IMG/VR virus record: IMGVR_UViG_3300023174_000048
Coordinates: 64,001-128,000 of that record
Reading direction: 5' to 3' (one strand)
DNA length: 64,000 nt
Source of the DNA: a virus
Lineage: Duplodnaviria > Caudoviricetes
Shown: in pieces, positions 1-64,000 of the stretch
Position numbering within the stretch: position 1 is the stretch's first letter
Layout: each line of letters opens with the position of its first letter
The notes under the pieces: model-generated
What the model was told of the DNA's origin: nothing
The model's input: the letters and a program-made list of their open reading frames with translations, nothing else
Database searches by the model: none
Position numbers and translations under genes: made by a program

Positions 1-45
1 CGACCTATAATACAATGGTATGGGTCAATTTACTTGAGAGATGAA

Positions 46-237
46 ATGAGAAATTTAGACGAGGATAGTGAAAAAAGGCCAGAGAGAAGGCAGAAAGTTA
101 AGAAACAGCACATCAAAAGGAATATGCTGGATGATGAGCTGATTAATAAAAACAATGCCAAAAAAGAAATAAAGAAACTCAAAGAGAGTTTCGATGATGA
201 AGAATGGGAAAATTGGGATAGATTTTACAACCATTAA
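46..237 (+). CDS. small charged hypothetical protein
   Basis: ORF track 34..237 (TTG start); ATG at 46 preferred; TATAAT at 6-11 upstream. Confidence 0.6.
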   Translation: MRNLDEDSEKRPERRQKVKKQHIKRNMLDDELINKNNAKKEIKKLKESFDDEEWENWDRFYNH

Positions 238-241
238 TTAT

Positions 242-493
242 ATGAAATATTTAGAGGAAATATCTATCGGTGAATGCTTTACTCTTTCTGGTAAGTATTT
301 TATTTTAACAGCAGACTTTAAGAGAAATGGTGATAAATTAGCGGTATGTTTATCTGATGGATTATCAAAATGGGTCAAATCTAATGATATGATTGATCCA
401 ATTGATGTATTCACGCTAGATAAAGATAATAATATTATAGCAATGAAAGAAAGAATAAAAGATGTTGCTAATTCGACTACAGACATTTCTTAA
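242..493 (+). CDS. hypothetical protein (N-terminus resembles ORF 43098..43277)
   Basis: In-frame ATG at 242 follows the stop at 237; MKYLEEISIGECFTLSGKYFI. Confidence 0.65.
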   Translation: MKYLEEISIGECFTLSGKYFILTADFKRNGDKLAVCLSDGLSKWVKSNDMIDPIDVFTLDKDNNIIAMKERIKDVANSTTDIS

Positions 494-716
494 GTCTTTA
501 TTTTTCCATGTATGGCATGGTTTTCCCAAGACCACTCAATCTGAAATTTTAGACAGATACTCTATATGTATGGATTGTTCTGATTTTAATAAAGAAAGAT
601 CAGAATGTAACATATGTGGTTGTGCTATTAGCAAGAAAAGTAAGTTTTTAAATAAACTTGCTTGGGCAGATCAAGAATGTCCGGCTGGTAAGTGGCCAAA
701 AATAACTAGAGGATAA
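462..716 (+). CDS. small Cys-rich phage protein (DUF6171-like)
   Basis: CxxC...CxxCGC...CPxGKW pattern. Confidence 0.6.
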   Translation: MLLIRLQTFLKSLFFHVWHGFPKTTQSEILDRYSICMDCSDFNKERSECNICGCAISKKSKFLNKLAWADQECPAGKWPKITRG

Positions 717-717
717 A

Positions 718-1290
718 ATGGTAATTAAAACAATAAATAAAAAAAATAGTCCTACTAATATAGTTTATTCCAATCATGATCTATTTGAAATGGTCAGAGA
801 CAGAGTAACAGCAGGAAACGAAGGAGCAACAATATTTGTTCCTCATGTTTGTAATAATATTGATTTGTTTGGGGCCGGATTTGCTGCTCAGGTGGCTACA
901 AAATATCCTATAGTTAAAGAAAATTATCATTTACTTGGTAAAAGTTTTTTAAAAACTAATCTTGGATATTCCCAAATTGTTAAAGTATATGAGAATGATA
1001 AATTTAGACACAAACTATGTTTTGTTAATATGATAGGCCAAAATGGAATTAAGAGTGGTACAAACATTAGACCATTAAATTACTTGGCGCTAGTAAAATC
1101 TATGAATTCTTTATCCCAACATATTCATACTAATACAGGTTTCTTAAATAAGAGCGAGAAAATTGAGATCCATTGTCCTAAGTTCGGAAGCGGACTTGCT
1201 GGAGGAAATTGGGATTTCATAACAGACCTTATAGAAGATATCTGGGGCAAGTTTTTTGTAACAGTATATAATTATCCTCCTAAAAAATAA
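718..1290 (+). CDS. macrodomain (ADP-ribose binding/hydrolase, Poa1p/DarG-like)
   Basis: HVCNNIDLFGAGFA and CPKFGSGLAGGNW macrodomain loops. Confidence 0.8.
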   Translation: MVIKTINKKNSPTNIVYSNHDLFEMVRDRVTAGNEGATIFVPHVCNNIDLFGAGFAAQVATKYPIVKENYHLLGKSFLKTNLGYSQIVKVYENDKFRHKLCFVNMIGQNGIKSGTNIRPLNYLALVKSMNSLSQHIHTNTGFLNKSEKIEIHCPKFGSGLAGGNWDFITDLIEDIWGKFFVTVYNYPPKK

Positions 1291-1294
1291 GTTT

Positions 1295-1942
1295 ATGAAA
1301 AAGATCATTAGCTTTAGTTTATGGGGAGACAATAAAAAATATACGTTTGGAGCTATTCGTAATGCAGAATTATTGCATCAAATATATCCTGGATGGGAAG
1401 CGTATTTTTTTCTAGGATCATCTGTTCCAGAGACTATTTGGAAAAATCTATTACTAATTCCAAATATAACAGTATTTTATAAGGACTCTCCTGGAGATTG
1501 GAGTTCCATGTTCTGGAGATTTGAAACGTCCTATGATCCTATGGTTGATGTTTCCATATTCAGAGATGCAGATTCTAGAATTTCTATGAGAGAAAAATAT
1601 GCTGTTGATGAGTGGCTATCATCAGATAAAACTTTTCATATAATGAGAGACCATCCTCACCATGGATTTCCTATTTTAGGAGGAATGTGGGGTTATAAGA
1701 AAAATGACAAATATGATATGAGAAAATTATTAACCTCTTTTGATAAAACGAACAGATATGGAACAGACTATGAGTTTTTTGGCAAAGTTTTATATCCAAT
1801 GATTGGCGAAGATAAAATAGTTCATGATCCTTTTTTTGACCAAAAACCCTTCCCAACAGAACGAATAGACAGAGAGTTCGTTGGAGATGTATTTGATGAA
1901 AAAGGTAATAGACATCCAGAATATTATAAATACATACCATGA
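1295..1942 (+). CDS. putative glycosyltransferase (phage KKIISFSLWG family)
   Basis: ISFSLWG, WRF, RDADSR, MRDHP, GGMWG motifs; glycan cluster context. Confidence 0.6.
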   Translation: MKKIISFSLWGDNKKYTFGAIRNAELLHQIYPGWEAYFFLGSSVPETIWKNLLLIPNITVFYKDSPGDWSSMFWRFETSYDPMVDVSIFRDADSRISMREKYAVDEWLSSDKTFHIMRDHPHHGFPILGGMWGYKKNDKYDMRKLLTSFDKTNRYGTDYEFFGKVLYPMIGEDKIVHDPFFDQKPFPTERIDREFVGDVFDEKGNRHPEYYKYIP

Positions 1943-2718
1943 TTAAAAATTATGGATTTAATACTTTTGTAACTAAAAATTGGCTCCCTTTAGCAGAAGT
2001 ATTGGTTGATTCAATTGTATCTTTTAGTAAATACAAGATCACCATAAACTGCATAAATTTTGAACATGACTTTAATCATAATCAAGTTATTAGTAAAACC
2101 ATAAACATAGATAATCTTAATTTTTATTCTATATGTATGGCAAAATGGATGTCTCTATTAGATAATCCCTATGATATATGTGCAATACTAGATTCTGATA
2201 TGGTTGCTACTAAAGAAATAGATAATCTTTTCTATGAAAATGAAAATAAAATTAAAAATTCTAAATTCCCTTTATTAGCAAAACATCCCCATAATCCTTT
2301 TTCTAATCCTATGCATATTGAAAATCTAAAAAATTTATGTTCTTTCTTTTCTAAGAATAGTCCCAAAATGAACTGGGTATATGCATGTGGACTAGTATCT
2401 CAAGACCATAAACATTTTATATCAGAATTAGTGGATAATATTTCTGCATTCCATAAACGAGGAATACAAACCTATATAGAAGATGAAGGCATTTTGAATG
2501 CATTATTGACTAAATATGAAGTTTCTGAAGACTTAGGATATAATCATATTCCAAATTCTACTTTGATAAATGCATATATAAATAATGACATGACTGATAA
2601 AGATTTATATGAATCTTACTTAAAGAATAATTGTCCTGTCAAATTTTATCTGTTACACGGATGTAAAAATCCTACACTAGCAAAGTCACTACTACAACAA
2701 ATCAAAAATAAAACATGA
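1939..2718 (+). CDS. GT-A fold glycosyltransferase (GT8-like)
   Basis: ILDSDM DxD motif, DEGILN motif, C-terminal LHG. Confidence 0.6.
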   Translation: MIKNYGFNTFVTKNWLPLAEVLVDSIVSFSKYKITINCINFEHDFNHNQVISKTINIDNLNFYSICMAKWMSLLDNPYDICAILDSDMVATKEIDNLFYENENKIKNSKFPLLAKHPHNPFSNPMHIENLKNLCSFFSKNSPKMNWVYACGLVSQDHKHFISELVDNISAFHKRGIQTYIEDEGILNALLTKYEVSEDLGYNHIPNSTLINAYINNDMTDKDLYESYLKNNCPVKFYLLHGCKNPTLAKSLLQQIKNKT

Positions 2719-3374
2719 TTATTCATCATCATCTGGGACTAGGCGATCATTTTGTCTGTAATGGTTTAGTAAATTTTATTGCTAAACATAATACCGATTG
2801 TATAGATTTGATATGCAAAAAACATAATTTTCCAACAGTAGAATGTCTATACTCTGAAAATAATAAAATCAATGTGATTCCAATTGAGTATAATGGAAAT
2901 GAACTAGAAGCAGTGGATGAATATGCACTATCTCATAATAAAACAATTTTACGAATAGGATTTCAATATTGCGATTCAAATAATTGGGATAAATCTTTTT
3001 ATAAACAAGTCGGAATAGATTTTATAGAAAGATATAGATTTTTTAAATTACCCAGATCTAGATCAAACCCGTTTCTGCAGTCTCCTAGTCACAAATATAT
3101 TTTTATTCATAACCAGAGTAGCGATGGACTATTTGATCTTGCTTTACAAAGTAATCTTCCAAAAATTTATGTTAAAAAAGAAGATACCAACAATCTATTA
3201 TCCTATATTCATTTAATACAAAATGCTGAAGAAATTCATTGTATTAATAGTTCATTATTCCATCTTATAGACAGTATACCAAATATAACAAACAATTTAT
3301 ATTATCACAATGTAAGAAAACATCCTTGCCATTTTCAAGTATCACCCAAATGGAACATAGTAGAATATGTCTGA
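2715..3374 (+). CDS. putative GT-B glycosyltransferase
   Basis: HHLGLGDHF N-terminus; IHCINSSLFHL C-terminal motif as in GT9-like proteins. Confidence 0.5.
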   Translation: MIIHHHLGLGDHFVCNGLVNFIAKHNTDCIDLICKKHNFPTVECLYSENNKINVIPIEYNGNELEAVDEYALSHNKTILRIGFQYCDSNNWDKSFYKQVGIDFIERYRFFKLPRSRSNPFLQSPSHKYIFIHNQSSDGLFDLALQSNLPKIYVKKEDTNNLLSYIHLIQNAEEIHCINSSLFHLIDSIPNITNNLYYHNVRKHPCHFQVSPKWNIVEYV

Positions 3375-3750
3375 GAGAATACCAACTTCTAATGGAGAAA
3401 TATTAGATAAATTTTCTATACTAGAATTAAAATATAATAAAATTTTAGATCCAAATAAAATAAATAATATAAAAAATGAATTATCTTATTTAAAAGATAT
3501 TTCTTATAATATTATTAAAAGTTATAATATAGTTAATCTTTATAATGAATTAAAACAAGTTAATGAGCGATTATGGAATATAGAAGATAATATTAGAATC
3601 AAAGAAAATAAACAAGAATTTGATAATGAATTTATAGAATTAGCTAGAAATGTATACAAAACTAATGATCAACGAGCAAATATAAAAAAACTTATAAATG
3701 AAATATCGGATTCAGAGATCGTAGAAGAAAAATCCTATGAAAAATATTGA
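3367..3750 (+). CDS. conserved phage protein (DUF6165-like)
   Basis: SNGEILDKFSILELK...LWNIED...F.ELAR.VY..ND.R...K pattern. Confidence 0.65.
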   Translation: MSERIPTSNGEILDKFSILELKYNKILDPNKINNIKNELSYLKDISYNIIKSYNIVNLYNELKQVNERLWNIEDNIRIKENKQEFDNEFIELARNVYKTNDQRANIKKLINEISDSEIVEEKSYEKY

Positions 3751-4525
3751 TTATATAGAATTAAATAAATTATCTCATCTTCATGATGAACAAAATATCT
3801 TTTTTTGTAAGACAGATTATATCTTAGAAGATTTTGAAACAATACGAAACATAAATCATCCGGTCACTTTAATCACGGGAAACTCTGATTATGCAATTAT
3901 AGATGATATAGTTTCTTTGGCTCCTAAGAATATCATTGATTGGTATGCACAGAACGCAGTTTCCAAGTCTAAAATTCTACATCCTCTACCAATAGGATTA
4001 GAAAATAAACTACCATCAGTTAGACAAGGACATGGTATAGGATATTTTGACAGAGCATCAGAGAAGGAGAATCTGCTAAATGAAAATAATATATCTAATT
4101 TAGATAGTAAATTTATTTATGCTAATTTTAATGTTAATACCAACTATAGTCATAGATCAATAGTTAAACAATATTGTATACAATCGTCTTTTATTGATTG
4201 GCAAGAACCTAATTTAACTCTGTCAGATTTTTTTAATACAATACGAGATTATAAGATGGTAGTTTGTCCAGCAGGAAATGGTATAGATACACACAGATTA
4301 TGGGAAGTTTTATATAGTAATAGGGTGCCAATTACCCTAGTTACTGGAGACTTTAAGATATATGAACTATATAAAAAATTACCAATAATTCTATTAAATC
4401 ATATTGATCAATTGCTTGATAAAAATTTTATAACACAAGAATATAATAGGTGTTTGTCTCAGAACTGGGATAAATCATTATTAGATGTAAACTCATGGAT
4501 TAAAATTATTCAAAATAAAGACTAA
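3737..4525 (+). CDS. exostosin-like (GT47) glycosyltransferase
   Basis: CPAGNGIDTHRLWEVLY...VPI motif. Confidence 0.7.
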   Translation: MKNIDYIELNKLSHLHDEQNIFFCKTDYILEDFETIRNINHPVTLITGNSDYAIIDDIVSLAPKNIIDWYAQNAVSKSKILHPLPIGLENKLPSVRQGHGIGYFDRASEKENLLNENNISNLDSKFIYANFNVNTNYSHRSIVKQYCIQSSFIDWQEPNLTLSDFFNTIRDYKMVVCPAGNGIDTHRLWEVLYSNRVPITLVTGDFKIYELYKKLPIILLNHIDQLLDKNFITQEYNRCLSQNWDKSLLDVNSWIKIIQNKD

Positions 4526-4529
4526 CATT

Positions 4530-5375
4530 ATGAGTAAAAATATATTAATATTAGGTAATGGGTTTATTGGTAAGAACCTATACGCATATTTTGTTTCTAA
4601 ATATAATACAACTATTACTAGTAAAAAAGATATAGATATCACAAAAATCGAAACCGTTAGAAACTATCTGTCTGATAAAAATTTTGATTATGTTATTTAC
4701 TCTATCGGAATAAAAGATATTGCTGAATGTGAGAAATATCCAGATAAAGCATATGCTATTAACTCTAACGGTGTTGCTAATGTTATCAAATCTCTAAATA
4801 AAGATACCAAATTTATTTATATATCTACAGACTATGTATTTGATGGTAACGCAGGAGGATATTCAGAAAACTCTGTATCTCTACCGTCAACCACTTACGG
4901 ACAATCCAAACTAATAGGAGAACAACACTCACTCCAGCACAATAACTCTATTGTTGTTAGAACATCCGGAGTATATGGAGAAAATTGTCTTTGGCTTAAA
5001 AACTTATTAATTTCTTTGTCAGAGAAGAAAGAAACTGTATGTTTTTCTGATGTATATAATACTCCAACATATGCTATCAATTTAGCAGAAATGATTGACG
5101 ATATTATTAATATTAATTTTGTAGGAGTTATCCATTTAAGCGGGAATACAAGAAATAATAGATATGAACTATACTCATCTGTGGCTACTATATTTGAGAG
5201 GGATCTTTCTCTTTTGTCTAGCGGACTATCAGATGGAAAATTTCCTAAAGATATTTCATTAAATAATAATTTGTATAAACAAATAACTAAAAAAATACCA
5301 GATTCTGTAACTAGCGGACTAACAAGACTAAAAAATGAACATCAATATATTGATCCCGTCAACTTCATCAATTAA
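4530..5375 (+). CDS. rmlD: dTDP-4-dehydrorhamnose reductase
   Basis: Rossmann N-terminus, ISTDYVFDG, YGQSK (YxxxK), RTSGVYG, PTYA. Confidence 0.9.
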   Translation: MSKNILILGNGFIGKNLYAYFVSKYNTTITSKKDIDITKIETVRNYLSDKNFDYVIYSIGIKDIAECEKYPDKAYAINSNGVANVIKSLNKDTKFIYISTDYVFDGNAGGYSENSVSLPSTTYGQSKLIGEQHSLQHNNSIVVRTSGVYGENCLWLKNLLISLSEKKETVCFSDVYNTPTYAINLAEMIDDIININFVGVIHLSGNTRNNRYELYSSVATIFERDLSLLSSGLSDGKFPKDISLNNNLYKQITKKIPDSVTSGLTRLKNEHQYIDPVNFIN

Positions 5376-6228
5376 TACTATTAATAATGGAGCAAATGTT
5401 CAAGGGGATGAACTAGTTGCTCGATCCTGGGCAAAATATCTACAAAAAGATACAAGAGTTTCTAATGTAGATATTAATGGATTTGGCATATATGATGTTT
5501 CTATATCCTTTAGTCCATTAGTAAACCAACAAATGACAGGATATAAAGTACTATATCTACAAAATGTTTTTCCAAAACCCACTTGGCCAGGTACTGTTGA
5601 AGTTTATCATCAAATAAAAAATAACTATGATAGTTTTATATTTCCATCTGAAGGACTAATGAACAACTGTGGCGAAGGGCTTGTATGTCAATTTGCTGTT
5701 GATCCTGATTTATTTTTTCCTAAATCTATAAACGATAATTTATCTCATAACTTGTGTTTTGTAGGAAATAATATTAGAGATCAACAAACATCAGAAAAAT
5801 ATTTATTATGTGCTAAAGATAAAGGATTGGTTATATACGGTAATCCAGCAGGATGGAACTCTCCACTATGCAAAGGAAAGATAAGCATAGATGACGAAGC
5901 CACACTATACTCTTCTTCAAAAATCTGTTTAAATGCTCATCTTACTGAACACTTAGATTATGGCTCATATAATTTTCGTATATTTAATATTCTAGCATGT
6001 AAAGGTTTTATTATTTCTGACAGATCTCAATTCTTAGAAACAGAATTTAATAACTGCATGGAATTTACAGACGGAAATGATGATCTTCTTTCAAAGATTG
6101 ATTATTATTTAAATAATCCAGAAGAGACAAATAAATATAGAGAATATGGTTATAATCATATTTTATCTAAACATACTTTCAAACACAGAATGTCAGATCT
6201 ATTAAACTGGCTAGGAATAAAATTATGA
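5335..6228 (+). CDS. CgeB-like glycosyltransferase (GT-B)
   Basis: LCFVGN, SKICLN, NFRIFNILACKGFIISD, HTFKHR motifs. Confidence 0.8.
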   Translation: MNINILIPSTSSINTINNGANVQGDELVARSWAKYLQKDTRVSNVDINGFGIYDVSISFSPLVNQQMTGYKVLYLQNVFPKPTWPGTVEVYHQIKNNYDSFIFPSEGLMNNCGEGLVCQFAVDPDLFFPKSINDNLSHNLCFVGNNIRDQQTSEKYLLCAKDKGLVIYGNPAGWNSPLCKGKISIDDEATLYSSSKICLNAHLTEHLDYGSYNFRIFNILACKGFIISDRSQFLETEFNNCMEFTDGNDDLLSKIDYYLNNPEETNKYREYGYNHILSKHTFKHRMSDLLNWLGIKL

Positions 6229-7604
6229 AAATATTATTTGCAAATATACCAAATGTAAAATATGTTAATGGACAGATCCACACTGGGCCAAATGCAGGAT
6301 CACGATGGCCTTGGACTAATCCCGGAGGACATTTTCATGGTTATGCACCTTTCCCATTTTGGCTAGGATATGCTGCAAAATATGTACAACATCATGGTTT
6401 TGAAACGTATTTTTATGATGGCGTTGCACTAAAACATGCTGATTTAGAAATTACTAAAAAAGTTATTTATGATTTAAAACCAGATATAATTTTTTATGAT
6501 ATATCTACTCCAACTTTTAAACTAAATAACGATATAGCATTATGGTTTAAACAAAATATTGGATGTCGAAATGTATATTGTGGACCGCACATGAAAACCT
6601 ATGCCAATGAATGTATAGAGTTAGATCATGTCGATCATTGTATTGTTGGAGAATACGACATACCAGCATTAGACATTTGTCAAAAACTAGATAATGCTAA
6701 AGATATCTACAGATTTGAACATTTGTCAAATATCGATACTCTGCCCAATGGAGACAATTTTTTACCATATAGACCATTAGAATATATTCAAAATTATTAT
6801 GAACCAACAATGAACACTCCAATGATTCAATTAACTGTGAGTGCTTCTCGTGGATGTCCATTTAAATGCACATATTGTCAATGGCCAAATGTTATAAATA
6901 ATGGTAAGTATAGAGCAAGATCAGCAGAAATGGTTGTTGATGAAATTCAACAAATGAAAAATATTTTAGGAGATAATCTAAGAAGTATACTTTTTGATGA
7001 TGATACATGGAATCTTGGACATAATAGAATATCTAAAATTTGTGATGGACTTAAAAACTTTAACATGCCATGGACAATGATGGGCAGAATAGACACAAGT
7101 AAGCCTGAACTCTATGATAAAATGGTAGATTCTGGTTGTGTTGGAATGAGATTTGGAATTGAAACATTTAATCAGGAACTATCTGATAATGTTAAAAAAC
7201 ATATGAATACCAAAACTGCTTATGATAATCTAAAATATTTAGTTACTAGATTTTCAAATATGGAATTTCATTTTACTACTATGAAAAATTTTCCAGGAGA
7301 AAAAGCAGGATCATGGGAAAAAGATCAGGCAATTTTAAAAGATCTTCAAGAAATTGGCAGAAAAAATAACAATACTGTTCATTGGCAAATTAGTGATTGC
7401 ATACCGTTCCCCGGAACAGAATTATGGGAAGAATTAGTACAATTAGGAAGAGGAGAAACTCTCAGAGATTTCAGCTTGTATGATGGTAGTCCAGAACATA
7501 ACGGAGCACTAGAAAAAACTGTTGGATGGCTAGGAGAAAATTATAAACCTAAATACTCAGAGTATTCAAAAGATGGTAGTCCAACAAATTTGCCTAATAA
7601 TTAA
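6225..7604 (+). CDS. cobalamin-binding radical SAM enzyme (HpnJ/BchE-like)
   Basis: SRGCPFKCTYC (CxxxCxxC), FDDDT, GPH..GEYD B12-domain motifs, PFPGTELW. Confidence 0.9.
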   Translation: MKILFANIPNVKYVNGQIHTGPNAGSRWPWTNPGGHFHGYAPFPFWLGYAAKYVQHHGFETYFYDGVALKHADLEITKKVIYDLKPDIIFYDISTPTFKLNNDIALWFKQNIGCRNVYCGPHMKTYANECIELDHVDHCIVGEYDIPALDICQKLDNAKDIYRFEHLSNIDTLPNGDNFLPYRPLEYIQNYYEPTMNTPMIQLTVSASRGCPFKCTYCQWPNVINNGKYRARSAEMVVDEIQQMKNILGDNLRSILFDDDTWNLGHNRISKICDGLKNFNMPWTMMGRIDTSKPELYDKMVDSGCVGMRFGIETFNQELSDNVKKHMNTKTAYDNLKYLVTRFSNMEFHFTTMKNFPGEKAGSWEKDQAILKDLQEIGRKNNNTVHWQISDCIPFPGTELWEELVQLGRGETLRDFSLYDGSPEHNGALEKTVGWLGENYKPKYSEYSKDGSPTNLPNN

Positions 7605-7606
7605 TT

Positions 7607-8173
7607 ATGGATCATATATATAATCAACCTCAATTTGGTGAAGACTGGTTCGATTATCAGGATGTTTATTCTGAATTTGCACGAGACTGTCCAGATAACG
7701 GACATATTATAGAAATAGGATCATGGAAAGGTAAAAGTTCAGTATTCATGGCTGTTGAAATTATAAATTCTAATAAAAAAATTAAATTTGATTGTATAGA
7801 TACTTGGCTAGGAACCGCTAATGATCAATGTCATAAAGATATTATTAAAAATATAAATAATAAATTATTTGAAGTATTTTTACAAAATATTAAACCAGTA
7901 AATAATATTATAACTCCTATTAAAAAAACATCAGAAGAAGCCAGTTTATTGTATGAAGATGAATCAGTAGATATAGTATTTATTGATGCCGATCATTCAG
8001 AAGAAGCTGTAAAAAAAGATATTAACTTATGGCTACCAAAAGTCAAAAAAAATGGTATACTAGCTGGTCACGATTATTTTTCATGGCCAGGAGTACAAAA
8101 AGCGGTTAATGAACTTATAGGTAATAAAAATATAAAAACTAAAACATCTTGCTGGATACATCATAAATTATGA
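7607..8173 (+). CDS. class I SAM-dependent methyltransferase (Methyltransf_24-like)
   Basis: IEIGSWKGKS, FIDADHS, GILAGHDY. Confidence 0.85.
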   Translation: MDHIYNQPQFGEDWFDYQDVYSEFARDCPDNGHIIEIGSWKGKSSVFMAVEIINSNKKIKFDCIDTWLGTANDQCHKDIIKNINNKLFEVFLQNIKPVNNIITPIKKTSEEASLLYEDESVDIVFIDADHSEEAVKKDINLWLPKVKKNGILAGHDYFSWPGVQKAVNELIGNKNIKTKTSCWIHHKL

Positions 8174-8694
8174 ATCATACATTTATTGTTAATAAATTAA
8201 TTTCTGATATAATTTTAATTAAAACGCAAATATATGAAGATCATAGAGGAACTTTATATGAGATATATAATAAAGAACTATTCATTAAAAATAAAATACC
8301 AGAAATAGTACAAGAGAAATCCTCATTCTCAAAATATAAAGTATTAAGAGGATTACACTATCAAAAAGAACCCCATGGACAAGGGAAAATAGTTAGATGC
8401 AATAAAGGTAAAATTTTTGATGTTGCTGTTGATATTAGAGAAAATTCAACAACATATAAACAATGGGTTTCGTATGAATTATCAGAATCTAATAAAGATA
8501 TGGTATATATACCACCAGGATTTGCTCATGGAATATTAGTATTAAGCGAGGATGGTGCAGACTTTAGCTACTTTACAACAGAAAAACACTATCCAGAATA
8601 TGAAACAGTAATATCATACGATGATCCAACAATAAATATAGATTGGCCAATTAAAGATGTAATTCTATCAAATAAGGACAAAGGAAACAAATGA
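8170..8694 (+). CDS. rmlC: dTDP-4-dehydrorhamnose 3,5-epimerase
   Basis: DHRG, VLRGLHYQ, QGKIVRC, DVAVDIR, PPGFAHG. Confidence 0.95.
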   Translation: MNHTFIVNKLISDIILIKTQIYEDHRGTLYEIYNKELFIKNKIPEIVQEKSSFSKYKVLRGLHYQKEPHGQGKIVRCNKGKIFDVAVDIRENSTTYKQWVSYELSESNKDMVYIPPGFAHGILVLSEDGADFSYFTTEKHYPEYETVISYDDPTINIDWPIKDVILSNKDKGNK

Positions 8695-9428
8695 AAAATT
8701 ATAGATGCTCTTCTTTTTGTTCCTTATATAAAGGTGAAAAATTTGTTCAAGGATATCTGGAAGATATGTTAAAACAATCTATCTTTGATGATATTGAATT
8801 TATCTTTTTAGACTGTGCTTCTCCAGAAAATGAAAAAGACTTTATTTTACCATTAACTGAAGAATATTCAAATATAAAGTATCATAGACTAGATAGCGAT
8901 CCTGGCCTATATGCAGCATGGAATATAGCTATTAAAATGTGCTCATCAAATTTAATAGGAAACTGGAATATTGACGATAGAAAAAATATAAATAGTTTTG
9001 AAATACTGGTTAAGTGTTTTGATAGAGATCCAGATTTAGAAGTAGCATACGGACTAACATATGTATCAACAATCGCTAATGAAAAATATGAAAATAATGA
9101 TTACTCTAATTTTTATCCGTGCTTACCCCATTCATTAAAAAACTTATTAATGAATAACAGTCCCCATTGTATGCCGTTATGGAAGAAAAATTTACACGAT
9201 AGATTCGGATACTTTGACGAATCGTATAAGACGGCTTCTGATGGAGATATGTGGTTGCGTTGTTGCGTCGGAGGTGCTAAGATACAGTTGGTCAATCACC
9301 CTGTTGGCCTGTACTACCATAACCCAAAGGGTAGATCGACTGATCAAAAAACGTTGTTGGAGATGGTTGCTGAAGTTCAGCAAATGAGAAAAAAATACAT
9401 ACCCTATTTGGAGAATGACAATGGATAG
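8691..9428 (+). CDS. GT2 family glycosyltransferase
   Basis: LDCAS, GLYAAWN, NIDD, GYFDE...SDGDMWLR. Confidence 0.85.
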   Translation: MKNYRCSSFCSLYKGEKFVQGYLEDMLKQSIFDDIEFIFLDCASPENEKDFILPLTEEYSNIKYHRLDSDPGLYAAWNIAIKMCSSNLIGNWNIDDRKNINSFEILVKCFDRDPDLEVAYGLTYVSTIANEKYENNDYSNFYPCLPHSLKNLLMNNSPHCMPLWKKNLHDRFGYFDESYKTASDGDMWLRCCVGGAKIQLVNHPVGLYYHNPKGRSTDQKTLLEMVAEVQQMRKKYIPYLENDNG

Positions 9429-9564
9429 TTTTATTATTTTATGTTTGGCAATATCCCTAATTGGTGGAATAATTTCTGGAATCAAAGAAATGACAGATAG
9501 ATCAGGGTACTCTGTTAAATCATCAAAAAATATATTTACATTTCTGTTTTGCGATAAATATTAA
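9421..9564 (+). CDS. 47-aa membrane peptide (absent from ORF track)
   Basis: Translated by hand: MDSFIILCLAISLIGGIISG...; fills the gap exactly, overlaps the upstream gene end and has a TAATG overlap with the next gene. Confidence 0.65.
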   Translation: MDSFIILCLAISLIGGIISGIKEMTDRSGYSVKSSKNIFTFLFCDKY

Positions 9565-10094
9565 TGGAAAGACTAAAAAATCAAAGAGTTTATCTGGCTG
9601 GAGCAATGGATAGAGTTCCAGATAGAGGTTCAACATGGCGAGATAATATCACTCCGTTTCTTAATGAACTTGGCATAGTAGTTTTTAATCCTATTAGTAA
9701 ACCAACAGATATAGGATTAGAAGATAAAGACACTCATGCTATAAAAACCAAGCTCAAAGAAAAAGCACGATACGACGAATTAACTGCCATGATGAAAACT
9801 ATTCGTTCTGTTGATCTGAGGCTTGTAGACATTAGTGATTTTCTCATAGTTAATTTGGACCTTAATACTCATCCATGCGGAACTCTTGAAGAAATTTTCT
9901 GGGCCAATCGTCAAAAGAAACCAATAATTATTCATATGGTTCAAGGAAAGAATCATACTCCAGATTGGCTATTTGGAACAATACCGCACCAGATGATATT
10001 CTCTACATGGGATGAAATCAAGAGTTATTTACAACACATTAATACCTCTGAAAATATAGATTCTCATAAAAGATGGTATTTCTTCTCGGTGTAA
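9564..10094 (+). CDS. nucleoside 2-deoxyribosyltransferase-like / nucleotide N-glycosidase
   Basis: VYLAGAM, WR, FNP, D...SDF, GTLEE with catalytic Glu. Confidence 0.8.
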   Translation: MERLKNQRVYLAGAMDRVPDRGSTWRDNITPFLNELGIVVFNPISKPTDIGLEDKDTHAIKTKLKEKARYDELTAMMKTIRSVDLRLVDISDFLIVNLDLNTHPCGTLEEIFWANRQKKPIIIHMVQGKNHTPDWLFGTIPHQMIFSTWDEIKSYLQHINTSENIDSHKRWYFFSV

Positions 10095-10095
10095 A

Positions 10096-10299
10096 ATGCC
10101 CAAATACTATGTTAAATCAGGTCAAATAAAATTTATTGTAGATTGTACCGATCATATATGCGCTATATTAGCTGCTTTGTCTCACTATAAAGGAAAAGGT
10201 GTTGTTACTGGGCCAAAAATTTGTGTTAGTGAACAAGGATTTGAAGATTTTAAAAAATGGAAATGCTATGATACTGACAAGTACCTAAAAGGAATATAA
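10096..10299 (+). CDS. hypothetical protein
   Basis: ORF in operon, TAATG overlap downstream. Confidence 0.6.
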   Translation: MPKYYVKSGQIKFIVDCTDHICAILAALSHYKGKGVVTGPKICVSEQGFEDFKKWKCYDTDKYLKGI

Positions 10300-11426
10300 T
10301 GCAAAAAATTATAAATGAAATTAAATTAGACTTTGATGATGTTCTAATTAGGCCCAAAAGATCAACTCTCAATAGTCGATCAGAAGTTTGTATCCAAAGA
10401 GAATTTAAATTTAAATATTCTCCACGAAAATTACTAGCAGTTCCAATAATGGTTGCCAATATGGATACTGTTGGAACTTTTGAGATGGCGAAATCATTAG
10501 GAAAAAATCAAGCCATAGTATGTTTACATAAGCATTATAAGATTAATGAATATGTTGCTTTTTATACTGATCCTAGTATTGTAAATAAAAATCTTGCATT
10601 TTATTCTATCGGCACAAGCCAGACAGATCTAGAAAAATTAACTGAAGTATTCAACCAAATTAAAAAATTCAACTATCCTACGCCTAATATATGCTTAGAT
10701 GTTGCAAACGGATATACAGAACAATTTGTTAAAATTGCTCGTAAAATAAGAAATTTATATCCAGAGTCTGTTATCATGGCTGGCAATGTGGTAACCCCAG
10801 AAATGACAGAAGAACTAATTATTCATGGTCAGGTCGATATAGTTAAAGTCGGCATAGGATCTGGCAGTGTTTGTACCACTCGTTTAAAAACTGGCGTAGG
10901 ATACCCTCAGTTGAGTGCTGTGATGGAATGTACGGACGCTGCTCATGGCCTTGGTGGGCACGTTTGTTCAGACGGAGGATGCAAAGTAATTGGAGATGTG
11001 TGTAAAGCATTTGGTGCAAATGGTGATTTCGTTATGCTAGGAAGCATATTTGCTGGCACAGACGAGTGTGAAGGAGAATGGAAATATGAATATTTAGTTG
11101 AAGCAGGATCATCTGCTCCCGGATTTTGGCAACCAATAGATCCAGAAAATAATAATATAAAAAGAAAAATATCTTTGCAATACTATGGAATGAGCAGTTT
11201 AAAAGCTATGGATAAACATCATAATGGAGTTGCAGACTATAGAACAGCAGAAGGTAAGTGCGTTACTGTTCCATATAAAGGAATGGCAGAAGAAGTACTT
11301 CAAGACATTTATGGAGGAATACGAAGTGCTTGCACTTATATAGGCGCTAGTAAAATAAAAGACTTTGGTAAGAAAACAACATTTATACAAGTCAACAATA
11401 CTCATAATAAGATATACGAAAAATGA
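10299..11426 (+). CDS. guaC: GMP reductase
   Basis: LDFDDVLIRPKRS, ANMDTVGTF, DVANGY, GSVCTTR, YYGMSS, AEGK; no CBS domain. Confidence 0.95.
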   Translation: MQKIINEIKLDFDDVLIRPKRSTLNSRSEVCIQREFKFKYSPRKLLAVPIMVANMDTVGTFEMAKSLGKNQAIVCLHKHYKINEYVAFYTDPSIVNKNLAFYSIGTSQTDLEKLTEVFNQIKKFNYPTPNICLDVANGYTEQFVKIARKIRNLYPESVIMAGNVVTPEMTEELIIHGQVDIVKVGIGSGSVCTTRLKTGVGYPQLSAVMECTDAAHGLGGHVCSDGGCKVIGDVCKAFGANGDFVMLGSIFAGTDECEGEWKYEYLVEAGSSAPGFWQPIDPENNNIKRKISLQYYGMSSLKAMDKHHNGVADYRTAEGKCVTVPYKGMAEEVLQDIYGGIRSACTYIGASKIKDFGKKTTFIQVNNTHNKIYEK

Positions 11427-12481
11427 AAATAAATTATTCAAGTCCAGTTAATAACACCGGCTACGGATTAGCATCAATTAATATACTGCGAGAACTATCA
11501 AAGATAGTAGACGTAACTTACTACCCCATAGGCCAGCCATCAGTTAATAATCAAGATGATCATGACTTTATACTTTCTTTATTAAAGAAGAGGATGAGTC
11601 CTGATATTAATGCTGTTAATTTTAAGATCTGGCATCAATTTGATTTACTAGATCATATTGGACGAGGAAAATATGTTGCCTATCCATTTTTTGAGTTGGA
11701 CACATTTAATGAATATGAAAAAATTAATTTAAAAGTTCCAGACAGTATATGCGTTAGTAGCAAATGGGGCCAGGAAGTTCTGCTTAAGAATGGAATAGAT
11801 TCTGAATCATTCGTAGTGCCATTAGGTGTTAATAGAAATATTTTTAATAACGACATCAAAAGAACTAGATCAGATGATAAATATGTTTTTCTAAATATAG
11901 GCAAATGGGAAGTTCGTAAAGGACACGATATTTTATTCTCATTATTTAATGAGGCTTTTCCAGATCAAAAAGATGTTGAACTATGGATATTAGCATCAGA
12001 AAAAACCAATTCGTATTCATCTGCTGATGAACTAAAACAATGGAAAAATATGTATGGTTCAGATAGAGTAAAATTATTTGATGGATTTGAAACTCAAGAA
12101 GAAATAGCTCAATTAATAGCAGATGCTGATTGTGGATTATATCCATCAAGAGCAGAAGGATGGAATCTTGAACTATTAGAAACCATGAGTATGGGAAAAC
12201 CAACCATAGCAACCAACTATTCTGCACACACAGAGTTTTGCACACCAGAAAATTGTTATTTGGTCAATATTGACGAGACAGAAAAAGCTTTCGACGGAAA
12301 AGCATTTCAAGGCCAGGGGAATTGGGCTAAATTAGGCAATAGTCAGATAGAAAATATTATTGATCATATGAGATTTGTTTATAATAATAGAATAAATACC
12401 AATCCTCACGGAATAGAAACGGCTAAAAAGTATTCTTGGGAGAATGCGGCTCAACAACTTGTAAGGTGTATTCCTAGGTAG
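11423..12481 (+). CDS. GT4 glycosyltransferase
   Basis: GKWEVRKG; EGWNLELLE (EX7E). Confidence 0.9.
   Translation: MKINYSSPVNNTGYGLASINILRELSKIVDVTYYPIGQPSVNNQDDHDFILSLLKKRMSPDINAVNFKIWHQFDLLDHIGRGKYVAYPFFELDTFNEYEKINLKVPDSICVSSKWGQEVLLKNGIDSESFVVPLGVNRNIFNNDIKRTRSDDKYVFLNIGKWEVRKGHDILFSLFNEAFPDQKDVELWILASEKTNSYSSADELKQWKNMYGSDRVKLFDGFETQEEIAQLIADADCGLYPSRAEGWNLELLETMSMGKPTIATNYSAHTEFCTPENCYLVNIDETEKAFDGKAFQGQGNWAKLGNSQIENIIDHMRFVYNNRINTNPHGIETAKKYSWENAAQQLVRCIPR
12465..12476 (+). promoter_or_regulatory. GGTGTA motif copy, putative phage promoter
   Basis: GGTGTATTCCTA 27 nt upstream of ATG 12492, inside the last codons of the GT4 gene. Confidence 0.4.
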
Positions 12482-12491
12482 GAGATACTAT

Positions 12492-13034
12492 ATGCCAATT
12501 CCATCAATAAATAAAGACGAAGATAAACAAAAATTCGTATCTCGTTGCATGGGTGACGAGACTATGAAAAAAGACTACCCTGACACAAAACAGCGTGTTG
12601 CTATTTGCTTAGGACAAACAAAGAAAAAAAGCAAGTCTTCAATATTAGAAGAAATTCAGGATAATTTATTGGCTTCTAATTGTGATTGGGATGATGAATG
12701 GAATGAGTTTGTATGGGAAATTGAGGCTAATATAGTTTATGACGAGAATGAAAAAATTATAGCAGAAGAAAAAAATGGTAAAAAGGTCAAATTAAACAAA
12801 CCAACAAGAACTCCAAATGGTCCCAAAAAATTCAATGTTTATGTAAAAAACGATAAAGGCAACATTGTAAAAGTTAATTTTGGTGATCCTAATATGGAGA
12901 TTAAAAGAGATGATCCAGCTCGTCGCAGATCATACAGAGCAAGACATAATTGCGATAATCCCGGACCACGATGGAAAGCTAACTACTGGAGTTGCAAAAT
13001 GTGGTCCACACCAAACGTATCAGACTTAACTTAG
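12492..13034 (+). CDS. two-domain conserved phage protein (C-terminal DUF6321-like)
   Basis: KQKFVSRCM N-domain; KFNVYVKN..VKVNFGD..RARHNCD..YWSC C-domain; AGGAG RBS. Confidence 0.65.
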   Translation: MPIPSINKDEDKQKFVSRCMGDETMKKDYPDTKQRVAICLGQTKKKSKSSILEEIQDNLLASNCDWDDEWNEFVWEIEANIVYDENEKIIAEEKNGKKVKLNKPTRTPNGPKKFNVYVKNDKGNIVKVNFGDPNMEIKRDDPARRRSYRARHNCDNPGPRWKANYWSCKMWSTPNVSDLT

Positions 13035-13043
13035 GAGAATATA

Positions 13044-13601
13044 ATGACTGATAAAAAATCAATCAATGACTTACTAAATCAACAGTATCAAGCCCCAACA
13101 TCAGAAACACTAACACAAGCACAAGAAGTTACTGGTTATACTTCTGATACTGTAATTGAACTAATAAAAAAATCATTAAACATACACTGGCAACAAACAA
13201 CAGTATTAACCGCTCAAGCTGAACATCTTCAAAGATGGGGATATAAAAAATTAGCAGCAATCATTAAGGAAGATGCTATTCAAGAACAGACCCATGCTGC
13301 AATCAACATCAAGAGATTAGAATTTTTTGATACTGATTATCAACCATTGATATTAAATCCACCAGTGTGGAAAAGGCATGATATGGCTGCAATGATACAA
13401 TACAATCTAGACTCTGTAAGAGAAGCATCAGCAGCAGAAAGAGCAACAATAGTTGCTGCTAGATCAATTGGAGATGAAATTACTGCTAATATGTTTATTG
13501 AACTATTACAAGGAAGCGAAGATGGTATCGAACTTTATGAAGGTTTTCTAAAACTAATTGAAGAAATGGGTATTGATAATTTCTTAACGCTTCAAGTATG
13601 A
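13044..13601 (+). CDS. bacterioferritin-fold protein with degenerate ferroxidase centre
   Basis: RWGYKKL, EQTHA..I.RL.F, IG.DNFL match the Bfr helices; several iron ligands replaced. Confidence 0.7.
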   Translation: MTDKKSINDLLNQQYQAPTSETLTQAQEVTGYTSDTVIELIKKSLNIHWQQTTVLTAQAEHLQRWGYKKLAAIIKEDAIQEQTHAAINIKRLEFFDTDYQPLILNPPVWKRHDMAAMIQYNLDSVREASAAERATIVAARSIGDEITANMFIELLQGSEDGIELYEGFLKLIEEMGIDNFLTLQV

Positions 13602-13605
13602 ATAG

Positions 13606-14262
13606 ATGAGAAACAATAAATTATTATCTGAATTTAGCTCAGTAATACCGTCTATTAATATAGATAAAATCAAATATACTACAAAAATAGTAGAAGATCA
13701 AAAAGTTTCAAAAATAATTGATTTTGACTACAAATCTATTCTTGATAATCCTCCTATAAATAGTAGTGGTTCTACACTAAAAGAATTAATTTACATATCT
13801 AAAATTAGTAATAATAGAAATGATGCTGATGTTGAATTTGTACATAAAATAGACAAAAATGCAGCATCTTTAGTTATAGACTTTTGTGATAGTAACAATA
13901 TTATTTTTCCACAAAATGATTTTGATAATCTATACAATATCATTAAACCTCTTATACTTAATACTAAATACTATTTTAATAGAGCAAGACCTTATCAATT
14001 GGCCAAATTTTATGGATTAACAATTAATGTTATTGAAACAGATACTCATCAAACCCCGTCTTACCCATCTGGACATACGGTGTATGCTAGATTAGCTGGA
14101 AATCTCGTAGCGAATTCTCATCCAGAGTTTAAATACGAATTGGATCAAATTGTAAATAAGAGTGGTTATGCCAGAGTTTTACAGGGTGTTCATTATCCAT
14201 CAGATAATCAAGCCTCAATAATTTTTACTGATTTTATTTTTCACAAACTATATAAGAGATAA
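13606..14262 (+). CDS. PAP2/vanadium-haloperoxidase superfamily phosphatase
   Basis: KYYFNRARP, PSYPSGH, RVLQGVHYPSD: all three motifs present. Confidence 0.85.
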   Translation: MRNNKLLSEFSSVIPSINIDKIKYTTKIVEDQKVSKIIDFDYKSILDNPPINSSGSTLKELIYISKISNNRNDADVEFVHKIDKNAASLVIDFCDSNNIIFPQNDFDNLYNIIKPLILNTKYYFNRARPYQLAKFYGLTINVIETDTHQTPSYPSGHTVYARLAGNLVANSHPEFKYELDQIVNKSGYARVLQGVHYPSDNQASIIFTDFIFHKLYKR

Positions 14263-14267
14263 TAATT

Positions 14268-15356
14268 ATGGACAGAATTTATGATTTATTAAATAATGTA
14301 GAAAAACTAATTAAAAAAACTGAAGCAACAATGCTCCCTGTTCCGACTGTAGAAGTTGGTCCAGCCGTTGATCCAAATACTAAACCACCATTAAAACCAG
14401 AATTAGTTGACAAAAAAACTAATGATGATTCTCTTAATTCTCAAAAAGAAAAAATAAATCAACTTAAAACTAAAAATCCAAATGAGCAGGTTTCCAGACC
14501 AACTGGAGATAGTTCAGTTGCTGTTTCTAAATTACAAACCGGCGACAATGTTAAAAATATAAATAATGCCTGTATGCATTATGGCAGCGAAGGCATTGTT
14601 GAAAGTATAGAAGAGATACCAGAGAATATAGGATACATAGTTGGCTATAGAACAACAAATGCCGGAGCTTCATGGACAGTAGATCAATATTTAAGGAAAA
14701 CCGAAGACCAATTAACTTTAGTAGATTCTAGAGATGATTATGGTTTAGCTGATATGAACATGTTAAATCCATCAACAACAATTATGGACTATAACATAGA
14801 AGATGCTGATGATATTGAAGAAGATGAAGATGAAGATGAGATGGAAGAACAGTTTGAAAACTATAAAAATGAATTTATTGAAATGAATATTGTTGCTTTG
14901 AAATCCATAGTTGCACATGCTAATAGGATCTTAGATTCTCTTGACGATCCAAAAGTTAAAGAAAACTTGACAGAGAGCTGGTTGCAGGGTAAAATCGCCA
15001 TTGTTGCTGACTACATGAGCACCATCAGAGATTTTGTGATCTTGTCTCCAGAAAGTGACGATGATAGTACAGAAGCGGCGGAGATAAAAAAAAAATTGAA
15101 AAAGAAATTTATTCCGGTTAGTATTATAAAGAATATGCCCAATATTCCAACCAATAATACTAATGAAGTAGATAACGATAATCATAACGAAGTTGAACCT
15201 ACAGAACCCTCAATAGAGGATTCAGCAGATTCAAAAAAACAAGGTCTTTGGGACAATATAAGAAAAAAGAAAGAGAGAGAAGGAAAGGATTATAGACCAG
15301 CAAAGCCTGGAGATAAAGACAGGCCAGATCCAAAACAATGGAAAAAGCTTACGTAG
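14268..15356 (+). CDS. multi-domain hypothetical phage protein
   Basis: Acidic tract; ESWLQGKI..ADY and GLWDNIRKKK motifs typical of large myophage proteins. Confidence 0.6.
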   Translation: MDRIYDLLNNVEKLIKKTEATMLPVPTVEVGPAVDPNTKPPLKPELVDKKTNDDSLNSQKEKINQLKTKNPNEQVSRPTGDSSVAVSKLQTGDNVKNINNACMHYGSEGIVESIEEIPENIGYIVGYRTTNAGASWTVDQYLRKTEDQLTLVDSRDDYGLADMNMLNPSTTIMDYNIEDADDIEEDEDEDEMEEQFENYKNEFIEMNIVALKSIVAHANRILDSLDDPKVKENLTESWLQGKIAIVADYMSTIRDFVILSPESDDDSTEAAEIKKKLKKKFIPVSIIKNMPNIPTNNTNEVDNDNHNEVEPTEPSIEDSADSKKQGLWDNIRKKKEREGKDYRPAKPGDKDRPDPKQWKKLT

Positions 15357-15414
15357 TATAAAGTTAATAGGACTAACTGTTTAATTTATAAACTAAATAA
15401 AGGATATCTTGATT

Positions 15415-16011
15415 ATGGACAGACAATACGACAGTCTAGATACGTATATTAATCTAGCAAAAAAGACGATATCAAAATTCTGCCCTAAATTCTATAATGG
15501 ATTATCGGTAGAAATGTTGAAGAATAATGATGCAATATCTGATGTTGCAACGGCAATAATGTATGCTGATTGGAGATTTGATCCTACTAGAACTGGCAAA
15601 AATGGTCAAGCTAAAACCTTGTATTCTTATAGAAATCAATGTGCTATTTGGGCTATTAAAACTTATGTAACAAATAAATACAAGAAAAATACAGATTCTG
15701 TAAGTCTTGACGCTAACTCTAAAATATCAGACTTGTCGATGCACTCTACAATATCTGATGCAAAGGCGCCTGAACCAATAGAGATTCTTATAGAGGAAGA
15801 ACAGACCACTAATTTAAAAAATACAATTGGAGATCTGTTATCAAACAGTAATCTATCAGAAAAACAAAGAGAACAGATTAGAATGTATTATTTAGAGAAC
15901 CATACTTTATCTCATATTGGTAAGAAGTTTGGAGTATCACGAGAAGCAGTTAGACAGAATATTAAAAGAGCCCTAGATATTATTAGATCATATGATAAAT
16001 GCCAAATTTAA
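15415..16011 (+). CDS. phage RNA polymerase sigma-70 family factor
   Basis: Region 2-like DVATAIMYADWRFDP..YSY; region 4 HTH TLSHIGKKFGVSREAVRQ; AAGGA RBS before ATG 15415. Confidence 0.85.
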   Translation: MDRQYDSLDTYINLAKKTISKFCPKFYNGLSVEMLKNNDAISDVATAIMYADWRFDPTRTGKNGQAKTLYSYRNQCAIWAIKTYVTNKYKKNTDSVSLDANSKISDLSMHSTISDAKAPEPIEILIEEEQTTNLKNTIGDLLSNSNLSEKQREQIRMYYLENHTLSHIGKKFGVSREAVRQNIKRALDIIRSYDKCQI

Positions 16012-16339
16012 TCTAGCTATACTGGTGCTAGATCCGTCTGTTAATAGGTACAAAATAGTATCATCTAAACCAGATGATTTACAGCTTCCATATTTTGACA
16101 TTGAAAGTAATCTTGATATTGATGCTTGTTTAGATCATTTGGTATCTACAAAAATAGATAAAAATGATTCATATCTTAATTTTAAATTAACAGATGTGGA
16201 ACTATCAGAAACGCTAGAGATTTATTATCTTGTTTTTATAACCTATGAATCTGTTGTAAAAGACGGATTTTTATTAGATATACAACCTTCTCTTATAAGA
16301 CTTCCAAACAATGCTAAAAAAATTCTTACACTACTTTAA
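15992..16339 (+). CDS. hypothetical protein, possibly degenerate NUDIX fold
   Basis: beta-strand start then LQLP in place of W.LPGG; no Nudix-box glutamates. Confidence 0.4.
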   Translation: MINAKFNLAILVLDPSVNRYKIVSSKPDDLQLPYFDIESNLDIDACLDHLVSTKIDKNDSYLNFKLTDVELSETLEIYYLVFITYESVVKDGFLLDIQPSLIRLPNNAKKILTLL

Positions 16340-16691
16340 ATTCTTAAAAACAAATCAAGAATTAGAGACATTAAGTATTGTAATTTCCTTAAAAAGTAAT
16401 TATGATGTTGATATACAACTTAAATATCCAAATCTTGATAATGAACATATAAATAATATACCAAATATTGCAGAAAAATATGCGGAATTATTGATCTATA
16501 TAAATAGCAATGCTCTGAAATATAGACTATTAGACACTATAAAAGATAAATCATACAGATCAGAAGATATTAAAGAAAAATTATTTTTTGATAATGTTAT
16601 TTCTTTTTATGATTTAATTAGGCAAGAAATTAAAAAAGCCAATAATACCGGCCCACTTATTAGTCCAATGTCCGCTTTTGCAACAAAGTGA
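16311..16691 (+). CDS. hypothetical protein
   Basis: ORF track, operon context. Confidence 0.6.
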   Translation: MLKKFLHYFKFLKTNQELETLSIVISLKSNYDVDIQLKYPNLDNEHINNIPNIAEKYAELLIYINSNALKYRLLDTIKDKSYRSEDIKEKLFFDNVISFYDLIRQEIKKANNTGPLISPMSAFATK

Positions 16692-16723
16692 TATTGGAAA
16701 TCTGAATTTTTAATTTACTATAA

Positions 16724-16735
16724 GGGGTATAAGTA
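16724..16735 (+). promoter_or_regulatory. variant GGGGTA motif, putative phage promoter
   Basis: GGGGTATAAGTA in an intergenic gap, 45 nt upstream of ATG 16769. Confidence 0.35.
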
Positions 16736-16768
16736 TCTTGTTCTATCTCTGCTTGACGGGGCTACATA

Positions 16769-17203
16769 ATGGACAAAAATAATCTAATCATATGGCAAAA
16801 ATGGCTTGACCCATTTGGATCAGATGATCCTGATGTTGATGAGTTTGATCCATATACTGGTAATTATACCGATAGCGATGCAGAAACTGATGAAGAGGAA
16901 GATAGTCATGAGGAAATTACTAAGAAAAAAATTAAAGCAGTTAGAGTAATTGCTACTCCTATGGGAATAATACCAATGAATGAGAATACTGCTAGTGGAA
17001 AACTTTTTAATTTTTGGATGGGACATACTAATTTTGATATATCAAAAAAAATAGCACAAACTATAGAAAGAACCGATGGAGTTGAAACTCTGGACATTTT
17101 TACAAGATACCGATTTAGAATATCAATAGGTAAAGCTTTTGATGATTCAGAAACTATGAGAAATATCAATAAAACAATATATAGTGAGTTAAATAATGGC
17201 TAA
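16769..17203 (+). CDS. hypothetical protein with acidic tract
   Basis: FNFWMGHTNFDI..GVETLDIFTRYRFRISIGK conserved-looking block. Confidence 0.7.
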   Translation: MDKNNLIIWQKWLDPFGSDDPDVDEFDPYTGNYTDSDAETDEEEDSHEEITKKKIKAVRVIATPMGIIPMNENTASGKLFNFWMGHTNFDISKKIAQTIERTDGVETLDIFTRYRFRISIGKAFDDSETMRNINKTIYSELNNG

Positions 17204-17858
17204 AACTAATACCAGCGATATAGAATTACAGTCTTTACACTCAAATAATATTGATATAAAAAACAGAGAAATATTTTTACATTCTCATTTTGGATATGAT
17301 GAAGATGAAGCTGGTGTTGATTATAGATCATCTGTTACTTTTGAAAAAAATCTACGCTTTTTGAATCAACAGTCCGCTGACTCTATATTGATACATATGC
17401 ATTTACCTGGGGGTGATTGGGAAGACTGCTTAAGCTTATACGACACTATAAAATACAGTCGTTCTAAAACAACAATATTAGCATATGCCAAAGTTCAATC
17501 TGCTAGTAGTATTATTTTCCAGTCTGCTAATCTCAGAATATTAATGCCAAATGTGAATATGCTAATTCATTATGGCTCAATAAGCATAGACGATGAACAC
17601 AAAGCGGCAATTAGTAGTTTACAATGGAGCGAAAGAGAGTCTGCAAAAATGCTTGATATCTTTGTTGATAAATGGATTACAAGTCCAATGTCAAAAGATA
17701 AGAACTGGAAAAAACCAATAGCAAGAAAACACATTCAAAGTCAACTAGCAACAAAAAGTGATTGGATACTAACAGCAGAAGAAGCGGTGTATTATGGTTT
17801 TGCGGATGGTATACTCGGAGATAAGAAATACCCAACCATAGAATCATTAAAAAAGTAA
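17196..17858 (+). CDS. clpP: ClpP-type serine protease
   Basis: LPGG..YDTI, QSASS (Ser), MLIHYG (His), DWILTAEEAVYYGFAD. Confidence 0.85.
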   Translation: MAKTNTSDIELQSLHSNNIDIKNREIFLHSHFGYDEDEAGVDYRSSVTFEKNLRFLNQQSADSILIHMHLPGGDWEDCLSLYDTIKYSRSKTTILAYAKVQSASSIIFQSANLRILMPNVNMLIHYGSISIDDEHKAAISSLQWSERESAKMLDIFVDKWITSPMSKDKNWKKPIARKHIQSQLATKSDWILTAEEAVYYGFADGILGDKKYPTIESLKK

Positions 17859-17862
17859 CACT

Positions 17863-18525
17863 ATGCATTTAGAATACTGCTATTATGATATAACTCTCAA
17901 AGATTCAGAATTAATAGACATTATAAATAAAGTTATTAAATTTGATCCTAAGACTATATCTGTTCTACCTTCATATCTTAAACCACTCAAATCAATATTA
18001 TCGACCACGGATATATCAGCTTCTGCCCCAATAGATTTTCCTCTTGGCACAATGGATCTAAAGTCAAGACTATCTGTTGCTGAAAACTGTATTAAAAATG
18101 GAGCAACCATACTTGATATTGTATGTCCAACATATTTATTGTGCAATAGAAAGTATGATAAATTCCGTGAAGATATAAAAGAAATGCAGAGTTTGTGTTC
18201 TGATTCAAAACTAGAAATTAGATATATTCTTGAATATCGTCAATTTAGCTATGAGCTATTATATAAAGTAGCACAAATATTATATGATTTTAATATTACA
18301 ACAATATATCCATCAACCGGATACTTAATTGATGATATTTCTGACAATATCACCGCCTCTGCACTCATAAATAAAAAGGTACCCAATATTAATATAATTT
18401 GCAATGGTAATGTCTGGAATGATAATCAGATAAAAATGGCCAAAAAGAGTAAAATTTATGGTTTACGGGTCAATTCATTGAATGCTTTAGAATTGATAAC
18501 AAAAGAAAACATAATAGAAAATTAA
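17863..18525 (+). CDS. DeoC (deoxyribose-phosphate aldolase)-fold protein, Schiff-base Lys apparently lost
   Basis: PIDFPLG, GATILDIV, RYILE; YPSTG in place of KTSTG. Confidence 0.75.
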   Translation: MHLEYCYYDITLKDSELIDIINKVIKFDPKTISVLPSYLKPLKSILSTTDISASAPIDFPLGTMDLKSRLSVAENCIKNGATILDIVCPTYLLCNRKYDKFREDIKEMQSLCSDSKLEIRYILEYRQFSYELLYKVAQILYDFNITTIYPSTGYLIDDISDNITASALINKKVPNINIICNGNVWNDNQIKMAKKSKIYGLRVNSLNALELITKENIIEN

Positions 18526-18532
18526 CCTTTTA

Positions 18533-18544
18533 GGTGTACTAGAT
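18533..18544 (+). promoter_or_regulatory. GGTGTA motif, putative phage promoter
   Basis: Intergenic GGTGTACTAGAT upstream of 18589. Confidence 0.55.
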
Positions 18545-18588
18545 TATAGATTTTAAACAATCTTCACAGAATAAAACGGAGATATACA

Positions 18589-19335
18589 ATGGCTACAGCT
18601 ACATCAGCAGCAGTTGACTATACAACACAACCAAATTTAAATGGCAGTGGATCAAAAAATAATGGCGGATCCGCTACCAGAGTCGGAACATCAACAAAAC
18701 TAAATTCAGTAGCGATCAGCAAAGATACCACAGGTGTCGTTGGTTCGGTTGTTATTGATGGAGACTATACAGACAAAGCTATCAGTGGCGGAACAATTCC
18801 TCATAATCACACCAAACCAATAACATTTAAGGTAACAAATGAAATTGCTGGTGTTGCTAGTTCTGTTTTTTCAACCAGTGCTAATGATCCAACCCAAGTA
18901 AGAGGAATTAATAAGAGAGAAAACTATAGAGTTGCTAAAGTTTCAACAGCCTATAGAAATGGTCAATGGGATCCCTACTATGGTGAATTTAGAGCATATG
19001 GAACATACTCAAGAACAGGCTATACCGTAACAGCAACCGTTGCTCGTCACGGACTAAGTACTGGCGACGTTGTAAAACTAGATTTTTCAAGCGGTACTGC
19101 TACTGATGGTATTTTTACCGTTACTTATGTTGATGTGAATACTTTCACCTTTACTCATACTGCTACTGGTAGCACAAGTGGTAATCTTAGTCTTGAAGGC
19201 CCAGCTTATGGAACTTCTACTCCGGGCACAGACAACGCAGCAACAGTTTCCAGAAGTGCTCCTGGTGATCTTGTTTTCAGAACTGGATCTAAGCTTCCTG
19301 TTCGCAGTCAAGATTACAAGCCAAAGACTGGCTGA
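18589..19335 (+). CDS. Thr/Gly/Ser-rich virion structural protein
   Basis: HGLSTGDVVKL..YTVT (FCCH-like beta domain seen in tail/baseplate proteins); GGAG RBS. Confidence 0.6.
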   Translation: MATATSAAVDYTTQPNLNGSGSKNNGGSATRVGTSTKLNSVAISKDTTGVVGSVVIDGDYTDKAISGGTIPHNHTKPITFKVTNEIAGVASSVFSTSANDPTQVRGINKRENYRVAKVSTAYRNGQWDPYYGEFRAYGTYSRTGYTVTATVARHGLSTGDVVKLDFSSGTATDGIFTVTYVDVNTFTFTHTATGSTSGNLSLEGPAYGTSTPGTDNAATVSRSAPGDLVFRTGSKLPVRSQDYKPKTG

Positions 19336-19363
19336 TATAATTAGTTTATTATTAATCTAGCTT

Positions 19364-19400
19364 AAAGCCAGCAATTTTATATTGTTGGCTTTTTGCTTTT
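19364..19400 (+). terminator. rho-independent terminator
   Basis: AAAGCCAGCAAT-TTTAT-ATTGTTGGCTTT hairpin followed by T-tracts. Confidence 0.8.
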
Positions 19401-19401
19401 T

Positions 19402-19413
19402 AGTGTATTTAGT
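19402..19413 (+). promoter_or_regulatory. AGTGTA variant of GGTGTA motif
   Basis: Directly after the terminator, 41 nt before ATG 19443. Confidence 0.4.
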
Positions 19414-19442
19414 AATACCACCACAAGAAAAGGGTTTTAATT

Positions 19443-19763
19443 ATGAGTGATACCATAGTTCACTTTTGGGAAAGTATAGCAACTACTAGTATTGGTATCA
19501 TTATTACTATGATTGGTTTTTGGGTGGCAATAGGCAAAAATATGGCCACAAAGTCAGAAGTTGCTGAAATGATAGAAACAAAATCTCCATATTTACATGA
19601 TAGACAGTTTATTATGGAAAGGCTTGCTGTGAACAAAGAAACACAGGCAGCATTAACAAATATGTTGCAACGCAATACAGAAGTTATGAATGAACTTAAA
19701 ATTCAAATAGCAACACTTGGTAAAACATTAGAAGCACTAGAAGAAAGAATAGAAAGAACTTGA
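19443..19763 (+). CDS. single-TM plus coiled-coil protein (holin/spanin-like or structural)
   Basis: Hydrophobic aa 12-30, C-terminal heptad pattern. Confidence 0.55.
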   Translation: MSDTIVHFWESIATTSIGIIITMIGFWVAIGKNMATKSEVAEMIETKSPYLHDRQFIMERLAVNKETQAALTNMLQRNTEVMNELKIQIATLGKTLEALEERIERT

Positions 19764-19771
19764 GGTAAAAT

Positions 19772-19963
19772 ATGGCAACTGATATTGAACTAATAAATAC
19801 TAATAATCCAATTAAAAATGGAACAACAGTAACAACTTGTTCGTTCTCTGGTAAATATAATACTATAAATACATATGTTAATAACAAACCACCTATTGCA
19901 GATATAGAATCCAAATATGATGAATTATTTGATGATATCACCTACTATATACTAGGCAGCTGA
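19772..19963 (+). CDS. hypothetical protein
   Basis: GAGG RBS, operon context. Confidence 0.55.
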   Translation: MATDIELINTNNPIKNGTTVTTCSFSGKYNTINTYVNNKPPIADIESKYDELFDDITYYILGS

Positions 19964-19965
19964 TT

Positions 19966-21291
19966 ATGACCACTAATCGTTTTTCTTTATCGTCTGATAT
20001 AAATGAACTGCCATCTTCTGTTTCTGTAAGTGGTAGCGATCTATTTGCCTTCTCTGATGACCCAGCCTCAGCAGTAGTAACAAAAAAAATCACTTTCAAT
20101 AATTTTAGAAGCTCTATACTAAATCAAGCTGCAACTTTACAATTAAGACAGGGTCTTGATTCAGAAAGGCTGCTGGTAACTCCATCAGTAGCAGAACCTT
20201 TATGGACAACCGATACCCAAAAATTATATGTTGGTGACGGATCTACAGTTGGCGGAATAGTAATCTCATCTCCAATAGTTGAAATCTCTGGTAATAATAT
20301 AACAAAATTTAATAATATATTAGGAAACGGAAATCTATGTTTAGGATCAGGAAACTCAATAATTTCATCACGGCTTGGTCCAAGTTTTGACTATAACGGT
20401 ATTTATCATGCTAACACTTGTACTGCAAGCGGTATAAGTATCGCAATTTTAGCTGGGGCTAGCTGTGTTGCTAGTGGTACTTATACATCTATTTTTAATG
20501 GACTTAGCAATACTGCTGGATCATTAAGCTCTAATCACGCTACCATAATTAATGGTCTAAGAAATACTATACCATCTTCTAATAATTATGGGTTGATATG
20601 CAATGGAAGTTTTAATACTAGTACGGGTCTTCATGCATCTATTATAAATGGATTTGGTAATTCTGTTATTTCATCATATACTTTTGTTGGAAATGGATCC
20701 CAAAATACAGCAACCGCTAACTATTCTAGCATTATTAATGGTCAAAACAACATTGCTAGCGGTATAAATTCATGTATTTTAGGGGGCCAATCCGCAAAAA
20801 CTACTTTACACGGAGAAGTAGCACAAGCTGCTGGTAGCTTCACTTCTGCTGGAGATGCACAGAGATCAACCATAGTGCTAAGAGCCGAAACCTCAAGTAA
20901 TACATCAAATGTAATTTTAACTACAGATGGATCTGCATCTCTTATAACGTCGCCAAGCAACACCACTTCAAGAAATTTTATATTTTTACCAGATAAAACT
21001 ACGTTAAATTTTAATATACAAATTAGTGCTTACAATGACACAGATACTGCTTCGGCTGTATGGAATTTTGTTGGAGGTATTAAAAGAGGAGTTGGTGCTG
21101 GTACTACCTCTTTGATTCAAACACCAACTGAAACAAGCTGGAAAGATACTGGTATGAATTCGGCTTTAGCAAGCGTAGCAGCAGACACCACCAATGGAGG
21201 ATTGTCTATTAGAGTTACTGGATTAGCAACTAAAAATATTAGATGGGTTGCAGCAGTAGATTATTGTATAGTTAGTTATGGAACACCATAA
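19966..21291 (+). CDS. tail fibre / receptor-binding protein
   Basis: LQLRQG..EP.WTTDTQKLYVGDG (Mtd-N/hyaluronidase-N-like motif); repeated SIING..N beta-roll units. Confidence 0.75.
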   Translation: MTTNRFSLSSDINELPSSVSVSGSDLFAFSDDPASAVVTKKITFNNFRSSILNQAATLQLRQGLDSERLLVTPSVAEPLWTTDTQKLYVGDGSTVGGIVISSPIVEISGNNITKFNNILGNGNLCLGSGNSIISSRLGPSFDYNGIYHANTCTASGISIAILAGASCVASGTYTSIFNGLSNTAGSLSSNHATIINGLRNTIPSSNNYGLICNGSFNTSTGLHASIINGFGNSVISSYTFVGNGSQNTATANYSSIINGQNNIASGINSCILGGQSAKTTLHGEVAQAAGSFTSAGDAQRSTIVLRAETSSNTSNVILTTDGSASLITSPSNTTSRNFIFLPDKTTLNFNIQISAYNDTDTASAVWNFVGGIKRGVGAGTTSLIQTPTETSWKDTGMNSALASVAADTTNGGLSIRVTGLATKNIRWVAAVDYCIVSYGTP

Positions 21292-22586
21292 TGATAGAAG
21301 CTCAAAATATACCTCTGAATTGTGGTGTTATATCCCAGAGCTCATCCTATCTGTTTAAAAAACCAGATATTGGTGGAGATAGAATAAAAATTACAGCACA
21401 ACCCCAAGTTAGAATAATTAATTCTGCTGGTTCTGGTTATACTACAAATTATGATGCTACAATATTTAGATATACTAATTCATCTAATATAACTGATTTT
21501 AATATAAATCTATATCAATTAAATAATATACCAGTAACAGTATACAGTACAGATAATTCTATTTTATTAAACTTAAATTCTAATAATTCAGTTTGTTCAG
21601 GTGTTCCTACAGCAAGTACTTCCACAAGAAATGTAAATATTATAGCCAGTGGAACAAATACATCAACAGATTTTAATATAGCAGAAGTAACAGTACTATG
21701 TAATGTGGGAACACAAACAGATGCTTTTTGTGAGTTTATACCTGGAAGCTTGGCAAAAAATTGTTCTGATAATGTCGATAATAGACTATTAAATAAAAAC
21801 CCAGCTATAGCAAAAGATATTTATAGTACTCAAAACCATTCAACTTCTACATACGTTAGAAATACTAATTGTTGGGCTTATGATTTAGATTTAACTTGCA
21901 TGAGTCCTTGGAATACAACTGGAGCAAATACTAGGGCCGGAACTCTTATTAGCCCAAGCCATTTAGTTTTTGCAACTCATTATCAAATAGATATAGGGGC
22001 TAAAGTTAGATTTATCACTAGCAATAATGTTGTTATAGAAAGAACATTAATAGATAAAATTGTTATCTATGCAGATGTCTGCTTGGGACTTTTAGATTCT
22101 GACGTACCAAATTCTATTAGTTTTGCTAAATTGTTACCTTCTAATTGGTCTACATATTTGCCTACATTTTATAGAAACAGGAATGGTAAGACCATCTATA
22201 GACTTCCAATACTATCTTTAGATCAAGAAGAAAAAGCTTTAGTAAAAGAATTGGTATACGTGGATCCATTAGGCACTGGTGCATATACACAGCAACCAAC
22301 ACAAAATTATCTTGATCCCAATAATAATTATTATAATACGTATCCAAATAGAATATTATTTCATGAATCAACAATAGATGGAGATAGTGGCAACCCATCA
22401 TTTTTAATCATCAATAATCAATTGGTTTTGATAATAACGTGGACCGGACCAGACGCTGGACCATTCTATAGTAGTTTTATAAGTACATTAAATACTAATA
22501 TGAATCTACTTTGGACAAGAAATAATAGATCAGGAGCCTCTTACTCTGTCACAACAGTAGATTTAACGGGATTCACATCATTTTAA
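21291..22586 (+). CDS. virion-associated protein with trypsin-like (chymotrypsin fold) serine protease domain
   Basis: GTLISPSHLVFATHY (His), DVCLG (Asp), GDSGNP (Ser). Confidence 0.75.
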   Translation: MIEAQNIPLNCGVISQSSSYLFKKPDIGGDRIKITAQPQVRIINSAGSGYTTNYDATIFRYTNSSNITDFNINLYQLNNIPVTVYSTDNSILLNLNSNNSVCSGVPTASTSTRNVNIIASGTNTSTDFNIAEVTVLCNVGTQTDAFCEFIPGSLAKNCSDNVDNRLLNKNPAIAKDIYSTQNHSTSTYVRNTNCWAYDLDLTCMSPWNTTGANTRAGTLISPSHLVFATHYQIDIGAKVRFITSNNVVIERTLIDKIVIYADVCLGLLDSDVPNSISFAKLLPSNWSTYLPTFYRNRNGKTIYRLPILSLDQEEKALVKELVYVDPLGTGAYTQQPTQNYLDPNNNYYNTYPNRILFHESTIDGDSGNPSFLIINNQLVLIITWTGPDAGPFYSSFISTLNTNMNLLWTRNNRSGASYSVTTVDLTGFTSF

Positions 22587-22601
22587 TGTCAATAATATTA
22601 C

Positions 22602-22613
22602 GGTGTATGTTAA
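22602..22613 (+). promoter_or_regulatory. GGTGTA motif, putative phage promoter
   Basis: Intergenic GGTGTATGTTAA, 32 nt upstream of 22634. Confidence 0.55.
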
Positions 22614-22633
22614 TATAACATGGAGAAATTATA

Positions 22634-22957
22634 ATGATTAAACCTGGTTATAGAACAAGCGAATTTTGGTTCACACTAGTAAGTTTCATTTTTAGTGGAG
22701 CTTATTTATTTGGAGTATTAGACGACTTTACTCAAAAAGAGGATCTAATACAAGAAACAAGCAAAGGATTAGAAGCTGCTATATTAATCATAGGCCAATT
22801 AACATTATTATTTAAATATATCAAAGGAAGAACAGATCTTAAAAAGACTTGGTGGAGCACAGCAACACCAGAAGAGAGAAAAACCGCTAATAGAAGAAAT
22901 GTTAAATCTAAAGTTAAAAAGAAAATTAAAAAACCAATTCAGCCCAAAGTAGAGTAG
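22634..22957 (+). CDS. holin-like membrane protein
   Basis: KPGYRTSEFW then two hydrophobic segments and a basic C-terminus. Confidence 0.55.
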   Translation: MIKPGYRTSEFWFTLVSFIFSGAYLFGVLDDFTQKEDLIQETSKGLEAAILIIGQLTLLFKYIKGRTDLKKTWWSTATPEERKTANRRNVKSKVKKKIKKPIQPKVE

Positions 22958-22969
22958 ACAAGGTTTCTG

Positions 22970-22981
22970 GGTGTATTATAA
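22970..22981 (+). promoter_or_regulatory. GGTGTA motif, putative phage promoter
   Basis: Intergenic GGTGTATTATAA upstream of 23014. Confidence 0.55.
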
Positions 22982-23013
22982 TATATAGGGCGTTTTCAAA
23001 AAGGACATTTTAT

Positions 23014-23457
23014 ATGCCAGAAGCAGCTTCAATATACTCAATAAAAATAAAATTAGATGAATTCATGACTCAGGTTAAAACTTCTTTAGGAGAGGTTAAA
23101 TCTGTTGCAATATCTCAAGCCTGGAAAATTCTACAACTTGCTGTTGCTCAAACGGTACAAGTGTTAGAACAGAATACTAGTAATTTGTCTGGACCAGATA
23201 AAAAAGCTATGGCTATGGACTATTTGTCAAAATTTTATGATAGTGTTTTTACTATTATTGACGTTCCTATGATCCCAAATTTCATTCAACCAATTATTCG
23301 TCAATATGTAAAAGTATTTTTAATGGCACTAGTAAGCTCAAGTATTGATGCTATGGTCACAACCTTCAGACAAGTTGGAGTCTTTAAAACACAACCAGTA
23401 GTTTCACAATCTATCAAGTCTAACCCTAAAGTTAAAAGAGCGAGGAAAAAGAAATGA
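23014..23457 (+). CDS. amphipathic helical hypothetical protein
   Basis: ORF track; basic tail; ATGA overlap. Confidence 0.65.
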   Translation: MPEAASIYSIKIKLDEFMTQVKTSLGEVKSVAISQAWKILQLAVAQTVQVLEQNTSNLSGPDKKAMAMDYLSKFYDSVFTIIDVPMIPNFIQPIIRQYVKVFLMALVSSSIDAMVTTFRQVGVFKTQPVVSQSIKSNPKVKRARKKK

Positions 23458-23837
23458 ATTATACAGAAAGTTTTGAGCAGTTTGCTAGCAGAGTAACACC
23501 AACTGATTTAGCCCTATATGCTGGAGCAGGAATTATCCTATGGATTCTATTCAAAGATAAACTAAGTCCAGTACAAAAATTCTTAGGAGACTTGATTGGT
23601 GGATTAAAGTCAAAACTTAATAATGGATCATCAGTTGTTCCTGTTGTTGTTCCAGATGTTGCTCCTGTTGTAGTATCTAAAGAAACCAAAGAAGATACTT
23701 TTTTCAAATTAGTAGTTTCTTGGAAACAAACTAGGGATTTAGCAGTTAAGAGCGGATGCGATGAGGCTGTTAAAGTTGCTGATCAAATGTTTCCATTTTT
23801 AAGTCCAACCGTTTGCTCAAAGGAAAAAAGTGTATGA
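23454..23837 (+). CDS. single-TM hypothetical protein
   Basis: LALYAGAGIILWILF hydrophobic segment; Val/Pro repeat linker. Confidence 0.65.
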   Translation: MNYTESFEQFASRVTPTDLALYAGAGIILWILFKDKLSPVQKFLGDLIGGLKSKLNNGSSVVPVVVPDVAPVVVSKETKEDTFFKLVVSWKQTRDLAVKSGCDEAVKVADQMFPFLSPTVCSKEKSV

Positions 23838-24334
23838 ATCCCAAACTTAAAACAGGCCTTTTAATACTTGCTCTTGCATTATTAGGAATCGGCATACTAA
23901 AACCAGATCTGGGTTCTTTCAATAATCCAGTATCTCCTTCGGCTGTTATTGAATTGGATGTTAAGGAGCCAGAATCAGTAGAACTCAAAGAAAAAGCAGA
24001 TGCTGTGATTAAAGCATTATCTGTTGACTCTGATCGTAAAACTGATGGTTTGCGATTAGCCTATTTATATAATGATATGGCAACTTTAGTGGGTCTTGAT
24101 GGAGATGATGAAGTTATTAAGAATACTGAAGAAATTAGACAGGCCAATAGACTAGCCGGTTTAATGCTAAGATTAGATATTAAAGGTAAGTATGAAGACC
24201 TTCCAGAAGCTGCTCAAGCTTTAGTATTAACAGCAATTGGCGATGATAATGTTCTATTAAATAAAGACCTTAGAGATAAAGCTGTTGATGGTTTCAAAGC
24301 TTTGTCATGGGCCTGTTTACAAGGAAGCAAATAA
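23834..24334 (+). CDS. N-terminally anchored/secreted hypothetical protein
   Basis: ATGA overlap gives start 23834; signal-like LLILALALLGIGIL. Confidence 0.65.
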   Translation: MNPKLKTGLLILALALLGIGILKPDLGSFNNPVSPSAVIELDVKEPESVELKEKADAVIKALSVDSDRKTDGLRLAYLYNDMATLVGLDGDDEVIKNTEEIRQANRLAGLMLRLDIKGKYEDLPEAAQALVLTAIGDDNVLLNKDLRDKAVDGFKALSWACLQGSK

Positions 24335-25260
24335 TGCCAAGATTTTCACCACAAGAATTATATGATAATTATCGCAAAGGTTTTAGTGGATGCTTGTGGG
24401 AGCAGCATGTATTTGACGGACTGATGCAAAATAGCAAGTATCCATTATTTGGCGATGCTAGCAAAAAAATTAAAAGTAGTGGTAAGGGTAAATTGTCAAC
24501 ACCATACAAGAGTGTTCTAAAATTTGAGAAAAGTCCTTACAATGAAAGACAAACTACTGGAGATTGTGTTAGTCATGGAACACGAAATGCTTGTGATGTT
24601 AGTCGGGCTGTCGAAATAGATGTAAATGGAGAAAAAGAAGCTTGGGTGGCTAAAGGAGCAACAGAAGCTATTTATGGAGCAAGAGGTCATGGTGGAGAAG
24701 GAATGAGTTGCTCTAGGGCTGCTGAATTTGTTAGTAAAAATGGCGGCATAATACTAAGACAAAATTATAAGGGAGTAGCCGACTTTACTAAGTATAATGG
24801 TAATCTAGGGGCTGGTTGGGGAGGACGAGGATTACCAGATAAGGTTATTGACTTAGCTAATGACCATCAAATTAAAACAACAAGTTTAATAAAAACAGTA
24901 GAAGAAGCAAGAGATGCTTTAGCTAATGGTTATGGTTTAGCAGTATGTTCTAATTATGGATTTAGTAATAAACGAGACAAGAAGGGCATTGCGAATACTA
25001 GTGGAAGCTGGGGCCATTGTATGGCTTGGATAGCATGCGATGATACCGGCAGTGAACCACTATTCTTAGTTCAAAATAGCTGGGGAAAATGGAATGATGG
25101 TGGCCATCCAGAATGGGGCCCCATACCAGACGGCAGTTTTTTAATACGAGCCGACGTAGCAGCAGGGATGCTTTCACAAAATGGAAGTTATGCGTTTAGT
25201 AATTTTGACGGATTCCCTGTACAAAAGCTACCATCTTACGGTTTTGAAGACTATCTATAA
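24334..25260 (+). CDS. papain-family (C1A-like) cysteine peptidase
   Basis: QTTGDCVSH (oxyanion Gln, catalytic Cys), GHCMA (His), QNSWG (Asn); TAATG overlap start. Confidence 0.85.
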   Translation: MPRFSPQELYDNYRKGFSGCLWEQHVFDGLMQNSKYPLFGDASKKIKSSGKGKLSTPYKSVLKFEKSPYNERQTTGDCVSHGTRNACDVSRAVEIDVNGEKEAWVAKGATEAIYGARGHGGEGMSCSRAAEFVSKNGGIILRQNYKGVADFTKYNGNLGAGWGGRGLPDKVIDLANDHQIKTTSLIKTVEEARDALANGYGLAVCSNYGFSNKRDKKGIANTSGSWGHCMAWIACDDTGSEPLFLVQNSWGKWNDGGHPEWGPIPDGSFLIRADVAAGMLSQNGSYAFSNFDGFPVQKLPSYGFEDYL

Positions 25261-25290
25261 TATAGTGGCCTAAAAGCTAACCTTAGGTTT

Positions 25291-25302
25291 GGTGTATTAT
25301 AT
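25291..25302 (+). promoter_or_regulatory. GGTGTA motif, putative phage promoter
   Basis: Intergenic GGTGTATTATAT, 33 nt upstream of 25324. Confidence 0.55.
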
Positions 25303-25323
25303 TTATACCTTTAGGGTTATATT

Positions 25324-25518
25324 ATGAAACTTTTAGATAGAATTGCTTTAAATAATCTATTACGAATAATAAGAGATCTTATTATACGAATGGTTGACTT
25401 TTTTGAAAAACAACAAAAACCAGTTAAGCCACAGCCCAAACCAAGTCCTAATAGACCTCGACCTTTGAAAAATATTATCGACTTGATACCTGTTCCATGG
25501 AGAACAAAAGATGAATAA
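25324..25518 (+). CDS. small Pro-rich hypothetical protein
   Basis: ORF track. Confidence 0.55.
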   Translation: MKLLDRIALNNLLRIIRDLIIRMVDFFEKQQKPVKPQPKPSPNRPRPLKNIIDLIPVPWRTKDE

Positions 25519-25858
25519 AATACTATTACCAATTTTAGCAGTTGCTATGATATTTGGCTCATATGGATATCACGGATCAACAACTTCCGCAGTAACTCTT
25601 GTGGGCGGCATTGTTAAAGCACAACATACTGAGAGTGTAAAAAAATATAGACGCAAAGATTGTCCAGTATGTAAGGGTACTGGCTATTATATTAGTGGAG
25701 ATAAAATTACAAAAGTAAATTGTGGATATTGTATTCCTGACAAGAGTGATGCTCCAAAAAATCAAGTACAAAAAGAATATCCAAAAGTTATTGTTCATCC
25801 TCCAGCAACTATTCAACAAAATTGCCCAGATGGTGTTTGTCCAATTCCTAAAAAATAA
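25511..25858 (+). CDS. secreted/anchored zinc-finger protein
   Basis: Signal-like N-terminus; CPVCKGTG..CGYC (DnaJ-type finger); C-terminal CPDGVCP. Confidence 0.65.
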   Translation: MNKILLPILAVAMIFGSYGYHGSTTSAVTLVGGIVKAQHTESVKKYRRKDCPVCKGTGYYISGDKITKVNCGYCIPDKSDAPKNQVQKEYPKVIVHPPATIQQNCPDGVCPIPKK

Positions 25859-25868
25859 AGGCATAACA

Positions 25869-26267
25869 ATGGACGATAATCTCAGAGAAAAATTAAAAGC
25901 TATAGCAGAAAAAGTGTTAAGACAAGCAAATGTGCCAAATGATGAAAAATTTGGTAGTGTTATTGCTATACTAATGATGATTAGTATAATACTCACAGTA
26001 ATTAGAGTATTACAAGAATGCAATAAAAATAAAACACAAGATATGACATCAGAGAACAAACAATCCCTCTATGCTGAAAATATCAGATCTTATAGCAAAA
26101 GGCGTGGTTGGTTTACTAGACTAAGAATAAAAAGAATTCTTAAAAGAGAACTGACCTCAGAAGAATATAATAAATATGGCATTAAATTAACAGAAGCATT
26201 GTTAGATATAGGAGAAACCCTCAAGGATGATGAAGTATCAACTCTAATGGAGGCAGCAAATGTTTAG
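25869..26267 (+). CDS. single-TM hypothetical protein
   Basis: In-frame ATG 25869 with AAGG upstream; VIAILMMISIILTVI. Confidence 0.65.
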   Translation: MDDNLREKLKAIAEKVLRQANVPNDEKFGSVIAILMMISIILTVIRVLQECNKNKTQDMTSENKQSLYAENIRSYSKRRGWFTRLRIKRILKRELTSEEYNKYGIKLTEALLDIGETLKDDEVSTLMEAANV

Positions 26268-26514
26268 TTTATTAATATGGTGTGTTTATGGTATATTTAC
26301 CGGCAGTATTGCCAAGGCCCTAGTTCCTGGGGAAGAAAATTTTGGTTTTGTAAAAACAGTAGCGCTAGGAGTTGCTGGATCTTATATGGGAGGAGCCATA
26401 TTATATATGTTAGGAAAATATGAGTCATTATCTCCAACTGGTTTATTTATGGGAGTGGCAGGATCAGTTCTAACTCTGGTGCTGTATAACAAACTCGCCA
26501 CAAAACCATCTTGA
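26260..26514 (+). CDS. GlsB/YeaQ/YmgE (transglycosylase-associated) membrane protein
   Basis: G..AK.LVPG...G...T..LGVAGS..GG three-TM glycine pattern. Confidence 0.8.
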   Translation: MFSLLIWCVYGIFTGSIAKALVPGEENFGFVKTVALGVAGSYMGGAILYMLGKYESLSPTGLFMGVAGSVLTLVLYNKLATKPS

Positions 26515-26538
26515 CTTATTGCACGGATCGCATATAAT
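26511..26538 (+). promoter_or_regulatory. host sigma70-type promoter, probably leaderless transcript
   Basis: TTGACT-16 nt-TATAAT; ATG begins 7 nt after the -10 box; no RBS. Confidence 0.75.
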
Positions 26539-26544
26539 ACTGTC

Positions 26545-27012
26545 ATGCGACCATCATGGACAGATTACTTTTTAGGCTTGGCAAAAGTTGTTTCTCAACG
26601 AAGCCATGACATCCAAACTCAACATGGTTGTGTGATTACAGATAACCATAATAGGATATTAGGTGTTGGTTATAATGGATTTGCTCGTGGTCTTGATGAT
26701 ACTAAATTGCCAAATATTAGGCCAGACAAATATCCATGGATGATTCACGCAGAAAGAAATGCTTTGTCAAATTGTATTGTTAGGCCAGATAGTGGAATAG
26801 CATATGTTACTGGCCAATGTTGCAATGACTGCATTATGGCATTATGGCAGGAAGGTGTGACAAAAGTATTTATGATCGATGATCATGGAACAAAATTATT
26901 TGATACCGAAGCAAAAAATAGATTTGATACATTTGTAAATATGAGCGGTATAGAAATTTTTTATCTTAAACCAGATTTGTCATGGCTCAAAGATTTGTGT
27001 GGTGTATTATGA
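26545..27012 (+). CDS. dCMP deaminase
   Basis: GVGYNG, HAERNA, CCNDC zinc ligands. Confidence 0.9.
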   Translation: MRPSWTDYFLGLAKVVSQRSHDIQTQHGCVITDNHNRILGVGYNGFARGLDDTKLPNIRPDKYPWMIHAERNALSNCIVRPDSGIAYVTGQCCNDCIMALWQEGVTKVFMIDDHGTKLFDTEAKNRFDTFVNMSGIEIFYLKPDLSWLKDLCGVL

Positions 27013-27146
27013 ATGCATTAGTATATTATATATCATGTGGAATATATTTCTACAACAGGTGGTTTAATGGTAGCTCAGAAACTACAGATCTTTCTTTTCA
27101 AGCCACTGTCTTAATAGGCATAATTGTAATTTTAAATAGGAGATAG
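27009..27146 (+). CDS. 45-aa hydrophobic peptide (absent from ORF track)
   Basis: Translated by hand: MNALVYYISCGIYFY...VLIGIIVILNRR; ATGA overlap; ends 1 nt before nrdJ. Confidence 0.55.
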   Translation: MNALVYYISCGIYFYNRWFNGSSETTDLSFQATVLIGIIVILNRR

Positions 27147-27147
27147 T

Positions 27148-29337
27148 ATGTCGGCACTTCAAGAACTTCAGAATTATACATTTGTTAGTAAGTATGCTCG
27201 TTGGATAGAAGATAAGAATCGCAGAGAAACATGGAAGGAAGCTGTTGATCGCGTCAAAAATATGATGCATACCCAGTATCCTGAAGTAAAAGAAGATATT
27301 GATTGGGCATATGATATGATGTATAAGAAGAAGGTTCTAGGTAGCCAGAGAGCGCTCCAATTTGGTGGCGAACCAATCCTAAAAAGACATGCAAAAATAT
27401 ATAACTGCACAAGTTCATATTGTGATCGACTAAGATTTTTCCAAGAGTGTTTCTGGCTGCTCTTATGCGGCAGCGGAACAGGATTTAGTGTTCAAAAACA
27501 CCACGTTTCTAAACTACCAACGCTAGAACATGAGATTCCTGACAATAACGAAGGAATCAAATATGTAATAGAAGATAGTATTGAAGGTTGGGCAGATGCT
27601 CTAGGCGTTCTTCTTAGCTCATATTTTAGTAAGCCAATTGAAGAATTCAAAATGTACAAAAATACCTATGTTGTTTTTGATTATTCAAATATTAGACCAA
27701 AGGGATCATCATTAGCAAGTGGAGTAGGAAAGGCCCCCGGATTCGAGCCATTACAAAATGGATTAGAGAAGATCAGAACTCTGCTAGATCGTTGTGTTGC
27801 TAATGGTCAAAAGAAACTACGACCAATTGACGCGTATGATATTGTTATGCATAGTAGCGATGCTGTTTTGAGCGGTGGAGTTAGACGCTCTGCTAGTCTT
27901 GCTTTATTTAGTCCTGACGATGAAGAAATGGCAAAAGCAAAAACTGGTAATTGGTATATAGACAACCCACAAAGAGCACGAAGTAATAATTCGGCACTTC
28001 TACTTAAAAACGAAACAACACTTGAAGAGTTTCAAGAATTAATGGAGAGCGTTAAAGAATTTGGAGAACCAGGATTTATTTGGAGCGACTCAACAGAAAT
28101 GACATTTAATCCTTGTGTAGAAGTTGGAATGTGGCCAGTTGATGAAGAGACTGGAAAGAGTGGATGGCAAGGATGTAATCTATCTACTATCAATTGTTCG
28201 TCTATTGAAGATGAAGATGATTTTTATGAAAGATGCAAGGCCGCTGCTATTATAGGAACTTTACAAGCTGGATTCACTAAACTAGATTATCTTGGAGAGA
28301 TCACTTGCAGAATCTTTGAAAGAGAAGCTCTACTCGGAGTTTCATTAACTGGAACAATGGAAAAGCATGATCTTATTCTTTCAGAAAAAGTTCTTCGTGC
28401 TGGGGCTAAGATTGCAGTTGAAACAAATAAAGATCTTTCCAAAAAGATAAAAATTAATCAAGCAGCAAGAGTAACATGCTTAAAGCCAGAAGGAACAAGT
28501 TCTAGTATGCTTGGAACAAGCTCTGGCATCCACCCACATCATGCTAAACGATATATAAGACACGTACAGGCCAATGTTTTAGAAGCACCATACCAACACT
28601 TCAAAAAACTAAACCCACAAGCCTGTGAAAAGTCTAGTTGGTCAGCAAATAACACAGACGAAGTAATTAAGTTCCCAATAGAAGTACCAGACGGTGCTAA
28701 ATTAAAGAATCAATTACCGGCTGTTGAAATGTTGTCTATTGTTAAAGACACTCAAAAGAACTGGGTTCAAAGTGGCAAGAATAGATCATTATGCACACAA
28801 GAATATTTAAGCCATAATGTTAGTAATACTGTCACTGTTAAGCCGGATGAATGGGACGATGTTATAAAATATATTTATGATAATCGTAAGTATTTTGCTG
28901 GTATCAGTTTAATTCCACAAAGTGGAGACAAAGACTATACTCAGGCTCCATTCACAACAGTTTATACTAGTCGTGAAATAGTTAAAGAATACGGTGACGC
29001 TGCACTATGGTGCTCTGGATTAATTGAGTTAGGATTGAATGCTTTTAATAATAATCTATGGGCAGCGTGTGACTATGTTAGTATGAATCAAGCAAAAGAT
29101 AATGATAGTCAAGATAAACTTTTATTTGTAAATAAAATGAAAACGTTTGCTGGAAAATATTTTGAAGGAGACACTAAGCGTCTAACATATTGCATGAAAG
29201 ATGTTTACAATTGGAAAATATATTGTGATCTCTATAATGGATTTAAGAAAGTAGACTATACACAACTTTTGGAAAATGAAGATAATACTGTTGGTATAGA
29301 AGAAATAAGTTGTGCTGGTGGGGCCTGTTTACTATAG
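27148..29337 (+). CDS. nrdJ: class II (B12-dependent) monomeric ribonucleotide reductase
   Basis: YNC, GSGTGFSV, SGGVRRSA, NPCVE, KPEGT, C-terminal CAGGAC. Confidence 0.95.
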   Translation: MSALQELQNYTFVSKYARWIEDKNRRETWKEAVDRVKNMMHTQYPEVKEDIDWAYDMMYKKKVLGSQRALQFGGEPILKRHAKIYNCTSSYCDRLRFFQECFWLLLCGSGTGFSVQKHHVSKLPTLEHEIPDNNEGIKYVIEDSIEGWADALGVLLSSYFSKPIEEFKMYKNTYVVFDYSNIRPKGSSLASGVGKAPGFEPLQNGLEKIRTLLDRCVANGQKKLRPIDAYDIVMHSSDAVLSGGVRRSASLALFSPDDEEMAKAKTGNWYIDNPQRARSNNSALLLKNETTLEEFQELMESVKEFGEPGFIWSDSTEMTFNPCVEVGMWPVDEETGKSGWQGCNLSTINCSSIEDEDDFYERCKAAAIIGTLQAGFTKLDYLGEITCRIFEREALLGVSLTGTMEKHDLILSEKVLRAGAKIAVETNKDLSKKIKINQAARVTCLKPEGTSSSMLGTSSGIHPHHAKRYIRHVQANVLEAPYQHFKKLNPQACEKSSWSANNTDEVIKFPIEVPDGAKLKNQLPAVEMLSIVKDTQKNWVQSGKNRSLCTQEYLSHNVSNTVTVKPDEWDDVIKYIYDNRKYFAGISLIPQSGDKDYTQAPFTTVYTSREIVKEYGDAALWCSGLIELGLNAFNNNLWAACDYVSMNQAKDNDSQDKLLFVNKMKTFAGKYFEGDTKRLTYCMKDVYNWKIYCDLYNGFKKVDYTQLLENEDNTVGIEEISCAGGACLL

Positions 29338-29363
29338 AACAATTTATAACTTATACTTATAAA

Positions 29364-29375
29364 GGTGTATTATAA
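29364..29375 (+). promoter_or_regulatory. GGTGTA motif, putative phage promoter
   Basis: Intergenic GGTGTATTATAA upstream of phoH. Confidence 0.55.
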
Positions 29376-29416
29376 AGTAGTATTTTAATACTCCTTATAT
29401 AAGAAAAGGGCACACA

Positions 29417-30148
29417 TTGAGAAAAACTAATAAAAACTCAAAGAAAAAAACTAGGGTTATTGATGCAACAAATAGTTTGGAGCCCAAAGGAGCCGCTTAT
29501 AGGAATCGATTAAAACCAAGAACTGAAAATCAAAAAGAATATATAAGGACTGTTGCAGAAAATACTATTACGTTTTGTCAAGGACTAGCCGGTAGTGGTA
29601 AAACACATATTGCTATTGGAATGGCTCTTGAATATCTTTTAGACGAAAAAGTAAAAAAGATTATTATCACAAGACCAATATTAGAAGCCGGAGAAAAAAT
29701 GGGATATCTCCCAGGATCAGCAGAAGAAAAATTACATCCTTATCTATTGCCGATACTAGATGAAATTGGACACTTCATAAGTTCGGCACATTATGCTTCA
29801 CTAAGATTGAATAATAAAGTTGAAGTCGTGCCACTCGGACTCATGAGAGGTCGTAATTTTCATAATGCTTTTATTGTTGCTGATGAGTGCCAAAACGCAT
29901 CATATGAACAATTAAAAATGTTAATAACAAGAACAGGACAATCTAGTAAAATGGTTTTAACTGGTGACGTTGCTCAGTCTGACCTAAGCAGACATTTGCA
30001 AGGTGGTTTTAGTGATATGATATCAGCCCTTAATGGAGTTGAAGGTATAGGTTATTCTAAATTAGAAGCCTCAGATATTGTAAGAAATCCAATTATCTCT
30101 AAAATCTTATATAGACTTGATGATTATGAGCAGCAAAGCCGAAAATAG
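29417..30148 (+). CDS. phoH: PhoH family ATPase
   Basis: GLAGSGKT, TRP, GYLPG, MRGRNF, DECQN, TGDVAQSD. Confidence 0.95.
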   Translation: MRKTNKNSKKKTRVIDATNSLEPKGAAYRNRLKPRTENQKEYIRTVAENTITFCQGLAGSGKTHIAIGMALEYLLDEKVKKIIITRPILEAGEKMGYLPGSAEEKLHPYLLPILDEIGHFISSAHYASLRLNNKVEVVPLGLMRGRNFHNAFIVADECQNASYEQLKMLITRTGQSSKMVLTGDVAQSDLSRHLQGGFSDMISALNGVEGIGYSKLEASDIVRNPIISKILYRLDDYEQQSRK

Positions 30149-30716
30149 TAAATGCTTATTATTAAACGCAGACTATGCCCCTCTGAGAATAATATCTTGG
30201 CAGAGGGCTATAGTTTGGTCTATTAGATATGAAGATAATAAAAATTATGGTATTGAAATATTATCATATTATAAAGATAAGCATATTCAAGGATCTGCCG
30301 GAAAACAATATCCAGTTCCAGCAGTAGCCAAAACTCTTAGATTCTTTAATATGTATGATAGAAAGATTAATTTTTCGAGACATAATTTATTTATTAGAGA
30401 TAATCATACATGTCAATATTGTGGAATTCAATTGTGCTCTTCACAATTAACATATGATCATATAGTTCCAAAATGTAGATTTAACGAGAACAAAAGACTA
30501 TCAACAAATTGGAAGAATATAGTGACCGCTTGTAGACCCTGTAATCACAAGAAGGGTAATAGGACGCCAAAAGAAGCAGGAATGAAACTGATAAACTCAC
30601 CAATAGAACCAAATTACTCATTAGAGTACTTGCCTTGGTTTCAGGAAGTCTCTACTATAAGGGGCGGACCTTCGTATGAATTATGGAAACCTTTTATAAA
30701 TATACAATATGCATGA
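30126..30716 (+). CDS. HNH endonuclease
   Basis: RDNHTCQYCG, TYDHIVP, W.NIVTACRPCNHKKG. Confidence 0.9.
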   Translation: MSSKAENSKCLLLNADYAPLRIISWQRAIVWSIRYEDNKNYGIEILSYYKDKHIQGSAGKQYPVPAVAKTLRFFNMYDRKINFSRHNLFIRDNHTCQYCGIQLCSSQLTYDHIVPKCRFNENKRLSTNWKNIVTACRPCNHKKGNRTPKEAGMKLINSPIEPNYSLEYLPWFQEVSTIRGGPSYELWKPFINIQYA

Positions 30717-31116
30717 TTTTATTTTTAATTCAAAACCCTCTGACATATCAGAGATGTTTTATTGTTTGAAGGGTAAAGAGGACTTTATTGATCCTGAAGG
30801 AAATCCAAGAGTATCAGATAAAGATTCTGATATCATAGCGGCTAAATGCGTACAGAATAAAAAATCAAAAAGTTTTCAAGCAGCATCAAACAACTATAGT
30901 TACTATATTAGAACAACTCCAAATGCAGCTCTATTTAATCCAATAGAAAAACTCTCTCCAATTAAAGATAAAAGACAATTTGATTTTATTGACTCTACAT
31001 GTAAGGATAAGTGGATGTTTGTTGAAGTTGGAAAAACAACATTTGATAAGTATATTAAATTTTTGGTTACAAAAAACATTTCTTGGCTAAAGGAAGCTAA
31101 TAGAGACTTGAAGTAA
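30709..31116 (+). CDS. hypothetical protein, paralog of 31805..32182
   Basis: Shared DFIF, G.PR, FNP, FL.TKNISWL blocks. Confidence 0.75.
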   Translation: MHDFIFNSKPSDISEMFYCLKGKEDFIDPEGNPRVSDKDSDIIAAKCVQNKKSKSFQAASNNYSYYIRTTPNAALFNPIEKLSPIKDKRQFDFIDSTCKDKWMFVEVGKTTFDKYIKFLVTKNISWLKEANRDLK

Positions 31117-31118
31117 TT

Positions 31119-31463
31119 ATGCCAACCTACTCATACGGCTGTGAAAAATGTGGTGCTGAATTTGAGCTATTCTTTTATATTAAAGATTACCAAAGCACTC
31201 CAAAATGTTCTATTTGTGAATCCAAACGAACATACAGATGCTATATTAAGGATGTAGCAACACAGAACACATCTGTTAAAAAGTCAGATACAGAACTAAA
31301 AACTATTGGTGATTTAGCCAATAGAAATAGAGACAAAATGAGCGAGGATGAAAAGATAGCCTTACATAATAAGCATAATTCTTATAAAGAAGAGCAGCCA
31401 GTTAATGAACTGCCAAAAGGAATGAAAAGACTAAAGAAACAACCAAAGATTAAGTGGAAATAA
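31119..31463 (+). CDS. FmdB-family zinc-ribbon protein
   Basis: MPTYSYGCEKCG...PKCSIC. Confidence 0.85.
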   Translation: MPTYSYGCEKCGAEFELFFYIKDYQSTPKCSICESKRTYRCYIKDVATQNTSVKKSDTELKTIGDLANRNRDKMSEDEKIALHNKHNSYKEEQPVNELPKGMKRLKKQPKIKWK

Positions 31464-31464
31464 T

Positions 31465-31812
31465 ATGAAAGAAATAACACCAGAAGAAAAAGATAGTATT
31501 ATTAATGCTCTTGACAGTATTAGAAAGCAGATGAGTGGTCAAGATTTATCAGACTATATTTCTAAAGACAATACTAAGCTCATAGAGTGTAAGCACGAAA
31601 TAGTGATTAGTGTTGTTGCTAGTATTTTTGAAGAAGACGATACTGGTAATCTCATTGGAGCTAAAGAAATATCTAAAAAGAACTATCATATTCCAGTTCC
31701 GTCAAATAAAAAATATGAAGACTATCTACATGGATTTTTTAACTTTTTAGAAAATTGTATGTCATCATCATTAGAAAAAGTAGAAGAACAAGAGGAAACA
31801 AAAAATGGATGA
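31465..31812 (+). CDS. hypothetical protein
   Basis: ORF track. Confidence 0.65.
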   Translation: MKEITPEEKDSIINALDSIRKQMSGQDLSDYISKDNTKLIECKHEIVISVVASIFEEDDTGNLIGAKEISKKNYHIPVPSNKKYEDYLHGFFNFLENCMSSSLEKVEEQEETKNG

Positions 31813-32182
31813 TTTTATTTTTAGTCCAAAACAAAAAACAGATTCGACAGACACCAACTATTATTGTATGGCCGGATCAGAAAACTATACTGATGGAGAT
31901 GGATTTCCAAGATCAGAAAAAGACGGAAAGAATGTTCTTGCTAAAAGAATATTTAAAACAAATTCTCAGCCGCAATATTTTATTAAGATATCCAATAGCA
32001 ATAAATTATTCAACCCCCTTGGAAGCGGATTAGATGAAAAGTCATACAGTATTGTTGATAATGTCTGTAGACCATCAGATAAGTTCAGATCTGTTAATGA
32101 AAAAGTCTTTAATTTATATCTTAATTTTTTATCCACAAAGAACATATCATGGTTAACTAGAGCAGAAAGAGAGATTATATAA
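31805..32182 (+). CDS. hypothetical protein, paralog of 30709..31116
   Basis: See paralog entry. Confidence 0.75.
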   Translation: MDDFIFSPKQKTDSTDTNYYCMAGSENYTDGDGFPRSEKDGKNVLAKRIFKTNSQPQYFIKISNSNKLFNPLGSGLDEKSYSIVDNVCRPSDKFRSVNEKVFNLYLNFLSTKNISWLTRAEREII

Positions 32183-32505
32183 TGCCTAAACTGAATAAAA
32201 CACAAAAATATGCAATACAATGGTTACACTCAACAGGATTAAGTTCTGACGCTATAGCAAAAGAACTGAATGTAACCACAGAACAGGTTGCTTCATTAGT
32301 GCCAAAAGTAGAAATAGTAGCAAGTCCAACAACAGCGACTATTCCTTCGGCAAAAGATTTGATGATAACCCACACATCTGGTAAAAAGATTAACTCTATT
32401 GCCATAATGACAAAGGAGGCATCACAGATTGGAGACGAATCTAAAAAGTCTGCTCCACCACAGATTAATGAAGATAAAAAAGGAATCTTTAGACCAAAGA
32501 AATAA
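32182..32505 (+). CDS. HTH-containing protein
   Basis: GLSSDAIAKELNVTTEQV helix-turn-helix. Confidence 0.6.
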   Translation: MPKLNKTQKYAIQWLHSTGLSSDAIAKELNVTTEQVASLVPKVEIVASPTTATIPSAKDLMITHTSGKKINSIAIMTKEASQIGDESKKSAPPQINEDKKGIFRPKK

Positions 32506-32506
32506 T

Positions 32507-32929
32507 ATGTATCCATCAAGATACTCAAATGGGAAAACTGTCTCTGCTGCTCAATATATAACAGAGTTGATATGTGAGCATAAGGCGACAATGGAAAAAT
32601 TGGATCTTCATTATAGATTTTGGACCAATAAAGAATGGTCTAAGTACTATAGAGATCAGATAGCAACAGCAAATAAGTTATTAAAAAAATATAGTGCCAA
32701 AGCTATTATCAGAGCCTTAAATGATAAAAAAGCAGAGAGAATCTATTCTTTGCGAGCACCTCATCTGTTGGCTATAATAGACCACCACGAAACTCTGCTA
32801 GGATCAGAAAACACAGAGCTAACAGAGAATATTGACAGATCAGAGAAAAAAACTTTTAGACATAAAACAAATACAAAACAAGGCATACTTTCTAAGTTAA
32901 AGGAATTAGATGATGGCAACAACTCTTAA
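32507..32929 (+). CDS. hypothetical replication-associated protein
   Basis: In-frame ATG 32507; AAQYITELIC, IYSLRAP. Confidence 0.65.
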   Translation: MYPSRYSNGKTVSAAQYITELICEHKATMEKLDLHYRFWTNKEWSKYYRDQIATANKLLKKYSAKAIIRALNDKKAERIYSLRAPHLLAIIDHHETLLGSENTELTENIDRSEKKTFRHKTNTKQGILSKLKELDDGNNS

Positions 32930-34964
32930 AGAAGATGTAATTAAAAACTTTGGTGATGAGATTATATTGTCTGGCAATGCTATGGTAGACAAGAAAGTAT
33001 TAACCATTCCTGTTAGTCCATCATTAGATATTGCTTTAAATGGTGGTATACCAGAAGGTAGTTTTGTTGTTTTAACGGGACAACCCAAATGTGGTAAGCT
33101 ACAACGATTGACCGATTTAATTTATACTCCAAATGGTCGAGTAACTATTGGATCAATAAAATCAGAAGATATAATATGTAATCCTAATGGATCTACATCT
33201 AAAGTAATTGGTATTTATCCTCAAGGTAAAAAGGATATTTATCAGGTTAGTTTTAATGATGGTTCCAAAACCTATTGTGGACTAGAACATAATTGGTTGG
33301 TAGCAAAAAATAATCGAACAAATGACTACAAAGTTTTAACTTTACAAGAAATTATATCGGAAGGATTAAGACTAAATGATCGTTGGAAATGGAAAATTCC
33401 ACTAACAAAACCAGTTTATTTTAAGCAAACAAAAAAGCTTTCAATTGATCCGTATATTCTTGGATGTTTGATCGGTGACGGAGGATTAACACAAAAAACT
33501 CCAAAAATCACCACATCAGATCAGTTTATTCTAAGAAAATTCAAAATCTTTGTTAAAAAACGTGGCTTATCTATCAAGCAAGTGTCTCAATATGATTATA
33601 ATATAAGTGGAAAAATAGATTCAAACGTTTTAATTAGAAATACTATTACAAAAGATCTTAAAGAATTAAAACTTTATGGTTGCTCTTCGCATGATAAGTT
33701 TATTCCACAACACTACAGATACTCCTCTATATCAAATAGATGGAAACTTATACGCGGCCTAATGGACACAGACGGATCAAATGACAATGGACTTAGAGCA
33801 GAATATTCCACTGTTTCTGAAACATTGGCAAAAGATGTTCAAGAAGTTTTAGAAAGCTTAGGATACACCTGTCAAATAAAACACAGATTTACAGGATATG
33901 AAGGTAAAGAGGGTAAGCAATTTCCATCTTATAGATTATATATTCATGGTAACGATATTGATAAACTCTTTAGTTTACCAAGAAAGAAAAGTGGACATAT
34001 TAGAAGTAAGCCAGACCTTCATAGAACAATAGTTGATGTAGAAAAGGTTTCTCAAGAAGAAGCTATTTGTATTGAAGTAGATAGTCCTGATGGATTATAT
34101 CTAACAAATAATTTCATTGTTACTCATAATACGACAACATCATTAGCGTTTGCAGCAACGGCACAAAAAAAAGAATATGCTCATGGCTCATTTAAAGATG
34201 GTCGCCAAGTGTACTACCTTAACATTGAGGGTAGATTGAAGAAAAGAGATTTAGAAGGAATACCGGGACTAGACCTAAGTAGATTCCATATTATAGGAAG
34301 TCAACAAGGTAAGATTTTACACGGTGAAGAATATTTGCAAATTGGTGAAAGAATTATTAATGAAATACCAGGATGTGTTCTTATTATAGATTCATACTCT
34401 GCTCTGTGTACCGAAGCAGAAATCACCAGCGATATGGATAAAATGCAAAGAGCAGATGGCGCTAAGCTATTAGCAAAATTTTGTCGTAAAGTTGCCAACG
34501 TTATTCCCGTTAATCGTAATATTGTTATAGGTATTACTCACTTAATGGGTAATCCCACAGGTTATGGAGCAGAGTTTAAGGAAAAAAGTGGTCAAGCTAT
34601 TGCTTATCAGACTGATATTAAGCTCAGAGCCAAGACATTTAAACCGTGGATCGTTGGGACAGACAATACTCAAATAGGGCAGGAGATCGAATGGCAGGTG
34701 GTCTGTTCGGCACTTGGGCCTCCTGGGGCTGTGACAACCAGCTATGTTAGATATGGCCAAGGAATTGATAAGTATACAGAATTGATCAATTTAGCATCTG
34801 ATGTTGGTATTATTAATAAGGGCGGAGCTTGGTATACAATAACCGTACTTGATGATAAGCCAAAATTTCAAGGTACAGAAAAAGTTAGAAATTTTCTATT
34901 AGAAAATAAAGAAGCATACGATCTAGTTGAAAAGTCTGTTAAAGAGGTTTTAGGAATTAAATGA
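32910..34964 (+). CDS. recA: RecA/UvsX recombinase precursor containing an intein
   Basis: SLDIALNGGIP, split Walker A GQPKCGK|T, YLNIEG, IIDSYSAL. Confidence 0.9.
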   Translation: MMATTLKEDVIKNFGDEIILSGNAMVDKKVLTIPVSPSLDIALNGGIPEGSFVVLTGQPKCGKLQRLTDLIYTPNGRVTIGSIKSEDIICNPNGSTSKVIGIYPQGKKDIYQVSFNDGSKTYCGLEHNWLVAKNNRTNDYKVLTLQEIISEGLRLNDRWKWKIPLTKPVYFKQTKKLSIDPYILGCLIGDGGLTQKTPKITTSDQFILRKFKIFVKKRGLSIKQVSQYDYNISGKIDSNVLIRNTITKDLKELKLYGCSSHDKFIPQHYRYSSISNRWKLIRGLMDTDGSNDNGLRAEYSTVSETLAKDVQEVLESLGYTCQIKHRFTGYEGKEGKQFPSYRLYIHGNDIDKLFSLPRKKSGHIRSKPDLHRTIVDVEKVSQEEAICIEVDSPDGLYLTNNFIVTHNTTTSLAFAATAQKKEYAHGSFKDGRQVYYLNIEGRLKKRDLEGIPGLDLSRFHIIGSQQGKILHGEEYLQIGERIINEIPGCVLIIDSYSALCTEAEITSDMDKMQRADGAKLLAKFCRKVANVIPVNRNIVIGITHLMGNPTGYGAEFKEKSGQAIAYQTDIKLRAKTFKPWIVGTDNTQIGQEIEWQVVCSALGPPGAVTTSYVRYGQGIDKYTELINLASDVGIINKGGAWYTITVLDDKPKFQGTEKVRNFLLENKEAYDLVEKSVKEVLGIK
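33099..34130 (+). mobile_element. 344-aa intein with LAGLIDADG homing endonuclease in the RecA P-loop
   Basis: Ends IVTHN before Thr; blocks ILGCLIGDG and IRGLMDTDG; begins LQRLTDLIYTP. Confidence 0.9.
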
Positions 34965-35380
34965 ATATTATTGATTTAGATGGAAATCAGATTAACTGGA
35001 GCCTAACTGGTCATATTTCTAAAGGAAGAATTCATGATAAGTCTTCTTTCCATTTAGCAGCCAGGAAATTACTAATAGATAGTTTTCCAACACTGCAAAT
35101 ACTAGAAGAAGTTCCTATTCCATTAAGAAGATCAGAAACACTATATCTTGATTTTTATTTACCGCTAATAAAAAGAGTAATAGAGGTTCATGGAGAACAA
35201 CACTATAAGTTTATTCCATTCTATCATAGTTCTAAAATGAATTTTTTAAAAGCACAAAAAAGAGATAATGAAAAAAAAGAATGGTGTGAAAAAAATGGTA
35301 TAACTCATACCGTATTGCCATATAATGAGCCAATAGAAACATGGAGAAAGATACTGTCTTATGAGCACACGAACAGCTAA
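34961..35380 (+). CDS. PD-(D/E)XK / Vsr-like endonuclease
   Basis: LDFYLP..VIEVHGEQHY..QKRDNEK. Confidence 0.75.
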   Translation: MNIIDLDGNQINWSLTGHISKGRIHDKSSFHLAARKLLIDSFPTLQILEEVPIPLRRSETLYLDFYLPLIKRVIEVHGEQHYKFIPFYHSSKMNFLKAQKRDNEKKEWCEKNGITHTVLPYNEPIETWRKILSYEHTNS

Positions 35381-35858
35381 AGAAGATTTACAGCACTGGG
35401 ATAATATTCTAGACGAATACGAATCCTCAATAGCTCTGCCCAAATACTCTGCTCAATACGGAGTATCAGAGAGTGAGATTAATCAGTATTTAACAATGAC
35501 AAGAGATGAACTTGAAAAGATATCGCCAGAAGATTGTGCTCAAATATCTTATAGATTAGCCCAATTCTCGTTCCATGTTCAAAGAACAATAAATAGAGAA
35601 ATTGCCAGATGTAATTGGTCAGAAGAATCTATAAAAGAAACAATAGCTGATGAGATCAATAATTATAAAGGATATGGTTTTATAGAAAAATCTTTACAAG
35701 CGATTAAACATAATGACAAAGCCTCAGCATTAAATAGTATAAAGAAGTATGCAAAACAAAGAATTGACAGACTATCATATATTGCCAATAGTATAAAAAA
35801 TCTATCTGATATTATGATGGCTATACAAAGAACAAAGGTGCAACATGGACCCAAATGA
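35361..35858 (+). CDS. coiled-coil protein, possibly a recombination mediator
   Basis: Helical; lies between the recA and dnaB genes. Confidence 0.5.
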   Translation: MSTRTAKEDLQHWDNILDEYESSIALPKYSAQYGVSESEINQYLTMTRDELEKISPEDCAQISYRLAQFSFHVQRTINREIARCNWSEESIKETIADEINNYKGYGFIEKSLQAIKHNDKASALNSIKKYAKQRIDRLSYIANSIKNLSDIMMAIQRTKVQHGPK

Positions 35859-36288
35859 GATTTTAAAAAACCCAGAACAAATTAAGGCACTAATCTCTCT
35901 TTTACAGGGATTGGTCGATCAGGTAACTCCAGAACAAGAGCCAGAAGAAGAAACCAAAAATAAGAGGGTGGCACCGTCCAAACCGGGGTCTACTATAAAA
36001 ACGAAAGGTGGTCAAAAAGTAGGAAACAACAAATCGATCAAATCCAAAAAAACACAGCCAACAAATATTAATGCATTTGAAAAAATGGCTGAGTTTAGAA
36101 TGCACAAGGATGATTGTGCTATAGATAAAAAACTATGCTCAAACGAGCCTGTGGCGAGGATGAGGGAATTTGAATTTGTTGATGTTGTTTGTCGTGTTTG
36201 CGGCAAAAAGGAATCTATTGCTCCATCACTACTATTTGATGCTCCTTCTCGATACAAGTGTAATAATTGCTCAACCCAATCTGGCTAA
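35845..36288 (+). CDS. zinc-finger hypothetical protein
   Basis: CRVCG...CNNC. Confidence 0.65.
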   Translation: MDPNEILKNPEQIKALISLLQGLVDQVTPEQEPEEETKNKRVAPSKPGSTIKTKGGQKVGNNKSIKSKKTQPTNINAFEKMAEFRMHKDDCAIDKKLCSNEPVARMREFEFVDVVCRVCGKKESIAPSLLFDAPSRYKCNNCSTQSG

Positions 36289-36291
36289 AAT

Positions 36292-37761
36292 ATGATTTTG
36301 TGTGATCCGTCGGCAGAAAGAGCCATTCTTAGTGGTATCTTAAAGTATGGTGAGGATGCCTATTTGGATATCGCTGATATCTTACAGGAATCTTCATTCA
36401 CCATAGATAGTAATCAGATAATATTCAAATGTCTGAAAAATATTTGTGAAAATGAACCAAAGACTAAAATTGATTTAGCATCTGTATACTCGTCAGCACA
36501 AGAACTGGGTTTATCTGAAGTTCTATCAAAAAAGGACGAGGCTCAGCATTTAAAGGCTATATTTGATTTTCCAGTTAATTTGGAAAATATTAGAAAATTC
36601 GCCTCTAAAATTAAGAAGCTAGAAATAGCAAGACTTCTTCATAAGGAAATGGATCAGGTCCAGGAAAGACTTCTGGATGTGACAGGAAGCGAATCCATAT
36701 CTAATATTATAGGAATAGCAGAAGAATCCATATTCAGCTTTTCCTCTTCGTTATCTAACGAGAGCGATGCTGCTCCAGCCTTTATTGCTGGAGATATTGA
36801 TAATTATATAGAATTTCTACAAATAAATAAGGTGGATCAAATTGGAATATCCACTGGATTTCCTGTTTATGATCAGGCTATTGGCGGAGGACTAAGAAAA
36901 GGAACGGTTAATGTTATTGCTGCCAGACCAAAGGTTGGTAAAACATTGTTATCCGATAATATTGGTTATTACATAGCAAGTAAATTAAAGATTCCAGTTT
37001 TGAATATGGATACGGAAATGACAAGAGAAGACCATATTCATAGAATTCTTGCCATGTCCTCTGAAATTGAGATCAATAAGATTGAGACTGGTAAATTTTC
37101 TGATACCCCAAGCACTTTCTCTAAGATACAAGAGGCTATCAAAGAGTTAAAAGAAAGTCGCTTATATCATAAGAGTATTGCTGGTAAGCCATTTGAAGAA
37201 CAACTATCTATAATGCGAAGATGGTTGGTCAAAGAAGTTGGACTTAATGACGATGGAACAGCAAAAGATTGCGTTATAATATATGACTATCTAAAACTAA
37301 TGGATAGTACGGGCATAAACCAAGACATGAAAGAATATCAGGTTCTTGGTTTCATGATGACGGCACTCCATAACTTTGCTATACAGTATAAGGTTCCAAT
37401 CTTATCATTCATTCAGTTGAATAGAGATGGAATCACAAAAGAAAGTACCGACACGGCCAGCGGATCTGACCGTATTATATGGTTGTGTAGCAACTTTACT
37501 ATTTTCAAAAGAAAGAGCGATGAAGAAATCGCTGAAGATGGACAAGACGCTGGTAATAGAAAATTAGTGCCCTTAATTAGTCGCCACGGAGGAGGACTAG
37601 ATGACAATGATTATATTAATTGTCATATGAAGGGGTGGTGTGCTAAGATAACAGAGGGTAAAACCAGACTAGAATTAATGAGCGGGTCGAACAAACAAAA
37701 GGACGGTTTCATAGTCGATGAAAACAATAATGAAGAAAAAAACGAAATACCATTCGTATGA
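36292..37761 (+). CDS. dnaB: replicative DNA helicase
   Basis: AERAILSG N-domain, ARPKVGKT, DTEM, DYLKL, QLNR, GSDRI. Confidence 0.95.
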   Translation: MILCDPSAERAILSGILKYGEDAYLDIADILQESSFTIDSNQIIFKCLKNICENEPKTKIDLASVYSSAQELGLSEVLSKKDEAQHLKAIFDFPVNLENIRKFASKIKKLEIARLLHKEMDQVQERLLDVTGSESISNIIGIAEESIFSFSSSLSNESDAAPAFIAGDIDNYIEFLQINKVDQIGISTGFPVYDQAIGGGLRKGTVNVIAARPKVGKTLLSDNIGYYIASKLKIPVLNMDTEMTREDHIHRILAMSSEIEINKIETGKFSDTPSTFSKIQEAIKELKESRLYHKSIAGKPFEEQLSIMRRWLVKEVGLNDDGTAKDCVIIYDYLKLMDSTGINQDMKEYQVLGFMMTALHNFAIQYKVPILSFIQLNRDGITKESTDTASGSDRIIWLCSNFTIFKRKSDEEIAEDGQDAGNRKLVPLISRHGGGLDDNDYINCHMKGWCAKITEGKTRLELMSGSNKQKDGFIVDENNNEEKNEIPFV

Positions 37762-38887
37762 TCAATATCAGTTAAAGCATTTATCTGATAAAGTATGCGA
37801 CGATATTGAAAATCTATTATTGTCTTTGGGAATAGATTCCTATAAGATGCTAGATAAGATGGTCACCATGAGTTGTCCTATTCATGGTGGAGATAATGAT
37901 TCAGCATTCAATCTGTATCATCAAGGGGATACGTATCGAGGTAACTGGAAATGTCGAACACATCAGTGCGAAAATGTTTTTAAATCATCAATAATAGGAT
38001 TTATTAGAGGGTGCTTGTCTCATCAAGAAGGATGGTCTAAGTCTGGTGATGATATGGTCTCTTTTAATGATGCCTTACAGTTTGCTATAAGCTTTAGTAA
38101 GCATGATCCGTCCGACCATAAACAAACAAGAAAAGCTAAAGAAAAAAATAACTTTGTTAACGCGGTTAAGAATATAACTCCAGATAGTCAAAATAAACCA
38201 CAACTAGTTCCTAGGTCTTTGGTCACTAAGGCACTAAATATACCATCAAAATATTTTATAGATAGGGGTTTTTCCAAAAACGTTCTTATTAAATATGATG
38301 TTGGAGACTGTATAGGACAAGGAAAAGAAATGAGCAGCAGGGCTGTGGTTCCTGTTTATGATAATGATATGACAGGAATGGCAGGATGTACTGGTCGTAG
38401 CATATTTGACAAATGCAACGAATGCTCGTGCTTTCATGATTCTCAACAATCATGCCCCGAAGATAAAGAAAAATGGTTAAGTTCTAAATGGAAACATAGT
38501 AAAAATTTTAAGACACAAGAATATCTATATAATTACTGGTTTGCTAAAGACTTTATTTTAAAAACTAAAACCGTTGTAATCGTTGAAAGTCCTGGAAATG
38601 TATGGAGACTAGAAGAATCTGGTATACATAACTCTGTAGCTATTTTTGGATCTTCTCTGAGCCATAAACAAAAAATGCTTTTAGACATATCCGGAGCAAT
38701 GAATATAGTTACTATAATGGATAATGATGTTGCTGGTCAAGAAGCGTCAAAACAAATAGAATTAAAATGTGGAAGAACATACAACATCAAGCATATCAAA
38801 TTATCCTCTAATGATGTTGCAGAAATGTCTCCCGATCAGATTAAGCAAGAAATTTTACCGCAAATACAGGACTATCAATTATGCTAA
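37718..38887 (+). CDS. dnaG: DNA primase (CHC2 zinc finger + TOPRIM)
   Basis: CPIH..C..C, YFIDRG, GCTGR, VES.., MDND..G. Confidence 0.85.
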   Translation: MKTIMKKKTKYHSYDQYQLKHLSDKVCDDIENLLLSLGIDSYKMLDKMVTMSCPIHGGDNDSAFNLYHQGDTYRGNWKCRTHQCENVFKSSIIGFIRGCLSHQEGWSKSGDDMVSFNDALQFAISFSKHDPSDHKQTRKAKEKNNFVNAVKNITPDSQNKPQLVPRSLVTKALNIPSKYFIDRGFSKNVLIKYDVGDCIGQGKEMSSRAVVPVYDNDMTGMAGCTGRSIFDKCNECSCFHDSQQSCPEDKEKWLSSKWKHSKNFKTQEYLYNYWFAKDFILKTKTVVIVESPGNVWRLEESGIHNSVAIFGSSLSHKQKMLLDISGAMNIVTIMDNDVAGQEASKQIELKCGRTYNIKHIKLSSNDVAEMSPDQIKQEILPQIQDYQLC

Positions 38888-39612
38888 TATTAGGAATCTC
38901 TGGAAGGAAGCAGTCCGGAAAAAGCACAATAGGCAATTTTATACTATCTCTATATCTTGCTAAGCTAGGATATTGTGAAAAAATTTATATGGATGAAGAT
39001 GGTCAATTATTGATTTCTGATATTCTGGGAGACACTAGGTATGAAGGTATTTTTGATATTAAAAAATTAGTGGATACATACAATGATCCAAGATTTATAC
39101 AAGCTATTAATAAGCTTAATTCAAAGGTAAAAATATACAATTTTGCTGATATTTTAAAAACAGACATCTGTATTAATATGCTAGGATTAACATATGATCA
39201 GTGCTACGGAACAGATGATAATAAAAACGAAATGACAAACATAGTATGGAACGATAAGAAACTATCTGCTAGAGATGTTATGCAAGTTGTAGGCACTGAT
39301 ATTTTTAGAAAATTAGATACTAATGTGTGGGTTAGATCCACTATTAATAAGATTATTAGAGATAAACCAGACCTTGCTGTTATTACTGATTGTCGATTTC
39401 CTAACGAAGTAGATTCTATTAAGCAAAGTGGTGGAAAGGTTATAAGATTAACTAGAAATCCATTTCAATCAGATCATCTAAGCGAAACAGTATTAGATAA
39501 AGACAACTATGATTGGTCTAATTTTGATTATGTAGTAGAAAATTCTGATATTACTCTTCTTGATCAATTTACTCAGATTAAAAAACTATTAGAGGAGATA
39601 TTACCATTATAA
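38881..39612 (+). CDS. deoxynucleoside monophosphate kinase
   Basis: GISGRKQSGKST, FADILK, RDVMQVVGTDIFR, DCRFPNE. Confidence 0.85.
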   Translation: MLILGISGRKQSGKSTIGNFILSLYLAKLGYCEKIYMDEDGQLLISDILGDTRYEGIFDIKKLVDTYNDPRFIQAINKLNSKVKIYNFADILKTDICINMLGLTYDQCYGTDDNKNEMTNIVWNDKKLSARDVMQVVGTDIFRKLDTNVWVRSTINKIIRDKPDLAVITDCRFPNEVDSIKQSGGKVIRLTRNPFQSDHLSETVLDKDNYDWSNFDYVVENSDITLLDQFTQIKKLLEEILPL

Positions 39613-39634
39613 TCTTGTGTTTAAATAAATATTT

Positions 39635-39646
39635 GGTGTATACTAT
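39635..39646 (+). promoter_or_regulatory. GGTGTA motif, putative phage promoter
   Basis: Intergenic GGTGTATACTAT, 35 nt upstream of 39670. Confidence 0.55.
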
Positions 39647-39669
39647 ACTATACACATAAAGGGATTTAA

Positions 39670-40194
39670 ATGCAAAAAATATATAATATATCAAAAGAAT
39701 ATTTAATAGAGCATTATACGAAACAAAAAAAGAGTGCTCAAATAATTTGTGAAGAATTGAATATAAAATCTAAAACAGTAATATTTCGATTATTAAAAAA
39801 ATACAATATACCTATAAATGTAATCAGCAGAGAAGGCCGTCCCCGCAATAATACTAAAAAGTTTGGAGACATACATCAATCATATATTTATATTCTAAAA
39901 AATAGAGCAAAAAATAAAAACCTAGTGTTTAATTTAACTGGAAATGATTTGTGGTCTTTATTTTTAAAACAAAATAAAAAATGTGCCTTGTCTGGTCTAA
40001 CTATTATTTTTCCTTCTGCTTGGGGTGCTAAATCGAAAACACAAATTACTGCTTCTTTAGACAGAATAGACTCTACTCAAGGATATATTAAAGACAATGT
40101 GCAATGGGTACATAAAAAAATTAATAGTATGAAAATGGATATGACAGATCAAGAATTTATCTCTTTATGTAAAATGGTAGCAAAACACTCATGA
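39670..40194 (+). CDS. free-standing HNH-type homing endonuclease
   Basis: CALSG..ASLDRIDSTQGYIKDNVQWVH...N.MK; N-terminal HTH. Confidence 0.8.
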   Translation: MQKIYNISKEYLIEHYTKQKKSAQIICEELNIKSKTVIFRLLKKYNIPINVISREGRPRNNTKKFGDIHQSYIYILKNRAKNKNLVFNLTGNDLWSLFLKQNKKCALSGLTIIFPSAWGAKSKTQITASLDRIDSTQGYIKDNVQWVHKKINSMKMDMTDQEFISLCKMVAKHS

Positions 40195-41231
40195 TAATAA
40201 CATATTTTAGAAGTTCATCTTATAACACACATTCTCTTTGCGAACAGCAATATTTTGGTGAGTACGTACTGGGGTGGCGAGGATTGTCTGGCCAAAAAGC
40301 AGATAAAGGAACTATTACTCATAAAGTTCTTGAAATTTTAGCGGTTATGAAAAAAGCCGAGCAAGATGGACAAACTACTATTGATGACGATCTTATCGGA
40401 TTAGTTGATATTAATAATTATGATTTAAATAATTTAATAGAGAAAGTATATACCTATTATACTAATAATGCTCAGCACCATAAATGGTCAGCCAAAGATC
40501 ATAGAGACTGTAAAGACTGGGTTTATAAGGCTATAGAATTTAATGGCGGAATGTTTGATCCTAGAAAAAGAAATATTCTTTGTCCAGAACAACACTTTGA
40601 TTTTGAGATTAAAAAACCCTGGGCTAAATACTCTTATGATATTGGCGGAGAAAAACTTGAGGGCAATCTAGCACTAAAGGGCACAATTGACTTAATAACA
40701 CTGGTTAATGATTCTACAATAGAAGTAATAGACTGGAAAACTGGAAAAAGATTAGATTGGGCTACTGGAGAAGAAAAAACCCAAGAGAAGCTAGAAAAAG
40801 ATCCACAGTTAAAGATCTATCACTATGCAATAAAACATCTTTATCCTCATATTAAGAATATAATATTTTCAATATATTTTATTAATGATGGTGGACCATT
40901 CTCCATTTGTTTTCATGATTCTGATCTAGCATCAACAGAAGATATGCTAAGACAAAAATTTGAAGCAATTAAAAGCACTAAAAAGCCAAGACTACATAAA
41001 AGCTGGATGTGCAGTAAGTTGTGTCATTTTGGCAAAACAACATTTGATGGAACTCATATTCAGCCAATAGAGGAATACAGAGATGGACAAGTATGCAAAG
41101 TTGGTCAAACCATGACAAAGTGCGAACAGATAAAACATGACCTTGATCTTTATGGAATCGACACTACAATTGGATTGTACAAGAACAAGAATCATTCGTT
41201 TGGAAGTTACAAAGCCCCCGGATCAATATGA
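40191..41231 (+). CDS. Cas4/RecB-like PD-(D/E)XK exonuclease with probable Fe-S ligands
   Basis: C near the N-terminus, G...HKVLE, GTIDLI, DWKTG, QL..Y, CSKLC..C. Confidence 0.85.
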   Translation: MIITYFRSSSYNTHSLCEQQYFGEYVLGWRGLSGQKADKGTITHKVLEILAVMKKAEQDGQTTIDDDLIGLVDINNYDLNNLIEKVYTYYTNNAQHHKWSAKDHRDCKDWVYKAIEFNGGMFDPRKRNILCPEQHFDFEIKKPWAKYSYDIGGEKLEGNLALKGTIDLITLVNDSTIEVIDWKTGKRLDWATGEEKTQEKLEKDPQLKIYHYAIKHLYPHIKNIIFSIYFINDGGPFSICFHDSDLASTEDMLRQKFEAIKSTKKPRLHKSWMCSKLCHFGKTTFDGTHIQPIEEYRDGQVCKVGQTMTKCEQIKHDLDLYGIDTTIGLYKNKNHSFGSYKAPGSI

Positions 41232-43096
41232 CAAAAACATATTCAGTTCTTCATGCTCATTCTCACTATAGTCTTTTAGACGGAATTAGTAAACCTAGTC
41301 AAATAGCGGAAAGGTGCGTTAATGCCGGAATTAAAACCTGTGCAATAACTGATCATGGAACTATTTCCGGATGTGTTCAGTTTTATCAGGCGATGAAGGT
41401 CAAAAAGATTAAGCCAATATTAGGTTGTGAACTTTATATATCTAAAAACGACTCCCTCATTAAAGAGAAAGAGAATAAAGATTTAAGTCATTTCCTCGTT
41501 CTTGCTAAAAACCTAGCAGGATGGAAGACCCTTGTAAAAATCATATCTGAAACTAATAGAACAGACAACTTCTATCATAAGCCTAGAATTAGTTTTGATA
41601 GATTGGCACCTATGCTGGACGGAAATATAATAGGATTTTGTGGTCATTTAGGATCAAGTATATCAGACTTGGTTCAGGAAAATCCCGATAACTATACTGA
41701 TAAGGCAATGTCTTTTATAGACTATATGAAAGAAATATTTGGCAAAGATAATTTCTTTTTAGAAGCCCAACTCATGGATCAGGAACTAAATCCTAAACAA
41801 AAAGAAATGACAGATATAATGAGACAATTATCTGTTAAGACTAAAACTAAAATAATAGCCACTCCAGACGCTCACTATTGTGAAAGAAAAGACGCTATTG
41901 ATCAAAGGATTTTATTATGTAATAATCTTAAGACAACTTTAATAGATATAAATAAGAAACTCTTGGCTAATGAGGAAGTGCCAATGGGTTGTTTTTTTAA
42001 ATCGGACAACTATCATATTCCAGATCCAGAAGAAATGACGAAGTGGCATACTAGCGAAGAAATTGAAAATACTCTATATGTTGATTCAATGTGCGAAGAG
42101 TATTCTATTCTTAGTAAGCCAGCCCTTCCTGCCTTTGAATGTCCAAACAACTCTAATCCAGAAGAATATCTGAGACAATTATGTAGAGATGGTTGGCGAG
42201 AGAAGATAATGAATGATATTCCAGAGTCTGAGCATACCAAATATGCAGACAGAGTAAAATTAGAATTAGATATTTTACAAAAAGCTGGATTATCTAGTTA
42301 CTTTCTTATAGTACAAGATATTGTAAACTATGTTAAAAAGAGTGGATGGCTTCCCGGAGCAGGAAGAGGAAGTGCTGCAGGATGTTTGGTGTCATATCTT
42401 ATTGGTATTACTCAAATTGATCCTATCAAATATAATTTACTGTTTGAAAGATTTTATAATGAGGGCCGTAATACTGCGGATCATATTTCCATGCCAGATA
42501 TTGATGTTGATGTTCCAATTAATAAAAGAGAACAGATCATCGAATATATTAAAAATAAGTATGGTTCAGACAAGGTTTCTCAAATGATTACATTTAATAC
42601 TATGAAAGGCAGAGGTGCCTTAAAAGAAGTATTAAGAGTGTATGACAATATCTCTTTTGAAGAAATGAATCGAATAACGAAGTTCATTCCTGACGAAGCA
42701 AAAATTGCTGACGAATTACAGGAAATGAAAGAAGATACCGGAGAGGCATCTATTATCAGGTGGGCACTAGAAAACAATGTTGACAAACTGAAGGAGTGGT
42801 GCTATATTAGTGATGATGGTTCTCTTGCCGGACCTTTGGCCAAAAGGTTTGAACAAGCCATTCGACTTGAAGGAACTAAATCTAATCAATCCAAACATGC
42901 CGCCGGTGTAGTTATTAGTAGTCAAAGTCTCAGTGCTATTTGTCCCATGGTTTATGATTCTAAAAATAAACAAGCAATAGCAGGGATGGAGATGCAAGAT
43001 TTGGAAAATTTAGGTTTAATCAAATTTGATATTCTAGGCGTTGCTATGTTAGACAAAATTATGACCATATCAGAAATTTTATGCAAAGGAGAATAA
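41228..43096 (+). CDS. dnaE: DNA polymerase III alpha, N-terminal half (PHP + palm/thumb)
   Basis: HAHSHYSLLDG, GRGSAAG, PDIDVD, KHAAG, KFDILG. Confidence 0.95.
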   Translation: MTKTYSVLHAHSHYSLLDGISKPSQIAERCVNAGIKTCAITDHGTISGCVQFYQAMKVKKIKPILGCELYISKNDSLIKEKENKDLSHFLVLAKNLAGWKTLVKIISETNRTDNFYHKPRISFDRLAPMLDGNIIGFCGHLGSSISDLVQENPDNYTDKAMSFIDYMKEIFGKDNFFLEAQLMDQELNPKQKEMTDIMRQLSVKTKTKIIATPDAHYCERKDAIDQRILLCNNLKTTLIDINKKLLANEEVPMGCFFKSDNYHIPDPEEMTKWHTSEEIENTLYVDSMCEEYSILSKPALPAFECPNNSNPEEYLRQLCRDGWREKIMNDIPESEHTKYADRVKLELDILQKAGLSSYFLIVQDIVNYVKKSGWLPGAGRGSAAGCLVSYLIGITQIDPIKYNLLFERFYNEGRNTADHISMPDIDVDVPINKREQIIEYIKNKYGSDKVSQMITFNTMKGRGALKEVLRVYDNISFEEMNRITKFIPDEAKIADELQEMKEDTGEASIIRWALENNVDKLKEWCYISDDGSLAGPLAKRFEQAIRLEGTKSNQSKHAAGVVISSQSLSAICPMVYDSKNKQAIAGMEMQDLENLGLIKFDILGVAMLDKIMTISEILCKGE

Positions 43097-43097
43097 A

Positions 43098-43277
43098 ATG
43101 CAAAAACAATTTCATGAACTAGCGATTGGCGATAGGTTCACAGTTAATGGTGTTGAATATATTAAAACTGAAGAAGTTAGAGTTAGCTGTTGCAGAAGTA
43201 TCAATTGTTATGCTTCTTCTGACGCTAATCAAAAAGGACATTTTCCCGGAAATACAGAAGTTACAATAAATGGCTAA
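43098..43277 (+). CDS. 59-aa Cys-containing protein (absent from ORF track)
   Basis: Translated by hand: MQKQFHELAIGDRFTVNGVEYIKTEEVRVSCCRSINC...; AAGGAG RBS. Confidence 0.75.
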   Translation: MQKQFHELAIGDRFTVNGVEYIKTEEVRVSCCRSINCYASSDANQKGHFPGNTEVTING

Positions 43278-43965
43278 TCTACAAAAAATTTGTGTCTTTG
43301 ATTTGGAAACAGACGGAGTTAATCCTGATCTTTGCAGTCCAGTTCAAATTGCTGCGGTTATGGTTGATCCACTAAAATTAGAAATAGTTAAAGATTCAGA
43401 ATTCAATATTACCGTTAAGCCGTTGATACTAGAAGAAAAACCAGAGTATGTTTATTCTGATTCCGATGTTCTGGACTTTCATGCCAAGGTAAAAGGAAGT
43501 ACAAAAGATCAGATTTTAGAATCTTGGAAAGCATACCAGAAGCAAGAGCACGGATGGAATATGTTCATATCCTACCTGGAAATGTATCATATTAGATCCA
43601 GCGGTAAGAAGTCTTGTTTCACGGCACCTATTGCTGCTGGTTATAATATTAATAGGTTTGATCTTAGGATAATAGAAAGATTAAGTCAAAAATATAATAA
43701 TCTGAATAAAGAAGGACGATCCTCTTTGTTTTATCCTAGAGACGTGATAGATATCATGAATTTAGTATTTTATTGGTTTGAAGGAAATAGCGAACTAAAA
43801 AATTATACTCTAGATAACCTTAGAGATTATCTTGGTATAGATAAAGAAGGTGCTCACGATGCTCTTAAGGATGTTCAAGATACGGCAAATATCTTAATTA
43901 GATTTTTAAAGTTACACAGAAGCTTGTCAAATAAGATTAAGTTTAAATCATCATTTATTGGATAA
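43270..43965 (+). CDS. dnaQ: DEDDh 3'-5' exonuclease (epsilon-like)
   Basis: FDLETDG, GYNINRFD, HDALKD. Confidence 0.9.
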   Translation: MANLQKICVFDLETDGVNPDLCSPVQIAAVMVDPLKLEIVKDSEFNITVKPLILEEKPEYVYSDSDVLDFHAKVKGSTKDQILESWKAYQKQEHGWNMFISYLEMYHIRSSGKKSCFTAPIAAGYNINRFDLRIIERLSQKYNNLNKEGRSSLFYPRDVIDIMNLVFYWFEGNSELKNYTLDNLRDYLGIDKEGAHDALKDVQDTANILIRFLKLHRSLSNKIKFKSSFIG

Positions 43966-43973
43966 ATTAATTA

Positions 43974-45599
43974 ATGGGTAAGTTTTTTACGTTTGATTGT
44001 GGTTGCAAGTTTCCGGTTATAGGCGATAATGAGAATTTTCCAAGAATAGATTTTTCTCCAAAATTATCTAATATCAACCTTAACTGTGAAAAAACATGGG
44101 ATTTAATATCTCTTGGTAATACCAAAGGATGTTTTCAATTAGAATCCAGACTAGGCCAAACAATGGCCAGAAAACTTAAACCCCATAATATTGAGCAGTT
44201 ATCTGGATTAATTAGTATTCTCAGGCCAGGATGTCTTGAGGCTATGAGAGATGGTAAAAGCGTATCAAACCATTATATTGATAAAAAGAATGGATTAGCA
44301 TCTATTGATTACTTTCATACTGCCTTAGAACCTATTCTTAAAGATACATATTCTGAAATGATTTATCAAGAACAGGCTATGTCTATTGCTAAAGAATTAG
44401 CTGGATTTAATCTTAAAGAAGCAGACGATCTTAGAAAAGCAATTGGTAAAAAACAAGCGGATAAAATGGCTAAGGTCAAAGAACAATTTATTATTGGTTC
44501 AAAAAATAAGGGACTGATAAACGAGCAGGAAGCAGAACAAATCTTTGAATGGATTGAAAAAAGTCAAAGATATTTATTTAATGCTAGTCATTCTATTAGT
44601 TATGCAATGAATGCTTATCTGTCTGCTTATGCTAAGGCCCATTTCCCAAGAGTCTTTTTTGCTTCGTATCTTAGGTTTGCCAAAGATAAGATAGATCCTC
44701 AACAAGAGATTAAAGAGTTGGTTAGAAATGCTATTGAAATGGATATTGAAATAAGAATACCAGACTTTAGAAATTTAAATGAATTATTCATACTCAAGGA
44801 TAAAAAGATATATTTTGGATTAACAGATATTAAGGGTGTTGGTAATTCAGTATATAAAAAGATTATCGATCTTGTTAAAGATTGTGATGTTAATGAATTA
44901 TCTTGGTCACAAACCATGTCTATAGTTCTTTTAAATATAAACTCTATTGCGGCCAAAGCAATGATTAGTTGTGGGGCGTTTGACTATTTTAAAAAGAATA
45001 GATCAGAATTGTTATTTGAATATGAGATATGCAGCGGCTTAACAAAGAAAGAGTTGGGATCTTTTAATGACTATATATCTGTTAAACCAGAATCTGGAAT
45101 ATTAGACATATTAAGACACATATATGACAATACTAAGCTTATAAAAGGTAGGAAAGAGGCTATTAATAACTATATACAATCTATGATACGTCCTCCATAT
45201 TCTTTGGTTGATAAAATAGAATGGCTATCTGATTCAGAAAATGGTCTACTTGGGGTGGGAATTACTTGTTCCAAATTAGATGCTTATGATGTAAGTTCTG
45301 CAAATTGTAATTGTAAAACATTTAAAACATCTTTAATTAAAGATAATATTATATTAGTTGGTGAAATTTCTAATATCAATGTTACCAAAACAAAAAATGG
45401 TAAAAACCCCGGATTGGAGATGGCATTTGTAACGATTGAGGACCAGTTTGGTACACTAGATACTGTGGTCTTTTTTCCAGAACCATTCTCTCAATATAGA
45501 TCGTATTTATTTATAGGAAGCATACTTGTATTTTCTGGTAATCGTAGTAAGTCGAAGGATGGGCTGATTGTGGAAAAGTGCTTTAATCCAGTTTCTTGA
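43974..45599 (+). CDS. dnaE: DNA polymerase III alpha, C-terminal half (fingers, HhH, OB)
   Basis: GCFQLES, LRPG, IYQEQ, LRKAIGKK, FNASH, GLTDIKGVG, MAFVTIED. Confidence 0.95.
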   Translation: MGKFFTFDCGCKFPVIGDNENFPRIDFSPKLSNINLNCEKTWDLISLGNTKGCFQLESRLGQTMARKLKPHNIEQLSGLISILRPGCLEAMRDGKSVSNHYIDKKNGLASIDYFHTALEPILKDTYSEMIYQEQAMSIAKELAGFNLKEADDLRKAIGKKQADKMAKVKEQFIIGSKNKGLINEQEAEQIFEWIEKSQRYLFNASHSISYAMNAYLSAYAKAHFPRVFFASYLRFAKDKIDPQQEIKELVRNAIEMDIEIRIPDFRNLNELFILKDKKIYFGLTDIKGVGNSVYKKIIDLVKDCDVNELSWSQTMSIVLLNINSIAAKAMISCGAFDYFKKNRSELLFEYEICSGLTKKELGSFNDYISVKPESGILDILRHIYDNTKLIKGRKEAINNYIQSMIRPPYSLVDKIEWLSDSENGLLGVGITCSKLDAYDVSSANCNCKTFKTSLIKDNIILVGEISNINVTKTKNGKNPGLEMAFVTIEDQFGTLDTVVFFPEPFSQYRSYLFIGSILVFSGNRSKSKDGLIVEKCFNPVS

Positions 45600-45623
45600 C
45601 AGTGTACAGCGGCAGTTTATAAT
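45596..45623 (+). promoter_or_regulatory. consensus sigma70 promoter for ssb
   Basis: TTGACA-16 nt-TATAAT; AAGGAG RBS downstream. Confidence 0.85.
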
Positions 45624-45661
45624 ATGGTAGTTGCGAGTTTTCTTTCTTAAGGAGTTGATTT

Positions 45662-46033
45662 ATGAATATTACGTTGCTAAAGGGTAATCTTGCTAGGGAT
45701 CCAGAACTAAGAAATGTAAATACTGGAGGAAAGCAAACATCAGTAGTTAATTTTACTGTTGCTGTTTCTCGTGAGTATACAAAGGCTAGTGGAGACAAGG
45801 ATAAGATTACTTCCTTTATAAATTGCGAAGCGTGGGATAGTGGTGCGGAAATGATATCTGAGTCATTCAAGAAGGGTGATCTGGTTATGGTTGAAGGATC
45901 TCTGAGAAATGATTCGTGGGAAAAGGATGGAGTTAAGCATAGTAGTCTAAAAGTTAGAGTAAATAACTTTTCAAAGATTACAAGACTTTCTAAGAATTCC
46001 AGACAGGATTCACAAGAGCCAGTAGCATTCTGA
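45662..46033 (+). CDS. ssb: single-stranded DNA-binding protein
   Basis: GNLARDPELR, FINCEAW, KGDLVMVEGSLR, C-terminal VAF. Confidence 0.95.
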   Translation: MNITLLKGNLARDPELRNVNTGGKQTSVVNFTVAVSREYTKASGDKDKITSFINCEAWDSGAEMISESFKKGDLVMVEGSLRNDSWEKDGVKHSSLKVRVNNFSKITRLSKNSRQDSQEPVAF

Positions 46034-46060
46034 TAAATATATTTAAACCCTTTTAAAGAT

Positions 46061-46091
46061 ATGGGGGTGCTAATACCACCCCCGTATTTTT
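46061..46091 (+). terminator. rho-independent terminator after ssb
   Basis: ATGGGGGTG-CTAATAC-CACCCCCGT then ATTTTT. Confidence 0.8.
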
Positions 46092-46099
46092 ATCTTCTT

Positions 46100-47770
46100 A
46101 TGACAAAACCAAAACTTAAAATCTTAATGTGTTCCGAGGCTAGTTTTATAAATTCTGGTTTTGGAATTTATACAAAAGAACTACTGAATAGACTGTATGA
46201 TACCGATAAATATGATATAGCAGAATTTGCTTCTTATGGATTTGTTAATGACCCAAGAGACACTTCTATAAGATGGAAGTATTATGCTAATGCTGTTAAG
46301 GATGGAGATCCTAGGCACAAAGAATATTCTTCTAGGGGAGACAATCAATTTGGAAGATGGAGATTTGAAAAAGTTCTTTTAGATTTTAAGCCCGACGTTG
46401 TTATTGATATCAGAGACTACTGGATGACAGCTTATCAGAGGACTTCCCCTCTGCGTAAGTTTTTCCATTGGGTGTTAATGCCAACAGTAGACTCATCACC
46501 ACAACAAGAAGAATGGATTGATACTTTCTTAGACGCCGATGCCATATTCACCTATTCTGATTGGGGTGCAAAAGTATTAAAAGACCAAGCATCTGGTAAA
46601 ATCAATTATATAGATACAACATCGCCAGGAATAGACTGTAATGTATTTAAGCCAAAAGACAGAAATACAATCAGATCAAATTTTGGAATAAGCGAAGATA
46701 GCTTTGTTGTTGGTTCAGTAATGAGGAACCAAAAAAGAAAATTAATTCCTGAGCTTTTTGCAACATTCAGGATCATTCTAGATAAACTAGAAGCAAATAA
46801 CAATAAAGAGCTGGCAGATAAAATATTCCTATATCTGCATACAAGCTATCCAGATATGGGATGGGATATACCGGAAATACTAAGACAGAACAGATTGACC
46901 AATAAAGTATTATTCACATACTTATGCAAAAGCTGTGGTAAGGTTTCTTGTTCAAAATTTCAAGGACCGAGCAAAGTATGCGATAGATGCCTAGCCAAAG
47001 CGAGCAGTTTCCCATCTGTTACAGACGGGGTTAGCTCTGAGGAATTAAGCAACATATATAATATATTTGATTTATATGTGCAGTATTCTATTTGCGAAGG
47101 ATTTGGTATGCCACAAGTTGAGGCTGGTGCTTGTGGTGTGCCTATTGCTACTGTAAATTATAGTGCCATGTGCGACATAGTAGACAGACTCAATGCTTAT
47201 CCTATAAAAATTAAATCAGCATTTAAAGAACTAGAAACCAAAGCAATCAGAGTATATCCAGACAATCAGGATCTTGCTGAATACATTTTAGACTTAGCAT
47301 CTCAGCCAAAACCCATTCTGAATAAGAAGAGATTTGAAACACATGAACTAACACATAAACACTATGATTGGAATAACACTTTTAAGAAATGGGAAAAATA
47401 TCTAGATAGTCTAGATTCATCGGGCTATAGATCAAATTGGAATACCGGAGAATATCTTGAACCATTGAATACTCAAATCAATAATCCCAGTAATAGTAAT
47501 TTTGATAATCTTTTACATATCCTAAATAATAATATGAAAAATGCATCAATGATTGGTGATCAAAAAATGCTAGAGTTATTGAATAGCTCAGATTATGGAT
47601 TCGTTCAAAATGGACCAACAAGTATTCTAGGATATGGTTTTCAAGACCTTAAAGAATATATTAAAACCAATATAGACAATAACAATCAAGCAAAACAAGC
47701 AAAAGACAGTAATATTACATTTGATGAAGATTTTATCTTATATTCGAAGCTAAAGAATAAACAACAATGA
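46100..47770 (+). CDS. GT4 glycosyltransferase with inserted zinc finger
   Basis: SGFG, VMRNQKRK, EGFGMPQVE; CKSC..C..CDRC insert; start moved past the terminator. Confidence 0.85.
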   Translation: MTKPKLKILMCSEASFINSGFGIYTKELLNRLYDTDKYDIAEFASYGFVNDPRDTSIRWKYYANAVKDGDPRHKEYSSRGDNQFGRWRFEKVLLDFKPDVVIDIRDYWMTAYQRTSPLRKFFHWVLMPTVDSSPQQEEWIDTFLDADAIFTYSDWGAKVLKDQASGKINYIDTTSPGIDCNVFKPKDRNTIRSNFGISEDSFVVGSVMRNQKRKLIPELFATFRIILDKLEANNNKELADKIFLYLHTSYPDMGWDIPEILRQNRLTNKVLFTYLCKSCGKVSCSKFQGPSKVCDRCLAKASSFPSVTDGVSSEELSNIYNIFDLYVQYSICEGFGMPQVEAGACGVPIATVNYSAMCDIVDRLNAYPIKIKSAFKELETKAIRVYPDNQDLAEYILDLASQPKPILNKKRFETHELTHKHYDWNNTFKKWEKYLDSLDSSGYRSNWNTGEYLEPLNTQINNPSNSNFDNLLHILNNNMKNASMIGDQKMLELLNSSDYGFVQNGPTSILGYGFQDLKEYIKTNIDNNNQAKQAKDSNITFDEDFILYSKLKNKQQ

Positions 47771-48765
47771 ATATTTTATATATAGGACCATATCGACAAA
47801 AGGGTATTATTGGAATAACGTCTCTATTTGTTCTAATTAATATACTGTCTAAAGCTAATACCCATGTTAGTTCTAGACCTATCTATATTAATGGTGCTGA
47901 GCCAGTGGATGTTGGAAATGAAACAATTCTGTCTAGTGAAAAAAGTAGACTAGATAATTACGATATGGTTATCCAACATGTAGACCCAAAAGACTGTATA
48001 AAAATAAACTCAGTTAAGAAAAATGTAATCATACCTATTCTTAATGAAAGAATATTAGATGAAAATACTATTAATAAGCTTGCAGATTTCGACATGGTAT
48101 TGACAGATACGAAATATTCCTACTCCAGAATTGCAAATGCCGGTAATAAACTATCAAGTAAAACAAAGAACTATGATTACGATATTCCAATGTCTTCAAT
48201 ATCACAAAATAAATTCAATATAGGAACTTTGGGTCATACTAAAAAACTATATTTTATTGGTAGTTATAGACATAATATTGCTAATATTAATTATTTATGC
48301 AAGTCCTTCATAAGAAACACAGTAAACAATGAGTGTTCTTTGGTATTGTTTTTATTTGATATCGATGCCAAAATTAAAAATGATATTGAAAGCATGATAT
48401 CTAATATATATACAGAAAATAATATTAAGCATGCCATCAACAGAGTCCTTGTTGCACCAATAGACCCAACACTAGAGAATATACTTATTGCTCATCAAAC
48501 TGGCGATATTTTTATTGACTTACAAGACGATAATAGCAACACAGTAAATAGTAAATTTGCAACAATTCTTAAGAAATCAATCGTTTCATTCGGTGTTGAT
48601 GACTATGATTATAGTTATAATAGAAATCATACCATATATAGCACAGGATGTACGGGTGTTTCATATAAGTCAATAGAGACAAAAACAAAAAGAGCAATAT
48701 CAGATAATATATATAGTGAACATATAATACCATTTAAAAAACAGCATATTAATAAAATCATATGA
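47767..48765 (+). CDS. degenerate GT-B-like protein
   Basis: NILYIGPYRQ N-terminus, QHVDP, HQTGDIFI; no EX7E motif. Confidence 0.5.
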   Translation: MNILYIGPYRQKGIIGITSLFVLINILSKANTHVSSRPIYINGAEPVDVGNETILSSEKSRLDNYDMVIQHVDPKDCIKINSVKKNVIIPILNERILDENTINKLADFDMVLTDTKYSYSRIANAGNKLSSKTKNYDYDIPMSSISQNKFNIGTLGHTKKLYFIGSYRHNIANINYLCKSFIRNTVNNECSLVLFLFDIDAKIKNDIESMISNIYTENNIKHAINRVLVAPIDPTLENILIAHQTGDIFIDLQDDNSNTVNSKFATILKKSIVSFGVDDYDYSYNRNHTIYSTGCTGVSYKSIETKTKRAISDNIYSEHIIPFKKQHINKII

Positions 48766-49640
48766 GTATCACCAATTCAATTCTAAATATCGCTTACGGA
48801 ACTCTTAATAAAAGAATTAATCTTCTTTATTCTCCTGGCTCAATGTTGTTTGATAATATTTTTAATGATGTAGATAATATTAATTTATTTTTTGATGGAG
48901 ATGAGGTATCAGATTACTATTATGATTGTTATTTTTCTAATAATTTTTTAGACCATACAAATAATACTAAAAAACTATCAGATAAAGCACACCTAAAGGA
49001 TATTATAGCTTTTCATTACCCTCCTCCCCCAAGCTTTAAAAAAGAAGATGTAGTACTATTGCAAAATAATACTAAACACATTCATAAGATCTTTTTTGGC
49101 GAACATATTATGCAATCATGGAGATATCCTCAAGATAATAAAACAACAATTATTAATTATGGTATCCCTGTTACTGAATGGTCAGCAACAAGAGATAAGA
49201 ATGTATTAATATTTAATCTAGAAAATAATCCACAAATAGACACTTTACACAAAACAATATCTTCAAACATACCAAATACAGACATTATAAAAGCCATTAG
49301 TCCATCAAATATCTCTATTAATAATCTTGGACAATTTTTATCACAATACAAAGTCTGCATCGATCTTGGCAATACGGTCAATACTCTGTTTGCAATGTCT
49401 TGTGGGGTAGAATGTGTTTCTCCCATAACAAATGATAAAGATAATCCTCTTATGCACAATATTAGTGATTTTAATAGTATATTATATACTTTAACAAATA
49501 TTTTATCAAAAAATACAAGCGAGCAAACGCGACACGAAGGTTCAGAACTAATTTACTCAAAATATGATTATAATACATTCAAAAATAATATGGTGGAATA
49601 TATGACTAATTTTAAAAACAATGAGATATTTGTACTATGA
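48762..49640 (+). CDS. degenerate GT-B-like protein
   Basis: INYGIP, YKVCID..LFAMSCG (F in place of the EAM Glu). Confidence 0.55.
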   Translation: MSITNSILNIAYGTLNKRINLLYSPGSMLFDNIFNDVDNINLFFDGDEVSDYYYDCYFSNNFLDHTNNTKKLSDKAHLKDIIAFHYPPPPSFKKEDVVLLQNNTKHIHKIFFGEHIMQSWRYPQDNKTTIINYGIPVTEWSATRDKNVLIFNLENNPQIDTLHKTISSNIPNTDIIKAISPSNISINNLGQFLSQYKVCIDLGNTVNTLFAMSCGVECVSPITNDKDNPLMHNISDFNSILYTLTNILSKNTSEQTRHEGSELIYSKYDYNTFKNNMVEYMTNFKNNEIFVL

Positions 49641-50053
49641 GCAGACATTATAATATCACATATAAAAATTATGTGCCTAATAGTTCTAATAGCATTAATA
49701 TAGATTTATCTGAACTTGATAATATAATAAATCATTCATCAGATGGAATATATTGTTCCTGTTTAAACTATATAAAGATTGAAGAAATAGATGCTATCTT
49801 TCATAAGGTTCTTAATAAAACTAAGCCAACAGGAGTGGTAATATTTAGTATCATAGATGTTAAAAAGTATTCAAATGATTTTTTACAGAACCAAATAGGT
49901 GGACAGGAATTTTTAAGCAAACTTAATGGCGTTCAATCAATACTATCTATAGAAGATATATATACTAGAATTGATAATAATATTTTTACAATAAAACAAA
50001 TCTTGCAAGAAGGCGGAACTATTGATGTTGCCCTAGAAAGGATTAAGATATGA
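49637..50053 (+). CDS. methyltransferase-like fragment lacking the SAM motif
   Basis: CLNYI...KVLNKTKPTGVVIF resembles LEH..LKPGG. Confidence 0.4.
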   Translation: MSRHYNITYKNYVPNSSNSINIDLSELDNIINHSSDGIYCSCLNYIKIEEIDAIFHKVLNKTKPTGVVIFSIIDVKKYSNDFLQNQIGGQEFLSKLNGVQSILSIEDIYTRIDNNIFTIKQILQEGGTIDVALERIKI

Positions 50054-50805
50054 GTAAATTTAATACATCTTGTAAAAAATGCTATTTTGCTCAAGAAGTA
50101 TCGTCTGGAAAGTCTTGTGAATTTTACATTCCAGATGCTATAGCTTCCAATAAAAAAATAGAAGTTATTGATAACTATAACTATATTCATAATTATTTAT
50201 GCAAATATGGACTATCAAAAGATAAAGCCGATGAAATATCAACTAATAAAAGTGAGATTGATCTTAAAGTATATGCAAAAAGCAGAGTAGCTCCAGCTTA
50301 TGATTTGTTCTGCATGGTAGGTGATAATGATGAGATAGAGAATATCTGTAATCAGATTATAAAATTAGAGATTAAACCAGAGCGCATAAATCTGTCATTT
50401 AAACGAGATTATGACATGAAAAGGGCTCAGTCTGCTTGTGATAAAATACTAGGTAATCAGATGTCTTGGAAATTACATTATTTTCTAGAAGACAAACCAG
50501 CATACGAAACCTTGCATATTGCAACATCCACAGATGATAAATTATCAAGCTGTAAATTTATATGGATAGTTAATCAAAAAATATTAGAGTCGGCTATAAA
50601 AAAAGATAGCATTAATAGAATTAATTATATAGTTAATGTAGACCAACCAGATGCTGCTATTCTAATGAGTGAAATATCAACAGATTATTTTTATGGAATA
50701 TTCCTCACAATAGAGAATATGAATGGAATATATAAAAATATCAATCATAACCTAGGCCAAGCAATAGAAGAATCATATAAAGACACTATAATACATTATG
50801 ATTGA
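50050..50805 (+). CDS. hypothetical protein with N-terminal Cys cluster
   Basis: CKKCYF..C..C. Confidence 0.6.
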   Translation: MSKFNTSCKKCYFAQEVSSGKSCEFYIPDAIASNKKIEVIDNYNYIHNYLCKYGLSKDKADEISTNKSEIDLKVYAKSRVAPAYDLFCMVGDNDEIENICNQIIKLEIKPERINLSFKRDYDMKRAQSACDKILGNQMSWKLHYFLEDKPAYETLHIATSTDDKLSSCKFIWIVNQKILESAIKKDSINRINYIVNVDQPDAAILMSEISTDYFYGIFLTIENMNGIYKNINHNLGQAIEESYKDTIIHYD

Positions 50806-51475
50806 TGCTCTAATACTAGTACCAGAAATTACTAAAGGAATGAAGTCCATAGGATCTAAATCCTTACTAGAGATCAAAAAAAAATTATCAGTATTAGACT
50901 ATCAGATACAGTCGATTAGAAACATAGATAAGAATATTAAGATATCAATTTGCACCGGGTTTGATTCTGAAAAAATTATTAATACAATCAGTAATAACCA
51001 TGAAAATGTTCATTATATATATAACCAGGAGTATAAAACCACAAATCAAGCATACTCCATAAAGATATATTTAGAGCAACATACTCATTGTGAACAGCTA
51101 CTAATCATATCAAATGGAGTCTTATTAAAAGACAAATGCATAACTAAAAATATGCTAAACAGCGAATGTAAGGTATTCATTTTAAATAAAATTCGTGAAA
51201 ACTTTAATCTTGGATGTTCTGAGCAACAACAGTTTGAATATTTATTTTATGATCTACCAGAACTTTGGTCAGAATGTATTTATCTCAATAAGGAAGCATT
51301 GACAGTATTACAAAATTTATTTACAAGTAATTGTACATCTCAGATGTATCTTTTTGAACTGATCAATGAAATGATAAATAAAAATATACTATTCAAAAAA
51401 CAATATATAGATAAAAAATTAATTATGAAAATTTGTAATTTCAAGGACATAACTAAAGCTAAAAATTTTATATGA
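50798..51475 (+). CDS. nucleotidyltransferase-fold (LicC-like) protein with degenerate GxGxR motif
   Basis: ALILV..KGMKSIGSKSLL, ICTGF, NQEYKTTNQAYS, NGVLL. Confidence 0.6.
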   Translation: MIDALILVPEITKGMKSIGSKSLLEIKKKLSVLDYQIQSIRNIDKNIKISICTGFDSEKIINTISNNHENVHYIYNQEYKTTNQAYSIKIYLEQHTHCEQLLIISNGVLLKDKCITKNMLNSECKVFILNKIRENFNLGCSEQQQFEYLFYDLPELWSECIYLNKEALTVLQNLFTSNCTSQMYLFELINEMINKNILFKKQYIDKKLIMKICNFKDITKAKNFI

Positions 51476-52206
51476 CAACATTATTAGTTCAAAACTCTAA
51501 ATCTAAATTTATACAAACTAGTGTATATTCTAATATTCCTAATACTAACATTATTGGGTCTAGCATAGATAGTCATCTATATAAGATATACTATTCACAC
51601 AATCCTACTCATGCCATATTTTGTGCAAACAGACTCACTGATGAGATTATTCAGTTTATATCAGACTTCTCTTCTACGAAGGTAAAATGTTTTATATATC
51701 ACGATAATTTATCTTTTGAGATATTAGATCAATTCAAAGAATTGCCGGTAACTCATATTAGCAAAATAAAAATTAAATCTGAATATAAATCTGTTTTATT
51801 GCCCAACAATCTAATTAATAGTCAATTATTTCATAATAATGCATCAATAACTAAAAAAGAATCAATAGTATGCTTCATTGATGATTATGAAACCATTCCA
51901 GAAAGTCTAAGCAATTATTTATATCCTAATACGACTATTCCAATAAAACTATTTAATAATTATAATATTCCTCATTATCAAAATCTTGGAATGTTAGACG
52001 AAACAAGCAAAGCAAATGTTTTACAGTCTCATAAGTATTATTTATCTATAGAAAATAATAAAAATGACTATTCGCTGGAGGCTAGTCTTTGTGGTAGTAT
52101 AGTTGTTGATATTGATAAAATTCAAAATTATGAAACAATAGAATATACAGAACCAAAAGACTATTACGATCTCGCAACTTTTATTAAAGAAAGTATTTTA
52201 ATATGA
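51472..52206 (+). CDS. degenerate GT-B-like protein
   Basis: SHKYYL..YSLEASLCG C-terminal GT signature. Confidence 0.5.
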   Translation: MTTLLVQNSKSKFIQTSVYSNIPNTNIIGSSIDSHLYKIYYSHNPTHAIFCANRLTDEIIQFISDFSSTKVKCFIYHDNLSFEILDQFKELPVTHISKIKIKSEYKSVLLPNNLINSQLFHNNASITKKESIVCFIDDYETIPESLSNYLYPNTTIPIKLFNNYNIPHYQNLGMLDETSKANVLQSHKYYLSIENNKNDYSLEASLCGSIVVDIDKIQNYETIEYTEPKDYYDLATFIKESILI

Positions 52207-52658
52207 ATGACGTAGGTTTTGTTTTAGTTAAGCTTTTAAATGACGAGGCCCACAATAACGTACTTTCTGCTATAAAAGAAATAGAAAAAAATAATCCATA
52301 TAATCAAACTGTAATTTTTAATAGCTATTGTGAAAAGGCCAATCTATATAATTTGCCAGTATTACATCTAAGCCAATCACAATTTTTTAATGGAACTTTA
52401 TTTTTATTTGATTTGCCCAGTGTTATACTTACTAATAAATTTCCCAATCTAAAAAGAAGAATATTATATACCAATTCCTTACCGTGGTCTAGTAATCCAG
52501 GCACCAGATACGAAGAATGGAAATCTCTTTATGATCAAGATTCATTAGATATTTTAGTTAATAATAATGATATCTATAATATATATGATATATGCTGGAA
52601 AAAACCGATAGGAATATCTGAAAGGTTTAATTATGAAGAAATCTCAAAATTTATATGA
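52203..52658 (+). CDS. hypothetical protein
   Basis: ORF track. Confidence 0.6.
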   Translation: MNDVGFVLVKLLNDEAHNNVLSAIKEIEKNNPYNQTVIFNSYCEKANLYNLPVLHLSQSQFFNGTLFLFDLPSVILTNKFPNLKRRILYTNSLPWSSNPGTRYEEWKSLYDQDSLDILVNNNDIYNIYDICWKKPIGISERFNYEEISKFI

Positions 52659-53430
52659 TAGTTTAACAGACTCTGATAAACTTGGACTATTGCAAACTTT
52701 GTATATTGATCAAAAACATAGTTTTGCAGATATTGCATCTATGCATGGAACATATGCGAATAAAATTAGACGAGATGCTAAAAGACTTAAGCTAAGTATC
52801 AGAGATAAATCAGAGGCTCAAAAGAATGCTTTGAGTACTGGCAAGCACGAACATCCAACAAAAGGTAAAAAAAGAAATGACGCTGTTAAACAGAAAATAG
52901 GAAAGTCTGTTATGGACTCTTGGGATAATCTCACAGAAACAGAATTGGAACAAAGAAAACAGAAAGCTAAATTAGCTTGGGAAAAATTAGACGAAGATAC
53001 TAAGATTAATATGCAGCAATCGGCCATGAAAGCCGTTAGAGAATCTAGCAAAACAGGATCAAAACTAGAAAAATTCATACATAAAAAATTGTTGAGCTTA
53101 GGATATCAAGTTCAGTTTCATAAAGAGCAATCGTTGGTAAATACCAAGTTGCAGATTGATATCTTTTTGCCTACTATTAATACGGCCATTGAGGTTGACG
53201 GTCCAAGTCATTTTGAACCAGTTTGGGGAGAAAAGAGTTTGGAACGTAATGTTGGATATGACCAGAAAAAAGAAGGTTTAATAACTGGCAGAGGATGGCA
53301 TCTAATTAGAATTAAACAATTAAAAGATTATTCTCCTTCACGAGCATCATTGGTGGTTGAAAAATTGATACCGATTCTTGATAAATGTTCAAATGAAAAA
53401 ACTCCACAAAAAATAATAATAGAGGACTGA
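52633..53430 (+). CDS. DUF559/Vsr-like endonuclease with N-terminal HTH (homing-endonuclease-like)
   Basis: SKLE, QIDIFLP..AIEVDGPSHF, GWHLIRI. Confidence 0.75.
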   Translation: MKKSQNLYDSLTDSDKLGLLQTLYIDQKHSFADIASMHGTYANKIRRDAKRLKLSIRDKSEAQKNALSTGKHEHPTKGKKRNDAVKQKIGKSVMDSWDNLTETELEQRKQKAKLAWEKLDEDTKINMQQSAMKAVRESSKTGSKLEKFIHKKLLSLGYQVQFHKEQSLVNTKLQIDIFLPTINTAIEVDGPSHFEPVWGEKSLERNVGYDQKKEGLITGRGWHLIRIKQLKDYSPSRASLVVEKLIPILDKCSNEKTPQKIIIED

Positions 53431-53434
53431 TTTT

Positions 53435-54163
53435 ATGGTTAAAAAGGAAAAGACAGAGAAAGTTGAAGAAGTTAAGGCTGACGTTGTTGATAAGAAGATT
53501 CCAAAGACTACGGATTTAGAATGGACCGATTATGTTTTAAGCCTATTATCAGAAGACGAAAAGATATCGGGCAATCCAACAACCGACGGATTAAGACGAA
53601 TTTTTGAAATTGCTCTTAATTGTAGAGTTGTTGTTTCTAGTTCTAAGGTTGTACAATCTCCTGATCCAAATAACGAAAAAAGAGCCACTGTGGTTCATTC
53701 TGTTGTGTATCTTTTAAATGATGCCTCTCCTGACAGGCCTGAATTTAATACCGTGTCTGTGGATGGAGCAGCAGACGTTTATTGGGGGAACTGTGACAAG
53801 GTTTATAGGAATCATCCGGTTGCCGTAGCAGAAACACGAGCAGAAGGCAGAGCTTTAAGAAGAGCCCTTAAACTAAGGAAAGTAGTAGCAGCAGAAGAAT
53901 TGGCCAAAGAAATTGAAGACAATCCAGACAACAGTAGTGTTTCTAAGATTAGTAATAATCAGATTAATTTTATTGACGTTATGGCTCAAAGACTTAATAT
54001 AAATGTGGTTAAGTTGTTTAATAATAATCAATTACCCACAGATAATGTCTATTCTGTTTCTCATGATGATGCTGTTAATATTATACGATTATTGTCAAAG
54101 TATCAACAAAATATATCAGAGATTTCAGAAGATATTATGGGATACTCTAGCGATTGGAAATAA
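53435..54163 (+). CDS. single-strand annealing protein (Rad52/Sak-like)
   Basis: VAETRAEGRALRRAL helix motif; C-terminal SNNQINFI helical domain. Confidence 0.6.
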   Translation: MVKKEKTEKVEEVKADVVDKKIPKTTDLEWTDYVLSLLSEDEKISGNPTTDGLRRIFEIALNCRVVVSSSKVVQSPDPNNEKRATVVHSVVYLLNDASPDRPEFNTVSVDGAADVYWGNCDKVYRNHPVAVAETRAEGRALRRALKLRKVVAAEELAKEIEDNPDNSSVSKISNNQINFIDVMAQRLNINVVKLFNNNQLPTDNVYSVSHDDAVNIIRLLSKYQQNISEISEDIMGYSSDWK

Positions 54164-54165
54164 AT

Positions 54166-54501
54166 ATGAAAGTTTTATACAGAGCGAGTGATAAGTTATC
54201 TTTTGAGCTTGAAGGATCTGGTCAAAAGGAAATATTTAAAGAGTTAGCACTAATCCAAGAGATTTTTGCTGAAGCTAAGTGCGGATTGTGCGGAAGTACC
54301 AATCTAAGATTTATAGTAAGGAATGTAGAAGGAAATGATTACTATGAACTTAGGTGTGCTGATTGTGGGGCTATATTAGCATTCGGTCAGCACAAGAAGG
54401 GCGGAACATTATTTCCAAAAAGAAAAGATGATGATGGAAATAATCTTCCAAACAGAGGCTGGCATAAGTGGACAGCTAAAGATACTAAAGACAAGAACTA
54501 A
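54166..54501 (+). CDS. zinc-ribbon hypothetical protein
   Basis: CGLCGS..CADCGA; in-frame ATG 54166. Confidence 0.7.
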   Translation: MKVLYRASDKLSFELEGSGQKEIFKELALIQEIFAEAKCGLCGSTNLRFIVRNVEGNDYYELRCADCGAILAFGQHKKGGTLFPKRKDDDGNNLPNRGWHKWTAKDTKDKN

Positions 54502-54522
54502 TTCTTATTCTTTTTTAATTTT

Positions 54523-54560
54523 CGACAACCCTGCGTTCATCTTGGGCGCAGGTGTTGTCG
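54523..54560. terminator. bidirectional hairpin terminator between convergent blocks
   Basis: CGACAAC-CCTGCG...CGCAGG-T-GTTGTCG inverted repeat with T-rich flanks. Confidence 0.8.
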
Positions 54561-54565
54561 TTTAA

Positions 54566-57500
54566 TTATTCATATTCGTATGGTATCATTTCCCATGGAA
54601 AATAACTAGCAGCAACATCGGACTTATTTTCTATCTTATCAACGCTGCCAAAAAACGATCTGAATATCATTTCATTTTGTAGTTTAAAAAAGTCTGGTAG
54701 TGTTGTTGGTTCCAGACTGAATGTTAGAGGATTCCTTTGTAGTGCCACCCAAACATACAGACTATTATTTATATTACCTACTTGAGCATTAGCTAAGTCT
54801 GTCTCATATGGAACTGGTGGACTTGTAAAACTAGCTGGTCTAAATTCAGACTTTGATCCATATCTATAAACCGTAGATAAAATATCAACTCCTCTTAACA
54901 TTCTGGGTATTCTTTTTACCATTACTGATATGTTATTTGTATTGTCTAGATTAACGATATTACAAACTCTTGTTGGTTTTCCTATTCTAGTATTGCCTAA
55001 TGTCATCATTCCTTTTCCTCCTGGACTTCCAATATTCGTTTGACAACCACCAATTCCAGACAAATCTAAAGTATCACCAGAATTGTCATTACCTTGATTT
55101 TCATTTGTTAATGGAACAGCATATGATTCTGTTGATTCTATTGTCACCTCTGAACCTGGACCCAGAATATTATCCATGGTTTGATCGCCATTAATATTAA
55201 AATATCTTAGTTTAGTCAAAGTTTTCCATCCTGTAATAGCAGGATACTGTCTTTGAAATGCATTTTTTTGCTGAGTAATACTGTTACTATTTATTGTATA
55301 TGTAAACTCATTAACATTAGAAGTCATATTCTCTGTTGCACCAAAATCAAACTGTATTCCCTGATCAGGTTTAGTTGTAAAAAATGGACATATATTATTA
55401 TCTATATGAGGAGTAGAAATATCTAATACAGGATTAGCTTCTGTGCATTTATATTTTGTAGAAATTAATACTTTAGGATTACTTTCAAAGTCCTGGAAAC
55501 ATGATTGTTTACTGTCAATATTAATCCAGTAATGATCTTTATTTGCTTCTCTATAATGAATATAAATTGGACCAGACTGTTCTCCTTCATTTGCTCCTCT
55601 CCATTCGATTCCAGATAATACTGGTTCAATTTTTGGCAGTATGTATGGGGATATTCTTCTGGAGTCCGTTATTGGCAGTGATGATTTTAATTTATAGTTA
55701 GAGTAATCAGATCTGTTTAATTGATATATTGTATTATTTGCAGGAATATCAAAAACCGTTTGTTCATCTAATAATTGTATTATAGAGTTTTTCTCTTCTA
55801 ATAAATCTTTTATAGCAGCATATGTCTTTTTCTTGTTGCAAGCCGCGGCATTTGCTGGACTTGGTGTGTAGCAGTCTATCGGATCGTCCTCTAGTTTAGC
55901 GTAGTGTTTTTGTAAATATTTTAATTTAGAAGAATTTAATATTGTAGATGTTGATCCTGGAACCCCAACTGCTGCTTCAAGAGTATTGTCTACTCCTGTG
56001 CTCTCTATAGTAGATAGTCTGGAAATGACCCAACTAAGTTCACTAGTGGTAATAGATCTCATTGGTTTATATTCATAATACTTATTTTCTATCTCTAATT
56101 CGCCAGTACTTATTCCTGAAGTTAGTGAGTTGACTCCATCATCTGTTCGTATTATAGAAAAATTACTTGGTATATCATTATATGAAGATGAGAACTGTAT
56201 GTTTTTAACTATTGTATCATGATTCGTGGCATCATCGGTATCAGATTTAATATAATAATAATCCTTGTTTTCTTTTTCTTTTCTAAAGATTGGAGTTAAA
56301 ATATTTAGATCTTCTTTAGAGTATGAGAACCCATAGCTGGAATTAGAAACAAAACCAGTATTTTCTATCCCGCTTACAAAGATTTTTATCTTATTATGCT
56401 TTATCTTGTCGTTGTTTCTATTATTAAAAATATCATTAATTTCTTGTAATTGATTATTATGTATATTATTTGATAACATATTCTTATTCATAAACAAAGA
56501 CATATCTCCATAAGATCCAACCGAATGAGTTGTTGGAGCAATATCTGTTATATTGTTAAATACGTTTTTATTAATATAATCTGCTCCCCATATATTATAT
56601 TTTTTGCTTGTCTTATCTATAATTGTTGTTTCATCTTTATATGTTAAGAAAATATTCATTGTATTAGGAACAGACATTAGATTATATCCAGAAACACTAT
56701 TCTCAAACACTAATAAAGAATAGTATTTATTATTTTTGTAAATTAATCCTTTTTTACTTATTGTTGCATTAGTTGAGGAGGTTCCAGAACAACTAACTAT
56801 GTCACCCTTCTTAAATATATCATAAGGTATTTTACCTTTAACTAGTACAGCTTTGTTCTCTGATAAATCGATACTAGATAAAGAATTGGAAGATCCTAAA
56901 ATAGCATTATGCTGTAAATAATGGTTTGCTTTAGATAGTGCTGAAGGATCTAGTTTTAGATTTGTCCAAGTTTCATTATTTTTTGCAATACATATTTGTG
57001 ATGGATTTTCACATCCGTTTCCTGTAAATGCAACTCGAACTATGTCTCCTTCGTTTATGAATGAGTCTGATATAGCAGTGGGGAGTGGTAAACTTGGTAA
57101 ATTTGATCCACAGCTTAAATTTATTTGTTTAATAAAATTTTGATCAATTAAATCTTCAATAGAATTAATAAGATCAAATGAGAAATCACCCAAACCATCT
57201 ACTCCTCCAGATAATTTGATAAACTTATATCTATCTGGTTTTAGTATCGGTGTGTTATGATATTTAAAAATACTCGCTTCGGCAGTATACCATAAAGAAC
57301 TAGGTTTTTTAAAATTAATTAATATCTTTTCTGGAGAACCAAATGGATATTTAGCATAGCTCGGAAAATAAATCTGTCTTCCTTGATTCTCCAAGCTTTC
57401 ACTAAAACGAACTTCTTTAAAGTAATCAAAAATAGCATTATACCCCGGACTATTTACGGCACCTTCAAGACCAGCCAAAGCACCAACTAAAGTTCCCCCA

Positions 57501-60500
57501 GTTGTTGCTCCATAACCAGCCAAAGCTGCCATGATTTGTATTATAGCATAGTATGGGAATTCTGGCGGCCTAACCATAACACCTTGACCTGTTGGATCGT
57601 CCTGCGAGGTTAAGCAAGTTGTTGAGTCAGCTATACAGGAATATGGGGCATTATAATTAGCAATTGGTAATAAGTGTTTTTGACTACTAAGATCTGCAAT
57701 AAAACTGTAACCAGGATACGATGGATCTTTTTTATAGTCAAACAGAGATAATGCATCATTATTTCCATAAGAAGCCAAACTGGGATTAGTGGTAGGAGTA
57801 GAATCCCTAACTGGACCAACATGAAGTATTAATTCCCAATTGCATAATGAGTTATACAATAAATGTGATTTAGTTTTATTCTCTGTACTCTCTAAGCCAG
57901 ATAAATATTGATTATTTATTGTTGAATCTAGCACATTCATATCATCTTCTTCATCAAGAACCATAATATTCAGAGTAAATTTAGTTTTTCCATCAAGATC
58001 TCCTTCTCTCTGTTTTGGGGCACGATCAGGACCACACGGACCATCCATTGGACCCTTGTTTCTAAACAAAGTATTTGCAACAAATTTACTAAAATTATTA
58101 TTACTAATATTTAATCTATTGTGTTTTATAATAGAAGAATATTCGCAACATTCTCTGTCAGAGTATCCTGTTGCCGCAATGGTCGGCAAAATCTCATCAT
58201 TTGATCTTATAATATTTTGTAATCTAGAGGCTTGGCTTGTCATATAGGAATATTGTCCGCTAGGATGATAATATCCAGAGCCTAGCATATTCATATCGCA
58301 AGGAACATTAAATTTTGAGGCATGGTCTGAGAATTTAACACTAAAATTATAATTGTTATTTTGTATAGTCTCTTGATTTAATAAAACTAATTTAAATATA
58401 TTACCTGGTAATCCAGATGGACTATTCATTCCCACCAAATCCTTAAGATAGCTTTCAACTTTTGTATTATTTAATGATCCATCAATACTGGTTTGGTTAG
58501 GTCCATAATTACCAAAAAATATTCTTGGATTTAATGTTTGATCTAAAAATTCTTCACTACTTTTAAGAGGAGATGGTGGGGGATTTGCTGTGGAGCCAAA
58601 TCTGGAACTATCTTCAGCACTTGCATATTCTACATCTAGCCAAACCACCATATTTTTAGTATTAACATAGTTTAAAAAATTTAATTTAATCTCAATATCT
58701 TTGATTCCAAATGCATTTACTCTTGGAATCCTAAATTGCATTCGTCCGTCTGGTAATTGAATTTTATCTGGTAAAGAATTAGGCCCCGTAACAGCAAATG
58801 AATAATAGAAATTAGTTGTAGCTTGATCAGTTAAAAATTCATCATTAGCTATTGGAAAGTTATTAGTTGCCGTAGCTTCTATTCCTTTTGGTTCGCCACC
58901 AGCAAGTATTCTATATCCATGATTGCTAGAATTATTGCTATTTGTTATTTTTGTATCTATATAATTTTTATGTTTTTGATTATCATTGTATAATTGAATA
59001 TCTGCTCCTGGCGGCGGAGATTCACAAGAACAAGCAGGATCCCATTGAATTTCTTTTGCTATTCCTAGTGTTACTGAACTAGAAAAAGTTTTTGATTGTA
59101 TTATATTATTTTCGCTATTTATTGGTCCAGATCGTAGTCTTGTTATCTGGGGGCCTAGAAAGCTAAAAGAGTCTCTTGCTCCAGGATTAAACTTTAATAC
59201 TCCACATCTATTAGCATGTATAGAATATTCATTTCCTCCAGAATATGGTATCCACCCACTATTTGGATGAAAAACACCCTTACTAAATGGCAAAATTAAG
59301 CCAGTACCACTTACCATTACTGCTTTTTGATAGCATAATTTGTAAGTTGATGTGTCTGGGAAATTACGATAATTTAGTGGAAAACCAGTTATTACAGGAA
59401 GATTTGTTGACGCTCCTGGTCCAGCAACAATACCGTTGTCGTTAATTGAGGTCTGTGGTTTAGTTAGTCCATTAATCTCCACCCCTATAGAGTCTATAAA
59501 TTTTTTACTATATCCTCCATAAGCTTTGATTTTTGGTGCTTTCTTTGTGCTAATTGTTGGATAGTTAAAGTCTCCAACCTCTTTAATGTTTTTGGCTAAA
59601 TTTCTTGCAGAGTCCCATTCATAAGCGCGTAATGTGAATCCTTCAGGGTCTTTATTGGTTCGAATTGTTCTATTAAAGTTAACATTCCTGGTATTAACAA
59701 CATTTCCGTTGCTGTCAGTTTCAGAAATTCTGGAACTTGTTTTGACACTTCTAATTTTTGGAAAATATAAACTTAGGCATTGAGAACACTCGTCTTGGTC
59801 TGTTCTTATTTTTTCTAACCATACTGAATGCAGTTTTACTATTGTATTGTTGTTTTCATATATCAAAGTTAACGGACAAGTCTCTCTATATATATAATTT
59901 GAACTATAACCAAAAATATAATCTTTAGATAATGAATATACATCATCTTGGGCTCTTGTTCCTAATGTTCCTATAAATTCCCTAACAGAAAAATCTGTTT
60001 TTATTGGATAAATTACTCCATGATAATTACTAATTGCTATTTTATTTATCTTTGATATATTTGATTTTATAAGATCTTTATCAAGAATTAATGGAATATT
60101 TTCACTAACTATATATGAAGGAGTAACCAATGGAGGATATACCCAAGATATATTTTTACTATCCCAATATTTGCCATAAGAAACGGCATTTTCTTTCATA
60201 GCCCCGCCCTGACCAATAACTAACTGTCTACCATCAACAACATATATGGTTTTTTGTTTTTTAAATGTTCCAAATGGACTAGATATTGTGCATTGAAAAG
60301 TATATTTACCTGTATAATTTGTATAGAATATAACCTCATTAGAAGTTCCAGATAATAGTCCATTATCTCCAAAAGTTCCTTCTGGTCCACTCAGTTGTTC
60401 CCAAAAGAAAGAGTTTTGACTATTAATATAATTTATCAAAGATAGTTCAGACCCTTCGTCATAAGACTTCTCTATCTCTGCTATTGTCAAAGCAGATAAT

Positions 60501-62296
60501 TGTATTCCCGATTCTTGTAGCTTAGAACAATGTGGCTGAGTCGGACCAAATTGTAGATTAATTTCTGCTCCATCATTCACTACAGTAGAATAAATGTAAT
60601 CATATATTGTTTGATTATTAGCATCAAGACCCTGGTTAGCAGGATCATTATAATCTATATTATCTGATCGATAAACACGGGGGACATCTCCTTTATATGC
60701 CATGCTGGGAATAAATAATGTTTTAAGATCTAGAGAGACATCTCTAAAACGAGGTTTTCCAACATCATATAATGGTATGGTTATTTTTTTTGTATTATCA
60801 ACTAGAACATCTATATTTGCATTAAACTCATTTAGTTTTGTTTGTATTGTGGTGTTGTCAAAAATAATTCTTTGATTATTATATACTGAAGTATTTGTTA
60901 GGGTTTTACTACAATAATTATCTAAAACTTGTGTGATTGCAATACCTTTGTTGTCAAATTTTAAAACATCAGTCTTTGCAGAAATAGACGAAGTTCCTGA
61001 TAGTTTAAGATGTGCCCCATATTTTGATATTAATTTATAAAATAGTTGTGAATTATCATTAATTAAATTATTATTGATTGTTATGGGAGAAAATTTAGTA
61101 TCTAAATACAAAGACTTATTTGTCGTATCGTTAGTTGTATTTTGTAAAAATCTGCTAATATCTATTAATAAGTTTTTTAAGTTTAATATTTCACCATTAA
61201 TATCAACCAACGACTCATTGAGTTTACTTTCTATAATATTCCTTATTTCTATAGAGTCTAATGCTTCTATAGAAAAATCATCAATGAATGGACTAGTACT
61301 TAGTGCATGGGCAATTCTTTTATAGAATCTCGATCTTTTTAAATTTTTATTACTAAAAGATCTTTTTTCATCAAGTGTTAATATTCTATATATTGACGAA
61401 TATTTCTGATAAAGAGCGGATGAAACATATGATCTGCATGATATATTGTATGATAAGGAAGAAACTCTCTCAGCATCGCTATTATGAAAGAAAAAACAGT
61501 CTCCGTCAGGAATCCAGAGTATTGGATTCATATCCATCCTGTGCAAAGAAGATGTATTGTCATAAACATTCTCTGATTTATACATATTAGCTATTTTAAA
61601 TAATGGATTAGTCCCTAAAGTACTAAGTTCCACAATAGTTTTTCCTAATTCCTCGTCAAACACATAACTTCCATCTTTGATGGTTCTGCTCTGTGCATTA
61701 ATTGAATATAGTCTAGAATTATTTATTTTAATATAAACATTATTAGCATCTCCGCTTTTAACCAATCTTGATCCATTTGGAAAATATGTTAATGGTTGCT
61801 CTTTACCTCCGTGAATATTAGAATTATTAGTTATATCTTTTAGTCTAAACCAACAAAGAATTCCATAATATACAGAGTAAGGAGTATTCTGTCCATTTAA
61901 TAGCCAATCAATAGACATTTTAGCATTACTAGTTGTCCAGCTTTTAAAGTTTGGGGTGAAAGAGAAAAAACTCTCAATACCCAATTGTCCACTAGTTAAT
62001 AAAGGATTGCTATTATAACAGCTGCCGTGAGATGACAATAGTTTATTATCAACATATGTATCAGAATTAATAATTAATGGCTGCCATACATCTAATACAT
62101 CATCAAGAATGGAACTTGCTTGAGATTGTTGTATCAGAGCATCAAAAGACGGTGAACGAATTAATCCTCCTGGGTTGCTATCATTATAAGTTAATGTCCC
62201 ATTGGAACTGACTGTATACGGCAACAAGTCATCCAATAATGAATGCTTAATAATATTGCAATTGCTACTTTTGTCTATAATCCTTGAACTAAACAT
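54566..62296 (-). CDS. 2576-aa virion (tail/baseplate-type) protein with PKD-like and P-domain-like segments
   Basis: FWEQLSGP..YTFQCTIS (PKD/K319-like); IKDIEIKLNF..VVWL..WELIL (P-domain-like); glycine zipper. Confidence 0.7.
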   Translation of the reverse strand: MFSSRIIDKSSNCNIIKHSLLDDLLPYTVSSNGTLTYNDSNPGGLIRSPSFDALIQQSQASSILDDVLDVWQPLIINSDTYVDNKLLSSHGSCYNSNPLLTSGQLGIESFFSFTPNFKSWTTSNAKMSIDWLLNGQNTPYSVYYGILCWFRLKDITNNSNIHGGKEQPLTYFPNGSRLVKSGDANNVYIKINNSRLYSINAQSRTIKDGSYVFDEELGKTIVELSTLGTNPLFKIANMYKSENVYDNTSSLHRMDMNPILWIPDGDCFFFHNSDAERVSSLSYNISCRSYVSSALYQKYSSIYRILTLDEKRSFSNKNLKRSRFYKRIAHALSTSPFIDDFSIEALDSIEIRNIIESKLNESLVDINGEILNLKNLLIDISRFLQNTTNDTTNKSLYLDTKFSPITINNNLINDNSQLFYKLISKYGAHLKLSGTSSISAKTDVLKFDNKGIAITQVLDNYCSKTLTNTSVYNNQRIIFDNTTIQTKLNEFNANIDVLVDNTKKITIPLYDVGKPRFRDVSLDLKTLFIPSMAYKGDVPRVYRSDNIDYNDPANQGLDANNQTIYDYIYSTVVNDGAEINLQFGPTQPHCSKLQESGIQLSALTIAEIEKSYDEGSELSLINYINSQNSFFWEQLSGPEGTFGDNGLLSGTSNEVIFYTNYTGKYTFQCTISSPFGTFKKQKTIYVVDGRQLVIGQGGAMKENAVSYGKYWDSKNISWVYPPLVTPSYIVSENIPLILDKDLIKSNISKINKIAISNYHGVIYPIKTDFSVREFIGTLGTRAQDDVYSLSKDYIFGYSSNYIYRETCPLTLIYENNNTIVKLHSVWLEKIRTDQDECSQCLSLYFPKIRSVKTSSRISETDSNGNVVNTRNVNFNRTIRTNKDPEGFTLRAYEWDSARNLAKNIKEVGDFNYPTISTKKAPKIKAYGGYSKKFIDSIGVEINGLTKPQTSINDNGIVAGPGASTNLPVITGFPLNYRNFPDTSTYKLCYQKAVMVSGTGLILPFSKGVFHPNSGWIPYSGGNEYSIHANRCGVLKFNPGARDSFSFLGPQITRLRSGPINSENNIIQSKTFSSSVTLGIAKEIQWDPACSCESPPPGADIQLYNDNQKHKNYIDTKITNSNNSSNHGYRILAGGEPKGIEATATNNFPIANDEFLTDQATTNFYYSFAVTGPNSLPDKIQLPDGRMQFRIPRVNAFGIKDIEIKLNFLNYVNTKNMVVWLDVEYASAEDSSRFGSTANPPPSPLKSSEEFLDQTLNPRIFFGNYGPNQTSIDGSLNNTKVESYLKDLVGMNSPSGLPGNIFKLVLLNQETIQNNNYNFSVKFSDHASKFNVPCDMNMLGSGYYHPSGQYSYMTSQASRLQNIIRSNDEILPTIAATGYSDRECCEYSSIIKHNRLNISNNNFSKFVANTLFRNKGPMDGPCGPDRAPKQREGDLDGKTKFTLNIMVLDEEDDMNVLDSTINNQYLSGLESTENKTKSHLLYNSLCNWELILHVGPVRDSTPTTNPSLASYGNNDALSLFDYKKDPSYPGYSFIADLSSQKHLLPIANYNAPYSCIADSTTCLTSQDDPTGQGVMVRPPEFPYYAIIQIMAALAGYGATTGGTLVGALAGLEGAVNSPGYNAIFDYFKEVRFSESLENQGRQIYFPSYAKYPFGSPEKILINFKKPSSLWYTAEASIFKYHNTPILKPDRYKFIKLSGGVDGLGDFSFDLINSIEDLIDQNFIKQINLSCGSNLPSLPLPTAISDSFINEGDIVRVAFTGNGCENPSQICIAKNNETWTNLKLDPSALSKANHYLQHNAILGSSNSLSSIDLSENKAVLVKGKIPYDIFKKGDIVSCSGTSSTNATISKKGLIYKNNKYYSLLVFENSVSGYNLMSVPNTMNIFLTYKDETTIIDKTSKKYNIWGADYINKNVFNNITDIAPTTHSVGSYGDMSLFMNKNMLSNNIHNNQLQEINDIFNNRNNDKIKHNKIKIFVSGIENTGFVSNSSYGFSYSKEDLNILTPIFRKEKENKDYYYIKSDTDDATNHDTIVKNIQFSSSYNDIPSNFSIIRTDDGVNSLTSGISTGELEIENKYYEYKPMRSITTSELSWVISRLSTIESTGVDNTLEAAVGVPGSTSTILNSSKLKYLQKHYAKLEDDPIDCYTPSPANAAACNKKKTYAAIKDLLEEKNSIIQLLDEQTVFDIPANNTIYQLNRSDYSNYKLKSSLPITDSRRISPYILPKIEPVLSGIEWRGANEGEQSGPIYIHYREANKDHYWINIDSKQSCFQDFESNPKVLISTKYKCTEANPVLDISTPHIDNNICPFFTTKPDQGIQFDFGATENMTSNVNEFTYTINSNSITQQKNAFQRQYPAITGWKTLTKLRYFNINGDQTMDNILGPGSEVTIESTESYAVPLTNENQGNDNSGDTLDLSGIGGCQTNIGSPGGKGMMTLGNTRIGKPTRVCNIVNLDNTNNISVMVKRIPRMLRGVDILSTVYRYGSKSEFRPASFTSPPVPYETDLANAQVGNINNSLYVWVALQRNPLTFSLEPTTLPDFFKLQNEMIFRSFFGSVDKIENKSDVAASYFPWEMIPYEYE

Positions 62297-63999
62297 TATT
62301 TAATTGCCGTTAGTGTCCACTTTCCATTTAAGAATGTAAATATAGCTATAGCATTAGTTGTTACTGTGAATCCTAGAGGATTATCAAAATTAACGGTCAT
62401 TGTTGGAACAACTCCTGATCGTCTGCCTTGTACATAATGCATGTCTATTAGGGTCTGAGTTGCGCTAGTAATCTTACCTTTAACAATTAGAGATGGCTTG
62501 CTGACTGGCTCATAAAAACCTGTCTTTTTGTTGTATCTGCAAAGTAATTTTGTTCCTCGTGGAGCACAATATCCTGTTTTATCTTTAATATATATTAATC
62601 TTCTATACCCCTGTCGTAAAGGCTCGCTGCTAAATTCAATATCGTCAATATAACCTCTTGTAACATATGTCTCATCAAAATCTGGTTGTTTAATTAAATC
62701 TTCTTCAAGAGTAGCATATATCATTCTGTAAATATACTTCTTTTTTGCTTTTTTGTCTAAAAAGCTTTTTAGTGTGGTTATATCATTAGAGTTGGTAAGA
62801 ATATAAGGAGGATCAATCTCTTCTCCTCCGCCACCTCCGGCCCAAACCATTCTGTCTTGATCCCAAATTAGATCAATAGGACCAACTTTCCATAAGTCAG
62901 GACGCTCTGCCCAATTTAAATAAAAATCATTTAATTTAACTTTTTCTGACCACTTTCCGTTAAACTTTTGAGTTTTACTAATTATACTTCCTTTAAATCC
63001 CTGAGTATAATCAATTGGATTTCCATCTGTTGGTGGATTTCCAGGATCATATCCTCCCTCAACATCCATATTGTCTTCTATTTTAATAGTAGTTACATCA
63101 GTATTATTTATTGCTGCTGTAGTAAGTGATGACCATGATGATGGCAAATTCTCATAATTAAAAGTTTTAGAAAAAATATTGGTATTTCCGGATATGGTAA
63201 ATAGTTCGCCGACAGATAATGAGCTATATTTTTTAGTAGCCCCGCTATTAGTTAATTTAAGCTTAAATCTTTTTGGTCTACCAAAATTGTCATAGGCTAA
63301 TGGTTCATCAGCAGCATTAGGAACAGGATATCCGTCAGCATCATATCCCCAAGAGTGTAGTGTTAATGGTCCTCTTAGTCCGAAAAATCTTTGATTATTC
63401 TCGTGCAACATATTAAGAGCATCACTAGATTTATCCCTTATATGATATAAAGCTTCATCATAAGGATAATAGTCTAAATCATTGGATGGAACACCATCTG
63501 GATGATTAGTATGGGCCCTTAGATTTCTACTAGTCTCAAGCTTGTATCCCGTTTTATTTTGTGGAACTGATCCTCTCGCCACAATTTCTATACAATGGCG
63601 TAATCTGTCTCTGAAAATTCTACCCCCAGTAGTTAAGCCCCCTATATCTTCGTGTGCTCCGTCTGGATGAGCACCAGTATAGTTTTGAGAGTTAGAGTTT
63701 TTAAATTCTCCATATGGAACAACTATAGGATTTAATGTAATCAAATTAATTGGAATATCTTCATCTGTTACTATCTTAGCATTTAATTTTTCACCAGCAT
63801 TACCACACTTATCACATGTTATCTTTGTTGCTACTTCTGCTCTATCTCCATTTTCATTATATTGTACAACACTGATATCTCTAACTTTTGTGCCTCTACA
63901 AAATGGACAATTAGAGGTATTATGTAAAGAATATGAGAATGTTGAGTTCTTAAAGGTTGGATAAAAAGATACTGGAGATAATATTCCATCCAAACTCAT
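62296..63999 (-). CDS. probable virion/tail protein, possibly 5'-truncated by the window edge
   Basis: Open to the window edge; TAATG overlap with the giant gene; GPLTLHSWGYD block, poly-Gly linker. Confidence 0.6.
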   Translation of the reverse strand: MSLDGILSPVSFYPTFKNSTFSYSLHNTSNCPFCRGTKVRDISVVQYNENGDRAEVATKITCDKCGNAGEKLNAKIVTDEDIPINLITLNPIVVPYGEFKNSNSQNYTGAHPDGAHEDIGGLTTGGRIFRDRLRHCIEIVARGSVPQNKTGYKLETSRNLRAHTNHPDGVPSNDLDYYPYDEALYHIRDKSSDALNMLHENNQRFFGLRGPLTLHSWGYDADGYPVPNAADEPLAYDNFGRPKRFKLKLTNSGATKKYSSLSVGELFTISGNTNIFSKTFNYENLPSSWSSLTTAAINNTDVTTIKIEDNMDVEGGYDPGNPPTDGNPIDYTQGFKGSIISKTQKFNGKWSEKVKLNDFYLNWAERPDLWKVGPIDLIWDQDRMVWAGGGGGEEIDPPYILTNSNDITTLKSFLDKKAKKKYIYRMIYATLEEDLIKQPDFDETYVTRGYIDDIEFSSEPLRQGYRRLIYIKDKTGYCAPRGTKLLCRYNKKTGFYEPVSKPSLIVKGKITSATQTLIDMHYVQGRRSGVVPTMTVNFDNPLGFTVTTNAIAIFTFLNGKWTLTAIK

Positions 64000-64000
64000 T

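Follow-up and report, generated by a model that had tools for sequence, protein, structure and literature searches.

A DnaE-type DNA polymerase encoded in two genes with an exonuclease gene between them in an uncultured lake phage

Background

The split DnaE of cyanobacteria, described by Wu, Hu and Liu in 1998, reportedly carries naturally split inteins. "Fractured" loci were later described for DnaE-1, DnaE-2 and DnaE-3 by Dassa et al. 2009 (PMC2677866). The same article also summarises two divided phage enzymes. In T4-related Aeromonas phages the family-B polymerase is encoded without an intein in two genes, gp43A and gp43B, and the products are believed to reassemble non-covalently (Petrov, Karam and co-workers), while in phage Aeh1 NrdA is split by mobE and the halves were shown to reconstitute an active reductase (Edgell and co-workers). 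As summarised there, these cases are a precedent that intein-free split phage enzymes can work. Group 2.2 jumbo phages have a minimal split Pol III catalytic module comprising two stand-alone proteins, for which reconstitution is predicted (Iyer et al. 2021, PMC7824862).

We have analysed a stretch of 64,000 nucleotides of a phage genome from IMG/VR (IMGVR_UViG_3300023174_000048, positions 64,001 to 128,000), here called the window. The original prediction was that it encodes Pol III alpha in two genes with no intein, and that a small Cys-containing protein and an epsilon-type exonuclease are encoded between the halves.

Gene layout

An ORF check of the 64-kb window places four closely packed genes at 41228-45599, in the order dnaE-N, S, E and dnaE-C (N-S-E-C). 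The ORF and Pfam data match the predicted positions, and the division of Pol III alpha into two genes without an intein, exactly. The features are as follows.

40191-41231, + strand: PD-(D/E)XK nuclease gene (Pfam PDDEXK_1, 1e-14), its stop overlapping the dnaE-N start
41228-43096, + strand: dnaE-N, 622 aa, with PHP, palm and thumb (Pfam, phrog_405, Taq alpha alignment)
42370-42373, + strand: empty insertion site GRG/SAAG (aa 381/382 of dnaE-N), from comparison with genome G001 and run X4
43085-43091, + strand: Shine-Dalgarno sequence AAAGGAG of gene S, within the final dnaE-N codons K-G-E-stop, read from the sequence
43098-43277, + strand: gene S, 59 aa, all-beta, its stop overlapping the gene E start by 8 nt
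43270-43965, + strand: gene E, 231 aa, DEDDh 3'-5' exonuclease of DnaQ/epsilon type
43974-45599, + strand: dnaE-C, 541 aa, with fingers, HhH and C-terminal OB fold
43974-44099, + strand: split-specific leader of dnaE-C, aa 1-42, from conservation and the beta-hairpin in the AF2 model
45662-46033, + strand: SSB gene (Pfam SSB, 9e-26), the downstream neighbour of dnaE-C

The four ORFs had been said not to share one frame, and they lie in frames 2, 0, 1 and 0 respectively; dnaE-N and dnaE-C are thus in different frames, and the 877 nt from the end of one to the start of the other hold two genes. The PD-(D/E)XK gene upstream of dnaE-N is syntenic in 80 of 80 related loci, and the SSB gene downstream of dnaE-C is syntenic in those loci long enough to reach it.

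The two halves and the break point

dnaE-N matches the Pfam families PHP (8e-37, aa 8-181) and DNA_pol3_alpha (9e-76), and has the motifs PDIDVD (aa 423-428), KFDILG (aa 599-604, with KFD at aa 599-601) and LCKGE (aa 618-622). All three catalytic Asp residues are in this half, aligned with the catalytic motifs of Thermus aquaticus (Taq) alpha, as had been predicted along with the PHP domain. Eight of the nine PHP metal ligands are the same as in Taq alpha and one Cys is replaced by His in the alignment, and the metal site is apparently intact. dnaE-C matches DNA_pol3_finger (2e-41) and HHH_6 (1e-8), with a sub-threshold OB match (25.6 bits against a Pfam cut-off of 27); its motifs include FDCGCKF (aa 7-13) and GCFQLES (aa 52-58), and the fingers motifs are fully conserved. 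PHP, palm, fingers, HhH and OB of a DnaE-type Pol III alpha are therefore all present, and it is the single polypeptide that is missing.

The break was predicted to lie between palm and fingers with no loss of conserved sequence. Comparison with phrog_405, a full-length phage DnaE profile of 1190 positions, bears this out: dnaE-N covers positions 41-610 and dnaE-C positions 622-1052, so that no conserved polymerase sequence is missing. Against the solved structure of Taq alpha, dnaE-N aligns with residues 7-625 and dnaE-C with residues 648-956. As N608 corresponds to residue 625 and C34 to residue 648, the cut sits after the first helix past D601, the third catalytic Asp. dnaE-N stops 21 aa past D601, and only 14 aa of tail follow its last DnaE-aligned residue. 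The prediction needs correcting in one respect, since dnaE-C starts with a leader that adds about 21-25 residues at the junction.

The leader reads F-x-F-D-C9-G-C11-K-F-P-V-I and is followed by a conserved Cys38 (NLNCEKTW). In an AF2 model strands 4-6 and 12-17 make up a beta-hairpin (pLDDT 83-85). The leader is kept in the window clade and in the distant split lineages L087, L088, L093, L094 and L096, and is absent from six of six fused forms, in which N and C are joined directly by a 3-aa link. Its presence in all six split lineages and in no fused form makes it a candidate docking element and, as far as these comparisons reach, a conserved hallmark of the split state. However three loci of the window clade (L058, L072 and L078) are split with no CxC leader, so it is not strictly required; all three retain the CC pair of S. 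There is no Cys specific to split forms in the N-half, and hence no inter-subunit metal site can be assigned.

The genes between the halves

Gene E has the three motifs of a DEDDh exonuclease, with FDLETDG as Exo I (DxE), YNINRFD as Exo II (NxxxFD) and HDALKD as Exo III (HxxxD), and it matches Pfam RNase_T (1.7e-11) and phrog_192, "DNA polymerase exonuclease subunit" (2.4e-24). Its C-terminus is a conserved K-I-K-F-K-x-x-F tail. E is a candidate proofreading subunit, which would bind the polymerase at its PHP domain; what ties it to the polymerase here is gene linkage, a DEDD exonuclease lying between the halves in six of six split lineages.

Gene S is conserved at 30-98% identity across the 80 loci. 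The predicted SCC...C motif is there; Cys31-Cys32 is an invariant pair and the third Cys alternates with Ala. S has no Pfam or PHROG match, and its homologues form 130 clusters, every one annotated as hypothetical. The AF2 model (pLDDT 92.8) shows an all-beta barrel of KOW/SH3-like type and nothing of a zinc ribbon, and S has no sequence or fold similarity to HolE/HOT that would mark it as a theta-like subunit. A search of three more distant split loci (L086-L088) did not detect it, and S is, on the criterion of detectable similarity, confined to the subclade of the window. The conserved KGE-stop of the N tail, which gives dnaE-N an xGE C-terminus, is explained by the Shine-Dalgarno AAAGGAG of S. 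Cys619 of this tail is found only in the window and L001, its nearest relative, the residue elsewhere being S, A, K, Q or L.

Conservation and age of the split

It had been proposed that synteny be checked in related phage contigs, and read mapping across 43090-43980. Synteny and independent contigs both support a real locus. All 80 related loci from IMG/VR, which come from many metagenomes, keep the order PDDEXK-N-S-E-C-SSB-GT. Two contigs from independent lake metagenomes, of 5.8 kb (run X2) and 69 kb (run X4), bridge all three junctions with no indels there, and the assemblies of at least four studies agree. dN/dS is 0.03-0.2 across N, S, E and C (0.06-0.2 for gene S), which is purifying selection.

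Genome G001 (131,481 bp, 95% complete) has 97-99% nucleotide identity to the window. Pfam searches of G001 found neither DNA_pol_A nor DNA_pol_B, and the split DnaE is on this evidence its only DNA polymerase. Gene E is likewise its sole RNase_T gene, with no second exonuclease.

The same break extends well beyond the 80 loci. Among the 150 nearest protein clusters (50%-identity representatives, 38-66% identity), 140 end no more than about 25 aa after the DxLG...LDK helix. The C-half matches 1086 clusters at 90% identity, and among 120 listed these are about 540 aa long, bar two truncated proteins. In the six split lineages sampled the gap between N and C ranges from 0.9 to 4.9 kb and holds 2-10 genes that differ in content, with a DEDD exonuclease among them in all six; the order of N and C is the same wherever the sampled contig of a split lineage extends to the C-half. 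In our tree the six fused forms make up one or two groups, which branch from within the split ones. With one long outgroup as root, and an AU test that does not reject a single fused clade (p = 0.1), the tree gives no firm figure for the re-fusions and, to a smaller extent, no firm direction of change. The distribution indicates that the break is ancient and inherited, and not a recent accident.

Search for a joining element

Both halves had been described as free of intein motifs, and no intein or Hint family of Pfam matches dnaE-N or dnaE-C. An N-intein would close the N piece with about 90-105 aa that have Cys1 and blocks A and B, and none is present there, the end being a 14-aa tail with no Hint or intein match in Pfam. 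A C-intein would end in His-Asn, with Cys, Ser or Thr as the nucleophile that begins the C piece, and there is no HN dipeptide in the 33-aa head of dnaE-C. No free-standing homing endonuclease gene lies between the halves in the window, the genes there being S, which has no family, and the DEDDh exonuclease. With neither intein halves nor a homing endonuclease at the break between N and C, intein trans-splicing cannot take place there. With regard to RNA, a search of 40000-47000 against Rfam at E <= 1 gave just two chance-level matches, to unrelated families, and the gap itself is protein-coding and conserved. One locus, L076, is the only one to have an extra HNH gene between the halves.

There is a split intein in G001, at another site in dnaE-N. 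G001 and run X4 have a cassette of about 1.2 kb at GRG/SAAG, comprising an N-intein, a gene for a Vsr/PD-(D/E)XK-like endonuclease and a C-intein, and thus a split intein with a homing endonuclease gene. Relative to the window the joint in run X4 is at 42370/42373, with 1213 letters inserted, and the loose ends read into the intein start. The first N piece of G001 ends CFVPDT... and matches Intein_splicing, Hom_end_hint and Hint, and the C-intein junction is ...GVHN/SAAG. In the window the site is empty, with no cassette.

Alternative explanations

That the locus was misassembled or is a pseudogene in decay, for which we found no point in favour, is refuted by the 80 syntenic loci, the dN/dS values, which are far below 1, and the bridging contigs of runs X2 and X4; the agreement among at least four studies and the sole-polymerase status also speak against it, and we see practically no chance of it. 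It is rather less far-fetched, although still improbable, that the two genes have separate functions, with the N-half alone a polymerase or PHP exonuclease and the C-half a DNA- or clamp-binding accessory, given that N has all three catalytic Asp and a PHP metal site that looks intact. However C keeps the fingers motifs in full, and in solved structures of DnaE, a C-family polymerase, it is the fingers that give the contacts to the incoming nucleotide and template. The halves also occur together, and their order is constant, wherever the contig of a split lineage was long enough to reach the C-half, and the fused forms join them directly.

The original prediction included a clasp in which Cys residues of LCKGE in N, FDCGCKF in C and CCxxxxC in S bind a metal that staples the halves, and both the C-half CxC and the CC pair of S are indeed highly conserved. 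The proposal fails, as the N-tail Cys is limited to the window and L001, Ala alternates with Cys at the third Cys position of S, L058, L072 and L078 have the CC of S with no CxC leader, L087 and L088 have the leader with S undetectable there and at L086, and S, a protein of one subclade, looks like a KOW/SH3-like barrel and not a zinc ribbon; we think it very unlikely. Slightly less likely again is a joining of the halves into one chain, whether by splicing of RNA in trans or in cis, by translational bypass or by a protein ligation that needs no intein. Nothing direct favours this, although related phages do splice protein at the other dnaE-N site. Against it, the Rfam search gave no intron family, the 877-nt gap codes for two proteins under purifying selection, relatives have gaps as long as 4.9 kb that hold as many as ten unrelated genes, and at the junction there are short tails, which lack Hint motifs.

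A probable two-chain replicase

The reading that we prefer is that the window carries the replication core of an uncultured freshwater (lake) phage of about 130 kb, whose only DNA polymerase, of DnaE type, is made as two chains that probably assemble non-covalently. A replicase of this kind, with the gene for the proofreader between its halves, was part of the original prediction, and the support it has gained is comparative (80/80 loci, 140/150 clusters, dN/dS and sole-polymerase status). Both chains are translated from one tightly coupled gene string, N-S-E-C. dnaE-N carries PHP, catalytic palm and thumb, and dnaE-C the fingers, with the incoming-nucleotide and template contacts, HhH and OB. 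The two most likely reassemble non-covalently into an active polymerase with no rejoining at the RNA or protein level, and the exonuclease E from the gap would be their proofreading subunit. dnaE-C appears to have gained about 20 residues as a leader, which comprises a beta-hairpin with the CxC turn and a third conserved Cys. The leader may help the fingers to dock on the palm, perhaps by way of a small knuckle formed by a metal or a disulfide. For S, which is translationally coupled to E, our best guess is an accessory of the exonuclease or of the core.

A more ambitious view, which we offer tentatively and think more probably wrong than right, is that the split is an adaptive, ancient and lineage-wide architecture, in which the CxC knuckle and Cys38 give metal- or redox-dependent docking and so a regulated assembly of the replicase, and the space between the genes is a protected slot for co-inherited, co-translated accessories (proofreader, UDG, IMPDH, methylase and S). 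If true, assembly of the sole replicase would be a regulated step.

Comparison with known systems

E. coli theta is helical. The Pol III core of E. coli (alpha, epsilon and theta) resembles the products of this locus in that a DnaE-type polymerase, a separate DEDDh exonuclease and a small third protein are encoded together here. It differs in that alpha of the window is two chains, S is all-beta with no detectable sequence relative outside its clade, and the PHP metal ligands, unlike those of E. coli alpha, look intact.

The cyanobacterial and "fractured" DnaE loci likewise have DnaE in two genes, and G001 has exactly the fractured layout at GRG/SAAG. However the break between N and C in the window has no intein halves and no homing endonuclease, and its position differs from those intein sites. 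Group 2.2 jumbo phages also have a Pol III alpha-type catalytic unit in two stand-alone proteins, but those modules are minimal, with no PHP or other domains, are encoded at distant loci and are found beside a family-B replicase, whereas the window has the full-length DnaE architecture cut once, in adjacent genes, as the only polymerase. In the cultured marine Cellulophaga phage phiST (KC821604) DnaE is annotated as two adjacent genes, gp044 and gp045; there the break comes within the palm, about 130 residues before that of the window, the two genes have nothing between them, and the exonuclease is encoded several kb upstream, unlike the inter-half gene E of the window.

As summarised in PMC2677866, gp43A/gp43B and Aeh1 NrdA share with the window an essential phage replication enzyme encoded in two nearby genes, with no intein and with genes between. 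On the same account, the polymerase of the window is distinct from gp43A/gp43B in being of the C family with a pol-beta-like palm, and not family B. It is distinct from both cases in that the gap holds the gene for the enzyme's own proofreading exonuclease and not a homing endonuclease, the C-half has a split-specific CxC leader, and the split is ancestral to a very large radiation and not sporadic. The split of the window is common to a very large family of related phages, with the proofreader gene between the halves and nothing to splice them.

The four-gene locus

The original prediction was that the gene for the DNA polymerase III alpha subunit (DnaE) is divided in two, with genes for a small Cys protein and an exonuclease between the halves, and the observation is confirmed. 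The four genes, in window coordinates, are as follows.

41228-43096, frame 2: dnaE-N (N), 622 aa, the PHP, palm and thumb half; Pfam PHP and DNA_pol3_alpha
43098-43277, frame 0: S, 59 aa; no Pfam match
43270-43965, frame 1: E, 231 aa, the exonuclease; Pfam RNase_T
43974-45599, frame 0: dnaE-C (C), 541 aa, the fingers, HhH and OB half; Pfam DNA_pol3_finger and HHH_6, with an OB match near the cut-off

The prediction of four ORFs that do not all share one frame is borne out by their positions (frames 2, 0, 1 and 0). When both halves were aligned to phrog_405, a full-length phage DnaE profile, N covered positions 41-610 and C positions 622-1052. In alignments to solved structures N608 corresponds to residue 625 of Thermus aquaticus alpha and C34 to residue 648, the equivalents of the break in Mycobacterium tuberculosis DnaE1 are 588 and 606, and E. 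coli alpha residue 587 is C32. The profile and structure alignments therefore put the break past the first helix after the third catalytic Asp (D601). By either alignment the polymerase keeps all its conserved segments there, as had been proposed, and the surplus at the junction is about 21-25 residues, which form an N-terminal leader on the C-half. The Pfam scan gave no match to Hint or intein families in N or C, in agreement with the claim that neither half has an intein, and an Rfam scan found no intron in 40000-47000.

The genes of the locus are translationally coupled. The ATG of S is 1 nt from the N stop codon, and its Shine-Dalgarno sequence, AAAGGAG, is made up of the final codons of N (K-G-E-stop). 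S and E overlap by 8 nt in 67 of 75 loci, and in all loci measured E and C are at most about 25 nt apart or overlap by at most 20 nt.

Reality of the split and role of the polymerase

A scan of IMG/VR gave 80 loci with an N-half 68-98% identical to that of the window. Within contig reach all 80 have the order PD-(D/E)XK nuclease, N, S, E, C, SSB and glycosyltransferase, and synteny is thus maintained in related phage contigs. An assembly artefact, one of the concerns raised with the prediction, is disposed of by a 5.8-kb contig from run X2 and a 69-kb contig from run X4, two independent freshwater metagenomes, each of which spans all three junctions without indels. For all four genes of the locus, compared pairwise with six relatives, dN/dS falls within 0.03-0.2. 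The split is no artefact and the genes are under selection.

The near-identical phage G001 is a 131,481-bp virus record, estimated to be 95% complete, with 97-99% nucleotide identity to the window over the locus region. A domain search of this 95%-complete record found no DNA_pol_A, DNA_pol_B or beta-clamp domain, and its single RNase_T gene is E. The window genes around the locus are for a DnaB-like helicase, primase, ribonucleotide reductase, dNMP kinase and SSB. Given no other polymerase in G001 and these surrounding replication genes, the replicase of the phage must be the split DnaE.

Distribution of the break and the genes between the halves

The N-half served as query in an exhaustive HMMER search of 1.84 billion cluster representatives, and the best 150 matches, which are 38-66% identical, were classified.

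Classification of the best 150 N-half matches
140: C-terminus at most about 25 residues past the shared DxLG...LDK helix
6: fused, running straight on into the fingers
2: truncated
2: odd

When the first 120 residues of the C-half were used in a word-indexed search, 1086 clusters at 90% identity were matched. Among the 120 matches listed the C-half clusters are of about 540 aa except for two that are truncated, and where a JGI name is given it is 'DNA polymerase-3 subunit alpha'.

Genes between N and C in other split loci
L087: UDG, 105 aa, exonuclease, 87 aa
L088: five small genes, exonuclease, four small genes
L093: UDG, IMPDH, six more genes, exonuclease, 30 aa (4.9 kb in total)
L094: 100 aa, 203 aa, exonuclease, methyltransferase, four more genes
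L096: 131 aa, UDG, 113 aa, exonuclease

The contents differ among split loci and the N-C gap is thus a variable slot, yet there is a DEDD exonuclease gene within it in all six split lineages sampled. In the fused relatives the exonuclease gene is either not adjacent (L086) or upstream of dnaE (L089 and L090). In the L090 locus (1730-6407) N and C are fused, but dnaE has a break at a point further downstream, past about residue 203 of the C-half, where a 303-aa ORF without recognized family separates the pieces; an exonuclease gene and a LAGLIDADG gene are upstream.

The C-half leader and the direction of change

The leader of about 20 residues on dnaE-C has the pattern F-x-C-G-C-x-[FL], followed by a third Cys immediately before a conserved W. 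It is present in the window clade and in L087 (YQFKCGCSF), L088 (FTFKCGCKL), L093 (YKFDCGCEL), L094 (KLDCGCEF) and L096 (LNFSCGCSF), and absent from all six fused proteins, in which the link between N and C can be as short as three residues. L058, L072 and L078 have no C-half leader at all and retain the CC pair of S. In the AF2 model the leader is a beta-hairpin whose turn holds the CxC (pLDDT 83-85). We infer that the CxC...C leader is a docking element, and it could possibly be a small metal knuckle.

A FastTree tree of all 150 N-half rows was rooted on the DnaE of Chryseobacterium phage MA9V-3. In this tree the fused forms make up two groups, each within a well-supported split clade, and the basal branches are split. 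In an IQ-TREE tree of 53 rows the fused forms P0149, P0167 and P0218 are again nested in a starred clade with ten split forms. A single fused clade is, however, also compatible with an AU test (p = 0.1), and for this reason we do not claim two independent re-fusions as established. We have moderate confidence that the split had one origin and that re-fusion came later, as the leader would be a shared derived insertion, in agreement with the trees; the confidence is only moderate because the root rests on one long outgroup. The upstream position of E in L089 and L090 prompted the idea that the split arose by tandem duplication of an E-dnaE unit with reciprocal loss, and as the fused forms are derived in the trees we treat this as speculation.

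Inteins and other insertions

In G001 (locus L085, 4502-5712) a 1.2-kb cassette cuts the N-half between GRG and SAAG (residues 381/382; window 42370/42373).

Parts of the G001 cassette
N-intein, starting CFVPDT: weak Intein_splicing, Hom_end_hint and Hint matches
Free-standing 269-aa gene, Vsr/PD-(D/E)XK-like: PD-(D/E)XK and endonuclease-I-like matches
C-intein, ending GVHN before Ser

An Rfam scan found no intron in the insertion; the cassette is a split intein with an endonuclease gene. This is the 'fractured gene' layout of Dassa et al. 2009, whose examples include DnaE in lake and marine samples (PMC2677866). The cassette is polymorphic: neither the window nor run X2 has it, it occurs in G001 and run X4, and in runs X3 and X6 the intein start is reached by contig ends. 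Phages of this group thus do rely on trans-splicing at sites that have an intein. The N-C break is of a different and older kind than the intein sites.

Many N-half homologues, among them P0146, P0147, P0153, P0155, P0157, P0164, P0168, P0172, P0181 and P0184, have about 250-400 aa inserted in frame near residue 66 (in the PHP domain), near residue 381 or at both places, and most probably the inserted segments are inteins. Many of the 140 N-halves have inteins at about residue 66 or about residue 381 and yet an unchanged C-terminus. P0144 has a further insertion, located in the fingers, and the DnaE family as a whole is a hotspot for inteins.

There are other insertions in and near these loci. 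The window has an HNH endonuclease gene (39670-40194; phrog_3322, phrog_1035) between the dNMP kinase and PD-(D/E)XK genes, which G001, although 97-99% identical, does not have, its flanks there being directly joined; it has the look of a free-standing endonuclease that was mobile until recently. Further HNH genes are at 30117-30716 and 34961-35380, and in L076 (7837-8569) one is inserted between dnaE-N and S, with S still joined to the exonuclease gene. Among the relatives L056, L059-L065 and L077 (at about 4570-5510) and L066, L067 and L075, an insertion of about 950 bp separates residues 183 and 184 of the PD-(D/E)XK nuclease, and one of about 1.2 kb divides the glycosyltransferase gene near residue 346; these could be inteins, introns or endonuclease insertions. 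A 684-aa window ORF (32910-34964) gives mixed PHROG matches, to terminase-like or DnaC-like ATPases over aa 53-409 and to UvsX/RecA-like proteins over aa 408-573. It may encode a fusion or an intein-containing recombinase, because the syntenic gene in L096 is for a 715-aa RecA with a LAGLIDADG match.

The proposed Cys clasp, protein S and the exonuclease tail

It had been suggested that Cys residues at the new termini, together with CCxxxxC in S, hold the parts together as a metal clasp. The data do not support this: Cys619 in the tail of N is limited to the window and its nearest relative (L001), in S only Cys31-Cys32 is invariant, the third Cys alternating with Ala, and this pair of S persists in L058, L072 and L078, which have no leader. 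No Cys specific to split forms was found in the N-half, so there is no support for an inter-subunit Cys4 site.

An HMM of S gave no match in the distant loci L086, L087 and L088, which also speaks against the clasp. AF2 predicts S to be a KOW/SH3-like barrel of five strands (pLDDT 92.8), with domain I of EF-P and eIF5A as best fold neighbours (E about 0.02-0.1), a similarity too weak for us to assign a function. S has no Pfam or PHROG match, and this includes members flagged PF26909 in a precomputed table; a protein-atlas look-up gave only viral 'hypothetical protein' clusters. A complex prediction in which S was scored against N 300-622, C 1-350 and E gave 0.00, under the threshold, a value that counts neither for nor against a contact.

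The exonuclease ends in a conserved tail, K-[IV]-[KQ]-F-[KR]-x-x-F (window 43933-43956, E aa 222-229), which is retained in the divergent L058, L072 and L078 and is a candidate peptide for binding polymerase or clamp.

Significance and comparison with known systems

Nearly all bacterial chromosomes are replicated by C-family polymerases, and to our knowledge those examined by biochemistry all consist of one chain or become one through splicing. The original interpretation is supported as regards an intein-free two-piece replicase with an embedded proofreader gene, and not as regards the specific Cys clasp. If it is correct, a large group of aquatic phages with a global distribution relies for replication on a C-family polymerase that is naturally made in two pieces, and provides a ready-made system for study of palm-fingers communication in Pol III, of recruitment of the proofreader and of how a broken essential gene persists for a very long time. 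It would also be a natural evolutionary experiment, with fused revertants lacking the CxC leader coexisting with split forms, and true split inteins at other sites in the same gene. The halves and leader may be of use as a split-enzyme scaffold.

Among cultured phages in the GenBank phage collection none is more than 36% identical to the N-half, so there is no annotated or experimentally studied example of a break at this site, and in the open-access full-text literature we found no description of an intein-free palm/fingers break. In the cultured Cellulophaga phage phiST (KC821604, 4693-8293; L083) DnaE is annotated as the directly adjacent gp044 (525 aa) and gp045 (673 aa), which may be a true split or a frameshift; the break is inside the palm, a different site from that in the window. 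The split Pol III alpha of jumbo phages is also a different case, being a minimal module whose loci lie far apart, in phages that also encode a PolB (Iyer et al. 2021, PMC7824862). The nearest mechanistic analogues are the PolB (gp43) that T4-related Aeromonas phages encode in two genes with no intein, and the NrdA of Aeh1, which is likewise split (PMC2677866); the window locus belongs with these split phage replication enzymes. Notable here is a break in a C-family replicase that appears ancestral to a very large radiation of uncultured aquatic phages, together with the exonuclease gene between the halves (6 of 6 sampled split lineages) and a CxC leader, specific to split forms, that disappears when the halves re-fuse.
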